The notes under the pieces: generated by a model
What the model saw: the letters and a program-made list of their open reading frames with translations, nothing else
The model's database searches: none
What the model was told of the DNA's origin: nothing
Shown here: positions 1 through 53,871 of the stretch, one piece after another
Position numbering within the stretch: the first letter of the stretch is position 1
Layout: every line of letters starts with the position of its first letter
Made by a program: the position numbers and the translations under genes
Assembly: GCA_964473545.1 (NCBI GenBank)
Contig: CAYYPN010000001.1
Span: forward strand, 1-53,871
Origin: an uncultured Planctomycetaceae bacterium
GTDB taxonomy: Bacteria > Planctomycetota > Phycisphaerae > Phycisphaerales > Zrk34
Direction of reading: 5' to 3'
DNA length: 53,871 nucleotides

Positions 1-62
1 CCAACGCCCGCACCCGCAAGGGCCGCAAGAAGACCGTCGCCGGCAAGAAGGGCGTGAAGTAA
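1..62 (+). CDS. rpsM: 30S ribosomal protein S13, C-terminal fragment (5' end lies outside the window)
   Basis: In-frame tail ...NARTRKGRKKTVAGKKGVK ends at TAA 60-62. This is a typical basic S13 C-terminus, and the gene sits directly upstream of rpsK-rpoA-rplQ. Confidence 0.75.
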   Translation, partial: NARTRKGRKKTVAGKKGVK

Positions 63-66
63 TCAT

Positions 67-150
67 CGTTTAGCGGTCGATCGAAGATCGACGCGTTCAG
101 CGGGCGGCACGCGGTGCCCCCCAACCGTTTAGCGGGCGACACGACCTGTC
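67..150 (+). repeat. Three direct copies of CGTTyAGCGG (67-76, 94-103, 126-135), each followed by a short GC hairpin, in the rpsM-rpsK spacer
   Basis: Read directly: cgtttagcgg+gtcgatc/gatcgac; cgttcagcgg+ggcac/gtgcc; cgtttagcgg+gggcgaca/tgtcccc. Confidence 0.5.
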
Positions 151-210
151 CCCCGTTCACAACCGAAGTCAGCTACCCCGGTGGTAGCGCCATCAGCTTC
201 GAGGAAACCA

Positions 211-588
211 ATGGCCAAGAAGACACGCAAAGTTCGACGCAATGTGACCCGGGGCATCGCCCACATCAAGGCCACATTCAACAACACCCAGGTCACCATC
301 ACCGACGTCAACGGCGAGACCGTGGCGTGGGACTCGGCCGGCACGGTCGGGTTCAAGGGCGCCCGCAAGTCGACCCCGTTCGCCGCGACGCGAGCGGCCG
401 AGAACGCCGCCGGCAAGGCCCGCAAGGTCGGCATGAGTGAAGTCGAAGTTCGCATCAAGGGCCCCGGCCCAGGCCGCGAATCCGCCGTCACCGCCCTTCA
501 GGCCAGCGGCCTGAAAATCACCGCCATCGAGGACGTCACGCCAATCCCCCACAACGGCTGCCGCCCCCGCAAGAAACGACGCGTGTAA
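211..588 (+). CDS. rpsK: 30S ribosomal protein S11
   Basis: [32 protein letters not shown]...[10 protein letters not shown] is a canonical S11 sequence. ATG at 211 is preceded by GAGGAA. The upstream part of the track ORF (181) was trimmed. Confidence 0.95.
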
Positions 589-593
589 TAGAA

Positions 594-662
594 AGGCAAC
601 AGGCTTCAGGCAATGGACAAATCGTCCCTCGGACTCGCCCGATTGCCTGTCGCCTATTGACC
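594..662 (+). repeat. 7-nt periodic inverted arms (AGGCAAC AGGCTTC AGGCAAT ... ATTGCCT GTCGCCT ATTGACC) in the rpsK-rpoA spacer
   Basis: aggcaat (608-614) pairs perfectly with attgcct (642-648). The neighbouring heptads pair imperfectly. Confidence 0.45.
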
Positions 663-784
663 AACATATACGGCTTTGTGAAGAAGGCGCCGCGACGTCG
701 GCAGCACGACGCGAGTGACCGCAACGCGAAGCCCCGCCAACCCCCAAGGCGATGCTGCCGAGACAACCGCAAGGAGAAACGCCC

Positions 785-1882
785 ATGCGTATCCGCTGGA
801 GAGGCCTGGAACTGCCCACCCGAGTCATCCCCGATGCCGAGCTCAATAACCAGACCTACGGCAAGTTCACCGTCGAGCCGTTCGAACGCGGTCTGGGCAC
901 CACCGTTGGCAACAGCCTTCGCCGCATCCTCCTCTCGACCATCGAGGGCGCGGCCGTCACCAAGGTCAAGATCAACAACGCCGCCCACGAGTTCACCACC
1001 CTCCAGGGTGTCCAGGAAGATGTCACCGACATCATCCTCAACGTCAAGAACCTCGTCGTGCAACTGGAAGGCGACGAGCCCAAGACCATGAGTCTGGGCG
1101 CGACCGGTCCCGGCGAAGTCACCGCCGACATGATCGAAGCCGACACCTCCATCACCATCCTCAATAAGGATCTGGTGATTTGCACCCTCACCGAGGAAGT
1201 CGACTTCGACGTCGAGTTCACCGTCGAGAAGGGCCGCGGCTACGTGCCGGCCTCTGAACTCCAGGACGAGTCGGAGGAGGAGCAGGTGGTTGGCGACATC
1301 TACGTCGATGCGATCTACTCGCCCGTCCTCCGCGTCCGTTACAAGGTCGAGGACACCCGCGTGGGCCAGAAGACCAACTACGACAAGCTCACCCTCGAGG
1401 TCTGGACCAACGGCGCGGTGACGCCGGAGATGGCCTTGGTCGAGGCGGCCAAGATCATGCGCAAGCATCTCAACCCGTTCGTCCAGTACTTCGAACTGGG
1501 TGACGAGACGGTCAGCGAAGCCGCCGCCGCGGCCACCGCCGTCGACGACGAAATGCTCCGCAAGCTCGCCATGCCGATCGACGACCTGGACCTGTCGGTC
1601 CGTGCCAACAACTGCCTCGAGTCGGCCGACATCAAGACCGTCGGCCAGCTCGTTCAGCTTACCGAGCAGGACCTTCTGAAGATTCGCGCGTTCGGCAAGA
1701 CCAGCCTCCGCGAAATCAAACGCAAGCTCGACGACCTGAACCTCACCATGGGGATGACCCCACCCCCGGGCGCTGAAGTCGCCATGCCCGTCGGGTTCGA
1801 GTCGGCTCAACCGATGGATTCGTTCAGCAGCGACGACCTCGACGACGACGAAGACGACGACGTCGACATCGACGAGGAATAA
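785..1882 (+). CDS. rpoA: DNA-directed RNA polymerase alpha subunit, with an acidic C-terminal tail
   Basis: MRIRWRGLELPTRV...FTVEPFERGLGTTVGNSLRRILLS is an RpoA N-terminal domain. A C-terminal-domain motif (SVRANNCLESADIKTVGQL) is also present. AAGGAG lies upstream of ATG 785. Confidence 0.95.
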   Translation: MRIRWRGLELPTRVIPDAELNNQTYGKFTVEPFERGLGTTVGNSLRRILLSTIEGAAVTKVKINNAAHEFTTLQGVQEDVTDIILNVKNLVVQLEGDEPKTMSLGATGPGEVTADMIEADTSITILNKDLVICTLTEEVDFDVEFTVEKGRGYVPASELQDESEEEQVVGDIYVDAIYSPVLRVRYKVEDTRVGQKTNYDKLTLEVWTNGAVTPEMALVEAAKIMRKHLNPFVQYFELGDETVSEAAAAATAVDDEMLRKLAMPIDDLDLSVRANNCLESADIKTVGQLVQLTEQDLLKIRAFGKTSLREIKRKLDDLNLTMGMTPPPGAEVAMPVGFESAQPMDSFSSDDLDDDEDDDVDIDEE

Positions 1883-1933
1883 TCCGCCCGCTCCGCTTCC
1901 ATGCGGACGGTGTATTGAATTTGGAGTTTGGCC

Positions 1934-2599
1934 ATGAGCCACGGGATCGCCGGATACACGCTCTCCCGTGACACCGAACACCGCACGGCGTTGTTCCGCA
2001 ACCTCGCCGCCGCGCTGTTCCAGCACGGGCAGATCACCACCACCCTCCAGAAGGCCAAGGCCGTTCAGCCCTTCGTGGAGAAGCTGATCACCCTCGCCAG
2101 ACGCGGCGACCTGCACGCCCGGCGCATGGTCCTCAGCCGCCTTCAGGACCGCAAGCTCGTGACCGTCGACAAGCAGACCGGCGACCCGATCTACGAAGAG
2201 CATCCCGACGGTCGCGACATGACCCTCGTCCAGAAGCTCTTCGAGGAAATCGCCCTCCGGTACGCCGATCGGCCCGGCGGGTACACCCGCATCGTCCGCC
2301 TGGGCAAGCATCGCATTGGCGACGGCGGCGACCTGGTCGTCCTCCAACTCGTCGGCGACGAAGACGGCCCCAGCGTGGCCGGTCGCCACTCCCGCCGCCG
2401 CGCCAAGCAGAACAACCGCACCGCCTTCGCCGCCAAACTCCGCAAGGGCGCGGCCCAAGGCGTGTCGGCTTCAGCCGACATGCCCGAAGTCCAAGCCCAG
2501 GCCCCAACCACCGAAGCGGAAGAGCCTGCCGCCGAAGCTCAAACCGACACCCCTGCCGAAGCGCCCGCCGAGGACGAAGAAAAGCCCAAGGCGGAGTAG
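1934..2599 (+). CDS. rplQ: 50S ribosomal protein L17 with a long Ala/Glu/Pro-rich C-terminal extension
   Basis: RTALFRNLAAALFQHGQITTTLQKAKAVQPFVEKLITLA and GGYTRIVRLG are L17 motifs. The gene sits in the usual position after rpoA. Confidence 0.9.
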   Translation: MSHGIAGYTLSRDTEHRTALFRNLAAALFQHGQITTTLQKAKAVQPFVEKLITLARRGDLHARRMVLSRLQDRKLVTVDKQTGDPIYEEHPDGRDMTLVQKLFEEIALRYADRPGGYTRIVRLGKHRIGDGGDLVVLQLVGDEDGPSVAGRHSRRRAKQNNRTAFAAKLRKGAAQGVSASADMPEVQAQAPTTEAEEPAAEAQTDTPAEAPAEDEEKPKAE

Positions 2600-2622
2600 T
2601 CCGCAACCTCTCCTTGACCTTG

Positions 2623-2660
2623 ACCTCCGCCTGCCGGTATCACAACGGGCGGAGGTTTTT
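2623..2660 (+). terminator. Intrinsic terminator-like hairpin plus T5 run after rplQ
   Basis: cctccgcc (2624-2631) pairs with ggcggagg (2648-2655), followed by ttttt (2656-2660). The 3' arm contains the GGAGG Shine-Dalgarno sequence of the next gene. Confidence 0.55.
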
Positions 2661-2661
2661 C

Positions 2662-3075
2662 ATGGCCGACTGCATCTTCTGCAAAATCGTCGCCGGGGAC
2701 ATTCCCTGTCACAAGGTCTACGAGGACGAGCATGTGCTGTCGTTTCTCGACATCGGGCCGCTGAGCCGGGGACACACGCTGGTGATCCCCAAGGCCCACG
2801 CGGTCACGCTCGACGAGCTTTCCGACGAAGCCGCCGCCGCGTGCGGCTTGGCCGCCAAAAAAGTCGGTGCCGCCGTCGCCCAGGCCACCGGTTGCGACGG
2901 CTGGAACCTGCTCCAGAACAACGGCGAAGTCGCCGGCCAGGTCGTCATGCACGTGCATTTCCACATCATCCCCCGCACGCCCGACGACGGCCTGGGCTAT
3001 CGCTGGCCCGCCGGTCAACTCGACGACGACGCCGCTGCCGAACTCAAGGCCGCGATCAGCCAGCAACTGAACTGA
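2662..3075 (+). CDS. HIT (histidine triad) family nucleotide hydrolase
   Basis: The sequence begins CIFCKIVAGDIP and contains the HVHFHIIPR histidine triad. GGAGG lies 6 nt upstream of ATG 2662. Confidence 0.9.
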   Translation: MADCIFCKIVAGDIPCHKVYEDEHVLSFLDIGPLSRGHTLVIPKAHAVTLDELSDEAAAACGLAAKKVGAAVAQATGCDGWNLLQNNGEVAGQVVMHVHFHIIPRTPDDGLGYRWPAGQLDDDAAAELKAAISQQLN

Positions 3076-3789
3076 TTACTGAAGGTGCCGCACCAGCAGA
3101 TACCCCACGCCGGCAAGCGTGGCGAGGCTGATGACCAGTGAGATGATCGCGACGGTCATCGTGTGCCGCGCGGGTTTGGCCGCTTCTCCAATCGCCTCGG
3201 CCAGCCGTCGTTCGGCGCCGCCTAAGGACTGGTTGAGCGAATCGAGGGCTGCGGCGTCGCGTTCCGAGGCGTCACGCACGGTGGTCATGACCCGCTCGCA
3301 CAACTCGCCGGTTGCCCGCAGCTCCCGCCGCAGGCTCTGGCATTCCTCGCGGATCGTCGTCAGGTCTTTTTCCTGCTGATCCAGCCGGGACCCCAGCGCC
3401 GCCGACGTGCGCGGCAATTCATCGACGACCTTGGCCAGGCGTTCGACGTGTTCGTTGAGCCCGGTCGTGTCGTGGGTTGCCTGTTGCGAGGCATCCAGGG
3501 CCGACGTCAACTCGTCCACCCGGGAGGTCTGCTTTTCGATGTGGTCGGCGATGCGGTCGACGCGCACCGCCACGTCATGCTGCCGCTCGAGCAGTTGCGC
3601 GATCGCTTCGTCGAGACTCAGTGGGGCGTCGGCCGTGTCGCCGGTTTCATCCGCCGCCGCGGGCCTGGCCGCGAAGGGGGTCGTTGCGTCGGTGGAGTCG
3701 TGCGGCGTCGGGGGATTCGGTTGCGACGGGTCTTCCGCCAGGTGCTGCACGAATCGTTTGACGCGCTCGCCGAATGAATTCATGACCAC
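3076..3789 (-). CDS. Hypothetical tail-anchored coiled-coil protein
   Basis: 237-aa ORF with GC3-rich codon usage. It has heptad-like charged segments and a single C-terminal TM helix (TMTVAIISLVISLATLAGVGYLLV). I recognise no family. Confidence 0.6.
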   Translation of the reverse strand: MVMNSFGERVKRFVQHLAEDPSQPNPPTPHDSTDATTPFAARPAAADETGDTADAPLSLDEAIAQLLERQHDVAVRVDRIADHIEKQTSRVDELTSALDASQQATHDTTGLNEHVERLAKVVDELPRTSAALGSRLDQQEKDLTTIREECQSLRRELRATGELCERVMTTVRDASERDAAALDSLNQSLGGAERRLAEAIGEAAKPARHTMTVAIISLVISLATLAGVGYLLVRHLQ

Positions 3790-3817
3790 ACCCCTGACTT
3801 TTCGTAACCACGGCGTT

Positions 3818-3847
3818 TTGACAGTCCTGACGAAGTCACTTTACGAT
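3818..3847 (+). promoter_or_regulatory. Sigma70-like promoter (TTGACA-N17/18-TACGAT) ending about 8 nt before ATG 3855
   Basis: ttgaca at 3818-3823 and ttacgat at 3841-3847, read directly. This is a sequence match only. Confidence 0.3.
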
Positions 3848-3854
3848 CAGCCGC

Positions 3855-4829
3855 ATGGTCCGGTCAATGTTCAAGTGCGGTTTGCGGCTTTTGGCTTGCG
3901 GGTTGCTGTTGGGGTTTCTCGTCGGTTGTGACGATGCGCCTGCGCCGTCGTCGACGACCATGCCCGACACCGCTGCAAGCGACCCGGTACGCATTGTCAG
4001 TTTCAGCCCGGCGTTGACGCAGATGGTCATCGATCTCGGCGCCCGCGACCGGATCGTCGGCGTCGGCCGGTTCGACCCCCTTGCCGGTACAGGCCCGGCC
4101 ATCGTGGGCGATCTCAACCAGTACGACTACGAAAAACTGCTCAGCCTCGACCCCACGGTGATTCTGCTGCAGCCCCCGGCCTCGGGCGTGCCGACGAAGA
4201 TGCAGACCCTGGCCCGCGAGTATGGCTGGCGTTTGCACGCTTACGGCATCGACACCGTCGCCGACGCCAAGCGGGCGCTTTACGACACGACCGGCGTGGG
4301 CGTGGGCGCAGCGATCGGTCGCGCCGAGCAGGCCCGGGCCTTGCGCGAGCGTATCGAGTGGCAACTGGCGAATCTGGGCGTGGCGACGATCGAGCAGCCG
4401 GTGGCGGACGTGTTGCTGGTCGTGGGTGTCGGGGCGAAGGTGACCGCCGCCGGGCCGGATACGTTTCTCGATGAGTTGCTCAGCTTCGCCGGTGGGGTGA
4501 ACGTGTTGCCGGGCGGCATCAACGACTACCCTCAACTCGACCGCGAGAAGATTGTCAGCCTCAATCCCCGGGTCATCATCATCGCCCATACCGCAAGCTC
4601 CGACCCGCCGCAGGAGATCCCCTCAATTCTGGCCGACCTTGATGTGGCTGCGGTGCGCGCGGGGCGAGTGCATTGGCTGGTCGATGAGCAGGCGCTGTTG
4701 CCGAGCACGACGATGCCGCGCATCGCGGGCAAGCTGGCAAGGCTGCTGCACCCGGATCTGGCCGCGGATATCCAGGCGATTCTGAGTGATCCCGACACGT
4801 CGCAAGACGCGTCGCCGATCACACGGTAA
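3855..4829 (+). CDS. ABC transporter periplasmic substrate-binding lipoprotein (BtuF/FhuD/HmuT-type, cobalamin or iron-chelate)
   Basis: Lipobox LLGFLVGC is present. RIVSFSPALTQMVIDLGARDRIVGV is typical of the PF01497-type binding fold. A FecCD permease and an ATPase follow. The start could instead be the second ATG (3867). Confidence 0.8.
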   Translation: MVRSMFKCGLRLLACGLLLGFLVGCDDAPAPSSTTMPDTAASDPVRIVSFSPALTQMVIDLGARDRIVGVGRFDPLAGTGPAIVGDLNQYDYEKLLSLDPTVILLQPPASGVPTKMQTLAREYGWRLHAYGIDTVADAKRALYDTTGVGVGAAIGRAEQARALRERIEWQLANLGVATIEQPVADVLLVVGVGAKVTAAGPDTFLDELLSFAGGVNVLPGGINDYPQLDREKIVSLNPRVIIIAHTASSDPPQEIPSILADLDVAAVRAGRVHWLVDEQALLPSTTMPRIAGKLARLLHPDLAADIQAILSDPDTSQDASPITR

Positions 4830-4835
4830 GCTTGG

Positions 4836-5888
4836 GTGATGGCGGCGACCGCTGCACAACCTGCCCGGCATCGGCGACCGGCGACGGTGTTCATCGTCCT
4901 GGGTGTGTTGCTCGCGCTGGCAGCGATCGCACGCCTGGCCGTCGGCGAACCGATCCCCCGGCTCGACGGCGGCGCCATCGACTGGGACAAACTCGGCCAG
5001 TACCTGTCGTTTCGCACGGACCGGCTGCTGATCGGCCTGTTCGTGGGGTCGTCCCTGGCGGTCAGCGGGGCGCTGTTGCAGGCGTTGCTGCGCAACCCGC
5101 TGGCCTCGCCTTACATCCTGGGCATCAGCAGCGGCGCGGCGCTCGGCGTGGTCCTCGGCGCGTGGGTCGCCGGGGCGAGCGTGCTCGGCGTCGTCACGCT
5201 CAGCCACGGCTTCACCGAACACGTCGCCGCGGTGGTCGGCGCGCTGGGCGTCATGGCCGTGGTCTACCTGCTCGCCCAACGTCGTGGGTGGATCGATCCG
5301 CTGGGCCTGCTGCTGGTCGGCGTGATCGTCAACGCGATCAACGGCGCGGCGATCATGTTCTTCACCTACCTCATCGCACCGCTCGAAAAGGCCCGCATGG
5401 CTGAGTACATGATGGGTTACTTCAACGAGAACGCGTCGCTGACGCTGATCCTGTCGGTCGGCGGCGTGCTGACCGTGTGCATGGTGATCGCGGCGCTGCT
5501 GGGCCGGGCGATGGACGTGGCGACGCTCAGTGATGCCGAAGCGACGTCGCTGGGGCTGAGCCTGCGCACACTGCGGTTGGGTTTGTTCGCGCTGGCGTGC
5601 ATCCTCACCGCGGGCACGGTCGTGCTCGCCGGGCCCATCGGGTTCGTTGGATTGATCGCGCCGCACCTGGTTCGCCTGGCGTTGGGTCCGGCGCATCGGC
5701 CGCTGGTGATCGGGTCAGCGCTGGCCGGGGCGGTGCTGGTGGTCGGCGCCGACGCGGCGGTCAAGGCGGTCGATGCGTACGTGCATCCGATCGGCCTGCT
5801 GCCGGTGGGGATCATCACGGCGATGATCGGCGGGCCGGTGTTCCTGTGGATGCTCCGCCGCAGCCTCGACGAAGGGCGCATGGCATGA
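4836..5888 (+). CDS. FecCD/BtuC-family ABC transporter permease
   Basis: Polytopic membrane protein whose C-terminus (GLLPVGIITAMIGGPVFLWML) is characteristic of FecCD. Start is GTG 4836 or ATG 4839. Confidence 0.9.
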   Translation: MMAATAAQPARHRRPATVFIVLGVLLALAAIARLAVGEPIPRLDGGAIDWDKLGQYLSFRTDRLLIGLFVGSSLAVSGALLQALLRNPLASPYILGISSGAALGVVLGAWVAGASVLGVVTLSHGFTEHVAAVVGALGVMAVVYLLAQRRGWIDPLGLLLVGVIVNAINGAAIMFFTYLIAPLEKARMAEYMMGYFNENASLTLILSVGGVLTVCMVIAALLGRAMDVATLSDAEATSLGLSLRTLRLGLFALACILTAGTVVLAGPIGFVGLIAPHLVRLALGPAHRPLVIGSALAGAVLVVGADAAVKAVDAYVHPIGLLPVGIITAMIGGPVFLWMLRRSLDEGRMA

Positions 5889-6703
5889 CGATGGCCGACA
5901 CACAGGCCGTGTTGTCGCTCGACAACGTCAGCTTCGCCTACACGCGCGGCGCGCCGGTGATCGAGTCGTTGACCACCGCCGTCGAGCCGGGGCGGCTGCA
6001 TGCGGTGATCGGACCAAACGCCGCGGGCAAGTCGACGCTGCTCAAACTCATGCTCGGGCAACTGTCGCCGCGCACGGGCAAGGTGACGATCGACGGGGTG
6101 GCGGCGCATCGCCTGTCCGCCCGCCGCCGCGCCGCGACCGTCAGCTACGTGCCGCAGCGGTCGACCGTGTCGTTCGCCTTTACGGTCAGGCAGGTGATCG
6201 AGATGAGCCGCTTCGCCTTGCGGCGCGACCTGAGCGCGGTCAGCGATGCGATCGGATTGTGCGACCTGAGCGAGCTGGTCGACCGGCCGGTGACGACGTT
6301 GAGCGTGGGCCAGCAGCAGCGTGTGCTTTTGGCGCGGGCGATCACCCAATCGCGCGGGGCCGGGCGGGTCATGCTGCTGGATGAACCGACCAGCGCGATG
6401 GACCTGTACCACGTGCACCACCTGATGGGCGTGATCCGGGGCCTGGCCGACGAGGGGCTGGCGGTGGTGATCGTGGTGCACGATCTGAACCTCGCGGCTC
6501 GCTACGCCGACGTGGTGTGGCTGATGCACAACGGCCGCCTGGCCGCGTCGGGGGATTGGCCTGACGTGCTGCGCAGCGAGGTCCTCAGCCCGGTGTACGG
6601 GTTGGAACTGGACGAACTGCAACGCCATACCGACCCCGGCGATCCGCTGTCGCAGCGGCCGATCTTCGACGCGCGATTGCCCGATACGTTCGATCGAGGG
6701 TAG
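5885..6703 (+). CDS. ABC transporter ATP-binding protein (BtuD/FecE/HmuV-type)
   Basis: Walker A GPNAAGKST, signature LSVGQQQR and Walker B VMLLDEPTS are all present. The start overlaps the permease stop as ATGA (5885-5888). Confidence 0.9.
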   Translation: MTMADTQAVLSLDNVSFAYTRGAPVIESLTTAVEPGRLHAVIGPNAAGKSTLLKLMLGQLSPRTGKVTIDGVAAHRLSARRRAATVSYVPQRSTVSFAFTVRQVIEMSRFALRRDLSAVSDAIGLCDLSELVDRPVTTLSVGQQQRVLLARAITQSRGAGRVMLLDEPTSAMDLYHVHHLMGVIRGLADEGLAVVIVVHDLNLAARYADVVWLMHNGRLAASGDWPDVLRSEVLSPVYGLELDELQRHTDPGDPLSQRPIFDARLPDTFDRG

Positions 6704-6717
6704 AATCGTCAACCGTT

Positions 6718-7557
6718 ATGAACGCACACATGCCCACGTTCCCGGTGATGCTGGCCGACCTCAGTGATGTGATCGAGGGGCTGTTGCCGATCGTGATCTT
6801 CGCGATCATCATGATCGCGTCGGTGGTCAAGAGCATCCGCGATTCGTCGGGTTCCAAGGGCAAGCGCCAACGCCGCCCGGCGCAGGAGGAGGGCGGTCAG
6901 CCGGGCCCGGTTGCGGACTCGTCGGGCAAGCTGGAGGAGATGGCCGAACGTCGCCGTCGTCAGTTGGAGGAACTGGCCCGCCGTCGCCGTGAAGCGGCCC
7001 GTCAGCGCGAGGGGCAGCGCCAAGGCCAACGCCAGGAGCGTTCGACCCAGACCGCCGAGCGCCGCACGCCGCCACCGCCGCCGCCGAGTCAACCCACGGG
7101 TTACGTCGAACAACAACGCCAACGCGAAGAAGCCGACCGCCAGCGTCGCCGCGAGCGTGCCGAGACCGACGCCCGCCACCGCGCCCGGGCTGAGAAGCAG
7201 CAACGTGAACAGGCCCAGCGTCAGGACCAGGCCCGCGCCCAGCGTGAAGCCCGTCACCAGCGTGAACAGGAGGCGTTGCAGAAGCGTCGCCGCCGCGCCG
7301 TCGGCGCGGCCCGCGAAGTGCAACAGCAGCCGACCTTCGCCGACCAGCGTTCCCGCATGCCCAGCCACCCGACCGACTGCAGCGGGCTGCACGCCAGTTG
7401 GAGCAGCGGCGCCTACGCCAGCCATCGCCGCGGCGGGGCGGGCTACGACATCGGCAAACTCAACCGCAGTTCGCTCCGCAAGGCAATTGTCCTCAAGGAA
7501 GTGCTCGACCAGCCGATCGCCCTGCGTGATCCCCGCAGCTTCCCCGTCGACCGCTGA
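6718..7557 (+). CDS. Hypothetical single-pass membrane protein with a long Arg/Glu/Gln-rich charged segment
   Basis: N-terminal TM helix (LLPIVIFAIIMIASVV), then about 150 aa of [25 protein letters not shown]...-type sequence and a PPPPPP linker. Lies 14 nt after the ABC ATPase. Confidence 0.6.
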   Translation: MNAHMPTFPVMLADLSDVIEGLLPIVIFAIIMIASVVKSIRDSSGSKGKRQRRPAQEEGGQPGPVADSSGKLEEMAERRRRQLEELARRRREAARQREGQRQGQRQERSTQTAERRTPPPPPPSQPTGYVEQQRQREEADRQRRRERAETDARHRARAEKQQREQAQRQDQARAQREARHQREQEALQKRRRRAVGAAREVQQQPTFADQRSRMPSHPTDCSGLHASWSSGAYASHRRGGAGYDIGKLNRSSLRKAIVLKEVLDQPIALRDPRSFPVDR

Positions 7558-7586
7558 ATCCAGCGATTCGGCTATAATTCACACCC

Positions 7587-8711
7587 ATGGCACCACCCCC
7601 CACGCGAAAGCGCAAGACATCCGATTGGCCCGACTTTCTCAGCGCCCGCGTTCGCAAGCTGCGCGCCCGCTGCTACGAGGCCGAGCTGGACGGGTTCCTG
7701 GCCACCCACCCGGCGGACGTGCGATACCTCTGCGACTTTCCCGGCGAAGACAGTTGGGCCCTGGTCACCAGTCGCCAGGTCTACCTGCTCAGCGACCGCC
7801 GTTTCGATGAACAGATCGACCAGTCTTGCCCGTTCGTCAAGAAGGTGTTGCGCACCGGCCCGATGAGCGACGCCCTGGCCAACACGCTCAGCGACCTGAA
7901 GATCAAAACGCTCGGCATCCAGTCCGAACACATGACCGTGTTCACGCAACGCAAGCTGTCGAGCAAGCTCAAGGACATCAAGCTCAAGCCGACCGACAGT
8001 TGGTTGCTGGAGCATCGCGCGGTCAAGGACGACATGGAGCTGCGCCAGATCCGCCGGGCCCTGGCGGTGCAGGAGCAGGCGTGGCATCAGACGCTCGACC
8101 AGATTCGCCCGGGCATGAGTGAAGCCGAGCTTGTCGCGATGCTCGAGTACAACATGCGCTGGATCGGCGGGGAAGGGGTGAGCTTTCCGACGATCGTGGC
8201 GATCGGGCCGAACTCATCGCTGCCGCACCACATCGTCGGCCGCACCCGCGTCAAGGCGACCACGCCCATCCTCATCGACTTCAGCGCCATGGCCGGCGGC
8301 TATACCGGCGACCTGACGCGGGTCGTGGCGATCGGCGGGTTGAGCAAGAAGCTGATCGAGGTTTACCACGTGGTGCTCGAAGCCCAGCGGGCGGGCATCG
8401 ACGCCATCGGTCCCGGGGCCAAACTCAAGGACGTCGATGCCGCGGCGCGGCAGGTCATCAACGACGCCGGCTACGGCGATCAGTTCGGCCACGGCCTGGG
8501 CCACGGCATCGGGTTGGACGTGCACGAACAACCGACGCTCAGCCCGCGCTCCAGGGGCGAGCTGGTCGAGGGCAACGTCGTGACCGTCGAGCCGGGCGTG
8601 TACCTGCCGGGCGTGGGCGGCGTGCGGATCGAGGACGACGTGCTGGTGACGAACACCGGGCATCGCAAGCTGAGCACCTTGCCCTCATCGCTGGAATCCG
8701 CGATTATTTAG
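7587..8711 (+). CDS. M24-family Xaa-Pro aminopeptidase/dipeptidase
   Basis: Metal-ligand motifs of the M24B fold are present: GYTGDLTR, HGLGHGIGLDVHE and TVEPGVY...GGVRIEDDVLVT. Confidence 0.9.
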   Translation: MAPPPTRKRKTSDWPDFLSARVRKLRARCYEAELDGFLATHPADVRYLCDFPGEDSWALVTSRQVYLLSDRRFDEQIDQSCPFVKKVLRTGPMSDALANTLSDLKIKTLGIQSEHMTVFTQRKLSSKLKDIKLKPTDSWLLEHRAVKDDMELRQIRRALAVQEQAWHQTLDQIRPGMSEAELVAMLEYNMRWIGGEGVSFPTIVAIGPNSSLPHHIVGRTRVKATTPILIDFSAMAGGYTGDLTRVVAIGGLSKKLIEVYHVVLEAQRAGIDAIGPGAKLKDVDAAARQVINDAGYGDQFGHGLGHGIGLDVHEQPTLSPRSRGELVEGNVVTVEPGVYLPGVGGVRIEDDVLVTNTGHRKLSTLPSSLESAII

Positions 8712-8773
8712 GCTGGTTTTGACGCTACAGGGACACCCCCGCCGGGCGCCACCAGGCGAGCAAGGGTTTGGAC

Positions 8774-9238
8774 ATGATTGAAATGCGAAAACTCCGTGAG
8801 CTGGTCAAGCTCATGAAGGACAATGATCTTTGCGAACTGCACCTGAAGGACCAGGACGAGCAGGTGACGTTGCGGCGGCCGGAGGGCCCGGGCGACGCCG
8901 CCGTCGGGCCGGTCGTTCAGGCCACGCCCGCCGCGGCGCCCGGATCGGTGCAACCGGTCGCGCCAGCCGAGGCGGCGCCCGCCGCCGACACCGCCGGGAT
9001 GCATGAAATCGCCAGTCCCATGGTCGGTACTTTTTACACCTCGCCCAGCCCCGACGCCGAGCCGTTTGTCCGCGTCGGCCAGCGCGTCGATGCCGAGACG
9101 GTGGTTTGCGTGATCGAGGCGATGAAGGTGTTCAACGAGATCAAGGCCGAAACGACCGGCACGATCGAAAAGGTCCAGGCATCCAACGGTCAGGCCGTCG
9201 AATTCGGCCAGTCGCTGTTCCTGGTCAAGCCGGACTAA
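8774..9238 (+). CDS. accB: Acetyl-CoA carboxylase biotin carboxyl carrier protein
   Basis: Biotinyl-lysine motif CVIEAMKVFNEIKAE is present and accC lies directly downstream. An alternative TTG start lies at 8768. Confidence 0.9.
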   Translation: MIEMRKLRELVKLMKDNDLCELHLKDQDEQVTLRRPEGPGDAAVGPVVQATPAAAPGSVQPVAPAEAAPAADTAGMHEIASPMVGTFYTSPSPDAEPFVRVGQRVDAETVVCVIEAMKVFNEIKAETTGTIEKVQASNGQAVEFGQSLFLVKPD

Positions 9239-9279
9239 CCGCGTCTGACCGGCGCGCCACCCTTAACGACCCGAGCTTA

Positions 9280-10626
9280 ATGTTCAGCAGGATACTCATA
9301 GCCAATCGTGGTGAGATCGCGTTGCGGATCATGCGCGCTGCGCGCGAGATGGACATCGAATCCGTCGCCGTGTTCAGCGAAGCCGACAAAGGCGCGGCGT
9401 ACCTCGACCTTGCCGACCGGGCGATCTGCATCGGGCCCGCTCCGGCGGGCCAGAGCTACCTGCATATCCCGTCGATCATCTCCGCCGCCGAAGTCGCCAA
9501 TGTCGATGCGATCCATCCGGGCTACGGCTTCCTCGCTGAGAACGCGCACTTCGCCGAGGTCTGCCGCTCCTGTCGCATCGAGTTCATCGGCCCCAGTGTC
9601 GAAAGCATGCAACTGCTCGGCGACAAGGTCTCGTGCCGGCAACTGGCGTCGAAGCACAAGGTGCCGATCTTCCCCGGTTCCAAGGGCAAGATCGAAGATG
9701 AGGACAAGGCGATGAAGACCGCCGGCGACATCGGTTACCCGGTGATCATCAAGGCGGCGGCGGGCGGCGGGGGGCGCGGGATGCGCGTGGCTCACAACGA
9801 CATCGCCCTGCGGTCCGGCCTGCACAGCGCGATGGCCGAGGCCGACGCCGCGTTCGGTGATGCCACGGTCTACATCGAAAAGTACCTCGAACACGCCCGC
9901 CACATCGAGGTGCAGATCCTCGCCGACAAGCACGGCAACACCGTGCACCTGTTCGAGCGCGACTGCACCATGCAGCGCCGCCACCAGAAGCTCATCGAGG
10001 AAGCGCCCAGCCCCGTGATCGACGACACAATCCGCGAACAGCTCGGCCGGGCGGCGGTGCGGCTGTGCAAGGCGGCCGGTTATTACGGCGCGGCGACCGT
10101 CGAGTTCCTCTACGACCCGGCGGACGGCAAGTTCTACCTGCTCGAAGTCAACACCCGCGTGCAGGTCGAGCATCCGGTCACCGAGATGATCACCGGCATC
10201 GACATCGTGCAGACGATGATCCGCATCGCCGCGGGGGAGGCGTTGCCGTTCAAGCAGGCGGACATCACGCAGACCGGCCACGCCATCGAGTGCCGCATCA
10301 ATGCCGAGGACCCGAGCCGCAAGTTCATCCCCCAGCCCGGCGAACTGTCGCGGTTCACCGTGCCCGGCGGGCCCGGCGTTCGCGTCGATACCCACGCCTG
10401 CGTCGGCTACCGCATCCCGCCCAACTACGATTCCCTCCTGGCCAAATTGATCACGCACGGCGCGACCCGCGAAGACGCCCGCCTGCGCATGCAACGCGCT
10501 TTGAGCGAATTCAAGATCGCCCCCATCGCCACCACCGTCTCCCTCCACCAGCGCCTGCTCAACAACAGCCACTTCGTCGGCGGGGATACGGACATTCATT
10601 TCGTGGAACGCCTGCTCGGCGGTTAA
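9280..10626 (+). CDS. accC: Acetyl-CoA carboxylase biotin carboxylase subunit
   Basis: MFSRILIANRGEIALRIMRAAREM, IIKAAAGGGGRGMRV and LLEVNTRVQVEHPVTE are classic AccC/ATP-grasp motifs. The track ORF was trimmed to ATG 9280. Confidence 0.95.
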   Translation: MFSRILIANRGEIALRIMRAAREMDIESVAVFSEADKGAAYLDLADRAICIGPAPAGQSYLHIPSIISAAEVANVDAIHPGYGFLAENAHFAEVCRSCRIEFIGPSVESMQLLGDKVSCRQLASKHKVPIFPGSKGKIEDEDKAMKTAGDIGYPVIIKAAAGGGGRGMRVAHNDIALRSGLHSAMAEADAAFGDATVYIEKYLEHARHIEVQILADKHGNTVHLFERDCTMQRRHQKLIEEAPSPVIDDTIREQLGRAAVRLCKAAGYYGAATVEFLYDPADGKFYLLEVNTRVQVEHPVTEMITGIDIVQTMIRIAAGEALPFKQADITQTGHAIECRINAEDPSRKFIPQPGELSRFTVPGGPGVRVDTHACVGYRIPPNYDSLLAKLITHGATREDARLRMQRALSEFKIAPIATTVSLHQRLLNNSHFVGGDTDIHFVERLLGG

Positions 10627-10644
10627 TAGGCGTCCAGCCAAAAG

Positions 10645-10798
10645 CGAAGTAGCGAATGGCGCGGTTTCACTTGCAACGCAGCGTTATGGTGCCACACCTT
10701 GAGCCCGCCAGGGGCAAGGTGTGACCACGCCCGCACACCTTGAGCCGTGGGGATCAAGGTGTGGCACGCTACAGAGAAACGGAAACCGCGCTACTTCG
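10645..10798. other. Multi-hairpin structured element between the convergent accC and cvpA-like genes (candidate bidirectional terminator or REP-like element)
   Basis: There are two tandem hairpin units: cacaccttg/caaggtgtg (10693-10723) and cacaccttga/tcaaggtgtg (10734-10763). An outer interrupted stem encloses them: cgaagta...gcgcggtttc (10645-10668) pairs with gaaaccgcgc-tacttcg (10782-10798). Confidence 0.55.
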
Positions 10799-10812
10799 TT
10801 ATTGGCTTTCGC

Positions 10813-12468
10813 TTACTCGACATTCACATCCAGCGTCTGCTCGCTGGCGTTGCCGATTCGGAATTCGACCAGGTGTGAGCCGCGGCTGACGCGGAAGTAG
10901 AGGATGAGCGTGTCGTCGCCGGAGAGTTGATCGATATCGCGGATCTGCCCCAGGTAGTCGATGGTCCGGGTCGTGTCGATGTCCAGGTGGATGACCGGTT
11001 CGCTGACCCGTATCGCGCCGACGGCCCGATAGGTGTAGCCGTCTTCATCGACGAGCATGGGCGTCTGCGTGCGGGCGGCCAATTGCATCGCCTTGCCCAG
11101 CAGCGATCGGGCGCGGCTGGCGGTCATCTCGATCCGCACGATCCGCTGGGCGCTGGGGCTGTGGATGCGATCGACGACGAGGTTGCGGTGCGGCCGATCC
11201 ATGCGGTCATAGTTGATCTGGCCGGTCGCGGAGATGATCGCGTTGTCGTCGGTCATGCGCAGGTTCTGGGAGTGGTGCGTCAGCGTATTCAGGTTGAGCG
11301 GCATGGGCAGGCGCCCGCCGACGCCGACCTTCAGCGCCTCGACCTCCGCCCCGGGGCCGGCGCCGGGTTCGAGGTCGTTGCTGTCCACGTCGGCAAGGTC
11401 GGGCTGCGGCTTCGGCCGCGTCCACCGCGTGTTCTCGATCCAACCGACGATGTCTTCCGTGGCGACGGCCGATTCGTCCGGCAGGTCCAGCCGCAGTTGC
11501 TTGACCCGGACGAAGCGCGGCTCCAGACCCGCGGGCACGTGGTAGATCACGTCGACCATGTCGGTGTCGGCGGACTTGGTCCACAGGCGATCGCCCGGCG
11601 TGTGCAGCGTGCCGTACGCCTCGCCCACGCGATGCACCCAGCCATGCGGCAGGATCAACTGCGCACTCGACGAATCGATCGGGTTGACCGCCAGCATCGG
11701 CAACTGCGCGGCGCTGGCGGTGAACTGGCCGTCCTGGTCGGCGGCCTGGTTGACGGCGATCTCCATGCCGACGACGTACACCCGCTGGTCGCCGGCCGGC
11801 TTCTGGGCGTACGGCGCATCGGACGGGTTGATCTCGAAGAACCGGTCGATCGTGACGCTGCCCGGGCGGATGGCCTTGCGGGCGTTCTGGCGCGCGGTGA
11901 TCTGGAACAGGCCCGCCGACACCGCAAGGCGCGGTTGGCGATTGCTCACCGTCGCATCGGAAAGGGTCGGACTGAACGGCCCGGTGCTCAGGCCCGCGAA
12001 GACCGACCCGGCGAACGTGTCGGCCGGCAGCCAGAGCGTATCGAATCGTTCGATGCGGCCGGCGGCACCCAGGCGGTAGGGCTGGTACCCGGGCACGCCG
12101 GTGCTGATGAATTGCAGGCCGATGACCAGGAACCCCGCGGTGACCAGGCCGATGATCACACCGACCGCGCCGCCGACGAAGAGGTTGACGAGATTATGGA
12201 AGTCGACGTTGCCCGGCGCGAGCTTGTCCGCCGCGACGCGCAGGCCGACCATCAGCAACACGAACGGCGCGAGCAAGCCCACGCCCCACGCATACTCGGG
12301 CATCCGCTCCAGGAGGTACCCCACGGTCAGCGGCTCCCACACCGCCAGTGCCAACGATCCGGCCACGAGCGTGACCACCAGGTGCAGGATCGCGCTGAAC
12401 AGCCCCTGCGAGCCGAACCACACGGCCATGAGGATCACGAACGCGACAAGCAGGAGGTTAACGATCAC
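10813..12468 (-). CDS. Membrane protein with an N-terminal CvpA-like multi-TM domain fused to an uncharacterised C-terminal domain of about 360 aa
   Basis: The first ~190 aa form 4-5 hydrophobic helices in a CvpA-family style (MIVNLLLVAFVILMAVWFGSQGLFSAILHLVV...). I recognise no motif in the remainder. The GTG start overlaps the upstream stop (GTGA), and AAAGGAGG lies upstream. Confidence 0.6.
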   Translation of the reverse strand: MIVNLLLVAFVILMAVWFGSQGLFSAILHLVVTLVAGSLALAVWEPLTVGYLLERMPEYAWGVGLLAPFVLLMVGLRVAADKLAPGNVDFHNLVNLFVGGAVGVIIGLVTAGFLVIGLQFISTGVPGYQPYRLGAAGRIERFDTLWLPADTFAGSVFAGLSTGPFSPTLSDATVSNRQPRLAVSAGLFQITARQNARKAIRPGSVTIDRFFEINPSDAPYAQKPAGDQRVYVVGMEIAVNQAADQDGQFTASAAQLPMLAVNPIDSSSAQLILPHGWVHRVGEAYGTLHTPGDRLWTKSADTDMVDVIYHVPAGLEPRFVRVKQLRLDLPDESAVATEDIVGWIENTRWTRPKPQPDLADVDSNDLEPGAGPGAEVEALKVGVGGRLPMPLNLNTLTHHSQNLRMTDDNAIISATGQINYDRMDRPHRNLVVDRIHSPSAQRIVRIEMTASRARSLLGKAMQLAARTQTPMLVDEDGYTYRAVGAIRVSEPVIHLDIDTTRTIDYLGQIRDIDQLSGDDTLILYFRVSRGSHLVEFRIGNASEQTLDVNVE

Positions 12469-14165
12469 GACGCGCCTCCTTTGGTCGCCGCGGTTTGCCC
12501 GGCGCCGCTCTTGCCGGAGGATTCGGCCTGGCCGAGCGCTCGCATGACTTCGCTGATGCTGGTCTGGCCGTTGACGACCTTGGCCAGCGCCGCTTCCTGG
12601 AGCCAGAGCATCTTGTTTTTGCGGACGTGCGACCGCAGGCCGTTCAGGTTGCCTTTGCCGAGCAACTGGCGGGCCTGTTCATCGAGGACCATGACTTCGA
12701 AGGCCGCGGTGCGCCCGTGGAAGCCCAGGCCGTTGCACGTGGGGCAGGGCTGGGTCTGGTCCTTGGGGGCGGGGATGCGTCCGCTGGATTTGTACAGTTC
12801 CTTGATCCGGTCGGCCGGCAGGTTGAGCTTCTTGAGCGCCGCGGCGTCGGGTTGATACGCCTGGCGACACACGGTGCAGAGCTTGCGCACCAGCCGCTGG
12901 CAGATCACCGCGCGAGTGCCCTGGCCGACCAGTTCCAGGTCGCCGACCGTCTTGGCCCAGGCCTTGAGTGCGGCGAAGGTGTCGTCGGCGCGAATGCCGA
13001 CGTAGATGCGTTTGTGATCGGTCGCCGCCTTGGCCGCGAGCTTGGCGGTTTCAGTGTCGGCGATCTGGCCGACCATGACCACCGCCGGGTCGCGCAGGAG
13101 CAGGCTGTTGAGCGACTTGCTCCAGCCTGACTCGCCCGGCGCGTGCTGGCTGACGCCTTCGACGTCGGTTTCGATCGGTTGTTCGAGCGTGTGGATGTCG
13201 GTCAGGTACGGATCATGCTGTTGGAGCAGGGCGTAGAGCGTGGTCGTGCGGCCGTGGTCCGGCGGTGCGGCGACGATGACCAGGCCTTCGTTTTCCACCA
13301 GCAGGGGCTTGAGCTGATCGTGCTGGCTTTCGAGCAGGCCGAGTTCCTCGAACGGCCGGTTGAGCTGCTTGCGTCGGTCGATGTCGATCTTGAGCGTGAG
13401 CCCGCGGGTGGAGCCGGCGGTTTCGACTTCGAGGTTGTGCTGGCCGAGTTCACCGAGGTCGATGCGGGTGGTGCCTTCCTGCTTGCGGCGGCGGTCGTCG
13501 GTGTCCAGGCCGCACTGCCACTTGAGGTAGTCGATCGCGGCGAGGGCCTCGCCCGGCTGCATTGCATCGTGACGGTACGGCACGCCGTCGACGTGCAGGC
13601 GCACCGCCAGGTCGTTGCCGCTCAGGGCGATGTCGATCTTCTCGGCCCGCTGCTGGAGGGCGGTGGTGAACAGGGCGTCGAGGGAGATGTGGGCCTGGTA
13701 CTGCGGGTCTTCCTGGAGCGGGACGGGCTTGAAGTGGCTGGCCGACTCGCTGGACTTGCCGACGAAGCGAAGGGCGACGTCGCGTTCGGCGCTGGCCTGT
13801 TCGCGTTGGAGGAGGATGCGCTGGATGCCGGCGGTGCTGAGGTGCCAGCGTTCGTTGTCGGGGACCTTGGGGTTGCGGATCATCACGTAGGCCACGCCGG
13901 CGCCGACGGTGAACATCAGGAACAGCAGCAGCCCGAGCCAGAACCAGGGGATGACCAGCCACAGCAGCAGCCCGAGTGCGCCGGCCCCGAGGGTCAGGCC
14001 GTTGAGCATGCGGCGTTGGAGATAGAAGTAGCCCGCGTCCTTGTCGAGGATGCTCGCCCAGCGAGCCCAGGCCAATACGACGACCAACATCAACAACGGC
14101 TTGAAGATGCTGACCATGAACACCGGTTCAGCGGCAAGCAGAGCGGGCATCAGCGGGCGCCTCAC
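12465..14165 (-). CDS. Membrane-anchored GspE/PilB-family protein with degenerate ATPase motifs (predicted pseudo-ATPase)
   Basis: N-terminal TM helices are followed by a GspE-like core. Walker A reads AAPPDHGRTTT (canonical GPTGSGKTTT). The Asp box reads LEQPIE (EDPIE). Walker B reads VMVGQIAD (MVGEIRD). The His box is lost. The tetracysteine motif CTVC...CPTCNGLGFHGRTAAFEV is retained. An alternative ATG start lies at 14150. Confidence 0.75.
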   Translation of the reverse strand: MRRPLMPALLAAEPVFMVSIFKPLLMLVVVLAWARWASILDKDAGYFYLQRRMLNGLTLGAGALGLLLWLVIPWFWLGLLLFLMFTVGAGVAYVMIRNPKVPDNERWHLSTAGIQRILLQREQASAERDVALRFVGKSSESASHFKPVPLQEDPQYQAHISLDALFTTALQQRAEKIDIALSGNDLAVRLHVDGVPYRHDAMQPGEALAAIDYLKWQCGLDTDDRRRKQEGTTRIDLGELGQHNLEVETAGSTRGLTLKIDIDRRKQLNRPFEELGLLESQHDQLKPLLVENEGLVIVAAPPDHGRTTTLYALLQQHDPYLTDIHTLEQPIETDVEGVSQHAPGESGWSKSLNSLLLRDPAVVMVGQIADTETAKLAAKAATDHKRIYVGIRADDTFAALKAWAKTVGDLELVGQGTRAVICQRLVRKLCTVCRQAYQPDAAALKKLNLPADRIKELYKSSGRIPAPKDQTQPCPTCNGLGFHGRTAAFEVMVLDEQARQLLGKGNLNGLRSHVRKNKMLWLQEAALAKVVNGQTSISEVMRALGQAESSGKSGAGQTAATKGGAS

Positions 14166-14218
14166 AGGCAGGGGGGTCGAACGGTCGGCGGCGTGGCGGC
14201 CGGGCCTGTTGTGCCGAT

Positions 14219-15370
14219 TCAGGATCCGGTCGTGCGAATCCCTTTCAGCCGCATCTTCAACTCGTCGGCGTTGTGAGCCGCCGACATCGCCACACGCGGA
14301 TGAATGTACTCTTTCTGCACCAGATCGACAAGGCTGCTGGTCAGGTCGAGCATGCCGGCCTCACGGCTGTCGCGGATCACGTCGCCCAGTTCGGACTCAC
14401 GCTCATCATAGATGTATTTCGAGACCACCGGGCTGTTCAGCAGCACCTCCACCGCCGGCACCCGGGACAGGTCCTCCCGCAGGCACGGCAGCAGTCGCTG
14501 GTAGATCACCGCCTTCATGTTCGCCCCGAACATCTCGCGGATCAGGTCCCGCTCATTCGGGGGAAACAGGTTGTAAATCCGTCCGAACGCCTGGCTGGCG
14601 CTGGACGCGTGGACGGTGCCGAACACCAGGTGACCGGTTTCGGCGGCCTGGATCGCGGCCTCAAACGTCTCGCGATCGCGCAGCTCGCCGATCAGCACCA
14701 CGTCGGGATTCTCACGCACCAGCGCCCGCAACCCCGTGGCAAAGTCCGGCACGTCCACCCCGACCTCGCGCTGGTTCACCACCGACTTGGCGTCCTTGAA
14801 GATGTACTCGATCGGGTCTTCCAGTGTCACGATGTGGCAGGCGCGGTTCTCGTTGATCTGCTGGATCATCGAGGCGATGGTCGTGCTCTTGCCGCTGCCG
14901 GTCACGCCGCACAGCAGGACCAGTCCCTGCGTGGCCTCGGCGACCGTGCCCAGCACCTCGGGCAGGTGCAGTTGTTCATAAGAAAGGATCTCGCTGCTGA
15001 CGCGGCGGGCGGCGACGGCGATGTGCCCTCGGGCGAGGAACACGTTCACGCGGAAGCGATTGTCGTCATCGAAGTCGTACGCCATGTCCACCGAACCGTG
15101 CGTGCGGAAGTGCTCCATCTGCCCGGCGGTAAACAACTGCTCGGCGGTTTCGAGCAGTTCCCGCTCGGTGAAGGCCTCGGACTTGAGCGCCCGCAACTCG
15201 CCCTTGACGCGCAGGCGCGGGGCGATGTCGGGCTTGACGATCAGGTCCGACGCCTCGTACTTGATCGCCTGCTGGAAACACTTGCGCAGGCGATTGCCCT
15301 TGAGGCGATCTTCCTTGCCGACCTGCTCGACGTTGATGTCCAGCGGTTGTCGATCCACATCGGAGTTCAT
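14219..15370 (-). CDS. pilT: PilT-family type IV pilus retraction-type hexameric ATPase
   Basis: Canonical motifs are present: [10 protein letters not shown] (Walker A), [17 protein letters not shown] (Walker B) and [10 protein letters not shown] (His box). The track ORF was trimmed to MNSDVDRQ at 15370. Confidence 0.9.
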
Positions 15371-16215
15371 ACGGCAATTCCCTCGGCTAGACGGACGGGC
15401 ACACCCTGCTGGGCAAGGTACTGCTTGGTTTGGTCGACGGTGTATTCGTTGTAGTGGAAGATGCTGGCGGCGAGTGCGGCCGACGCGCCGGCGCCGCCTT
15501 CGTCGGTGGCTTTGAGGACCGCGGCCATGTGCTCGGGCGAGCCGCACCCGCCCGAGGCGACAACCGGAACGTTCACCGCCTCGACCACCGCCCGGGTCAG
15601 TTCCACGTCGTAACCGTCCCGGGTGCCGTCGGCGTCCATGCTGGTCAAGACGATCTCGCCGGCGCCCATCTCCACGACGCGCTTCGCCCAGGGGACGGCT
15701 TCGAGGCCGGTCGGGGTGCGCCCGCCGTGGGTGTGGACTTCGAACACCCGGCCGTCGCTGCTGAGCGGGCCTTGGGGTTCGTGTCCGGTGCGTTCGACGA
15801 AGTCCCTGCGGTCGACGCGTTTGGGGTCGATGTTGACGACGGTGGCGCACCGGCCGAAGCGGCGGGCGGTCTGCTCGACGATCTCGGGGCGGGTGACGGC
15901 GGCGGTGTTGATGCTGACCTTTTCCGCGCCGGCCTGCACGAGCCGCGTCACGTCGTCGATCGTCCGGATGCCCCCGCCCACGGTGAAGGGCATGAAGCAC
16001 TGCTCGGCGACCTGGCGGACGACGTCGAAGATGATCTGGCGATTCTCGTGGCTGGCGGTGATGTCCAGGAACACCAGCTCATCGGCGCCCTGTTCGTCGT
16101 AGCGGCGGGCGACTTCGACGGGGTCGCCGGCGTCGCGGATGTTGACGAAGTTCACGCCCTTGACCACGCGCCCGCTGCGGACGTCGAGGCACGGAATGAT
16201 GCGACGGGTCAACAT
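15367..16215 (-). CDS. hisF: Imidazole glycerol phosphate synthase cyclase subunit
   Basis: [23 protein letters not shown]...FLDITAS...PFTVGGGIR...ASGGCG is a canonical HisF barrel. Its stop overlaps the pilT start as ATGA. Confidence 0.95.
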
Positions 16216-16343
16216 GACCGGCCAGTATATCCCGGTTGGGCGGCCCTCGCCTCGCCCGGGCCGGGGCTGGGTATGCAACTTCTGCAGACGGCGGTCGCAT
16301 GGGTTTACCATTCGCCAAACCCCGCCTTTACAAGGAGTCCTTA

Positions 16344-18443
16344 ATGTCCGCCAGATTGCCCCTTTGCATGTTGCTCGTCTGCCTGGCTGTCCCCGCGTTG
16401 GCCGACAGTCCCATGCCGACCGACGCGGAGATGGAGCTGCGCGACCCGAACATTCCCGAAGCGTGGATGAACGAGTACATTGTTACCGCCACACGCTCGC
16501 GGATGGCGCGGTATGAGACGCCTTACGCGACGGACGTGGTCGGCGGCGAGCAGATGAACCGCCGCCAGTACCGCACCGTGCCCCAGGCCCTGCGCGACGT
16601 GCCGGGCATCATGGTCCAGGAAACTGCGGTCAGCCACGGCTCACCCTACATCCGCGGGTTCACCAGCTTCCGCAACCTCTTCCTCATTGACGGCATCCGC
16701 CTGAACAACGCCGTCTTCCGCCCCGGCCCCAACCAGTATTGGGGCACCCTCGACGCGTCGATCGTCGATCGCCTGGAAGTCGTCAAGGGTCCGTCCAGCG
16801 TGCTGTATGGCTCCGACGCCATCGGCGGCACGGTCAACGCCCTGACGATCAACCCATATGCGTACAACGAGGCCGATCACTGGGCCGGCAAGACGCGCTA
16901 CCGCTACGCGACGGCCGAGAACTCTCACGCGGTTCGCAGCGAACTGAGCTTCGGCTACGGAGATTGGGGCGCGGTCGGCGGTGGGACGTACCGCAACTTC
17001 GGCGACCTCCGCGCCGGCAACGGCACGGGTCTGCAGCCCAACACCGCCTACGACGAGTGGCACGCCGACGTGAAGGTCGAGCACTTCCTTAATGACCAGG
17101 TTCGACTCGTCGCCGCGTACCAGATGATGCGGCAGAACAACGCCCCGCGCACGCACAAGACTCACTGGGCCAAACCTTTCGAGGGCACCACCGACAGCGG
17201 CGAGCAACGCCGCGACCTCGACCAGGAGCGCAGCCTCGCCTACGTGCAGGCCCATGCCGAGGGCCTCGATGGCCCGGTGTCCAACTGGCACGCCAGCCTC
17301 TCGTGGCAGCGCCAGGCCGAGGTGCGCGACCGCATCCGCGGGTTCGGCGACGATCGCCAGGATGAACAGGGCTTCGACGTGAACACGCTCGGCTTCTGGG
17401 TGCAGGCCGAAAGCCCCACGCCGATCGGCACGCTCGTCTACGGCCTGGATTACTACCGCGACTGGGTCGCCTCCTTCAGCTCCACCAACCCGATCCAGGG
17501 ACCCGTGGCCGACGACGCGACGTATGACCTGCTGGGGGTGTTCGTGCAGGACACCATCGCCCTCGGCGAGCAGGTCGAGGTGATCCTCGGCGGACGGTTC
17601 ACCTTCGCCGCCGCCGACGCCGGGCGGGTCAACGTCAACGACACGTCGCAGAGCATCGACGAGCAGTGGTACAACTTCGCCGGCAACGGGCGCGTGATCT
17701 GGTTTGTCGATCCGGCCAAGCGTTATGCGGTGTTCGGCGGCGCGAGCCAGGGCTTCCGCTCGCCCAACCTCTCGGACCTGTCGCGCGACACCGACTTCGG
17801 CGGCGGCGTCGAAACCCCCGCGCCCAACCTCGACCCCGAGCATTACCTCATGGTCGAAGTCGGCGCCAAGACCCGCCACGACAACCTCACCGCCGAGGCC
17901 AGCTTCTTCCATTACTTCATCGAGGACCAGATTCTGCGTGTGCCGACCGGCCCCGGCGTTGAGTTCGGCAAGATTAACTCCGATGAAGGTTACATGCAGG
18001 GCGTGGAATTCGGCCTGGCGTGGCGGTTCGCTCCCGAGATGACCCTGTTCGGCAACTTCGCCTACCTCGATGGCGAGGTTCAGAGCATCCGCGCTGACGG
18101 CACGGTCTTCGATGACTACCCCTCGCGGATCGCCCCGCCCATGGGGCAGGTCGGCCTGCGGTATGAGTCGAACAACCTGCCGCTGTGGATCGAGGGCCTG
18201 GCCCGCTTCGCCGGCGACGGCGACCGCCTCAGCGCCCGGGACAAGTCCGACACCGACCGCATCCCGGCCCAGGGCACGCCCGGCTACGCCGTCGCCGACC
18301 TCCGCGTCGGGTACGACCCGACCGAGTGGACGACGATCGCGGTGGGCCTGGAGAACATCACCGACGAGGACTACCGCGTGCACGGGTCAGGCCACAACAT
18401 GCCCGGCCGCAACCTCGTGATGAGCGTGGAGATTCGCTACTGA
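16344..18443 (+). CDS. TonB-dependent outer-membrane receptor
   Basis: Signal peptide, then plug-domain motifs ([14 protein letters not shown]...[37 protein letters not shown]), and a C-terminal barrel ending ...SVEIRY. AAGGAG lies upstream of ATG 16344. Confidence 0.9.
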
Positions 18444-18562
18444 GTTACGAACAGGCCGAGCTTGCCCTGGCGGCGCTGGCGGATGAGGCCGCGGCCGCCG
18501 ATGACCAAGCCTCCAACCGGACCGCGCCGCATATCGTCTCCTTGCGGCGCGGTCGCGGTTTG

Positions 18563-19378
18563 ATGAGGAAACGCCGCTCGCTGATCGTGTCGGTGCTGGT
18601 GCATGTCGCGGTGTTCGGCGCGGTGTTCATGTCGGGCGACCCGGAGCTTGCCGATGCGACGGTCGAGCCGCGCATCGCGTTCGCCACCGGCAACGCCGCG
18701 GTGATGGTGCGGTTCCTCAGCCCCGAGCAACTGGCCGCCCTCGAGCGTGGCGAGCAACTGGAGCAAGTGGCGCCGGTTGCCGCGCCCCGGGTCCAGCCCG
18801 ATCGCCCGCCCATGCCCGCCGCGAAGCCGACGCGGGTCGCCCAGTTCGAGTATCAACCAACACCCAGGGACGGTCCGGCCACCATCGACTCGACCCACGC
18901 CCGGGCCCGACCGCTGCCCGAACCCGTCCCGCGCCCCACCACGCCGAGCCACAGCGAAGCGCCGGCTCGGGTCGCCTCCAACCCCCAGCCCGAACCCGAA
19001 TCCGCAACCCAGCCGCGCCCCTCGCTCGTGCACGCCAAACCCGTTCAAGCCTCAAGCAGCCCGCAACCCGAGGCCCGCGCCACGCAGGGCGCCGCCGGCG
19101 TGACCCGTGACGCGGTCGTGACCGACCTGCCCCGCCCGACGTACCCGACGATCAGCCGCCGCCGCGGCGAGGAAGGCCTGGTCCTGCTCCACGTCACCGT
19201 CGATCCCGACGGCCGCCCCCGGAACATCGAGGTCATCAGCGATCCCGGCTTTCCGCGCCTGGTCGACGCGGCCCGCGATGCCGTCCAACGCGCCCGCTTC
19301 CGACCGGCCATGCGCCACGGCCAACCCGTCCCGGGTGCCGTCCGCGTCCCCATCCGCTTCCGCCTGGTCAACCAGTAA
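18563..19378 (+). CDS. tonB: TonB-family energy transducer
   Basis: N-terminal anchor (RRSLIVSVLVHVAVFGAVF), a Pro-rich spacer, and a TonB C-terminal domain (YPTISRRRGEEGLVLLHVTVDPDGRPRNIEV...A.RARFRPA). Confidence 0.8.
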   Translation: MRKRRSLIVSVLVHVAVFGAVFMSGDPELADATVEPRIAFATGNAAVMVRFLSPEQLAALERGEQLEQVAPVAAPRVQPDRPPMPAAKPTRVAQFEYQPTPRDGPATIDSTHARARPLPEPVPRPTTPSHSEAPARVASNPQPEPESATQPRPSLVHAKPVQASSSPQPEARATQGAAGVTRDAVVTDLPRPTYPTISRRRGEEGLVLLHVTVDPDGRPRNIEVISDPGFPRLVDAARDAVQRARFRPAMRHGQPVPGAVRVPIRFRLVNQ

Positions 19379-19496
19379 AGCCCCACGATGGCCGAAGGCC
19401 TTCGCGGGGATTCCGCACGGATCCCCGCGGGCATTCCCCAGGAGATCCCATCCACCCACCATGCGGCTCCCCCCCGCATCGCGGTAACATATCCCC

Positions 19497-20594
19497 ATGC
19501 TTACGCTCCTCCTCGCCCAGACCGATTCGATCAGCGCCACCTTCAGCGACATCTTCTGGATGAGCATCGGGCTGATCTTTCTGGCTGCGATCGTCGGCGC
19601 GATCGTCGCCCAGCGCCGCCGCGACCGTTGCCTCAAGCTCATCGATGACTATCACATCACCCTGCAGACCACGGCCGGCCGGTGCATCTGGGGCGACCTT
19701 CGCGTGTACGCCAAGGGGGTCGAAGTCATCTACGACGCGCCCTACATGACCGCGCAAGGCCTGGTCAAGTCGAGCTACATGCTCTACGACGAAGAGCTGG
19801 CCAACGTCCTGGCGATCAGCCGTTACGTCGGCGGCCTGACCGATGACGAGCTGCGCACCCGCGCCCGCCAGGTCGAAGCCCGCTTCCATCCCGCCGCCTG
19901 GCGACGGTCCATCCGGTGGTTCCGCAATATGTTCAACACCGTCCGCGACGCCGGTGCCAAGGCCCTGGGCGCCGTCATCGGCCAGTTCGCCAAGGCCCGA
20001 CCCGGAACCGTCGTCAGCCAGTCCTCCGCCGAGGTCAACCAGATCGGCCAGACCATCATCTCCAACGTCGGCTATGCCTACGAACCCATGTTGGAGAAGC
20101 ACATCGGCACGCCCGTCGTCCTCGAACTCGCCTCGCCCAGCGACCCGGCCAAACGCACCATCGAGCTGCCCGGCTATCTCGCCGAGTATTCCGACCGCTA
20201 CGTCGCGGTGTTCAACGTCGACCAACCCGTCCACGAGCGCATCGAGCTGTCCGGCGACGCGGCGCTCGAGCGTGAAGACCTGACCATCGCCAGCGACGAA
20301 CGGGCGGCGACCGTGACCAACAAGGCCGACACGCCGCTGGTCATCGAGTCGGTCGCCACCGGCGACGTGACGCGGGAGCTCAACGTCGTACTCACCAACG
20401 GCGCCAGCGCCCGCCTGTCGCGCGGGGCGGACGTTGGGGCAATGACCCTGCACCTCGTGCGGGTGCGACAGATCGACATCGTCTGCCCCCGCCAACACGC
20501 CCGCGTCCGCCACGCCTCCAGCCCCCGGAACCCCCGGAAGGGCCCGCCGTCCCTTCCCCCCGCCCACGAAGACCGCAGCGTCGCGTTTCCGTGA
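19497..20594 (+). CDS. Hypothetical membrane-anchored protein
   Basis: 365-aa ORF with host-like codon usage and one N-terminal TM helix (IFWMSIGLIFLAAIVGAIVA). I recognise no family. Confidence 0.55.
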   Translation: MLTLLLAQTDSISATFSDIFWMSIGLIFLAAIVGAIVAQRRRDRCLKLIDDYHITLQTTAGRCIWGDLRVYAKGVEVIYDAPYMTAQGLVKSSYMLYDEELANVLAISRYVGGLTDDELRTRARQVEARFHPAAWRRSIRWFRNMFNTVRDAGAKALGAVIGQFAKARPGTVVSQSSAEVNQIGQTIISNVGYAYEPMLEKHIGTPVVLELASPSDPAKRTIELPGYLAEYSDRYVAVFNVDQPVHERIELSGDAALEREDLTIASDERAATVTNKADTPLVIESVATGDVTRELNVVLTNGASARLSRGADVGAMTLHLVRVRQIDIVCPRQHARVRHASSPRNPRKGPPSLPPAHEDRSVAFP

Positions 20595-21139
20595 TGGAGG
20601 GTTCGGGGTTCGGGTTCTTCAACTGGCTCCTGACCACCGACAACTGACCCCCGGCAACCGACCCCCGCCCTGTCCGCATGGGGGGGGGTAACCGCCACCG
20701 CGCCGGGATCGCCGATCGGTAACCTCGCGTACGTACGAGACATACCAGTACAAGCGACCGTGTCGGATCCATGTCAGTGTCATGTCAGGCCGGACATGGC
20801 GAAAAAATTTTCACCGCTGTATCCCCTGCAATATATATCATTTACGCCGACTCACCTGAATAGGGGTGACAAAGCGGTGTGCGTAACCGTTGGTCCCGCC
20901 CGGCTCCAGCCACAAAGCCGCCGATGGCATCGGCGGCATCTTGATGACACCGGGATGGTGACCTGTGGGCTTCAGGGATCGGATCGTAGCCGAATCCGTT
21001 TGACAGGCGCATACTGTGGTGTATGTTTATTGTATACCGTATTTACCGTACGGCCGGGAAACTGTCGGTGGCTCGTGCGTGCGAGCTGGCGGGTGGATAA
21101 GGATGATGTTGAAGCTGTGTTTGCACAGGCTTGGAGGCA

Positions 21140-23019
21140 ATGATGAATATCGCGAAGCGGACTGCGGCCATGGTCGCGATCATGTTGGCTGGATCCCTGG
21201 GCACCGCCCAGGCCGACTGGCTGCCCACCGCGGGCGGCACGTACGACTACCTCGATGCCAACAACTGGGCCGGGGGTGTGGTCGACGGCAACTTCCCCGC
21301 GTCGTTGACGTTGACCGGCAGCCAGGTCGCCACGTTCGACGCCGGTCACACGACCGGGCCGCTGCTAAACTTCGGCTACGACGGCGACTTTGGCGTGACG
21401 TTGCGGGCCGACGGCGTTGCGGACCAGACGCTGACGCTCGACGGCAACGTGAATGTCGATACCGCCGGCGGTTCCAACGCCAACGTGACGATCGGCAGCA
21501 CCACCGCGAATGAGAAGCTGAACGTTGACCTGGGCGGCGCGCCGCGCACGTTTGACGTGGCCGCGGCCCGGACGCTGACCGTGCAGAACGTCGTGTCCAA
21601 CGGCGGGCTGATCAAGGCCGGCGACGGGACACTGTCACTCAAGGGCGTCAACACCTACGCCGGCGGGACCACGTTCGCCGGGGGACAGGTGAACTACACG
21701 TCGGATGACAACCTCGGCGCCGCCGGCGCGGACCTGACCTTCGACGGCGGGGCGATGGTCTATGACAACGGCGCCAGCTACGCCACCAGCCGCGACATCA
21801 CGGTCAACGCCGGCGGCGGAACGATCATGACCGACCGCGTCAACACGACCATCACCTTCAACGGCCAACTCAGCGGGACGGGCAAGTTGGATCTGTCGCT
21901 GGTGGGATTCGGCAACCCGGTGTATGTGTTCACGCAGGACAACTCGGGGTTCAGCGGTGGTATGGAATCCTTCGACAGTCGCGTGACGATCGAGTTGCGA
22001 GATCCCAATGCCGCGGGCACCGGATCCATCGCCAACGAAGCCTTCAATAACCTCAAGCTCAATCTTCGCGACGATGCGGATACGACCTACAACTTCGCCG
22101 GCATCGAGAAGAGTCACGGGCCGTTGCAGATCGACGTCGACCAGGAAACCGGCGCGGGTGCGGGGCGCACGCTGACGATCCCGGTGATCAACGTCAACTC
22201 GATCGTCGGGAACAACACAAACGCCAGCATCACCGCCACCGGCGGGCACGACTACCAGTTGGCCATCACCCAGTTGAATCTGAACGATAACAGCGGCCAT
22301 GACTTTTTCGTCATCGCCGACGCGAACACGATCGTCGGGGCGCTGGACATGGATCGGGCCGACCACCTGGTGCTCGACGGCGCCGCGACCGGCAGCCGCA
22401 TCACCGGCGCGATCACCAGCGAGGTGAACAACGCCAACGCCAACGTCGGCCGCATCGACAAGCAGGGCGCCGGCACGTGGGAGTTGGCGGGTGACAGCAC
22501 CTACAACGGCAAGACCACCATCACCGAAGGCACGCTGCTGGTGACCGGATCGATTACCCCCAACGCCAACCTCGGCGGGGTGTTCGTCGACGGCGGCACG
22601 CTCGGCGGCGGCGGCGATGTCAACACGTTCGTTGTCATTGCGACCGGAGCTACGATTGCGCCCGGACGAGCATCGGCGACCTGGCCGTCGGGGATACCAC
22701 CCTCGACGGCAACTTCGACGTCGAAGTCGGCGCCGGCGACAGCGATACCCTCGTCGTCGACGGTGACCTGGCCCTGTCCGACGTCACCAGCATCCTCAAC
22801 CTCACCGGCACGTTCGACGACGTGACCAACTATGTCATCGCCACTTACACCGGCACGTTGAACGGGGCGTTCAGCCAGATCAACGGCCTGGACGGCACGG
22901 GCTACACCCTCGATTACGGCGACCGCGACGACGGCCAGATCACACTGCTGGTGCCCGAGCCGGCGAGCCTGGCGTTGCTGGGCGTGGGCGCGATGCTGGT
23001 GGTTCGACGGCGGCGGTGA
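21140..23019 (+). pseudogene. PEP-CTERM-anchored surface protein with autotransporter-associated beta-strand repeats, interrupted by one frameshift near 22664-22669
   Basis: Signal peptide (MNIAKRTAAMVAIMLAGSLGTAQA) and repeat motifs (GGLIKAGDGTLSLKGVNTYAGGTTF; DKQGAGTWELAGDSTYNGKTTITEGTLLV). After ...GATIAPG the sensible reading moves to another frame: SIGDLAVGDTTLDGNFDVEV...LLVPEPASLALLGVGAMLVVRRRR, which is a PEP-CTERM signal ending at 23019. Confidence 0.75.
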
Positions 23020-23094
23020 CGTGAACGACTGCAACCCCGCTCTTCCCGGCGGCGTGCCGATTCCATGCGGCGCGCCGCTTGTCTTTCGTCAGGG

Positions 23095-24051
23095 TCACGC
23101 CTTGGCGCAGACGGCGATCTTCAGGTAATCCGCGCCCGGGCCCGGGAGAAAATCGGCGCCGGGCTCGATCCAGTGCTCGAACTTCAACGACCCGGGCAGC
23201 CAGCCCCGGAAGGTTCTCGCCGAGGTCTGGGCGTGGTTGCAGCAGGCGACCAGCAGGCCGCCGGGGGCGAGGACGCGCGCGAAGTCGGCGGCCATCGCCT
23301 TGTAGCCCTGTTCGATCGTGAAGCGTCGAGGCTTTCGCCCCTTCCGGGGGCGGGGATTGGCATACGCCGGCGGGTCGCAGACGATCATGTCGAAGCTGGC
23401 GTTTTTCTGACGGGCGAGGACCTTGATCGCGTCGTCGGGTCGCTGGCGGACGTGGCCGTAGGCGAGGTGGTTGCGGCGCTGGTTGGCCCGGGCCCAGTCG
23501 AGCCATTTGCGTGAGGTGTCGACCTCGATGACCGACGCGGCGCCGCCGAGCGCCGCGACGATGCTGAACGGGCCGGTATAGCTGAACAGGTTGAGCACGC
23601 GACGATCGCGCGCCTGTTCATGCACGAACTTCCTGCCGGGCGCCATGTCGAGGAACAGGCCCGTGCCGAACCCGGCATCGGTGAACGAGACGACGAACAC
23701 GGCCGGGCCTTCGGTGACTTCGAAGCGATCGGGCGGCGCGTCGCCGACGAGAAGCTGCGGCGTATCTTCGCCGGCGTGACGATGCAGATCATCCGGCCGA
23801 CGCTTGACCACCGCGCCGCGCGCCGGAAGGTCGGCCTTGCGCAGCGCGTCAAGCACCCCCTCGGCCAGGCGGGTCAGTGGGTCGCGCCGATCGGCCTGGC
23901 CGTAATCGGTCAGCAGCAGGTAGCCGGCGTAGTCGTCGATCGTGAGTTGGGGCGCGAGTTCGTGATGGGACAGCCGCACCGCCGAGCGTGACGTGAACAG
24001 GTCGAGCCGGGCGAGTACGGTTTGCGCGATCGTGTCGGGTTCGCCGGTCAC
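23095..24051 (-). CDS. Class I SAM-dependent methyltransferase (RlmI/RlmK-like rRNA m5C/m2G methyltransferase family)
   Basis: [12 protein letters not shown] (SAM-binding loop) and [11 protein letters not shown] (catalytic DPP motif) are present. The proposed GTG start at 24051 overlaps the dapL stop (GTGA). The longer track ORF would overlap dapL. Confidence 0.7.
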
Positions 24052-25286
24052 AGTTGGATGTTGGAGGTGATGCGGTGGATGGCCTGGTTGACGTTGTCGC
24101 GGCTGTTGAAGGCGGAGATGCGGAAGTAGCCTTCGCCGCAGGCGCCGAACCCGGCGCCGGGCGTGCCGACGACGTGGGCGTCGTTGAGCAGCTTGTCGAA
24201 CAGGTCCCAACTGCCCATGCCGGCGGGCGTGCGAATCCAGATGTACGGCGCGTTGACGCCGCCGTAGACGTCAAGCCCGGCGTGGGTCATGGCCTGGCGG
24301 ATGAGCCGGGCGTTTTCGAGGTAGAACGCGACGAGGCCGGCGACCTGTTCGCGGCCGGCGTCGGAGTACGCCGCCTCGGCCCCGCGCTGCGTGATGTACG
24401 ACACTCCGTTGAACTTCGTCGAATGGCGCCGGTTCCACAACTTATGCAAAGGGACGGCGTTGCCGGCGCTGTCCCGGCCGGTCACGTCGGTGGGGATGAC
24501 GACAAACGCACAACGCACGCCGGTGAACCCGGCGCTCTTGCTGAACGAGCGGAACTCGATGGCGCACTTGCGCGCACCCTCGAGCTCGTAGATCGAGTGC
24601 GGGATGGCATCATCGGTGATGAAGCTGTGGTACGCGGCATCGAAGAGGATCAGCGCATCGTGTGCGTTGGCGTAGTCGACCCAGCGCTGAAGCTGATCGC
24701 GCGTGGCGACGGCGCCGGTCGGGTTGTTCGGATAGCACAGGTAAATCACATCGACCTGCTCACCGGCTCCCGGAAGGGGTGGGGTAAAGCCGTTGTCGGC
24801 GGTCATGGGCAGGTAGACGATGCCGGCGTAGCGACCGGATTCGTCGGCTTGGCCGGTGTGGCCGGTCATGACGTTGGTGTCGACGTAAACGGGGTAGACC
24901 GGGTCGCAGACGGCGATGCGATTGTCGGGGCCGAGGATGTCGAGGATGTTGCCGGTGTCGCACTTGGAGCCGTCGGAGATGAAGATCTCGTCGGGGTCGA
25001 CCTGGCAGCCGCGGGCGCGGAAGTCGTGTTCGGCGATCGTTTCGCGCAGCCAGGGGTAGCCTTGTTCGGGGCCGTAGCCGTGGAAGTAGGCGTGGGTGGC
25101 CTGGTCGTCGACGGCGTGGTGCATGGCCTCGACGATCGCCGGGGGCAGGGGCTCGGTCACGTCGCCGATGCCCAGCTTGATGAGGGGTGCGTCGGGGTTG
25201 GCCTGCTTGAAGGCGTCGACACGTCGGGCGATTTCCGGGAACAGGTAGCCGGCCTTGAGCTTCAGGTAGTGGTCGTTGATCTGCAT
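24048..25286 (-). CDS. dapL: LL-diaminopimelate aminotransferase
   Basis: [23 protein letters not shown]...[13 protein letters not shown]...SDGSKCD...YPNNPTG...[15 protein letters not shown] closely follows the DapL pattern, including the PLP lysine in SFSK. Confidence 0.9.
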
Positions 25287-25591
25287 GGCGGGTCGTGGTC
25301 CTCAAGTTTTCGAATCGCGCGTGAGGGGGGTATCATACGAGCCATGCCGCACGCTCGCATGGGGGGGCTGCGCGTCGAACCCGGCTCTTCGCTCGCTTCA
25401 CTCGCTCAGAACCGGCTTGGTCACCCAAACCGGGTTGCTGCAATTGTCCGGCCCCGGCCCGGCCCCCGGAAGCTACGCCACAGTCGCGGAACATGCGGCA
25501 CGCCCTCGGAACCTGAGCGTCTCAGCCCGCCGTTCGCGCAACGTTTGCCTGCCCGGGCGTAACTTTTTCCATGAAATCCCACCAAAAGGGC

Positions 25592-25638
25592 TTGCATTCA
25601 GGACCGATATCTATATTTTACGATTTGTAAAGCGTCAA
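25592..25638. promoter_or_regulatory. AT-rich island with overlapping divergent sigma70-like promoters
   Basis: Plus strand: TTGCAT (25592-25597) followed by TATATTTTA (25612-25620). Minus strand: TTGACG (complement of 25633-25638), a 17-nt spacer, then TATAGA (complement of 25610-25615). Sequence match only. Confidence 0.3.
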
Positions 25639-25999
25639 AGATTGGGTGATGCATAGGCCCAGGCTTGGCGGTTTTGCGGTTTGCGGTTTGGCTCGCAGCC
25701 CGGTGTCGTTCATCCGGCTGCGGTGGATTGAAGCAGTTTCGACACGGATGTGTATACGGATGTGTCAGGGGTTTGGCGTGGCTCACAGGTTTGTGACTGA
25801 ACAGGTCGATCGCCGGCATCGGGCCGGGCGGCGCGGCGCGGTTAAGCCGGTCGCCGGGTGCGGTCGCGGCTCGCGCGGTGGGGTGGTGCCATCATCGCGA
25901 TCGCGACAGCCGCGGCAGCCAGGTCGAGCCGGTTGTTTGTGAGGTTAATCGGGGCCCCGGTCGGGGCGTGTGAATCGGGTCACTGGAAGCGAGACGTAC

Positions 26000-26263
26000 A
26001 TGGCAGGCATGCTGGAAGTTCAACCATCGGTGGTCCCGCCCAAGCTCTATCGCATCGGCGAGATCGTGCGTCATACGGGCCTGAGTCGGCAGACCATTCA
26101 CAATTACACGACGTTGGGGTTGATTCACGAGGCCGAGTGGACCCCCGGCGGACATCGGCTGTACGACGAGAAAGTCTTTCATCGGCTACAACGGATTGCC
26201 GATTTAAAGGGAGCGGCCAGCATGCAGGAAATCAAGCGCATGCTGGACGACTCGGACGACTGA
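26000..26263 (+). CDS. Small MerR-family HTH transcriptional regulator
   Basis: LYRIGEIVRHTGLSRQTIHNYTTLGLI...GGHRLYDEKVFHRLQRI is a MerR-type winged HTH. The start is uncertain (ATG 26000, or the GTG/ATG options 25970-26009). Confidence 0.75.
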   Translation: MAGMLEVQPSVVPPKLYRIGEIVRHTGLSRQTIHNYTTLGLIHEAEWTPGGHRLYDEKVFHRLQRIADLKGAASMQEIKRMLDDSDD

Positions 26264-26321
26264 ACACGCCGAGCGATCGGCGTCGGACCCACCGCTTCGT
26301 CAGCGAAAGGACGCGCTGCAC

Positions 26322-28757
26322 GTGGCCGAGAACATGCAACAGCCCAATTTGACCCTGGCCAAGGTCTGGCAGGTGCCCACGGCCCTGCTGGGTCTGCTGT
26401 TGCTGGTGGCGGGGTACTTTCTGGCCCGGCCCTCGCCCGAGCCGCGCGATATCGGCGCGGAGTTGGAGCAGGTGCGCCAGCTTGCCGCCGCCCGTGAATT
26501 TCAAAAGGCCGTGGATCAGCTCAACCAGATCGATCCGGCTTACGACACGCTCGGTACGGCGATGAAGATCGAGTATCACCTGGCCAGCGGTGACGCGATC
26601 GGCGGCGCCCAGCGCAACGCCGGCGACAACGTGCCGGAGAATCACCAGTCGGTCATCACCAACTACCGCGCCGCCCAGAGCCTGGGCCACGAACTCAACG
26701 ACCGCCGGCGGGCCTGGCTGGTCGGTTCGCTGCTGGCGCTGGGTCGTGAAGACGAAGCGTCGCAGGTGGTCGACGGCATGAGCGCGCAAAACGACGTCAA
26801 GCGACAGGAGCTTCGCCGGCGCATCATCGGCGTCGTGCTCAGCCAGGACGGCGACCCGCATAACGAGCTGGGCCTGGTGCGGTCGTTTCTGGAGAAGCCG
26901 GACCTGACGCGCGACAACCGCATCTGGGCGGTGGCCCGTTATGCCGAGTCGATGATGCGCGTGTCCGATCCGAAAGAAGTCAGCGAGCTGCTGATGCGCT
27001 GGCTGCAGCGTTTGGATTACCCCGAGAAGCAGGACCTGGGTGAACTGCTGGTGCTGCTGGGTCGATCGGAGCTGGCCGCGGGTGCCAAGAGCAAGGCCGA
27101 GCGCTGGTTCCTTCAGGCTCGCGCCCAGCTCGACGAAGGCGATCCGCTGAACGGCGAGGCGATCACGGGCCTGGGCCGCATCCGCTTTGAAGAAGACAAC
27201 GTCGTCGAAGCGGTGGAGCATTTCAGCGACGCCGTCACCAGCTATCCCGCGACGCGCAGCTATCTCGATGCGCTGGTCGGCAAGGCCGAATGCGAAGCCC
27301 GCCTCGGCAAGTTCGGCGAGTCGCTGGCCAGCTATGACGAAGCGGTCGGCATGGTCCTCGCCGCCCCGGTCGACACGACCGACCTCAAGCTGGTCGGCAA
27401 GAGCCTGTCCACGCAGAGCGACTGGCGTTACGCCCGCGGCGAGTACGACCTGGCGCTGAAGTACAGCCTGCTGGAGGAGAAGCTCTACGGCCAGAACGCC
27501 CCGGCCGACCTGCTCCGCAAGCTCGCCCGCACCCACGAACAGATCGCCCGCCAGACGCTCGGCGTGACCGAGCTCGACGAGATGGCCGCCGATCTGGGGC
27601 ACAAGTTCGATCAACTCGACCACGACGCGCGTCTGCTGGTGAGCATGAGCTTCGAACGTGCCGCGGAGTATTACTACCGCCACGCCCAGGCGATTTCCGC
27701 CACCGACGACGTGGCCTACGGCGACAGCCTGTGGCGATCGGCCGACTGTTATGACAAGGCCGGCCTGCACCAGGAAGCGATCAAGAAGTTCGAGGAGTAC
27801 ACCAAAACCCGCCCCGAAGATGCGCGGGAGCTTGACGTGCGCTTCCGTCTCGCCCAGGCCTATCAGGCCGACGGCCAGTTCGACACCGCCATCGACCTGT
27901 ACAGCAAGCTCACCGAAGATCACCCCAAGAGCCAGAGCGCTTACGAGTCGCTGGTCCCGCTGGCCCGGTGCTACCTGGCCAAGGGGCTGGAAGAGTGGAG
28001 CCAGGCCGAGCACATTCTCCGCAGCGTCGTGACCGATCACCCGGCCTTGCGCCCGGACAGCCCGCAGTATCGCGAAGCCTTGATTGAACTCGGTCGCCTG
28101 TACTACCAGCGTGGCGAGCCGGGCGACTACGAACGGGCCGTCGAACGCCTCGGCGAAGCGGTCGATCGCTACGGCGATCAGCAGAGCGAAATCGCGCGGG
28201 CCGAAATCCTGTTTCAGTTGGGCGACGCCTATCGCAAGTCGGTCAGCCAGATCGACACCAGGTTGGCCGAGCCCCTGCCGCCGTCGCAGCGGACGGCCTT
28301 CCAGCAGGAGCGGGCCGAGCGCCTCGCCGCCGCCCAGGACGCCTTCGACCAGGTCATCGACGCGTTCGCCCCGATCGAAGCGGACCAGCTCAACGATCTG
28401 CAAAAGCTCTACCGGCGCAACAGCCACTTCTACCGGGCCGATTGTGCTTACGACCTGGGCCGGCATGAAGGCCCGGACGGCGCGATCGCGCTGTACGACC
28501 TGGCCGCGCAGCGTTACGAAAAAGACCCGGCGGTGCTCGTGGCGATGATCCAGATCGTCAACAGTTATTTTGAACTGGGCAAGTATGACCTGGCCCGCAC
28601 CGCCAACGAACGGGCCAGATGGTACCTCAAGCGCATCCCGGAGGATGCGTTCAACGACCCGCATCTGCCGATGACGCGGGAACACTGGCAGCGCTGGCTG
28701 GACTCGACGGGTGAGCTGTCGATGGTCGGCGCGTCCGCTGAAGCGCCGGCGCCGTAA
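26322..28757 (+). CDS. Large TPR-like repeat protein with an N-terminal membrane anchor
   Basis: TM helix (VPTALLGLLLLVAGYFLA) followed by about 750 aa of helical-repeat sequence with TPR-like signatures (e.g. DCYDKAGLHQEAIKKFEEY, LAQAYQADGQFDTAIDLYSKL, LGDAYRKS). GTG 26322 or ATG 26334. Confidence 0.75.
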   Translation: MAENMQQPNLTLAKVWQVPTALLGLLLLVAGYFLARPSPEPRDIGAELEQVRQLAAAREFQKAVDQLNQIDPAYDTLGTAMKIEYHLASGDAIGGAQRNAGDNVPENHQSVITNYRAAQSLGHELNDRRRAWLVGSLLALGREDEASQVVDGMSAQNDVKRQELRRRIIGVVLSQDGDPHNELGLVRSFLEKPDLTRDNRIWAVARYAESMMRVSDPKEVSELLMRWLQRLDYPEKQDLGELLVLLGRSELAAGAKSKAERWFLQARAQLDEGDPLNGEAITGLGRIRFEEDNVVEAVEHFSDAVTSYPATRSYLDALVGKAECEARLGKFGESLASYDEAVGMVLAAPVDTTDLKLVGKSLSTQSDWRYARGEYDLALKYSLLEEKLYGQNAPADLLRKLARTHEQIARQTLGVTELDEMAADLGHKFDQLDHDARLLVSMSFERAAEYYYRHAQAISATDDVAYGDSLWRSADCYDKAGLHQEAIKKFEEYTKTRPEDARELDVRFRLAQAYQADGQFDTAIDLYSKLTEDHPKSQSAYESLVPLARCYLAKGLEEWSQAEHILRSVVTDHPALRPDSPQYREALIELGRLYYQRGEPGDYERAVERLGEAVDRYGDQQSEIARAEILFQLGDAYRKSVSQIDTRLAEPLPPSQRTAFQQERAERLAAAQDAFDQVIDAFAPIEADQLNDLQKLYRRNSHFYRADCAYDLGRHEGPDGAIALYDLAAQRYEKDPAVLVAMIQIVNSYFELGKYDLARTANERARWYLKRIPEDAFNDPHLPMTREHWQRWLDSTGELSMVGASAEAPAP

Positions 28758-28815
28758 GGCCCGGTGTGGCTTCGACAACGACCTTCGAGGCGGAGCCTCG
28801 GATTGGAGGTCACGG

Positions 28816-29283
28816 ATGACCGCAAACCTCGCCCCGCATTGGGCGCAGACCCTGCTGGAACTGCTCGACGAGCAGCGCGGGATCTATCGCCAGCTCGCGC
28901 AACTCAGCAACGAGCAAAGCGACCTCGTCGCCGAGGGCGATGCCGAGTCGTTGCTCAGTCTGCTCAGCCGCCGCCAGGCGCTGATCGATCGGCTGGTGCA
29001 GATCAACGCCCGCATCGAGCCGTTCAAACAGCAATGGCCGACCCTGTGGAGCGAACTCGACGACGAATCGCGTGAGCAGGTCCGCGAGCGCATCGACGAA
29101 CTGCGCGACCTGCTCGACCAGATCCTCGACCAGGATGAGCGCGATCGCACCGTCCTCGCTTCGCACCGCAACTCCGTCTCGCGCCAGTTGGGCCAGCTCA
29201 ACCGCGGCGCCGCGGTCAACCGCGCCTACGGCCCGGCCCCGAACGGGGCGCCCGGCAGCCGCTTCACCGACGAAAAGGGATGA
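28816..29283 (+). CDS. flgN: FlgN-like flagellar export chaperone family protein
   Basis: LLELLDEQRGIYRQLAQLSNEQSDLVAEGDAESLLSLLSRRQALIDRL resembles the FlgN family helical pattern. GGAGG lies upstream of ATG 28816. Sits in a flagellar regulatory context. Confidence 0.55.
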   Translation: MTANLAPHWAQTLLELLDEQRGIYRQLAQLSNEQSDLVAEGDAESLLSLLSRRQALIDRLVQINARIEPFKQQWPTLWSELDDESREQVRERIDELRDLLDQILDQDERDRTVLASHRNSVSRQLGQLNRGAAVNRAYGPAPNGAPGSRFTDEKG

Positions 29284-30215
29284 TCCGAATGGCCTGGGCT
29301 CAAACCAACCCGACGCCCGACGCGGCCAAGTCGCCCGACGCTCGCAACGCCGAGCTCGTCGAGATCATCCGCGCCTACAACGACGTGACCGACCGGTTGC
29401 AGCAGAGCCACGAGGTGCTGACCGGCGAGGTCGCCCGGCTTCAGCGTGAGCTGGCGTCGGCTAACGCGGCGTTGCAGCGGTCGCGCCGCCTGGCGGCGCT
29501 GGGCGAGATGGCCGCCGGCATCGCCCACGAAATCCGCAATCCCCTGGCTTCCATCCAGCTCTACACCAATATGCTCGAGGAAGACCTGGCCGACCGCCCG
29601 CCGCAGCAGGACCTGGCCAACCGGATTTCCGCCGCCGTGCGCGGGCTCAACGGGATCGTCGGCGATGTGCTGACGTTCAGCCGCGAAATGAAGCTGCGCT
29701 GCGTCGAAGGCTCGGCGATCGAGGCGCTGCAGCGCGTCGCGGATGTGCTCGCCCCGCAACTGGAACAGGCCGGCGTCACCGTGCAATATCAAGGCGAGGA
29801 TCGCCTGGTCCACCACGACCCGGAGATGCTGCACCAGGCGCTGGTCAACCTCGTCCGCAACGCCGCCGAGGCCATGACCGACGGCGGCACGCTGACCCTG
29901 GCCGTGCAACAGGTCGACGGCGACAACGAGGCGACGTGCCTGGTCGTGCGCGACACCGGCCCGGGCATCAGCGACGAAGCGATCGATCGCATTTTCAATC
30001 CGTTCTTCACCACCCGCGCCACCGGGACCGGGCTCGGCCTGGCCATCGTGCACCGCATCGTCGACGCCCACGGCGGATCGATCGGCGTGCACAACGACCC
30101 GGCGGGTGGCGCCGTGTTCACGTTGACGTTACCGCCCGCCGGCGCGCATGACACCGATGCCGATGCCCAAGCCGACGCCGCGCAAGCCATTACGGAGATC
30201 GCCGCTCATGGATAA
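29280..30215 (+). CDS. Soluble sensor histidine kinase (HisKA + HATPase_c, no TM or obvious sensor domain), FlgS/FleS/FlrB-like by context
   Basis: H-box MAAGIAHEIRNPL, N-box LVNLVRNAAEA, G1 VRDTGPGI, G2 GTGLGLAIV. The start overlaps the flgN-like stop (ATGA). Confidence 0.85.
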   Translation: MIRMAWAQTNPTPDAAKSPDARNAELVEIIRAYNDVTDRLQQSHEVLTGEVARLQRELASANAALQRSRRLAALGEMAAGIAHEIRNPLASIQLYTNMLEEDLADRPPQQDLANRISAAVRGLNGIVGDVLTFSREMKLRCVEGSAIEALQRVADVLAPQLEQAGVTVQYQGEDRLVHHDPEMLHQALVNLVRNAAEAMTDGGTLTLAVQQVDGDNEATCLVVRDTGPGISDEAIDRIFNPFFTTRATGTGLGLAIVHRIVDAHGGSIGVHNDPAGGAVFTLTLPPAGAHDTDADAQADAAQAITEIAAHG

Positions 30216-31581
30216 GGTCCTGGTTGTTGACGATAAGCAGATGATGCGCGACAGCGTGTCGGCCGTGCTCGTAAGGGCCGGGTTCCAGCCGGTCGTCGCC
30301 GACGACGGCGCCTCGGCCCTGGAACTCATTGCCCGTCATCGTCCGGCCGCGGTCGTGACCGACCTCAAAATGCCGGGCATGGACGGCCTGGAACTGCTCC
30401 AGCACATCGTCGAACTCGACGCGACCATGCCCGTCGTGCTGATGACCGCCTACGCCACGATCGAGACGGCGGTGACGGCGATGAAGCGCGGCGCGTTCGA
30501 CTACGTGCAGAAGCCTTTCGACGGCGATGAACTGGTCATCTGCGTCAAGCGCGCGGTCGAACACCGCAGGCTCAAGCGCGACAACGAGGCGTTGCGCGAA
30601 GCCGAACACGCCGCGGCGCCGGCGTTGCCGCTCATCGGCGAATCGCCGGCCATGCTCAACGTCCGCCGCCAGATCGACCAGGTCGCCCCCAGCCACGGCA
30701 CGGTGCTCATCACCGGCGAATCGGGCTGCGGCAAGGAGGTCGTTGCCCGGCTGGTGCATGCCGCCGGCCCGCGCCAGGACCACACCATGCTCTGCGTCAA
30801 CTGCGCGGCGCTGAGCACCAGCCTGCTGGAAAGCGAACTGTTCGGCCACGAGCGCGGCGCGTTCACCGGCGCCGAGCAGATGCGCAAGGGTCGCTTTGAA
30901 CTGGCCGATGGGGGGACGCTGCTGCTGGACGAGGTGTCGGAAGTGAGCGTGCCCGTGCAGGCGAAGCTGTTGCGGGTGTTGCAGGAGCGGCAATTCGAAC
31001 GCGTCGGGTCGAGCCTGACGTTGACGGTCGACGTGCGAGTGATCGCCACGACCAACCGCGACCTGGAGCAGGCGGTGCAGTCGAAGGACTTCCGTGAGGA
31101 TCTGTACTTTCGGCTGAATGTGCTGCCGATTCACGTGCCGCCGCTGCGACAGCGGGTTGAGGACATCCCCGCGCTGGCCGAGCATTTCCTGGCGCGGCAG
31201 GCCCAGCGCGACGGGCGGGCGACCAAGCGATTCAACAAGACGGCGCTGCAGTTGCTGGCCGACTACCACTGGCCGGGCAACGTGCGCGAGTTGCAAAACA
31301 TCTGCGAACGGGCCGGCGTACTGGCCCCGGAGACGACGATCACCGCGGACCTGATCGAGCCGTGGCTCGGCGGGACGGTGACGGCGCCGGCCATGCCGAC
31401 CGTGCACACCGCCGACGACGTGACGCTCGAGGAACTGGAGCGGGAGGCGATCGTGCGGACGCTGGGCCGATACAACGGCCACCGGCGGCGCACGGCCAAG
31501 GCCCTGGGCATCGGCGTGCGGACGCTGGGTTTGAAGCTGAAGAAATGGAAGGAAAGCAATCTTGTGGCACAGAGCCTTTGA
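30208..31581 (+). CDS. Sigma54-dependent response regulator (REC + AAA+ + Fis-type HTH), FlgR/FleR/FlrC-like by context
   Basis: REC domain (VLVVDD...VVTDLKMPGMDG), Walker A GESGCGKE, the sigma54-contact motif GAFTGA, and a C-terminal HTH (RRRTAKALGIGVRTL). Overlaps the kinase by 8 nt. Confidence 0.9.
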   Translation: MDKVLVVDDKQMMRDSVSAVLVRAGFQPVVADDGASALELIARHRPAAVVTDLKMPGMDGLELLQHIVELDATMPVVLMTAYATIETAVTAMKRGAFDYVQKPFDGDELVICVKRAVEHRRLKRDNEALREAEHAAAPALPLIGESPAMLNVRRQIDQVAPSHGTVLITGESGCGKEVVARLVHAAGPRQDHTMLCVNCAALSTSLLESELFGHERGAFTGAEQMRKGRFELADGGTLLLDEVSEVSVPVQAKLLRVLQERQFERVGSSLTLTVDVRVIATTNRDLEQAVQSKDFREDLYFRLNVLPIHVPPLRQRVEDIPALAEHFLARQAQRDGRATKRFNKTALQLLADYHWPGNVRELQNICERAGVLAPETTITADLIEPWLGGTVTAPAMPTVHTADDVTLEELEREAIVRTLGRYNGHRRRTAKALGIGVRTLGLKLKKWKESNLVAQSL

Positions 31582-31679
31582 GATGGATGTTCGGCGCAAC
31601 ACTTGCGCGGCCGCGCAACACCTGCCTGCGGTGCGTCACGCGATCGGCGATGGCGACACGGCAGCCGGGGCCCCGCGGC

Positions 31680-31693
31680 GGCACCGGGGTTGC
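31680..31693 (+). promoter_or_regulatory. Sigma54 (-24/-12) promoter upstream of flgB
   Basis: cGGCACcggggTTGCg has GG and GC spaced exactly as in the TGGCAC-N5-TTGC consensus. It lies about 40 nt upstream of the flgB ATG and directly after the enhancer-binding-protein gene. Confidence 0.65.
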
Positions 31694-31734
31694 GCCCTGA
31701 CGCGTGCGGTGTTGCGCTTGTGGAAGGTCCGGTC

Positions 31735-32169
31735 ATGATCGACGGCATGTTTGACAGTGGGGCGATGCCCGTGCTCGAGCGGATGGTGCAGTTCACCGCC
31801 CAGCGCCATCGCATGCTCGCCCACAACATCGCCAACCTCTCCACGCCCAACTTCCAGCCGACCGACCTGGACACCGCCAGCTTTCAGGAGGAACTGGGCC
31901 GCGCCATCGACGCCCGCCGCCGGCAACCGGCGGGAATGAATCAGCCCCTGGAGATGCAGGACACCGGCCAACTGGAATTCAGCGAGCATGGCATTGAAGC
32001 CAAGCCCCAGCGCACCAACGACAACATCCTCTTCCATGATCGCAACAACCGGTCGTTGGAGCGGCTGATGCAGCACCTGGCGGAGAACGCCGGCGTGCAC
32101 AATTCCAGCCTCGAAATGCTGCGGAACGAATTCGCCATGCTCGAAACCGCCATTCAGGAGCGGGTCTGA
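31735..32169 (+). CDS. flgB: Flagellar basal-body rod protein FlgB
   Basis: RHRMLAHNIANLSTPNFQPTDL is the rod-protein N-terminal signature. First gene of the flgBC-fliE order. Confidence 0.85.
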   Translation: MIDGMFDSGAMPVLERMVQFTAQRHRMLAHNIANLSTPNFQPTDLDTASFQEELGRAIDARRRQPAGMNQPLEMQDTGQLEFSEHGIEAKPQRTNDNILFHDRNNRSLERLMQHLAENAGVHNSSLEMLRNEFAMLETAIQERV

Positions 32170-32199
32170 TCGACGCCGCAACGGCAAGGAGTGTGAATC

Positions 32200-32607
32200 G
32201 TGTTTGGATCATTGGACATCTCGGCCTCCGCCCTCGTCGCCCAGCGTACGCGCCTGGATGTGATCAGCGGCAACCTGGCCAATCAGCACACCGTCTTCGA
32301 TGCCGAGGGCAACTTCGAGCCGTACCGGAGGCGGATCGCCGTGTTCTCGCCGGGCGATCCGTCGAGCGGGAACGATCGCGGCGTGCACGTGCAGGAAATC
32401 CTTCTCGACGACGCCCCGTTCCAGAAGGTGGAAGTCGGCAAGGGACACCCCCTGGCCGACGAGGACGGCTTCATGGACATGCCGAACATCGACCCGATGA
32501 TGGAGATGGTCAGCGCCATGGAAGCCAGCCGTGCGTACGAAGCGAACATCACCGTCGCCGAAGTGACCAAGGCGATGGGCAGCGCCGCGCTGCGGTTGCT
32601 GGCTTGA
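32200..32607 (+). CDS. flgC: Flagellar basal-body rod protein FlgC
   Basis: SLDISASALVAQRTRLDVISGNLANQHT plus the C-terminal MVSAMEASRAYEANITV. GTG start with AAGGAG upstream. Confidence 0.9.
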   Translation: MFGSLDISASALVAQRTRLDVISGNLANQHTVFDAEGNFEPYRRRIAVFSPGDPSSGNDRGVHVQEILLDDAPFQKVEVGKGHPLADEDGFMDMPNIDPMMEMVSAMEASRAYEANITVAEVTKAMGSAALRLLA

Positions 32608-32636
32608 ACGGATCAAGCCGGCCTGGAGTTTGAATC

Positions 32637-32945
32637 ATGACCGACCCCCTGGGACTGATTGGACAGACCGGCGCGGCGGCGCAGCCGACCCCGCGCGCGG
32701 CGAAGCCGACGAACGGCGCCCCGGATACGTCGTTCAAGGACGTGCTCATGAAGAACATCGAGCAGGTCAACAAGCTGCAGCAGGACGCGGAGTCGGCGAT
32801 CGAGGACCTGGCCGCGGGCCGGCGCGACGACATGGCCAACGTCCTGATCGCCAAGCAGAAGGCGGACATGGCGTTCAAGATGCTGCTTCAGGTCCGCAAC
32901 AAGATGATGGATGCGTATACGGAGATCAAGGAAATCAGGGTATAA
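32637..32945 (+). CDS. fliE: Flagellar hook-basal body complex protein FliE
   Basis: FKDVLMKNIEQVNKLQQDAESAIEDLAAG...KADMAFKMLLQVRNKMMDAYTEI matches the FliE pattern and position. Confidence 0.85.
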   Translation: MTDPLGLIGQTGAAAQPTPRAAKPTNGAPDTSFKDVLMKNIEQVNKLQQDAESAIEDLAAGRRDDMANVLIAKQKADMAFKMLLQVRNKMMDAYTEIKEIRV

Positions 32946-32949
32946 AACC

Positions 32950-33018
32950 GTGGCAGAAGTCAGTGGCCGATGGCAACTGACTACTGACCACTGACGACGA
33001 CGAAGGCCGGAGGCCTTC
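32950..33018 (+). repeat. 7-nt periodic tract (TGGCCGA TGGCAAC TGACTAC TGACCAC TGACGAC...) plus a GC hairpin in the fliE-fliF spacer
   Basis: Read directly. gtcagtgg (32959-32966) is complementary to ccactgac (32988-32995). gaaggcc/ggccttc forms a hairpin at 33002-33018. Confidence 0.55.
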
Positions 33019-33039
33019 GACCCGGCATGGAGGCCGAAC

Positions 33040-34686
33040 ATGGATTGGGTTCGCAAGTGGATGACACAGATTCAGGCACATTTGTCTGAGCTGTCGATCA
33101 GCCAGAAGTTGTTGATCGGGACGTTGGCCGTGGTGGTGTTCGCGGTGCTGATGGTGCTGGCGTTGTGGGCCGGTCGCCCGCAGTACGCGCCGGTGATCGA
33201 TCAGTCGCTGACCGCCGCCGAGCAGTCCCGCATCACGACCTATCTCGACTCGCGCAACATCCGCTATGAAGTGGTGGGCGACCGGGTGATGATCCCGCCG
33301 GACCGCCAGGCCGAGGTGCTCGCCGGTTTGCAGTTGCAGCAACTGCTGCCCGAGGACACCAGCCGGGGGTTCGCCGTGCTGATCGAGACCCAGTCGTGGT
33401 GGCAGTCCAGCGCCCAGAATCGCCAGGTCTACAACATCGCGTTGCAGAACGAGCTGGCGGCGATCGTGTCGAACATGCGCGGGGTCAACGCCGCCAAGGT
33501 CATCATCTCCGAGCCGCGCGACACCGGGTTCGGCGCCACGCACACCCGCCCCAGCGCGTCGGTCAACGTCCAGATGGCCGCCGGCGCGGTCAACCAGAAG
33601 CTCGCCGACGCCGTGGCGGGACTCGTCGCCGGCGCGGTCGCCGAGATGAACCCCGAGGATGTGACGGTCATCGACGCCGGCGCCGGTCGCCAGTTCCGCA
33701 AGCGCAACGACGGCCAGCTCGTGCCCAGCGACTTCCTCGAAATGGTGCAGATCCAGGAGCGGACCTTCCGCGAGCGCATCGCCTCGGCCCTGGGTTACAT
33801 CCCCAAGGTGATCGTGGCCGTCAACGTCGAGGTCGACCCCTCGCGTAAGCAGACCGAGTCGACCACTTACGACCAGGACAAGTCGGTCTCGCTGATCGCC
33901 TCGGAGCGGGCCCGCGAGGAAACCAGCACCGAGCGGCGCGACGGCGGCGAACCCGGTCCCCGCGCCAACACCGCCGTCAACATCCCCGGCGCCGGCGGCA
34001 CGGGCAGCGAAACCGCCCTCACCGAAACCGAGAACGCGTATTCCCCCCACGCCGGCGTCACCCACGAACAGGTCGTCGACCCCGGCGGTGTGCCCACCCG
34101 CGTCAACGCCACCGTCAACGTCCCCCGCAGCTACTTCGTCAGCCTGTACATGCAGGGCAGGGACGAAGGCGCTGAGCAACCGGACGATGCGGCGTTGCAG
34201 GCGGTCTACACCGAACACCTCGACCGCATCAAGAAGCAGGTCGAACCCTTGCTCATGGCCCGCAACGAAGGCCGCGTCGTCGTCGACGTGTACCCCGACG
34301 GCGAAGGCGCGATCGGTGAAGCGGCGGTCGCCGCGGCGGGCGCGGGGGCCGGCGGGTTGCTCAGTGGCAACCTGATCCGGCCGGTGGGCTTGTCGCTGAT
34401 GGCGCTGGTCTCGCTGGCGGCGATGTTCATGATGATCCGCAAGGCCTCGCAACCGGCGCCCGAGCCGGAGTCGAACGAGCTGGCGGGCATGCCGCCGATG
34501 CTGGGCGGCGATGACTTCGACATGGCCGGCGAAGCGGGCGAACTCGACGCGGCGCTGCCCGGCATGGAAGTCGACGACGACCAGATCGCCAACCGCAAGG
34601 TCAGCGAACAGGTCGCCGAGATGATCAAGAACAACCCCGACGAAGCGGCCAACGTTCTGCGGCAATGGGCCCGGCAGGATGACTGA
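33040..34686 (+). CDS. fliF: Flagellar M-ring protein FliF
   Basis: 548 aa with an N-terminal TM helix, YscJ/FliF-like periplasmic core (VIISEPRDTGFG...SASVNV), a second TM near the C-terminus, and a FliG-binding tail. Lies between fliE and fliG. Confidence 0.9.
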   Translation: MDWVRKWMTQIQAHLSELSISQKLLIGTLAVVVFAVLMVLALWAGRPQYAPVIDQSLTAAEQSRITTYLDSRNIRYEVVGDRVMIPPDRQAEVLAGLQLQQLLPEDTSRGFAVLIETQSWWQSSAQNRQVYNIALQNELAAIVSNMRGVNAAKVIISEPRDTGFGATHTRPSASVNVQMAAGAVNQKLADAVAGLVAGAVAEMNPEDVTVIDAGAGRQFRKRNDGQLVPSDFLEMVQIQERTFRERIASALGYIPKVIVAVNVEVDPSRKQTESTTYDQDKSVSLIASERAREETSTERRDGGEPGPRANTAVNIPGAGGTGSETALTETENAYSPHAGVTHEQVVDPGGVPTRVNATVNVPRSYFVSLYMQGRDEGAEQPDDAALQAVYTEHLDRIKKQVEPLLMARNEGRVVVDVYPDGEGAIGEAAVAAAGAGAGGLLSGNLIRPVGLSLMALVSLAAMFMMIRKASQPAPEPESNELAGMPPMLGGDDFDMAGEAGELDAALPGMEVDDDQIANRKVSEQVAEMIKNNPDEAANVLRQWARQDD

Positions 34687-34710
34687 TCGCGGCGGCACAG
34701 GCTCACGCAC

Positions 34711-35739
34711 ATGGCAGTGAAGATTGAAAAAGCCGACGACCTGACCGGACTCCGCAAGTCCGCTGTCCTCCTGCTCAGCATCGACCAGGAGATCGCCTCC
34801 ATGCTGCTCAGGCAGATGGATGCGGCGACGGTCGAAGAGGTCAGCCGCGAACTGGCGTCGATCTCCAGCGTCGCCGCCGACGTCCGCACCAAGGTTGTCC
34901 GCGAGTTTTACGACATGATCCTCGCCCAGGCCTGGGTCACCGAAGGCGGGCTCGAATACGCCACGGCCCTGCTCAAAAAGAGCATGGACCCCGGCACCGC
35001 CGAGCAGATCATCCAGCAGGTTTCGCAGACCGTGCAGCAGACCCCCTTCGCCTTCCTCCAGAAGGCCGAGTCCGATCACCTGCTCACGTTCATCCAGGAC
35101 GAACACCCGCAGACCATCGCCCTGATCGTCAGCCACCTGCCTTACCACAAGTCGGCGGAGATTCTGTCCGGCCTGCCTGCGCAGAAACAGATCGAGGTCA
35201 TCAAGCGCATCGCCAACATGGAGCAGACCAACCCCGAGGTCATCCGCGAAGTCGAGCGCGGCCTCGAATCGCGCCTCTCGAACATGCTCACCCAGCGCCT
35301 GGAAAAAACCGGCGGCGTCGACACCGTCGCTGAGGTGCTCAACCTCGTCGATCGTTCCACCGAGAAGGGCATCCTCGAAGGTCTGGAAACCGACGACCCG
35401 GACCTGGTCGAAGCGATCCGTCGCCTGATGTTCGTCTTCGAGGATATCCTGCTGGTCAACGACAAGGGCATCCAGTCCGTGCTCAAGGAGATCGACAACG
35501 ACGAACTGGCGCTGGCGCTGAAGACCGCCAGCGACGAGCTCAAGGAGAAGATCTTCAAGAACATGTCCGAGCGCGCGGCCGAACTCATCAAGGAAGACAT
35601 GGAATACATGGGGCCGGTGCGGGTCAGCGACGTCGAGGCGGCCCAGCAGCGGATCGTGGACGTGGTCCGTCGTCTCGAGGAAGCCGGCGAGATCGTGATC
35701 GCCGGCCGCGGCGGCGGCGGTGGCGACATCATTGTGTAG
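34711..35739 (+). CDS. fliG: Flagellar motor switch protein FliG
   Basis: LTGLRKSAVLLLSIDQEIASMLLRQM, HPQTIALIVSHL and the C-terminal MSERAAELIKEDMEYMGPVRVSDVEAAQQRIV are canonical FliG. Confidence 0.95.
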   Translation: MAVKIEKADDLTGLRKSAVLLLSIDQEIASMLLRQMDAATVEEVSRELASISSVAADVRTKVVREFYDMILAQAWVTEGGLEYATALLKKSMDPGTAEQIIQQVSQTVQQTPFAFLQKAESDHLLTFIQDEHPQTIALIVSHLPYHKSAEILSGLPAQKQIEVIKRIANMEQTNPEVIREVERGLESRLSNMLTQRLEKTGGVDTVAEVLNLVDRSTEKGILEGLETDDPDLVEAIRRLMFVFEDILLVNDKGIQSVLKEIDNDELALALKTASDELKEKIFKNMSERAAELIKEDMEYMGPVRVSDVEAAQQRIVDVVRRLEEAGEIVIAGRGGGGGDIIV

Positions 35740-35742
35740 GAG

Positions 35743-35819
35743 AGCGAATCGCGAATCGCGAAAAGCGAATAGATCAACGTCACGTACACCTATTCGCTAT
35801 TGGCTATTCGCCATTCGCT
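35743..35819 (+). repeat. Long imperfect hairpin built from 7-nt repeats (GCGAATC x4 / CTATTCG x4) between fliG and fliH
   Basis: The 30-nt arms are 35743-35772 and 35790-35819. By my manual alignment 26 of 30 positions are complementary, with a 17-nt loop. Confidence 0.7.
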
Positions 35820-35826
35820 GGCATTC

Positions 35827-36567
35827 ATGCCCTTACTTAAAGAACAGAACGCCGACCTGGTTCAGCATGAGGCGATCGTGCTGGACCTGGGCGACTTGCG
35901 CAAGCAGGCGGAGCAGATCAAGCGCAAGGCGCGGGCCGAAGCGGCGCAGTTGCTGCAGGCGGCGCGCGAGGAAGCGGCGCGGCTGACTGCTGAGGCGGCC
36001 GACACCGGTCGTACCGAAGGCCTGGAGCAGGGCCGCGCCCAGGGCCTGGAAGAAGGGCGTCAGGCCGGCCATGCCGAGGCGTTGCAGCAGACCAGCGCAG
36101 CGATCGCCACGTTGCAGGCCGGTTGGACCGAGGCGCTGGCCGGGTTTGAAGCCGAACGTTCGCAGATGATGCTCGAAGCCCGCCAGTCGATGCTCGAACT
36201 GGCCATCGCCATCGCGGCCAAGGTCGTCAAGCGCATGCCGCAGGTCGACCCTGCGGTGGTCACCGACCAACTGGCCGCGGCGATCGACCAGATGGCGCGG
36301 CCGGCGGACGCGTCGATTCACGTCCACCCCGAGGATCGCCCGCTGGCCGAGGAGGCGCTGGCCGAACTCGCCGCCCAGGCCGACACGCTCCAGCACGTGC
36401 GCTGGGTGGAGGATGCGACGCTGGCGCGCGGCGGATGCAGGGTCACCTACGGCCGGGCGTGCATCGACGCCACGCTCGATCGTCAACTCCAGCGCATCGT
36501 CGAGGCGCTGTTGCCGAGCCAGACCGGCGAGGAGGACGCGCAGGCGTCCGACGGGAGTGATGCATGA
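35827..36567 (+). CDS. fliH: Flagellar assembly protein FliH
   Basis: Ala/Glu/Arg-rich coiled N-terminal half and a FliH-type C-terminal domain (GGCRVTYGRACIDATLDRQL). Lies between fliG and fliI. ATG 35827 was preferred over TTG 35800, which lies inside the hairpin. Confidence 0.75.
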   Translation: MPLLKEQNADLVQHEAIVLDLGDLRKQAEQIKRKARAEAAQLLQAAREEAARLTAEAADTGRTEGLEQGRAQGLEEGRQAGHAEALQQTSAAIATLQAGWTEALAGFEAERSQMMLEARQSMLELAIAIAAKVVKRMPQVDPAVVTDQLAAAIDQMARPADASIHVHPEDRPLAEEALAELAAQADTLQHVRWVEDATLARGGCRVTYGRACIDATLDRQLQRIVEALLPSQTGEEDAQASDGSDA

Positions 36568-37946
36568 CGCTGTTTGGCGAGACGCTGGCGCGGCTGGATG
36601 ACCTGCAGCCGCTGGAGTTGTGCGGATCGGTCAGCGAGGTGCGCGGGCTGAGCCTGCTCGTGGACGATCTGCCGCTGCCGATCGGCGCGATGGTCGAGGT
36701 GCTCGGCCGACGCCAGGCACGCGGTGACGGGCGCATCGGCGAGGTGGTCGGGTTCGACGACGACCGCACGATCGTGATGTTGCTGGGGTTTGCCGGCGGG
36801 ATCAGTCGCGGCGATCGCGTGTTCGGGCTGCAACCCTCGGCCACGGCGCCGGTGGGACGCGAGTTGCTCGGGCGCGTGGTCAATGCCCTGGGCAACCCGA
36901 TCGACCGCAAGGGCCCGGTGCGCGAACTGGTGCAGCGGCCGATTCTGCCCGACCCGATCGACCCGATGCAGCGTGTGCCGATCGATCAGCCGCTGGGTAC
37001 GGGCGTGCGGGCGCTGGACACGATGCTCACCGTCGGTCGCGGCCAACGGCTGGGCATCTTCAGCGGACCCGGCGTGGGCAAGAGCACGTTGCTCGGTCAG
37101 GTCGCCCGCAACACCGACGCCGACGTATCGGTCATCGCCCTGGTCGGCGAGCGCGGCCGGGAGGTCAGCGACTTTCTCGCCCGGTCGCTGGGGCCGGAAG
37201 GGTTGGCGCGCAGCGTGGTCGTGGTGGCCACGGGTGACGAGCCGGCGCCTTTGCGGGCCCGCGCGGCGATGTACGCCCTGACCGTGGCCGAGTTCTTCCG
37301 TGACCAGGGGCGCGACGTGGTGTTGTTCATGGACTCGCTGACGCGGTTCTGCCAGGCGCAGCGCCAGATCGGCCTGGCCGTGGGCGAACCCCCGGCGACG
37401 AAAGGCTACACGCCCAGCGTGTTCGCGCTGTTGCCGACGTTGATCGAACGCTGCGGCCGCACCACCGGCGGGTCGATCACCGGGTTCTACACCATCCTCG
37501 TCGAAGGCGACGACCTGACCGAGCCGGTCTCCGACGCGGTCCGCGGTGTGCTCGACGGCCACGTCATCCTGTCGAGGGACCTGGCCAACCGCGGTCACTG
37601 GCCGGCCATCGACGTGCTGCAATCGATCAGCCGCCTGGCCAACGACGTCGTGGACGACCAACACCGCCAGGCCCGCCAGCAGGTCGTGCGCATGGTCAGC
37701 CTCTACCGCGACATCGAGGACCTGATCAACATCGGCGCCTACGCCCCCGGGACCAATCCGCAGAACGACCTGGCCATCGAGGTCAAGGACACGGTCGACC
37801 AACTGCTGATGCAGAGCTTCGACCGAACCAGCGATTTCAAAACCAATCGCCAGCAGTTGCTCGCGCTCGGCACGGCGATTGCGGAGAAGGCCAAGCAGCT
37901 CAACCGGCAACGGACCGGCGGCGCCGCCGCGCAGTCTAATGCCTGA
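36564..37946 (+). CDS. fliI: Flagellum-specific ATP synthase FliI
   Basis: Walker A GPGVGKST and Walker B VVLFMDSLTR are present, in an F1/T3SS ATPase fold. ATGA overlap with fliH. Confidence 0.95.
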   Translation: MTLFGETLARLDDLQPLELCGSVSEVRGLSLLVDDLPLPIGAMVEVLGRRQARGDGRIGEVVGFDDDRTIVMLLGFAGGISRGDRVFGLQPSATAPVGRELLGRVVNALGNPIDRKGPVRELVQRPILPDPIDPMQRVPIDQPLGTGVRALDTMLTVGRGQRLGIFSGPGVGKSTLLGQVARNTDADVSVIALVGERGREVSDFLARSLGPEGLARSVVVVATGDEPAPLRARAAMYALTVAEFFRDQGRDVVLFMDSLTRFCQAQRQIGLAVGEPPATKGYTPSVFALLPTLIERCGRTTGGSITGFYTILVEGDDLTEPVSDAVRGVLDGHVILSRDLANRGHWPAIDVLQSISRLANDVVDDQHRQARQQVVRMVSLYRDIEDLINIGAYAPGTNPQNDLAIEVKDTVDQLLMQSFDRTSDFKTNRQQLLALGTAIAEKAKQLNRQRTGGAAAQSNA

Positions 37947-37966
37947 ACCCATGGACCCAGCCACGG

Positions 37967-38422
37967 ATGGCACGATTCGTTTTCAAACTCGAGTCCGTCC
38001 TGCGCCACCGCCAGTCGGTCGAGGACCAGTGTCAGCGCCGCCTGGCCGAGTTGTTGGGTGAGCAGACGACCTATCGCCAACAACTGGAAAACCAGCAGCA
38101 AACGATCCGTGACGACAAGCGGACCATGGCCGATTCGCTGGTGGGCCAGGTCGACCTCGGCCGCATCCGCGGCCACGCCTCTTACGTGCACCAGTCCACC
38201 GTCCGGGCCCAGCAGATCGCGTTCAAGCTGATCGAGCTCAACCGCCGCATCGAGACGGCGCGGGGCGAGTTGGCCGAGGCGGTGCGGCAGCGTAAGGCGG
38301 TGCAGGTTTTGCGCGATCGGCAATATCGGCGCTGGCTGGAGGGCGAGAAACGGCGCGAGGCGGCCGAACTCGATGAACTGGGCATGCAGGCCTACCGTCG
38401 CCGGCAGGAGGCGCTGACATGA
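37967..38422 (+). CDS. fliJ: Flagellar export protein FliJ
   Basis: 151-aa coiled-coil protein (FKLESVLRHRQSVEDQCQRRLAE...) immediately after fliI. Confidence 0.75.
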   Translation: MARFVFKLESVLRHRQSVEDQCQRRLAELLGEQTTYRQQLENQQQTIRDDKRTMADSLVGQVDLGRIRGHASYVHQSTVRAQQIAFKLIELNRRIETARGELAEAVRQRKAVQVLRDRQYRRWLEGEKRREAAELDELGMQAYRRRQEALT

Positions 38423-39123
38423 AAAACGCCTATCACGCCATCGCGGCTCTGGCGATCCTGCACGTCGTGTTGGCGGTCGGTCTTGTCGGTTGGCTGGCGG
38501 GGACCGGGCGCATCAATCGGGAACGTGTTGACGCGGTCGTCGACATTTTCCAACCGACCATCGCGGCGGAACAGGCCGAAGCCGAACGCGCCGCCGAACT
38601 CGAAGCCCAGGCCCAGGCCCAGGCCGAGCGGCAGGCCCGCCTCACCGGCGCGGGCGGCCTGGCGTCGACCGCGGAAAAACTCGTCACCGAGCAACGCCGC
38701 AACGAACTGATCCTCCGCCAGCTCGAACGCACCCGCCGCGAAATCGAGTCGCTGTCGACCAACCTCCACCTGGCCCGGCAACACATGGAACGCCAGCGCG
38801 AGGAACTGCTGGACAACCGCAAGGAACTGCAGCAACGCCTGGCGTCGATCGAAAACCGCCTCAACGACGAAGGCTTCAAGAAAACCGTGCGGTTATACGA
38901 GACCCTGCCGGCCAAACAGGTCAAGCAGATGTTCGCCGACCTGATGGACGGCGGCCAGACCGACCAGGTCGTGGCGTACATCGAAGCGATGCAGCCGCGT
39001 AACGCCGCGTCGGTGTTGAAGGAATTCAAGGAGCCGCAGGAGATCGAACGCGCGGTCGAGTTGACCGAGCGCCTGCGCGCCCGTGGGTCGGACCTTGTCC
39101 AGCAAGTGGAGAACACCGGGTGA
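38419..39123 (+). CDS. Flagellar operon protein with an MgtE_N-like domain (MotE/YlxF/FlbB-like)
   Basis: N-terminal TM, coiled coil, then LYETLPAKQVKQMFADLMDG...IEAMQPRNAASVL, which is MgtE intracellular-N style. Same slot as ylxF in Bacillus-type fla operons. ATGA overlap with fliJ. Confidence 0.6.
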   Translation: MKNAYHAIAALAILHVVLAVGLVGWLAGTGRINRERVDAVVDIFQPTIAAEQAEAERAAELEAQAQAQAERQARLTGAGGLASTAEKLVTEQRRNELILRQLERTRREIESLSTNLHLARQHMERQREELLDNRKELQQRLASIENRLNDEGFKKTVRLYETLPAKQVKQMFADLMDGGQTDQVVAYIEAMQPRNAASVLKEFKEPQEIERAVELTERLRARGSDLVQQVENTG

Positions 39124-40655
39124 AGATCGACACCGCCACACTGAACAAGCTCGCGCATGGCTCGGACCCGTCCTCGACGTCGCGCGCCAAGGGTGACAGC
39201 AAGGCGTTCGGCCAGTTGCTCGACCGAGTCGGCCGCAACCACACCGAGCGTTCCCGTAAGCCCGAGTCGACCGAGACGGCGCGCCGAGACAAGACTTCGG
39301 ACCAGGGCGACGATCGCGTCGAAGCCCACGACAGCGAGCGATCGAACAAGTCCGAAGGCAAGGCGACGGCCGAATCCCGCGATGTGCGGACCCAGCCCGA
39401 CAAGCCCTCGGCCGAACAGCAGAAGCCGACGGATCAGGATCAGTCCAACGACTCGCCCAAGCCGAAGACCGAAACGAATGAAGGCGGCGAGGATCAAGCG
39501 CAGGTGGACGTCGGTCCGGTCGAGCCGAAGGTCACCGCGCAACCGATCGCGAACACGACGACCGGCTCGACGCCGCAAGCATCGAACCAGGCCGCCCGTC
39601 AACCGGCGCCCCAGTCCGTGGCGACGATGGCTGCCCAGCCGGTTCAACGCCAACCCGCGCTGCAGCAGACCGACGCGGAGGCCGACGAAGCCGAAGGCGA
39701 GGGCCAGACAACGAAAGCCGCTGACAAGTCCAGGCCCGCCCCCTCGGCGAACAGCGAGAAACCCATCCACCCGGCACCCGTGCAGCCGGCCGAAGGAGAC
39801 GCGACACGCTCCGTCGAAGCTTCGGCACAGGCGGGCAACCGACCCCAAACGCAGAATGCAACGCCGGCGCAGCCGGCGCCCGAGTCTTCGGGTCAATCAA
39901 CGACGACGGCAAGCGAATCGATCGTCATGTCATCCGATACCGCCGGCACGTCGGCCGACACGCAACAGCGCGACGGTAATGCGTCGAACGACGACGCCCA
40001 GCGTCAGCCCGCGCGGGTAACCCCACGTGTCGACACGGCCACGAACCTCAACAGCCAGACCACCTTCCAACCGACCGCCGATCCCGGCACGACCGGGCCC
40101 GTGGTTGAAGTGACGCCCTCGACCGCCGCAACCAGCACCACCACGGTGTCACCCTCGGCTTCGACGCCGACGTTTGTGCCGACCGATGCGTCGTCGAACG
40201 CCGACCCGGTGGTGGATCGCGCGGTGCGCGGATTGAGTTCGGTCATGGCCCAGCGCGGGGGGACGGTGACCTTGCGGTTGAATCCGCCGGAGTTGGGTTC
40301 GCTGCGGATCGACGTTCGTTTTGTCGACGGATCGGTGCAGGCGCGGTTCCAGGCGTCGAGCATGGCCGCGGGCACGGTGTTGCAGCAGCACATGTCCACG
40401 TTGCGCAGCGCGCTGGAATCCCAGGGCCTGAACGTCGAACACCTGCAGGTTCACGCTCCGAACGGCACAACCGCGACCCACGCCGGCAACGCCGGTCAGC
40501 AGACCGGCCAACAGGACGCCCAGAACGCGCCCAACGACGGGCGCAGCCGCGGCTTTACACAGGACGGGTCCAACGGCTCGTCGCCACAGGATCAACCAAC
40601 CCACGACCAGCGTCGCCGCCGCTTCGAGCAGGCGTTGCTCGACCTGGTCGCGTAA
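39120..40655 (+). CDS. fliK: Flagellar hook-length control protein FliK
   Basis: Long low-complexity N-terminal part plus a C-terminal Flg_hook domain (GGTVTLRLNPPELGSLRIDVRFVDGSVQARFQA). GTGA overlap with the preceding gene. Confidence 0.85.
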   Translation: MKIDTATLNKLAHGSDPSSTSRAKGDSKAFGQLLDRVGRNHTERSRKPESTETARRDKTSDQGDDRVEAHDSERSNKSEGKATAESRDVRTQPDKPSAEQQKPTDQDQSNDSPKPKTETNEGGEDQAQVDVGPVEPKVTAQPIANTTTGSTPQASNQAARQPAPQSVATMAAQPVQRQPALQQTDAEADEAEGEGQTTKAADKSRPAPSANSEKPIHPAPVQPAEGDATRSVEASAQAGNRPQTQNATPAQPAPESSGQSTTTASESIVMSSDTAGTSADTQQRDGNASNDDAQRQPARVTPRVDTATNLNSQTTFQPTADPGTTGPVVEVTPSTAATSTTTVSPSASTPTFVPTDASSNADPVVDRAVRGLSSVMAQRGGTVTLRLNPPELGSLRIDVRFVDGSVQARFQASSMAAGTVLQQHMSTLRSALESQGLNVEHLQVHAPNGTTATHAGNAGQQTGQQDAQNAPNDGRSRGFTQDGSNGSSPQDQPTHDQRRRRFEQALLDLVA

Positions 40656-40673
40656 CACGAAGGAGGCCTTGCC

Positions 40674-41096
40674 ATGAGTGTCGGAGCAATCGATGCCGCA
40701 TCCACCGTGGGCACCAGCCGCGGGTTCGCCGAACTCAGCAGCGAACAGTTCATGAACGTGTTGATCACCGAGCTTCAGAACCAGGACCCGCTCGATCCGC
40801 AGGATACGACGGCCCTGCTGGAACAGCTCAGCTCGCTGCGCAGCATCGAAAGCCAGAGCAACCTGCAGGAGCGCCTGGCGGACCTGGTCAAGCAGAACGA
40901 GGTTTCCGCGGCCAGCAACATGATCGGCAAGCTCGTCCAGGGCGTCGACTCGACCAACTCCAACACGGTGGGGCTGGTCACGTCGGTGCGCGTGACGAAC
41001 GAGGGCGTGTTCCTGGAACTGGACAACGGGCGGACCATGTCGATGAACCAGGTGGCGGCGATCACCGAGGCGAATCCGATTGAGGTGGAGGCTTAA
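40674..41096 (+). CDS. flgD: Flagellar hook capping/assembly protein FlgD
   Basis: FMNVLITELQNQDPLDPQDTTALLEQLSSLRSIE is the FlgD N-terminal signature. Confidence 0.9.
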   Translation: MSVGAIDAASTVGTSRGFAELSSEQFMNVLITELQNQDPLDPQDTTALLEQLSSLRSIESQSNLQERLADLVKQNEVSAASNMIGKLVQGVDSTNSNTVGLVTSVRVTNEGVFLELDNGRTMSMNQVAAITEANPIEVEA

Positions 41097-41102
41097 GCGG
41101 CG

Positions 41103-41537
41103 ATGAGCGGCGAGGCGCGGCTATTGCGGATGCTGGAGCCGACGGTGCGGCCGATGGGCTCGCCGTCGCCGGGCATTCAGCCGCGCGGCGCGGTCGAGGG
41201 TCTGAGTTTCGACGAAGTGCTGCGCCAGACGGAAAGCGCCCAGCCGCTGCGGATCACGCCCGCCGCCCAGGAGAGCCTCGACGAGATGGGCATCGAGATC
41301 GATGAGGATCGCCTGGCCGCGCTCGGCCGGGCGACGACCCACGCCGGCGACGCCGGGGCGCGACGTGCCCTGGTGCTCAGCGACGGCCTGGCCGCGGTCG
41401 TGGATGTGGATGATCGGATCATGACCGAGGCGATGAGCGAAGAACAAATGCGTGAACAAGTGGTGACGAACATTGATGCGGCGATATGGGCCGAGGCTTC
41501 GGCGCCGGCGCCGGCATCCAGCCGGTTGCGGTTGTAA
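41103..41537 (+). CDS. Small flagellar operon protein (TIGR02530-like by position between flgD and flgE)
   Basis: 144-aa ORF tightly packed between flgD and flgE. The assignment rests mainly on synteny with Firmicutes/Thermotoga-type operons, not on a motif I can verify. Confidence 0.45.
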   Translation: MSGEARLLRMLEPTVRPMGSPSPGIQPRGAVEGLSFDEVLRQTESAQPLRITPAAQESLDEMGIEIDEDRLAALGRATTHAGDAGARRALVLSDGLAAVVDVDDRIMTEAMSEEQMREQVVTNIDAAIWAEASAPAPASSRLRL

Positions 41538-41562
41538 GCACACAAAAAGAAGGAGCCAGACC

Positions 41563-43332
41563 ATGGCATTGACCGGAGCATTCTTCACGGGTCTGAGCGG
41601 GATGGACGCCAACTCCCGCAGCATCGACGTGATCGGTAACAATATCGCCAACGTGAACACGCCGGCCTACAAGGCCAACCGCGCCCAGTTCACCAGCCAG
41701 TTTCTCCAGACCCTCAGTTCCGGCTCGCCGCCCTCCGGGACGTCCGGTGGCACCAACCCGGTGCAGTTCGGCCTGGGCACGCGCGTCGTCGGCGTCCAGA
41801 CCGATTTCACCAACGGCGGCGTCCAGTCCACCGGCATCGCCACCCACATGGCCATCGAGGGCAACGGCTACTTCGTCGTCAACCAGGCCGGCAGCGAGTA
41901 CTTCACCCGCAGCGGGCAGTTCGCCCTCAACAGTGAAAACCGTCTGGTCACTCCAACCGGGGGCCTCGTGCAGGGCTTCGGCGTCGATACCAACTTCAAT
42001 GTGCAGACCGGCGTGTTGTCCGACCTGACGATTCCGCTGGGGTCGCTGACCATCGCCGAGGCGACCGCCAACGCCAACTTCGAGGGCAACCTCAATGCGT
42101 CGGGTCCGCTGTCCAGCGGCGGATCGGTTCACACCAGCCGCGCTTTTTTCACCGACGCGGCGCTCACCCCGGGCAATGAAGTCACCGGCGCCGAAGACCT
42201 CACCGCCATCGGCAATGACCTGTACATCAGCGATGGCGCCGGCGGCTCGTTCATGGCCATCGAAGGCGGCTCCGACGCCGTCATCACCGTCAGCGGCATC
42301 GAGAAGGCCGGCCAGGTCCTCGAAAGCCGCAGCTTCGCCTTCAGCACCAACCCCGCCGTCACCTCCACCGTCGATGACAGCGGCACCACGCTCAACGACT
42401 ACATCGCGTTCCTCGACAGCATTCTCGGCACGGACGACACGTTGGTCGACGGCGTGGACCTCGGCGGGTCGGTCGCCCTCAACGCCTCGGGCCAGATCGA
42501 AATCACCGGCAACGAGGGCACCGTGCAGGACCTGGGCATGGAGACGGCCAACTTCGTCGCCAGCGGCGGCGCGGGCGTCAGCCAGCCCATGGTCATGAGC
42601 AAGACGCGTGATGCCGACGGCGAATCGGCGCGGACCACTTACACCGTGTTCGACTCGCTGGGCACGCCGCTGAGCGTCGACGTCACCTTCGTCAAGCAGG
42701 CCACCACCGCCGGCGGCGGCACCACCTGGCAGTGGATCGCCGAGTCCAACGACACCGATACGCTGGATCGCGTGCTGGGCTTCGGCACCGCGGATTTTGA
42801 TTCCAACGGCTTGTTCACCTCCGCCTCCAACCAGTCGTTCAGCCTGGCCCGGGACAACGGCGCCATCTCGCCCTTGACCGTGAACATGGTCTTCGACAAC
42901 GGCGTCGATTCCATCACCGCCCTGGCCGATACCAGCAGTGAACTGGCCGTCGTGCGCCAGGACGGCTCGCCGATCGGCACGCTCGACTCCTTCAGTGTCG
43001 GCGCCAACGGGCTGATCACCGGGACGTTCACCAACGGTCTGGCTCGCACCGTCGGCCAGGTCGCGCTGGCGTCGTTCGTGAATGACGAGGGCCTGGTCGG
43101 GGTCGGCGACAGCCTCTTCGAAACCGGCCCGAACAGCGGCAACCCGATCATCGGCGCTCCCACACAGTTCGGCGCCGGCCAGATCGTCTCCTCCGCCCTC
43201 GAACAGTCCAACGTCGACCTTGCCGAGGAGTTCGTCAACCTCATCAACGCCAGCACCGGTTTCAGCGCCAGCTCCCGCGTCATCACCACCAGCGATGAAT
43301 TGATCCAGCAACTGCTGACGATCGGGCTCTGA
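41563..43332 (+). CDS. flgE: Flagellar hook protein FlgE
   Basis: N-terminus FTGLSGMDANSRSIDVIGNNIANVNTPAYK and C-terminus LEQSNVDLAEEFVNLINASTGFSASSRVITTSDEL. AAGGAG lies upstream of ATG 41563. Confidence 0.95.
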   Translation: MALTGAFFTGLSGMDANSRSIDVIGNNIANVNTPAYKANRAQFTSQFLQTLSSGSPPSGTSGGTNPVQFGLGTRVVGVQTDFTNGGVQSTGIATHMAIEGNGYFVVNQAGSEYFTRSGQFALNSENRLVTPTGGLVQGFGVDTNFNVQTGVLSDLTIPLGSLTIAEATANANFEGNLNASGPLSSGGSVHTSRAFFTDAALTPGNEVTGAEDLTAIGNDLYISDGAGGSFMAIEGGSDAVITVSGIEKAGQVLESRSFAFSTNPAVTSTVDDSGTTLNDYIAFLDSILGTDDTLVDGVDLGGSVALNASGQIEITGNEGTVQDLGMETANFVASGGAGVSQPMVMSKTRDADGESARTTYTVFDSLGTPLSVDVTFVKQATTAGGGTTWQWIAESNDTDTLDRVLGFGTADFDSNGLFTSASNQSFSLARDNGAISPLTVNMVFDNGVDSITALADTSSELAVVRQDGSPIGTLDSFSVGANGLITGTFTNGLARTVGQVALASFVNDEGLVGVGDSLFETGPNSGNPIIGAPTQFGAGQIVSSALEQSNVDLAEEFVNLINASTGFSASSRVITTSDELIQQLLTIGL

Positions 43333-43361
43333 GGCATAACCGCACGAGCAGGTAGTTTCCG

Positions 43362-43559
43362 ATGATTACCTTAACGCGATTGAACGGCCAGCGATTCGTG
43401 GTGAACGCCGAACTTATCCGGACGGTCGAGGCATTGCCCGATACAACCGTCAGACTCATCAATGGCGATACGATCATCGTGTCCGAACCCATGGATGAGG
43501 TGGTCAACCGCGCGGTCGAATATGGCCGATCTTTACGTCGTCTGCTGCCGCCCAGCTAA
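43362..43559 (+). CDS. flbD: Flagellar protein FlbD
   Basis: MITLTRLNGQRFVVNAELIRTVEALPDTTVRLINGDTIIVSEPMDEV matches the FlbD family, and the gene sits before motA. Confidence 0.85.
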   Translation: MITLTRLNGQRFVVNAELIRTVEALPDTTVRLINGDTIIVSEPMDEVVNRAVEYGRSLRRLLPPS

Positions 43560-43587
43560 GACCCGTTGCGGTCCGGTTGGCATGCGT

Positions 43588-43614
43588 TAAGTCCTCATGG
43601 AGCATGGTCGATAT
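43588..43614 (+). promoter_or_regulatory. Sigma28 (FliA)-like promoter upstream of motA
   Basis: TAAGTCCT-N11-GTCGATAT compared with the consensus TAAAGTTT-N11-GCCGATAA. Lies 58 nt upstream of the motA ATG, in the 112-nt flbD-motA spacer. Confidence 0.45.
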
Positions 43615-43671
43615 GCACTGTGAGACGGCATGCGAACCGATCGGACCGCCAACGGTCGGCGGGAGTAGACG

Positions 43672-44451
43672 ATGGATCTGGCAACCATCCTGGGTGTGTT
43701 CATGGCTTTCGCGATGCTGGGCTGGGCGATCGTGTCCGGTGGCAGTCCGACCGCTTTCATCGACATCCCCTCGGTCATGATCGTGATTGGCGGGTCGGTG
43801 GCCGCGACGATGGCCGCGGTCCCTTCGAGCATGCTCAAGAAGATCGTCTCCCTGGTCAAGAAGGCGGTCAGCAACAAAAGCCAGTCCCCCCAGAAACTGA
43901 TCGAAGACCTGGTGTCCTATGCCGAGGTCGCCCGCCGCGACGGCATCCTCAGCCTGGAATCCATGTGCAAGGATATCGAGGACCCGTTCATCGTCCGCGG
44001 CATCCAGATGGCCGTCGATGGCACCGATCCGGAACTGATCGAACAGATCATGACCACGGAGTTGGACAACCTGATGGAGCGGCACGAATCCGGCCGCGCC
44101 GTCTTCGCTGCCTTCGGCAAATACGCCCCGGCGTTCGGCATGATCGGTACGCTCATCGGTCTCGTGGCCATGCTGGCCAACATGGACGACCCCTCGGCGA
44201 TCGGCCCGGGCATGGCGGTGGCCCTGCTCACCACGATGTACGGCGCGATCCTGGCCAACGCGGTGTTCCTGCCGCTGGCCGACAAGCTCGCGGCACGCTC
44301 GGCCGAGGAAGTGCTGACCAAGACCATCATCATCAAGGGCGTCATGAGTATTCAAAGCGGCGACAACCCCCGCATCGTCGAGCAGAAGCTGACCACGTTC
44401 CTCCCGCCGTCCGCCCGCCAGGGTGACGATGCGGACGCTGAAGCCGCTTGA
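43672..44451 (+). CDS. motA: Flagellar stator protein MotA
   Basis: Four-TM MotA/TolQ/ExbB topology with the C-terminal motif AFGMIGTLIGLV...MAVALLTTMYGAILAN. Confidence 0.9.
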   Translation: MDLATILGVFMAFAMLGWAIVSGGSPTAFIDIPSVMIVIGGSVAATMAAVPSSMLKKIVSLVKKAVSNKSQSPQKLIEDLVSYAEVARRDGILSLESMCKDIEDPFIVRGIQMAVDGTDPELIEQIMTTELDNLMERHESGRAVFAAFGKYAPAFGMIGTLIGLVAMLANMDDPSAIGPGMAVALLTTMYGAILANAVFLPLADKLAARSAEEVLTKTIIIKGVMSIQSGDNPRIVEQKLTTFLPPSARQGDDADAEAA

Positions 44452-44486
44452 TTACTGGCCACTGGCCACCAGCCACTGGGAACCGA
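44452..44486 (+). repeat. 7-nt tandem tract TTACTGG CCACTGG CCACCAG CCACTGG in the motA-motB spacer
   Basis: Read directly after the motA stop codon. Confidence 0.55.
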
Positions 44487-44490
44487 ATCG

Positions 44491-45270
44491 ATGGCCAAGA
44501 AGTGTAAATGCCCCGAAGGCGTGCCCGACTGGCTCGTCACCTACGGCGACATGATGACGCTGTTGTTGTGCTTTTTCATTCTTCTGGCCGCGTTCAGCGA
44601 ACTCAAGGACGAAGATGACTACCAGGAGGTCATCCAGGCGATCAAGGAGGCCTTCGGGTACACCGACGGGTCGGGCATGGCCCCGACCGAGCAACTGCCC
44701 CAGCAGAGCATGCTGGAGATGCTCGAGGAGGTGGCCCTGCACAAGGAGCTGATTCGCAAGCTCAGCCAGGCCGACGATCCGGGCGTTACCGGACGTACGA
44801 CCACGGTGAAACGGATTCGTGAGGGTTTGCAGTTCACGGTGGGAGGCTTGATCACGTTTGAGCCCGGATCTGCCGATCTAAAACCCCAGGCGCGTGACGA
44901 GCTGGCCAAGGTGGCCAACGTGATCCGCGGGCAGAACAACAAGGTCGAAGTGCGTGGACACGCCTCGACCGGCGAGTTGCCCGACGGGTCGGCGTTCAGC
45001 GACCTGTGGCAGCTCAGTGCCGCCCGCGCCCGGTCGGTCATGCGACACCTGACCGACGAGCAGGGCATCGACGCGCGGCGGATGCGCGTGACCGGATGTG
45101 GCGACACCGAGCCTCTGGTGGCTCGGGTTTACGACCAGGCCGAGCTGGCCGTCAATCGACGTGTGGAGATTATCGTGACCGAGTCGCTGGCCCAGGAATT
45201 CGATGCGGCGCGTCAGGCGCAGACCAGCGCGGTCATGCCGGACTCGATTCGAGGTGAGACCGATGGCTGA
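44491..45270 (+). CDS. motB: Flagellar stator protein MotB (OmpA-like C-terminal domain)
   Basis: PDWLVTYGDMMTLLLCFFILL contains the conserved Asp in the TM helix. The OmpA-like C-terminus reads VEVRGHAS...LSAARARSVMRHL...NRRVEI. Confidence 0.9.
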   Translation: MAKKCKCPEGVPDWLVTYGDMMTLLLCFFILLAAFSELKDEDDYQEVIQAIKEAFGYTDGSGMAPTEQLPQQSMLEMLEEVALHKELIRKLSQADDPGVTGRTTTVKRIREGLQFTVGGLITFEPGSADLKPQARDELAKVANVIRGQNNKVEVRGHASTGELPDGSAFSDLWQLSAARARSVMRHLTDEQGIDARRMRVTGCGDTEPLVARVYDQAELAVNRRVEIIVTESLAQEFDAARQAQTSAVMPDSIRGETDG

Positions 45271-45796
45271 AAAGAATGAAGCGGCGGAGACCGGCGCAGA
45301 AGTTGCGCCCAAGGGTGGGTTGCCCATCAAGACGATCTTGATCGTCGTTGTCGTTTTATTCCTTGAAGGCGGACTGATTCTTGGTACCATGTGGTTATCC
45401 GGCGGACCGACCGAGGTCAAAGGGCAGGGAATCGCCGCTGACCTCAAGGCGGAAAGCAACGAGCTCGTCGAAGTGCTCGTCGTCAAGGGCAAGTTCGACA
45501 ATCAGCGCACCGGTCGAACCTACCTTTACGACACCGAGATTTACGCGACGACTCGTAAGAAGAACGAAGCCATGTTCAAGGAAGAACTGGAAACGATGAA
45601 GACCCAGATCTCGGTAGATGCGCAGACGATCTTCCGTCGGGCCGAGCCCAGTCACTTCCAGGAACCGACGCGCGCGACCTTGACCCGCCAGATCAAGGCC
45701 GTGCTGACCGAGCGCTTCGGCAAGGACGCCGAAGGCGAGCCCATCGTCGAAGATGTGCTGATCGGCAAGTGTTTGCCGTATCGCGCCGACTACTGA
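45263..45796 (+). CDS. fliL: Flagellar basal body-associated protein FliL
   Basis: Single TM helix ([20 protein letters not shown]) plus a FliL-type periplasmic domain. 8-nt overlap with motB. Confidence 0.75.
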
Positions 45797-45846
45797 TCGA
45801 CGCGATCAAGCCGCGTGCAACGCCCCGTAAAGAAGGAAGGTCACGG

Positions 45847-46374
45847 ATGGCCGACCAGGAACCCGACGCCTCCACATCTGCCCAAAGCGAAGTCGACCCC
45901 GCCGAAGCTCAGGCGCCCGACGCCGCCGCGCCCGCCGTGCAGCCTCCGGCTGAAGGCTCCGACGATGCCCAGGCCGAATCCCCGGAGGGCCGCAACGTCG
46001 ATCTGCCGAATTTCCAGCAGGTGCTCGCCGACGTCGAGGCGTCCGGGCTCGACCTGCTGCACGACGTCGAGCTCAACGTGAAGATCGAACTCGGCCGCAC
46101 CGAGATGTACGTCGAAGACGTACTGCGGCTGGCCGAGGGCAGCGTTGTCGAACTGGACAAGCTCGCAGGCGATCCGGTGGACATTTATGTGAACGAACGT
46201 CTGGTCGCGCGCGGCGAAGTGCTCGTGCTCAACGACAACTTCTGCGTGCGCGTCAGCGAGATCGTTGGCGAAACCGACGTTGAAAGTGAAGGACCCGTCG
46301 AAGGAGTTGAATCCGCCGACGCGCCGGCCGAGGCGACCTCGCCCGAACCGGCCGCCGCCGGCAGTACCGAGTAG
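45847..46374 (+). CDS. fliN: Flagellar motor switch protein FliN (SpoA domain) with an acidic N-terminal extension
   Basis: [73 protein letters not shown] is a canonical FliN/SpoA domain. Confidence 0.9.
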
Positions 46375-46457
46375 TACGTTCATTTTGACCACGCTCAAGG
46401 GATGCCGAACGGAGTTCGGCGGGCCGACCCCGGTGGGGTTCGGCCACCACGCCACGG

Positions 46458-47237
46458 ATGGCGAACATGACGCGACGCTGGATCGGGACTGCGATCACTT
46501 TGACCGCCGTAGCCGCCGTCGGCCCCCTGCATGCCGACGACGTCGCTGCCGAGTGGGCCAACGCGCCCGTCACCCTCAACGCCACATCTGAAGCTCCCGC
46601 CGTTGCGCCGGCGCCCGGCGCCGCGCCGAATGACGCCAACCTGCCCGCGCCACTCGCCGCCGAGCCCGTCGCCGAACAGGAATTCCTCCCCCTCGGCCCC
46701 GCGCCCAAGTCCGACGACCCCAATACCGCCAAGCCCGCCGATACCAATGCCGGGCTCAGTTGGGGGCTGCAGACCGTCATGGCGCTGGGCGTGGTCATCG
46801 GTTTGATCTATCTCGTCCGCGCCGTGCTCCGTCGCATGCACGGCTTGAGCGGGCCAAGTTCCTCCAACACCGCGCTCGTCGAAGTGCTGGCCCGGTGCCC
46901 CGTCGCGGCGCGCACGCATGTCCTGCTCCTGCGGATCAATGACCGGGTCATCGTCGCCGGTCAGACCCAGGCCGGCCTCAACACGCTCGCCGAACTCGAC
47001 GACCCCGACGAAGTCGCCGGCCTGGTCGCGCGCGTCGACGCTTCTCGGCCCACCAGCATTACCTCCGGTTTCAACAAACTGCTCAGCCAGTTCGATCGCG
47101 GTCATCAGACGCCCGTCACCGACGAAGGCGCCGACGATGCCGAACACATGGTCGATCGCGCCCGCAGCGACGTGTCCAGCCTCATCGGCCGCATCCGAAG
47201 CTTCAGCTCGCGCGACCAGGGAGGTGATCGCCCATGA
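46458..47237 (+). CDS. fliO: FliO-like flagellar biosynthesis protein with an extended N-terminal region
   Basis: TM helix (LQTVMALGVVIGLIYLV) followed by VEVLARCPVAARTHVLLLRINDRVIVAGQT, a FliO-type motif. Lies directly before fliP (ATGA overlap). Confidence 0.7.
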   Translation: MANMTRRWIGTAITLTAVAAVGPLHADDVAAEWANAPVTLNATSEAPAVAPAPGAAPNDANLPAPLAAEPVAEQEFLPLGPAPKSDDPNTAKPADTNAGLSWGLQTVMALGVVIGLIYLVRAVLRRMHGLSGPSSSNTALVEVLARCPVAARTHVLLLRINDRVIVAGQTQAGLNTLAELDDPDEVAGLVARVDASRPTSITSGFNKLLSQFDRGHQTPVTDEGADDAEHMVDRARSDVSSLIGRIRSFSSRDQGGDRP

Positions 47238-48130
47238 CCCAGGTGGCGATCCAACCCGATCTGCTCGGCAAGCAGCGCGATCGTTCCGCCCGCGCCCTGC
47301 GCCGGCACTGGCGGCCGATCCTTGTCGTGCTCAGCCTCCTCGCCTGGGTCGGGCCCGCCGTGAGCCAGACCGCGACCAACCCCGTTAACCCGATCGAGAT
47401 CGACAATCCCGTCAACGTCCTCGAGGGTGCCGCCGAGTCCATCCCCGGGTTCGAGGGCGGGCTGAGTTCGACGCTCAACATCCTCATCCTGCTCACCGTC
47501 CTGTCCCTGGCGCCGGCGATCGTCATCCTCTGCACCAGCTTCGTGCGGATCGTCGTCGTCCTTGCCCTGCTTCGCCAGGCCATCGGCACGCAGACCCTCC
47601 CCCCCAGCCAGGTCATCACCGGCCTGGCGCTGTTCATGACGTTCCTCATCATGGCCCCGACCGCCAAGCAGATTCAGCAGCAGGCGATCGTCCCCCTGAA
47701 TGAAGGCCGCATCGACCAGGCCGTCGCCTGGAGTCGCGCCAAGCAGCCCCTGCGCGATTTCATGTTCACCCAGATCGATAACACCAGCAACTGGGGCGAC
47801 GTCTACATGGTCATGAACTACCGCGGCATCGATACGTCGCAGCCCGACATCCTCCGCCGCGCCGACGTCGACATGCTCACCCTCGTCCCCGCCTACATCC
47901 TCAGCGAACTCAAAACCGCGTTTCTCATCGGATTCCGCATCTACCTGCCGTTCCTCATCATCGACATGGTGGTCAGCTCGCTGCTGATCAGCATGGGCAT
48001 GCTGATGCTGCCGCCGGTGTTGATCAGCCTGCCGTTCAAGCTGCTCTTATTCGTCCTCGTCGACGGCTGGCGCCTGATCGTCGGCAACCTCCTCGACAGC
48101 TTCGCCGCCGTCCCGACCGCGGTCACTTAG
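47234..48130 (+). CDS. fliP: Flagellar export apparatus protein FliP
   Basis: LLTVLSLAPAIVILCTSFVRIVVVLALLRQAIGTQTLPPSQVITGLALFMTFLIMAP is canonical FliP. Confidence 0.95.
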   Translation: MTQVAIQPDLLGKQRDRSARALRRHWRPILVVLSLLAWVGPAVSQTATNPVNPIEIDNPVNVLEGAAESIPGFEGGLSSTLNILILLTVLSLAPAIVILCTSFVRIVVVLALLRQAIGTQTLPPSQVITGLALFMTFLIMAPTAKQIQQQAIVPLNEGRIDQAVAWSRAKQPLRDFMFTQIDNTSNWGDVYMVMNYRGIDTSQPDILRRADVDMLTLVPAYILSELKTAFLIGFRIYLPFLIIDMVVSSLLISMGMLMLPPVLISLPFKLLLFVLVDGWRLIVGNLLDSFAAVPTAVT

Positions 48131-48153
48131 ACCGCAAGCCGCAGGATTTCACC

Positions 48154-48405
48154 ATGACTCCCGACCAGGCAGTTGACATTGTCCGACAAGCACTCATGAC
48201 CGGCCTGCTCATCGCCGCGCCGATCCTCGGGGTCGGTCTGGCCATCGGTCTGGTCATCAGCATCCTCCAGGCCGTCACCCAGATACAGGAACAGACCCTG
48301 ACGTTCGTGCCCAAGATCGCCGCCATGGCCGGCGCCGCGATCGTCATCATTCCCTGGGCTTACGTGAAAATGGCCGAGTTCGCCGGACAGATGTTCGCGC
48401 CGTAA
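48154..48405 (+). CDS. fliQ: Flagellar export apparatus protein FliQ
   Basis: 83-aa two-TM protein with the ISILQAVTQIQEQTLTFVPK motif. Confidence 0.9.
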   Translation: MTPDQAVDIVRQALMTGLLIAAPILGVGLAIGLVISILQAVTQIQEQTLTFVPKIAAMAGAAIVIIPWAYVKMAEFAGQMFAP

Positions 48406-48426
48406 ACGCACCGGAGACGCGCTTTC

Positions 48427-49200
48427 GTGACTGACGGATTGGATGCCATCCTGGCTCATGTGCCGGCATTCCTGCTGGTGCTGTTCCGCTTGGCCGGAAT
48501 CTTCATCTTCGGCCCGGTGTTCGGGTCGCAAGTGATCCCCATGCGCGTCAAGGCCATGCTCGCCCTGGTCCTCACGCTGTGCATCTACCCCATCGTCCCG
48601 CCGCAGGTGCCCGTCGCGCTGTCCCTGCCGACGCTCGCCGTCGCCGTGGGTACCGAGATGCTCATCGGCCTGGTCATCGGCTACGGCGCCTCGCTGCCGC
48701 TGGTCGCACTCCAGATCGGCGGACAGATGATGGGGCATCAGCTCGGACTCGGCCTCGCCCAGGTCTTCAGCCCCGACTTCGACGAACAGACCGAAGTCCT
48801 CAGCCAGTTCCTCTTCCTCGTCGCACTCACCGCCTTCCTCCTCATGGACGGACATCACGCCATGATCGGCGCGCTGGTCGTCAGCTTCCAGACCATCCCC
48901 CTGGGCGGCTACGTGCCCGACGCGACGCTGTTGAGCATGGTGACCGGCCTCTTGCAGTCGATGTTCGAACTGGGCCTGCGCGTCGCCGCGCCGCTCTTAT
49001 GCCTGGTTTTCCTCGAAACCCTCGCCATGGGCTTCGTCGCCCGGACCGTGCCTCAATTAAATATTCTCAGCCTTGGCTTCCCACTGCGGATCATCGTCGG
49101 GCTGTTCATGTTGGTGGCGATGACCGGCATGCTCTTTGAACAGATCGGTGAGTCGATCCTGTACATGCTGCGGGGCGTGGCGCAAATATTTGCAATGTAA
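48427..49200 (+). CDS. fliR: Flagellar export apparatus protein FliR
   Basis: Polytopic 257-aa protein (FLLVLFRLAGIFIFGPVFG...) between fliQ and flhB. GTG start. Confidence 0.85.
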   Translation: MTDGLDAILAHVPAFLLVLFRLAGIFIFGPVFGSQVIPMRVKAMLALVLTLCIYPIVPPQVPVALSLPTLAVAVGTEMLIGLVIGYGASLPLVALQIGGQMMGHQLGLGLAQVFSPDFDEQTEVLSQFLFLVALTAFLLMDGHHAMIGALVVSFQTIPLGGYVPDATLLSMVTGLLQSMFELGLRVAAPLLCLVFLETLAMGFVARTVPQLNILSLGFPLRIIVGLFMLVAMTGMLFEQIGESILYMLRGVAQIFAM

Positions 49201-49215
49201 CCGGAGGTAGCGATC

Positions 49216-50301
49216 GTGCCGGACACCACCGGCGAAAAAACAGAAGCACCGACCCCGCGTCGCATCCAGGAGGCCCGCGACGAAGGCAATGTCGCGCGCA
49301 GTCAGGACTTGAGCGCTGCCGTCGCCCTCATGGGCGCCATGGTGCTGCTCGTGGCGTTCGGCAACAACATCTTCGGCGGGTTTCGCAGCCTGGTCCGCTC
49401 CATGCTCGGCGGGGAGTGGGGCAACGCCGCCACCCGCGAGGCGGAGGTCGGCCAGATCATCGCCATCGCCGGCCTCGCCGCCGCACGGGTGGTCCTGCCG
49501 ATCGCCCTGGGCCTGTTCGTGCTGGGCATCCTGGCCAATGTTTTCCAGATCGGATTCCTCGTCACCCTCAAGCCGCTCACGCCCAAATTCAACAAAATCT
49601 CCCCCTTGAAAGGGGCGCAGAACCTGTTCAGCCGCCGCGCCGCCATGCGACTGGTCATGGCCCTGCTCAAGGTGTTCGTCGTCGTTGTCATCGCCGCGCT
49701 GGTCATCGCCTTGGACATGGGAAAGGTCCTGGCGCTGCTCGCCCTCGAGCCCGCCCCACTGCTTGGGGCTGCGTCAGGCCTGGTCATGAGTCTCGGATTC
49801 AAACTCGCCGCGGTCATGCTCATCCTCGCGATCATGGACTTCATGTACCAGCGCTGGCAGCACACCCAGGACCTGAAGATGACCAAGCAGGAAGTCAAGG
49901 AGGAATGGAAACGCATGGAAGGGGACCCCCTGATCAAGCAGCGCCGAGCCAAAGTGGCGCGGCAGCTTGCCATGCAGCGCATCAGCGCCGCCGTGCCCAC
50001 CGCCGATGTCGTGGTGACCAACCCGACGCATTTTGCGGTAGCCTTGAAATATGACGATTCAATGGCGGCGCCGAAAGTCGTGGCAAAAGGTGCGGATTAC
50101 CTGGCCCTGCGGATCCGCCAACTGGCCGCGGCGCACGACGTGCCGATCGTCGAGCGACCCCCCTTGGCCCGGGCGTTGTACCGACATGTGGATATCAACC
50201 AGGAGATTCCCGCGAAGTTTTACGCGGCGGTCGCCGAGATTCTCGCTTACGTGTATCGACTGCGACGCGATGACACCGGTCGCCGCGCGGTGGCCGGCTG
50301 A
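49216..50301 (+). CDS. flhB: Flagellar export switch protein FlhB
   Basis: GEKTEAPTPRRIQEARDEGNVARSQDL and the NPTH autocleavage site (VVVTNPTHFAVAL) are present. GTG start with GGAGG upstream. Confidence 0.95.
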   Translation: MPDTTGEKTEAPTPRRIQEARDEGNVARSQDLSAAVALMGAMVLLVAFGNNIFGGFRSLVRSMLGGEWGNAATREAEVGQIIAIAGLAAARVVLPIALGLFVLGILANVFQIGFLVTLKPLTPKFNKISPLKGAQNLFSRRAAMRLVMALLKVFVVVVIAALVIALDMGKVLALLALEPAPLLGAASGLVMSLGFKLAAVMLILAIMDFMYQRWQHTQDLKMTKQEVKEEWKRMEGDPLIKQRRAKVARQLAMQRISAAVPTADVVVTNPTHFAVALKYDDSMAAPKVVAKGADYLALRIRQLAAAHDVPIVERPPLARALYRHVDINQEIPAKFYAAVAEILAYVYRLRRDDTGRRAVAG

Positions 50302-50323
50302 CCCGACCTACGGAGATTGACCC

Positions 50324-52498
50324 TTGGCCGAACTGGCCGCACAACCCCAATCACCTCGCTGGATGCAGATCGCCAGCAAGTACACGTCGCTGGCGGTGCC
50401 GGTGGCGTTGATCGCGCTGCTCGGCGTGATCATCGTCCCCTTGCCACCGATCATGATGGACCTGCTCATCGCGGCCAACATCGCGCTGGGTGCGGTTATC
50501 CTGCTCACCACGGTGTTCATCCAGAGCCCGCTGGATTTCTCGGTGTTTCCCTCGTTGTTGCTGGCGACGACGCTGTTTCGACTCGTGCTCAACGTTGCTT
50601 CGACGCGCCTGATCCTCTCGGCCGACGCGGCGAGCCCCGACGCGGTGACCGGGGTGGCCGGCGAGGTCATCGAGGCCTTCAGCCACTTCGTCACGTCCGG
50701 CAACGTGATCGTCGGACTGATCATCTTCTGCATCCTGATCATCGTGCAATTCGTGGTGATTACCAAGGGTTCGACACGCATCAGCGAAGTCGCCGCCCGC
50801 TTCACCCTCGACGCCATGCCCGGCAAGCAGATGGCCATCGACGCCGACCTCAACGCCGGCGTCATCGACGAGGCCGAGGCTCGCCAGCGACGCGACGACA
50901 TCGCCCGCGAGGCCGACTTCTTCGGCGCCATGGACGGCGCCTCCAAGTTCGTCCGCGGCGACGCCATCGCCGGCATCATCATCACCATCGTCAACATCAT
51001 CGGCGGCTTCGCCATCGGCGCCCTCGACAAGGGCTGGTCCGCCGCCGAGACCGCCCGGGCCTTCACCATCCTCACCATCGGCGACGGCATCGCCTCCCAG
51101 ATCCCCTCCTTCGTCATCGCCATCGCCGCCGCCCTCATCGTCACCCGCTCCTCCGCGCGCGGCTCGCTCGGCGAGGACTTCACCGGCCAGCTCACCTCCC
51201 GACCCGCCGCCCTGCTCATCACCGCCGCCTTCGTCGCCCTCCTCGGCCTCACCCCGCTCCCCGCCGCGCCCCTGTTCACCCTCGCCGTGATCCTCTTCGC
51301 CATCGCCTTCTTCTCCATCCGCGGCACGCGCGAGGCCGAGCGCGAGGCCGCCGAGGCCCACCGGCAGGAGGCCGCCGCCGCCGGCGAGCCCGAGGGCCCC
51401 GCCGTCGAGGACCTCCTCAAGGTCGACACCCTCGAGCTCGAGGTCGGCTACGGCCTCGTCTCCCTCGTCGACACCAACCAGGGCGGCGACCTCCTCGACC
51501 GCATCTCCGCCATCCGGCGCCAGCTCGCCGCCGAGATCGGCCTCGTCATGCCGCCCGTCCGCATCCGCGACAACATGACCCTCTCCCCCAACCAGTACCG
51601 CGTCCGCATCCGCGGCGCCGCCGTCGCCGAGGGACAGACCCACCCCGGCATGCTCCTCGCCATGGACTCCGGCATCGCCTCCGGACCCATCCAGGGCGAG
51701 AAGACCGTCGAGCCCGCCTTCGGCCTCGACGCCTGGTGGATCGCCCCCTCACTCAAGCAGCGCGCCGAGACCATGAACTACACCGTCGTCGACCCCACCT
51801 CCGTCCTCACCACCCACCTCGCCGAGATCGTCAAGAACCACGGCGACGAGCTCCTCACACGAGAGGAGGTCAACAACCTCCTCGAGCAGCTCAAACGCCG
51901 CGCCCCCAAGCTCGTCGAGGAGACCGTCCCCGACGTCGTCTCACCCGCCGACCTCCAGAAGGTCATGCAGGCCCTCCTCCGCGAGCGCGTCCCCATCCGA
52001 GACCTCGAGACCATCCTCGAGACCCTCGCCGACTGGGGGACCAAGACCAAGGACGCCGACGTCCTCGTCGAGTACGCCCGCAACGCCCTCCGCAGGTCCA
52101 TCTGCCAGATCCACGCCACCCCCATCGATCCCGAGTCCGCCTCCTCCCCCCACGCGCGACACCGCATCGTCTGCGTCACCCTCGACCCCGCCTTCGAGGA
52201 CTTCGTCGGCGGCTTCATCGATCGAGACGGCGCCTCCACCACCCTCTCCATCCCCTCCTCCGTCGCCCAGGGACTCGCCAGCCGCGTCTCACACGCGCTC
52301 GGGCCCGTCGTCCACGGCGGCCACCCGCCCGTCGTCCTCGCCTCCCCCCAGGTGCGCGCCCAGATGCGGCAGATGCTCGAGCCCTTCATCCCCAACGTCG
52401 CCGTCCTCGGCTTCAACGAGATCGTCGCCGGCGTCGAGATCGAGTCCAAGGGCCTCGTCACCCTCCCCGAGGACCAGGCCGCCCCCGCCGTCGCCTGA
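50324..52498 (+). CDS. flhA: Flagellar export gate protein FlhA
   Basis: FHIPEP core motifs (ITKGSTRISEVAARFTLDAMPGKQMAIDADL...FFGAMDGASKFVRGDAIAG) and the C-terminal cytoplasmic domain. The TTG 50324 start is tentative (next ATG at 50363). Confidence 0.9.
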   Translation: MAELAAQPQSPRWMQIASKYTSLAVPVALIALLGVIIVPLPPIMMDLLIAANIALGAVILLTTVFIQSPLDFSVFPSLLLATTLFRLVLNVASTRLILSADAASPDAVTGVAGEVIEAFSHFVTSGNVIVGLIIFCILIIVQFVVITKGSTRISEVAARFTLDAMPGKQMAIDADLNAGVIDEAEARQRRDDIAREADFFGAMDGASKFVRGDAIAGIIITIVNIIGGFAIGALDKGWSAAETARAFTILTIGDGIASQIPSFVIAIAAALIVTRSSARGSLGEDFTGQLTSRPAALLITAAFVALLGLTPLPAAPLFTLAVILFAIAFFSIRGTREAEREAAEAHRQEAAAAGEPEGPAVEDLLKVDTLELEVGYGLVSLVDTNQGGDLLDRISAIRRQLAAEIGLVMPPVRIRDNMTLSPNQYRVRIRGAAVAEGQTHPGMLLAMDSGIASGPIQGEKTVEPAFGLDAWWIAPSLKQRAETMNYTVVDPTSVLTTHLAEIVKNHGDELLTREEVNNLLEQLKRRAPKLVEETVPDVVSPADLQKVMQALLRERVPIRDLETILETLADWGTKTKDADVLVEYARNALRRSICQIHATPIDPESASSPHARHRIVCVTLDPAFEDFVGGFIDRDGASTTLSIPSSVAQGLASRVSHALGPVVHGGHPPVVLASPQVRAQMRQMLEPFIPNVAVLGFNEIVAGVEIESKGLVTLPEDQAAPAVA

Positions 52499-52650
52499 CG
52501 CATCACGCCACACCCCTGCCGCAGGCGCTGAGGCCCCCTTCCGGGGGTTCGCTCTTGACGCCGCCGGCGCCCGCGCCAAGATGATGGCAGACCCCCGCCG
52601 CACGACGGGGCGATTCCCCACCTCCGACACAGGAAAAAGGGCGACCCACC

Positions 52651-53688
52651 ATGACCGACACCGCCGGCGTCATCCCGGGCGGCCCACTCGAGGTGCTCCT
52701 CCCCACGCTCGCCTGGACCGCCGTCTCGGCCTACGTGCTCTGGGGCGCCAACCTCGCCATCCGCCGGTCGCCGCGCGACAGCGCCGCCGACAAGCACTTC
52801 GTCGCCGTCGCCGCCGTGTCGTGCGTCCTCGGCGCCCTCGTCCTGAGCTGGGCGTTCCGCCTGCTCGCCCACGGCTCGGGCGCCCTCGCCTTCCTGAACT
52901 ATGAGTGGTGGTACGCCCACGCCTGGCTGGGCGTCGTGCTGGCCGGCAGCCTGGCCCTCGCCGCCCGCCTCACGTTCGGCTGGCTCGCCACCCGCCGCGT
53001 CATGCGCGCCGGGCGCCTGCCCGACGCCGACACCTGGCGCCTCTTCCACCAGGCCCGGACCGCGATGGGCCTCCGCCGCCGCGTGCACGTCGTCGTGTCG
53101 CCCCGCTGCGCGTCTCCGTTCTCCACGGGCGTCCTCCGGCCCGGCGTCGTCCTCCACGAGGGTTTCGCGTGGCTGAACCCCATCGAGCAGCGGGCCATCG
53201 CCGTGCACGAGCTCGCCCACATCAGGCGCCGCGATCACCTCACCGAGCTGCTCACCCAGCTCCTCGGCGTCCTCCTGTGGTGGAACCCGGTCTACTGGGG
53301 CGCCGCCCGGTGGATGCGCGCCCTCCGCGAGCAGGCGTGCGACCAGATGGTCCTCCAGCACGTGCCGCAGCGCGAGCGCTACGTCCGCCTGCTCGCCTCG
53401 TTCCTCGGCGTCGCCCCGCGCCTGCCGCTCAACCTCGCCTTCGCGACGATCGGCATCGCCGACGGCGGCCCGATGGACGCCCGCCTCGCGCACATGCCCG
53501 CCCGCGCCCCGCTGCCGCGGCTCTACCGCTTCACCGGCCCCGGCGAGGTGACGCGGCTCCAGCTCGTGCTTATCGTCGCCGCCTTCGCCGGCCTGCTCGC
53601 CGCGTGCGACCTCATCACCTGGGACACCCTCGCCGCCTTCAGCGACGACGCCGCGTGGCCGTCGATCGGGCCGACCGACCGCTGGTGA
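52651..53688 (+). CDS. M56-family (BlaR1-like) membrane metallopeptidase, short form without a recognisable sensor domain
   Basis: N-terminal TM helices and the zinc motif AIAVHELAHIRRRDH (HEXXH), typical of peptidase M56. Confidence 0.7.
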   Translation: MTDTAGVIPGGPLEVLLPTLAWTAVSAYVLWGANLAIRRSPRDSAADKHFVAVAAVSCVLGALVLSWAFRLLAHGSGALAFLNYEWWYAHAWLGVVLAGSLALAARLTFGWLATRRVMRAGRLPDADTWRLFHQARTAMGLRRRVHVVVSPRCASPFSTGVLRPGVVLHEGFAWLNPIEQRAIAVHELAHIRRRDHLTELLTQLLGVLLWWNPVYWGAARWMRALREQACDQMVLQHVPQRERYVRLLASFLGVAPRLPLNLAFATIGIADGGPMDARLAHMPARAPLPRLYRFTGPGEVTRLQLVLIVAAFAGLLAACDLITWDTLAAFSDDAAWPSIGPTDRW

Positions 53689-53749
53689 GCCGACGCTCCA
53701 ACGAGTGTTGAGCCGAGCGCCACGGCCGCGCGGCCGCTATCGTGTCCCC

Positions 53750-53871
53750 ATGCCGGGCGGGTCGATCGTCATTGCCGGGGGGGCCGGGTTCGTTGGCCGC
53801 TCCCTTGCGCGACACCTCCACGACCTCGGCCACTCCGTCACCCTCCTCTCCCGCCGCGCCCCCGCCCAGCC
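53750..53871 (+). CDS. NAD(P)-binding epimerase/SDR-family protein, N-terminal fragment (runs off the window end)
   Basis: MPGGSIVIAGGAGFVGRSLARHLHDLGHSVTLLSRR shows a Rossmann GxxGxxG motif. The reading frame is open to the window edge. Confidence 0.55.
   Translation, partial: MPGGSIVIAGGAGFVGRSLARHLHDLGHSVTLLSRRAPAQ

Follow-up and report, generated by a model that had tools for sequence, protein, structure and literature searches.

The window, i.e. the whole stretch of 53,871 nucleotides analysed here, carries on its minus strand three adjacent genes encoding a PilT-family ATPase, a GspE/PilB-type pseudo-ATPase predicted to be membrane-anchored and a CvpA-like fusion protein, and this trio is a conserved unit found in planctomycetes, mostly those labelled Phycisphaerae. 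Inferring its function, we interpret the trio as a module that spans the envelope, has not been characterised before and descends from the ATPases of type IV filaments. Tentatively, we favour the view that its products form one inner-membrane complex composed of PilT as the motor, the pseudo-ATPase ring as an adaptor and the CvpA-like protein as the periplasmic output. Literature searches turned up no description of a combination of pilT, a dead GspE and a CvpA fusion, in agreement with the original prediction, which knew of no characterised system of this composition.

The first gene of the trio, pilT (14219-15370, minus strand), encodes a hexameric ATPase of the PilT/PilU family with 383 aa. 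It is followed on the same strand by a 53-nt spacer (14166-14218), in which a terminator-like site was looked for and none was found, and by the GspE-like gene (12465-14165), whose product comprises 566 aa from a GTG start or 561 aa from an alternative ATG at 14150. The stop codon of the latter gene overlaps the start of the CvpA-like gene (10813-12468, minus strand, 551 aa) as GTGA, with the Shine-Dalgarno sequence AAAGGAGG located just upstream. The earlier description of positions 10813 to 15370 as one tightly packed minus-strand unit was confirmed for the 53-nt distance as well as for the overlap GTGA. A further overlap, ATGA, was read directly from the sequence between the stop codon of hisF and the start codon of pilT; it adds a coupling that the earlier account did not contain. 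This hisF gene (15367-16215, minus strand), encoding the cyclase subunit of imidazole glycerol phosphate synthase (PF00977 assigned to orthologues), likely starts with the ATG at 16215. Thus, hisF is translationally coupled to pilT via ATGA and the GspE-like gene to the CvpA-like gene via GTGA, and in the window genome the trio shares a transcription unit with its upstream gene hisF.

The conservation of this arrangement was assessed in 47 related genome loci, of which 45 include upstream DNA and 42 provide room for pilT. The GspE-like gene is located directly upstream of the CvpA-like gene in all 45 loci, and pilT precedes this pair in 42 of 42, with order and strand unchanged and for CvpA-like proteins down to 25% identity. 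Neighbourhood conservation in relatives, on which the original prediction had staked its validity, was therefore observed in 42 to 45 independent loci. Spacers in the relatives are short: the one that follows pilT measures 20 to 189 nt, and the one that separates the GspE-like from the CvpA-like gene -4 to 165 nt. Clustering of the ORFs from the 47 loci revealed three widely shared trio families (42, 39 and 33 loci), followed by a next family present in 16, and the flanks change from locus to locus, including hisF, guaB, accBC, murD and others. An hisF gene at most approximately 350 nt upstream of pilT is present in nine of the 47 loci, and the gene lies directly upstream of pilT again in L048, L050 and L052; in all others it is further off or absent. 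The family of the CvpA fusion comprises 1074 representative clusters at E<=1e-30, a size suggesting that it is under long-term selection. All trio loci come from one phylum.

PilT reached 381 bits on the NCBIfam model TIGR01420 (PilT/PilU; cut-off 319), and its closest solved structure is Aquifex PilT (2ewv, 2.9e-72). The Walker motifs, the Asp box TLEDPIEY and the His box are intact in all 34 aligned PilT sequences, and the protein is predicted from these motifs to be catalytically competent. The AIRNLIRE motif of PilT is replaced by VSKYIYDE in the window and by x-KYILEGRE in orthologues.

The GspE-like protein matches PF00437 (residues 161-542, 3.9e-43) and stays far under the cut-offs of the GspE and PilB equivalog models (187 vs 630 bits). 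Its AF2 model (pLDDT 93.3) was matched by Foldseek to the cores of PilB, PilF and GspE with a TM score of 0.88 and an rmsd of 2.5-2.9 A, and V. cholerae EpsE is its best PDB sequence match. The Walker A motif reads APPDHGRTT (13242-13268, minus strand; canonical GPTGSGKST) and Walker B VVMVGQIAD (13056-13082, minus strand; canonical VVMVGEIRD). Across 120 orthologues, the Walker A Lys is absent in 117 (Arg in 55, Leu in 22, Met in 13, Val in 8, Gln in 7, with Lys itself in only 3), the catalytic Glu of Walker B is equally missing in 117 and present in 3, the canonical histidines of the His box are kept in only 11 and 4, and prolines are conserved inside the P-loop. All four cysteines of the zinc site are retained in 120 of 120, the RRRKQxG motif of the N2 domain is conserved, and the most conserved region of the protein is its C-terminal third. 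The GspE-like protein has retained the PilB fold with its zinc site and lost the catalytic motifs; it is probably catalytically dead, and, judged from the orthologue sequences, this state is ancestral. With an Arg where Walker A normally has its Lys in 55 orthologues, a residual capacity to bind nucleotides is conceivable. Upstream of these domains, the AF2 model and a hydropathy scan agree on three TM helices (13866-14105, minus strand; residues 16-41, 46-66 and 70-95 in the 561-aa numbering). K/R counts of 0 at the N-terminus, 2.8 in loop 1, 0 in loop 2 and 3.0 after TM3 among the 120 orthologues predict an external N-terminus and an internal ATPase-like domain. The proposed pairing of one intact ATPase with one conserved, TM-anchored pseudo-ATPase is hence borne out by motifs that are intact in PilT and degenerate across the GspE-like orthologues.

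The third protein starts with a CvpA-type 4-TM domain (residues 1-119; 12112-12468, minus strand), as indicated by AF2 helices at 2-21, 23-55, 60-83 and 92-119 and by matches of the family to PF02674. This Pfam model is matched by 22 of 35 homologues, and the window protein gave no match in Pfam or NCBIfam. Within the family, conservation of D81 reaches at least 90%, and G99, G103 and G112 show no variation; these residues correspond to the conserved Asp, the three Gly and the GxxxG motif reported in the literature for CvpA. The 4-TM domain is the most conserved part of the protein (mean column conservation 0.58-0.66 vs 0.22-0.47 downstream). Residues 120-551 with the stop codon (10813-12111, minus strand; AF2, pLDDT 88.9) begin with a membrane-proximal segment, followed by a beta-sandwich (about 200-346), a disordered linker rich in acidic residues and Pro (350-378) and an alpha/beta domain (379-549), the last of which is duplicated in P0176 and P0285. 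This region is predicted to be periplasmic by the positive-inside rule, since the TM3-TM4 loop is K/R-rich, in agreement with published topology predictions for CvpA. The extra part of the protein, previously put at about 360 aa, has to be corrected to about 430 aa; its assessment as lacking a known family or fold was upheld, with no Pfam domain in this region in 35 of 35 family members and nothing below E = 0.017 in the Foldseek search against the PDB (TM <= 0.12).

No pilin, prepilin peptidase, GspF/PilC, PilMNOPQ or secretin family was identified by Pfam in the scanned window ORFs. Apart from about 2.6-4.8 kb, 8.7-10.6 kb and 22.8-24 kb, these scans include most ORFs, and the gene table of a syntenic relative extends over the homologous region as far as about position 2.5 kb of the window. 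A prepilin-type N-terminus was absent from all six frames of the window. In four Pfam-annotated relatives, as in the scanned ORFs of the window, the trio is not linked to a gene for a platform protein, pilin, peptidase or secretin. Among 858 kb of window and related loci, no pilus gene has a conserved position near the trio; three N_methyl-type N-termini occur in the DNA flanking the trio in L027, L039 and L053. The term orphan fits the neighbourhood of the trio, not necessarily its genome. A flagellar gene cluster occupies 28.7-52.5 kb of the window.

In the complex that we tentatively propose, the pseudo-ATPase would form a membrane-tethered PilB-like ring on which the PilT hexamer may dock, as on an adaptor or in lieu of a platform; this ring would assume the anchoring function of GspL/PilM and perhaps also the function of GspF/PilC as a platform. 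The TM helices of the pseudo-ATPase might lie packed against the CvpA TM bundle, which is strongly conserved. ATP-driven movements of PilT could be transmitted via these helices to the periplasmic part of the CvpA-like protein and from there to an envelope substrate, with a filament, a pseudopilin pool or another envelope component as candidates.

Compared with the motor set of type IVa pili (the extension ATPase PilB, the retraction ATPases PilT/PilU, the PilC platform and the PilM anchor), the trio shares a PilT-family ATPase in which every catalytic box is intact and a PilB/GspE-fold paralogue with a tetracysteine zinc site. However, its PilB-like partner is degenerate and inserted into the membrane via three TM helices, at the place where GspE and PilB possess soluble N-terminal domains, AIRNLIRE is not conserved, and PilC/GspF, PilM/N/O/P/Q, pilin and prepilin peptidase are missing from the operon and its scanned surroundings. 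With GspE-GspL-GspF of the T2SS it has in common the N2 and C-terminal domains with the zinc-binding CM subdomain and, as predicted, an ATPase-like ring tethered to the inner membrane. The trio differs in being tethered through a fused 3-TM segment where the T2SS relies on an N1 domain that binds the bitopic GspL, in the loss of the Walker A, Walker B and His boxes, in having a CvpA-type 4-TM protein in place of GspF as its presumed membrane partner, and in including PilT; to our knowledge, classical T2SSs have no PilT. The archaellum motor, in which the FlaI hexamer works with the non-hydrolysing FlaH and the polytopic FlaJ, joins an active hexamer of the T2SSE superfamily to a partner that has an ATPase fold but does not hydrolyse ATP and to a polytopic membrane protein, as the trio would. 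This resemblance would be a functional analogy only; FlaH is of the RecA/KaiC type, neither a T2SSE paralogue nor membrane-inserted, and FlaJ is a GspF/PilC homologue. The colicin V production protein CvpA (PF02674) shares the four-pass inner-membrane domain with the Asp, the three Gly and GxxxG, and a variable periplasmic C-terminal extension, predicted for the trio protein, is common to CvpA and CvpA-domain fusions. In M. tuberculosis MarP, such a fusion, a periplasmic domain follows four TM helices. The window protein differs by falling below Pfam detection, by an extension of unmatched beta-rich domains and by its link to T2SSE-family ATPases, which was not found for any CvpA protein in searchable papers.

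Proteins of conserved operons need not touch each other, and PilT could mainly serve a classical platform encoded elsewhere in the genome, since pilT, with or without pilU, is commonly located apart from pilBCD and pilMNOPQ. It is possible, if rather unlikely, that PilT works as a normal retraction motor for a distant T4P- or T2SS-like system and that the other two proteins are accessories, e.g. a site at the membrane where PilT is parked, a factor for its localisation or a regulator that competes for PilT and so controls its access to PilC/GspF, by a logic comparable to the PilU, PilZ/FimX or TadZ partners of pilus motors. The score of PilT above the PilT/PilU cut-off, its closeness to bona fide PilT structures and the occurrence of prepilin-type genes in these genomes, as seen in the flanks of the three loci named above, are consistent with this. 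On the other hand, a pilus gene at a conserved position is missing from all 858 kb, the classical AIRNLIRE motif is replaced throughout the clade, and a 430-aa periplasmic domain together with a conserved 4-TM bundle is not obviously needed by a pure regulator.

It appears improbable that the pseudo-GspE and the CvpA-like protein constitute an envelope-stress or envelope-maintenance complex with which PilT merely shares the operon without being used mechanically. This would be in line with the genetic tie of CvpA to envelope stress, including its link to the sigma-E response in E. coli, and with the binding of periplasmic partners proposed for its variable C-terminus; moreover, the two genes are the tighter pair, some of their spacers being as small as -4 or 0 nt. 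However, pilT precedes the pair wherever there is room for it while all other neighbours vary, and a PilB-derived ring would be a natural partner of a PilT-family hexamer. Even less probable is an active, non-canonical GspE-like ATPase that serves as an extension-type motor opposite PilT, so that the system would have two motors and a fused membrane anchor: the conserved fold, zinc site and RRRKQxG motif and the frequent Arg at the Lys position would fit, but 62 of 120 orthologues have Leu, Met, Val, Gln, Thr, Gly, Ala or Ile there, and catalysis is also opposed by the loss of the Walker B Glu and the His box and by the conserved prolines within the P-loop. We consider it most improbable that the adjacency of the three genes is inherited synteny devoid of a functional link. 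Shared ancestry within a single phylum adds to the conservation, but the flanks turn over while the trio stays tightly spaced at 25-50% protein identity.

Three tightly packed minus-strand genes, pilT (14219-15370; 383 aa), a GspE-like gene (12465-14165; 566 aa from GTG; the public gene call P0036 starts at the ATG at 14150, which gives 561 aa) and a CvpA-like gene (10813-12468; 551 aa), form a conserved operon for an intact PilT, a TM-anchored pseudo-ATPase with PilB/GspE fold, and a protein of CvpA type whose large novel domain is predicted to be periplasmic. Reading of the ORFs confirmed the packing and the coordinates of the original prediction. The 53 nt between the pilT stop and the GspE-like GTG, and the GTGA in which the GspE-like stop overlaps the CvpA-like start, could likewise be read from the sequence; AAAGGAGG sits just 5' of this overlap. 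The junction of hisF with pilT had gone unnoticed: stop and start codon share an ATGA at 15367-15370, and the unit in this genome is therefore hisF-pilT-gspE-like-cvpA-like. Neither intergenic junction of the unit contains a terminator-like site. The sole minus-strand match of this kind (12266-12285) lies within the CvpA-like gene, and such matches are no commoner than in shuffled sequence. The overlap implies that a gene of histidine biosynthesis shares its transcript with the module, the reason for which is not obvious. Adjacency of hisF and pilT was also observed in several distant relatives, including locus L050 and the cultured strain ZRK34 (locus L052). A functional membership of hisF was rejected as unlikely, with the gene located near the 5' side of pilT in a minority of loci only.

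The expectation that the three genes would be kept as neighbours in related genomes was borne out. A pattern scan using one genome per species yielded 47 loci, all from Planctomycetota MAGs and mostly labelled Phycisphaerae or Phycisphaerales, with TPA MAG labels such as "Klebsiella" or "Isosphaeraceae" being unreliable. According to tblastn with the window proteins on these loci, the GspE-like gene lies immediately 5' of the CvpA-like gene wherever upstream DNA is present (45/45), and pilT precedes the GspE-like gene wherever there is space for it (42/42). Strand and order do not change, even where identity drops to 53% (PilT), 33% (GspE-like protein) or 25% (CvpA-like protein), and all spacers are shorter than 200 nt. 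When the ORFs of the loci were clustered, only the three trio families proved to be widely shared; the next commonest neighbours are the housekeeping genes guaB, accC, hisF and murD, each found in at most 16 loci. The trio is also carried by strain ZRK34, whose complete genome (CP050848.1) is one of the four Pfam-annotated relatives; further complete genomes with the three genes are OY763327.1, OZ245998.1 and OY771506.1. Word-indexed searching with the profile of the family yielded no CvpA-fusion proteins beyond the 35 already found. The exhaustive HMM profile search found 2056 relatives, 1074 of them at E<=1e-30, making the family about 30 times larger than the set of 35. The top 150 of these 2056 relatives are all full length, and the CvpA-fusion family is therefore large and old.

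The assignment of PilT as an intact motor was upheld, as Walker A, Asp box, Walker B and His box are all present and are conserved in 34/34 aligned PilT sequences. The protein scores 380.9 bits on TIGR01420 (PilT/PilU, NCBIfam) against a cut-off of 319.1 and covers the full model, and its nearest solved relatives are PilT proteins, the best being that of Aquifex (2ewv, 2.9e-72). The AIRNLIRE motif of classical PilT is absent; the aligned segment reads VSKYIYDE, with a clade-specific consensus of x-KYILEGRE.

Residues 161-542 of the GspE-like protein match PF00437 (3.9e-43), and the protein falls well below the equivalog cut-offs for GspE (TIGR02533; 187 vs 630 bits) and PilB (TIGR02538; 161 vs 676 bits). 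Aligned with EpsE of V. cholerae, it has APPDHGRTT instead of GPTGSGKST in Walker A, EQP instead of EDP and VGQIAD instead of VGEIRD in Walker B, and the His box is lost. Judged from the aligned sequences, this degeneracy is not confined to the window protein: of 120 orthologues, 3 retain the Walker A Lys and 3 the Walker B Glu, and most have lost the canonical histidines of the His box (kept in 11/120 and 4/120). Its description as a degenerate PilB/GspE-like protein therefore holds for the window protein and across the 120 orthologues. The tetracysteine CxxC...CxxC of the zinc site is invariant (120/120), and the C-terminal third is the best-conserved region. The AF2 model (pLDDT 93.3) begins with three TM helices, which a linker helix connects to the N2 and C-terminal domains of PilB type, in agreement with the membrane anchor that had been proposed, and its soluble part superposes on PilB/PilF/GspE cores with a TM score of 0.88 (Foldseek). 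In GspE and PilB, the N1/T2SSE_N domain is a soluble N-terminal domain that binds GspL or second messengers. No T2SSE_N match was obtained for the GspE-like protein, and its N-terminal 100 residues make up the three TM helices. K/R counts over the family predict an N-terminus that faces outwards and a cytoplasmic ATPase-like body.

The window CvpA-like protein has no Pfam or NCBIfam match, and PF02674 is not hit even at E<=10. This model is matched by 22 of 35 homologues at E<=0.01 (best 2e-08), and no other Pfam family is matched by any of the 35. The AF2 model (pLDDT 88.9) places four TM helices in residues 2-119; then come beta-rich domains, joined by a disordered linker (350-378) to an alpha/beta domain (379-549). 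The extra region thus comprises about 430 aa rather than the approximately 360 aa estimated originally; that it belongs to no recognisable family or fold was sustained by Pfam over the 35 homologues and by Foldseek against the PDB, where the full model found nothing better than E = 0.017 (TM <=0.12). The weak beta-sandwich similarities, to DUF4426 (3uc2, E = 0.017), adhesin Ig-like domains and the MexA beta-barrel, were not taken as homology. In the CvpA family, one Asp, three Gly and a GxxxG motif have been described as almost universally conserved (bioRxiv 10.1101/2020.09.25.314492). All of these are found in the CvpA-like protein, with D81 conserved to at least 90%, G99, G103 and G112 invariant, and G99-x3-G103 forming the GxxxG. 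The positive-inside pattern agrees with the published CvpA topology prediction, and the C-terminus is accordingly predicted to be periplasmic. Conservation is much higher in the TM bundle than in the periplasmic part. In two homologues of about 745 aa, P0176 and P0285, the C-terminal alpha/beta domain is present twice, and it therefore behaves as an independent, duplicable unit.

The absence of pilin, platform and peptidase genes around the trio was true for the scanned ORFs of the window, which lie outside about 2.6-4.8, 8.7-10.6 and 22.8-24 kb and include no pilin with a class III signal peptide, no prepilin peptidase and no GspF/PilC platform; the gene table of a syntenic relative covers the homologous stretch to about 2.5 kb of the window. 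T2SSF, secretin, peptidase A24 and PilMNO were likewise not found in the Pfam-annotated contexts of the four relatives (L048, L050, L052 and L053), the sole pilin-type exception being one non-conserved N_methyl gene in L053, nor was there a pilin/PilC/PilB set beside pilT in the 21-kb neighbourhoods read. A prepilin-type N-terminus does not occur in any frame of the window, and 858 kb of window and related loci contain only three. With one site under strict and three under relaxed settings in about 0.8 Mb and a position that is never conserved, a linkage to pilins was rejected. The only hint of a pilin-like neighbour is the gene in the distant relative L053, where a 705-aa protein of unknown family and the N_methyl prepilin-type protein (GRAFTLVELLVV) are encoded just 5' of pilT on the same strand (4694-7650), followed by three tiny ORFs; this arrangement is not conserved in the other loci.

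What is understood of PilT- and PilB-family motors comes nearly all from pili, secretion systems and the archaellum, all of which are, to our knowledge, built round a PilC/GspF platform and pilins. The trio shares its ATPase families with T4P and T2SS but lacks their defining set of pilin, peptidase and platform, and its GspE-like member differs from GspE and PilB in catalytic motifs and equivalog scores. The archaellum FlaI-FlaH-FlaJ follows a similar logic of active hexamer, non-hydrolysing partner and polytopic membrane protein, whereas its parts are not homologous to those of the trio except for the ATPase superfamily. MarP is a known CvpA-domain fusion with a periplasmic C-terminal domain; we know of no such fusion linked to T2SSE ATPases. 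The earlier remark that no characterised system of this composition was known is in line with the open-access literature, in which we found no description of the module and nothing relevant on CvpA with PilT, PilB or GspE, on Phycisphaerae pili, on degenerate GspE in Planctomycetes or on ZRK34. A role in anti-phage defence was rejected: PilT gives generic P-loop matches only in PADLOC, the GspE-like and CvpA-like proteins match no defence model, and the module is surrounded by housekeeping genes.

The module is real and conserved, and is best classed within the world of type IV filament ATPases. It is unusual in that the PilB-type partner has turned into a membrane-inserted pseudo-enzyme, that a CvpA-family protein is the sole other membrane component and that the scanned neighbourhoods contain no linked pilin or platform gene. 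We tentatively favour the reading that the three proteins act as one complex, in which the dead PilB-like ring would hold or present PilT at the membrane, the TM bundles of the pseudo-ATPase and the CvpA-like protein would couple together, and the periplasmic domains of the latter would be the output. Such a complex would represent a new way of coupling a T2SSE-superfamily motor to the envelope and provide the first mechanistic partner for the enigmatic CvpA family. With it, two families would be defined for the first time: the pseudo-GspE with its TM anchor, and the CvpA fusion, which has more than 1000 representative clusters and a periplasmic fold without a match. Because a cultured carrier exists in ZRK34, this hypothesis is open to experiment.

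The main rival, somewhat doubtful given the lack of a linked pilin set, is that PilT instead works for a classical pilus or T2SS-like system whose genes lie elsewhere, with the GspE-like and CvpA-like proteins regulating or localising it; the close fit of PilT to the PilT/PilU family is compatible with this explanation. There is a smaller but appreciable chance that the trio works by itself, independently of pilins, as a new type of envelope machine that arose from type IV filament ATPases. Here, the PilT hexamer would pull on or rotate a membrane-embedded ring of dead PilB paralogues, and the channel-like CvpA-type bundle would transmit the work across the inner membrane to the novel periplasmic domains. 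If true, this would constitute a new class of cytoplasm-to-periplasm force transducer and could bear on questions of planctomycete biology such as the uptake of macromolecules into the periplasm or FtsZ-less envelope remodelling. Three explanations carry less weight. An envelope-stress complex that makes no use of PilT has to be set against the constant position of an intact pilT; a GspE-like protein that is still an active, non-canonical ATPase could draw on the invariant zinc site and has to be set against the catalytic motifs lost across its orthologues; and adjacency due to inherited synteny only has to be set against a neighbourhood in which nothing else is widely shared.

The flanks of the module contain accBC, a peptidase M24 gene and genes for uptake of the iron or cobalamin type. 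TonB-dependent uptake genes occur on both sides (3855-7557 and 16236-19378), including a FecCD permease (4836-5888), a TonB-dependent receptor (16236-18443) and a TonB_C protein (18185-19378), an arrangement syntenic with the closest relative; synteny with L048 also points to genes for an ABC-transporter ATPase and a periplasmic binding protein nearby. The spacer between the convergent accC and CvpA-like genes (10640-10815) is nearly all one long imperfect palindrome, in which 10693-10723 and 10734-10763 are hairpins with an identical stem (CACACCTTG...CAAGGTGTG). Folded as RNA, the spacer has an energy of -86.8 kcal/mol (z = -6.9 vs shuffles), and the motif pair of the hairpins has no second occurrence in the window. 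The palindrome may serve as a terminator in both directions or represent a small repeat element.

Pfam identified a flagellar cluster on the plus strand (28711-52498), comprising FlgN, a sigma-54 response-regulator activator (30148-31581), FlgB/C-type rod proteins, FliE, FliF, FliG, FliH, FliI, FliJ, FliK, FlgD, FlgE, MotA, MotB, FliO, FliP, FliQ, FliR, FlhB and FlhA. Three ORFs in or beside it are without a Pfam match (31603-32169, 38419-39123 and, on the minus strand, 45841-46455). A link of the trio to this cluster, 13 kb away, was rejected because no flagellar genes are present in the flanks of L048, L050, L052 and L053 and because the widely shared ORF clusters include no flagellar family. 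PATR (passenger-associated transport) repeats are found in a protein of 564 aa (21131-22825, plus strand), which may be an autotransporter-like surface protein. At the window end, a protein with a BlaR1-type peptidase M56 domain is encoded on the plus strand (52651-53688), with an unusually high GC3 of 0.98.
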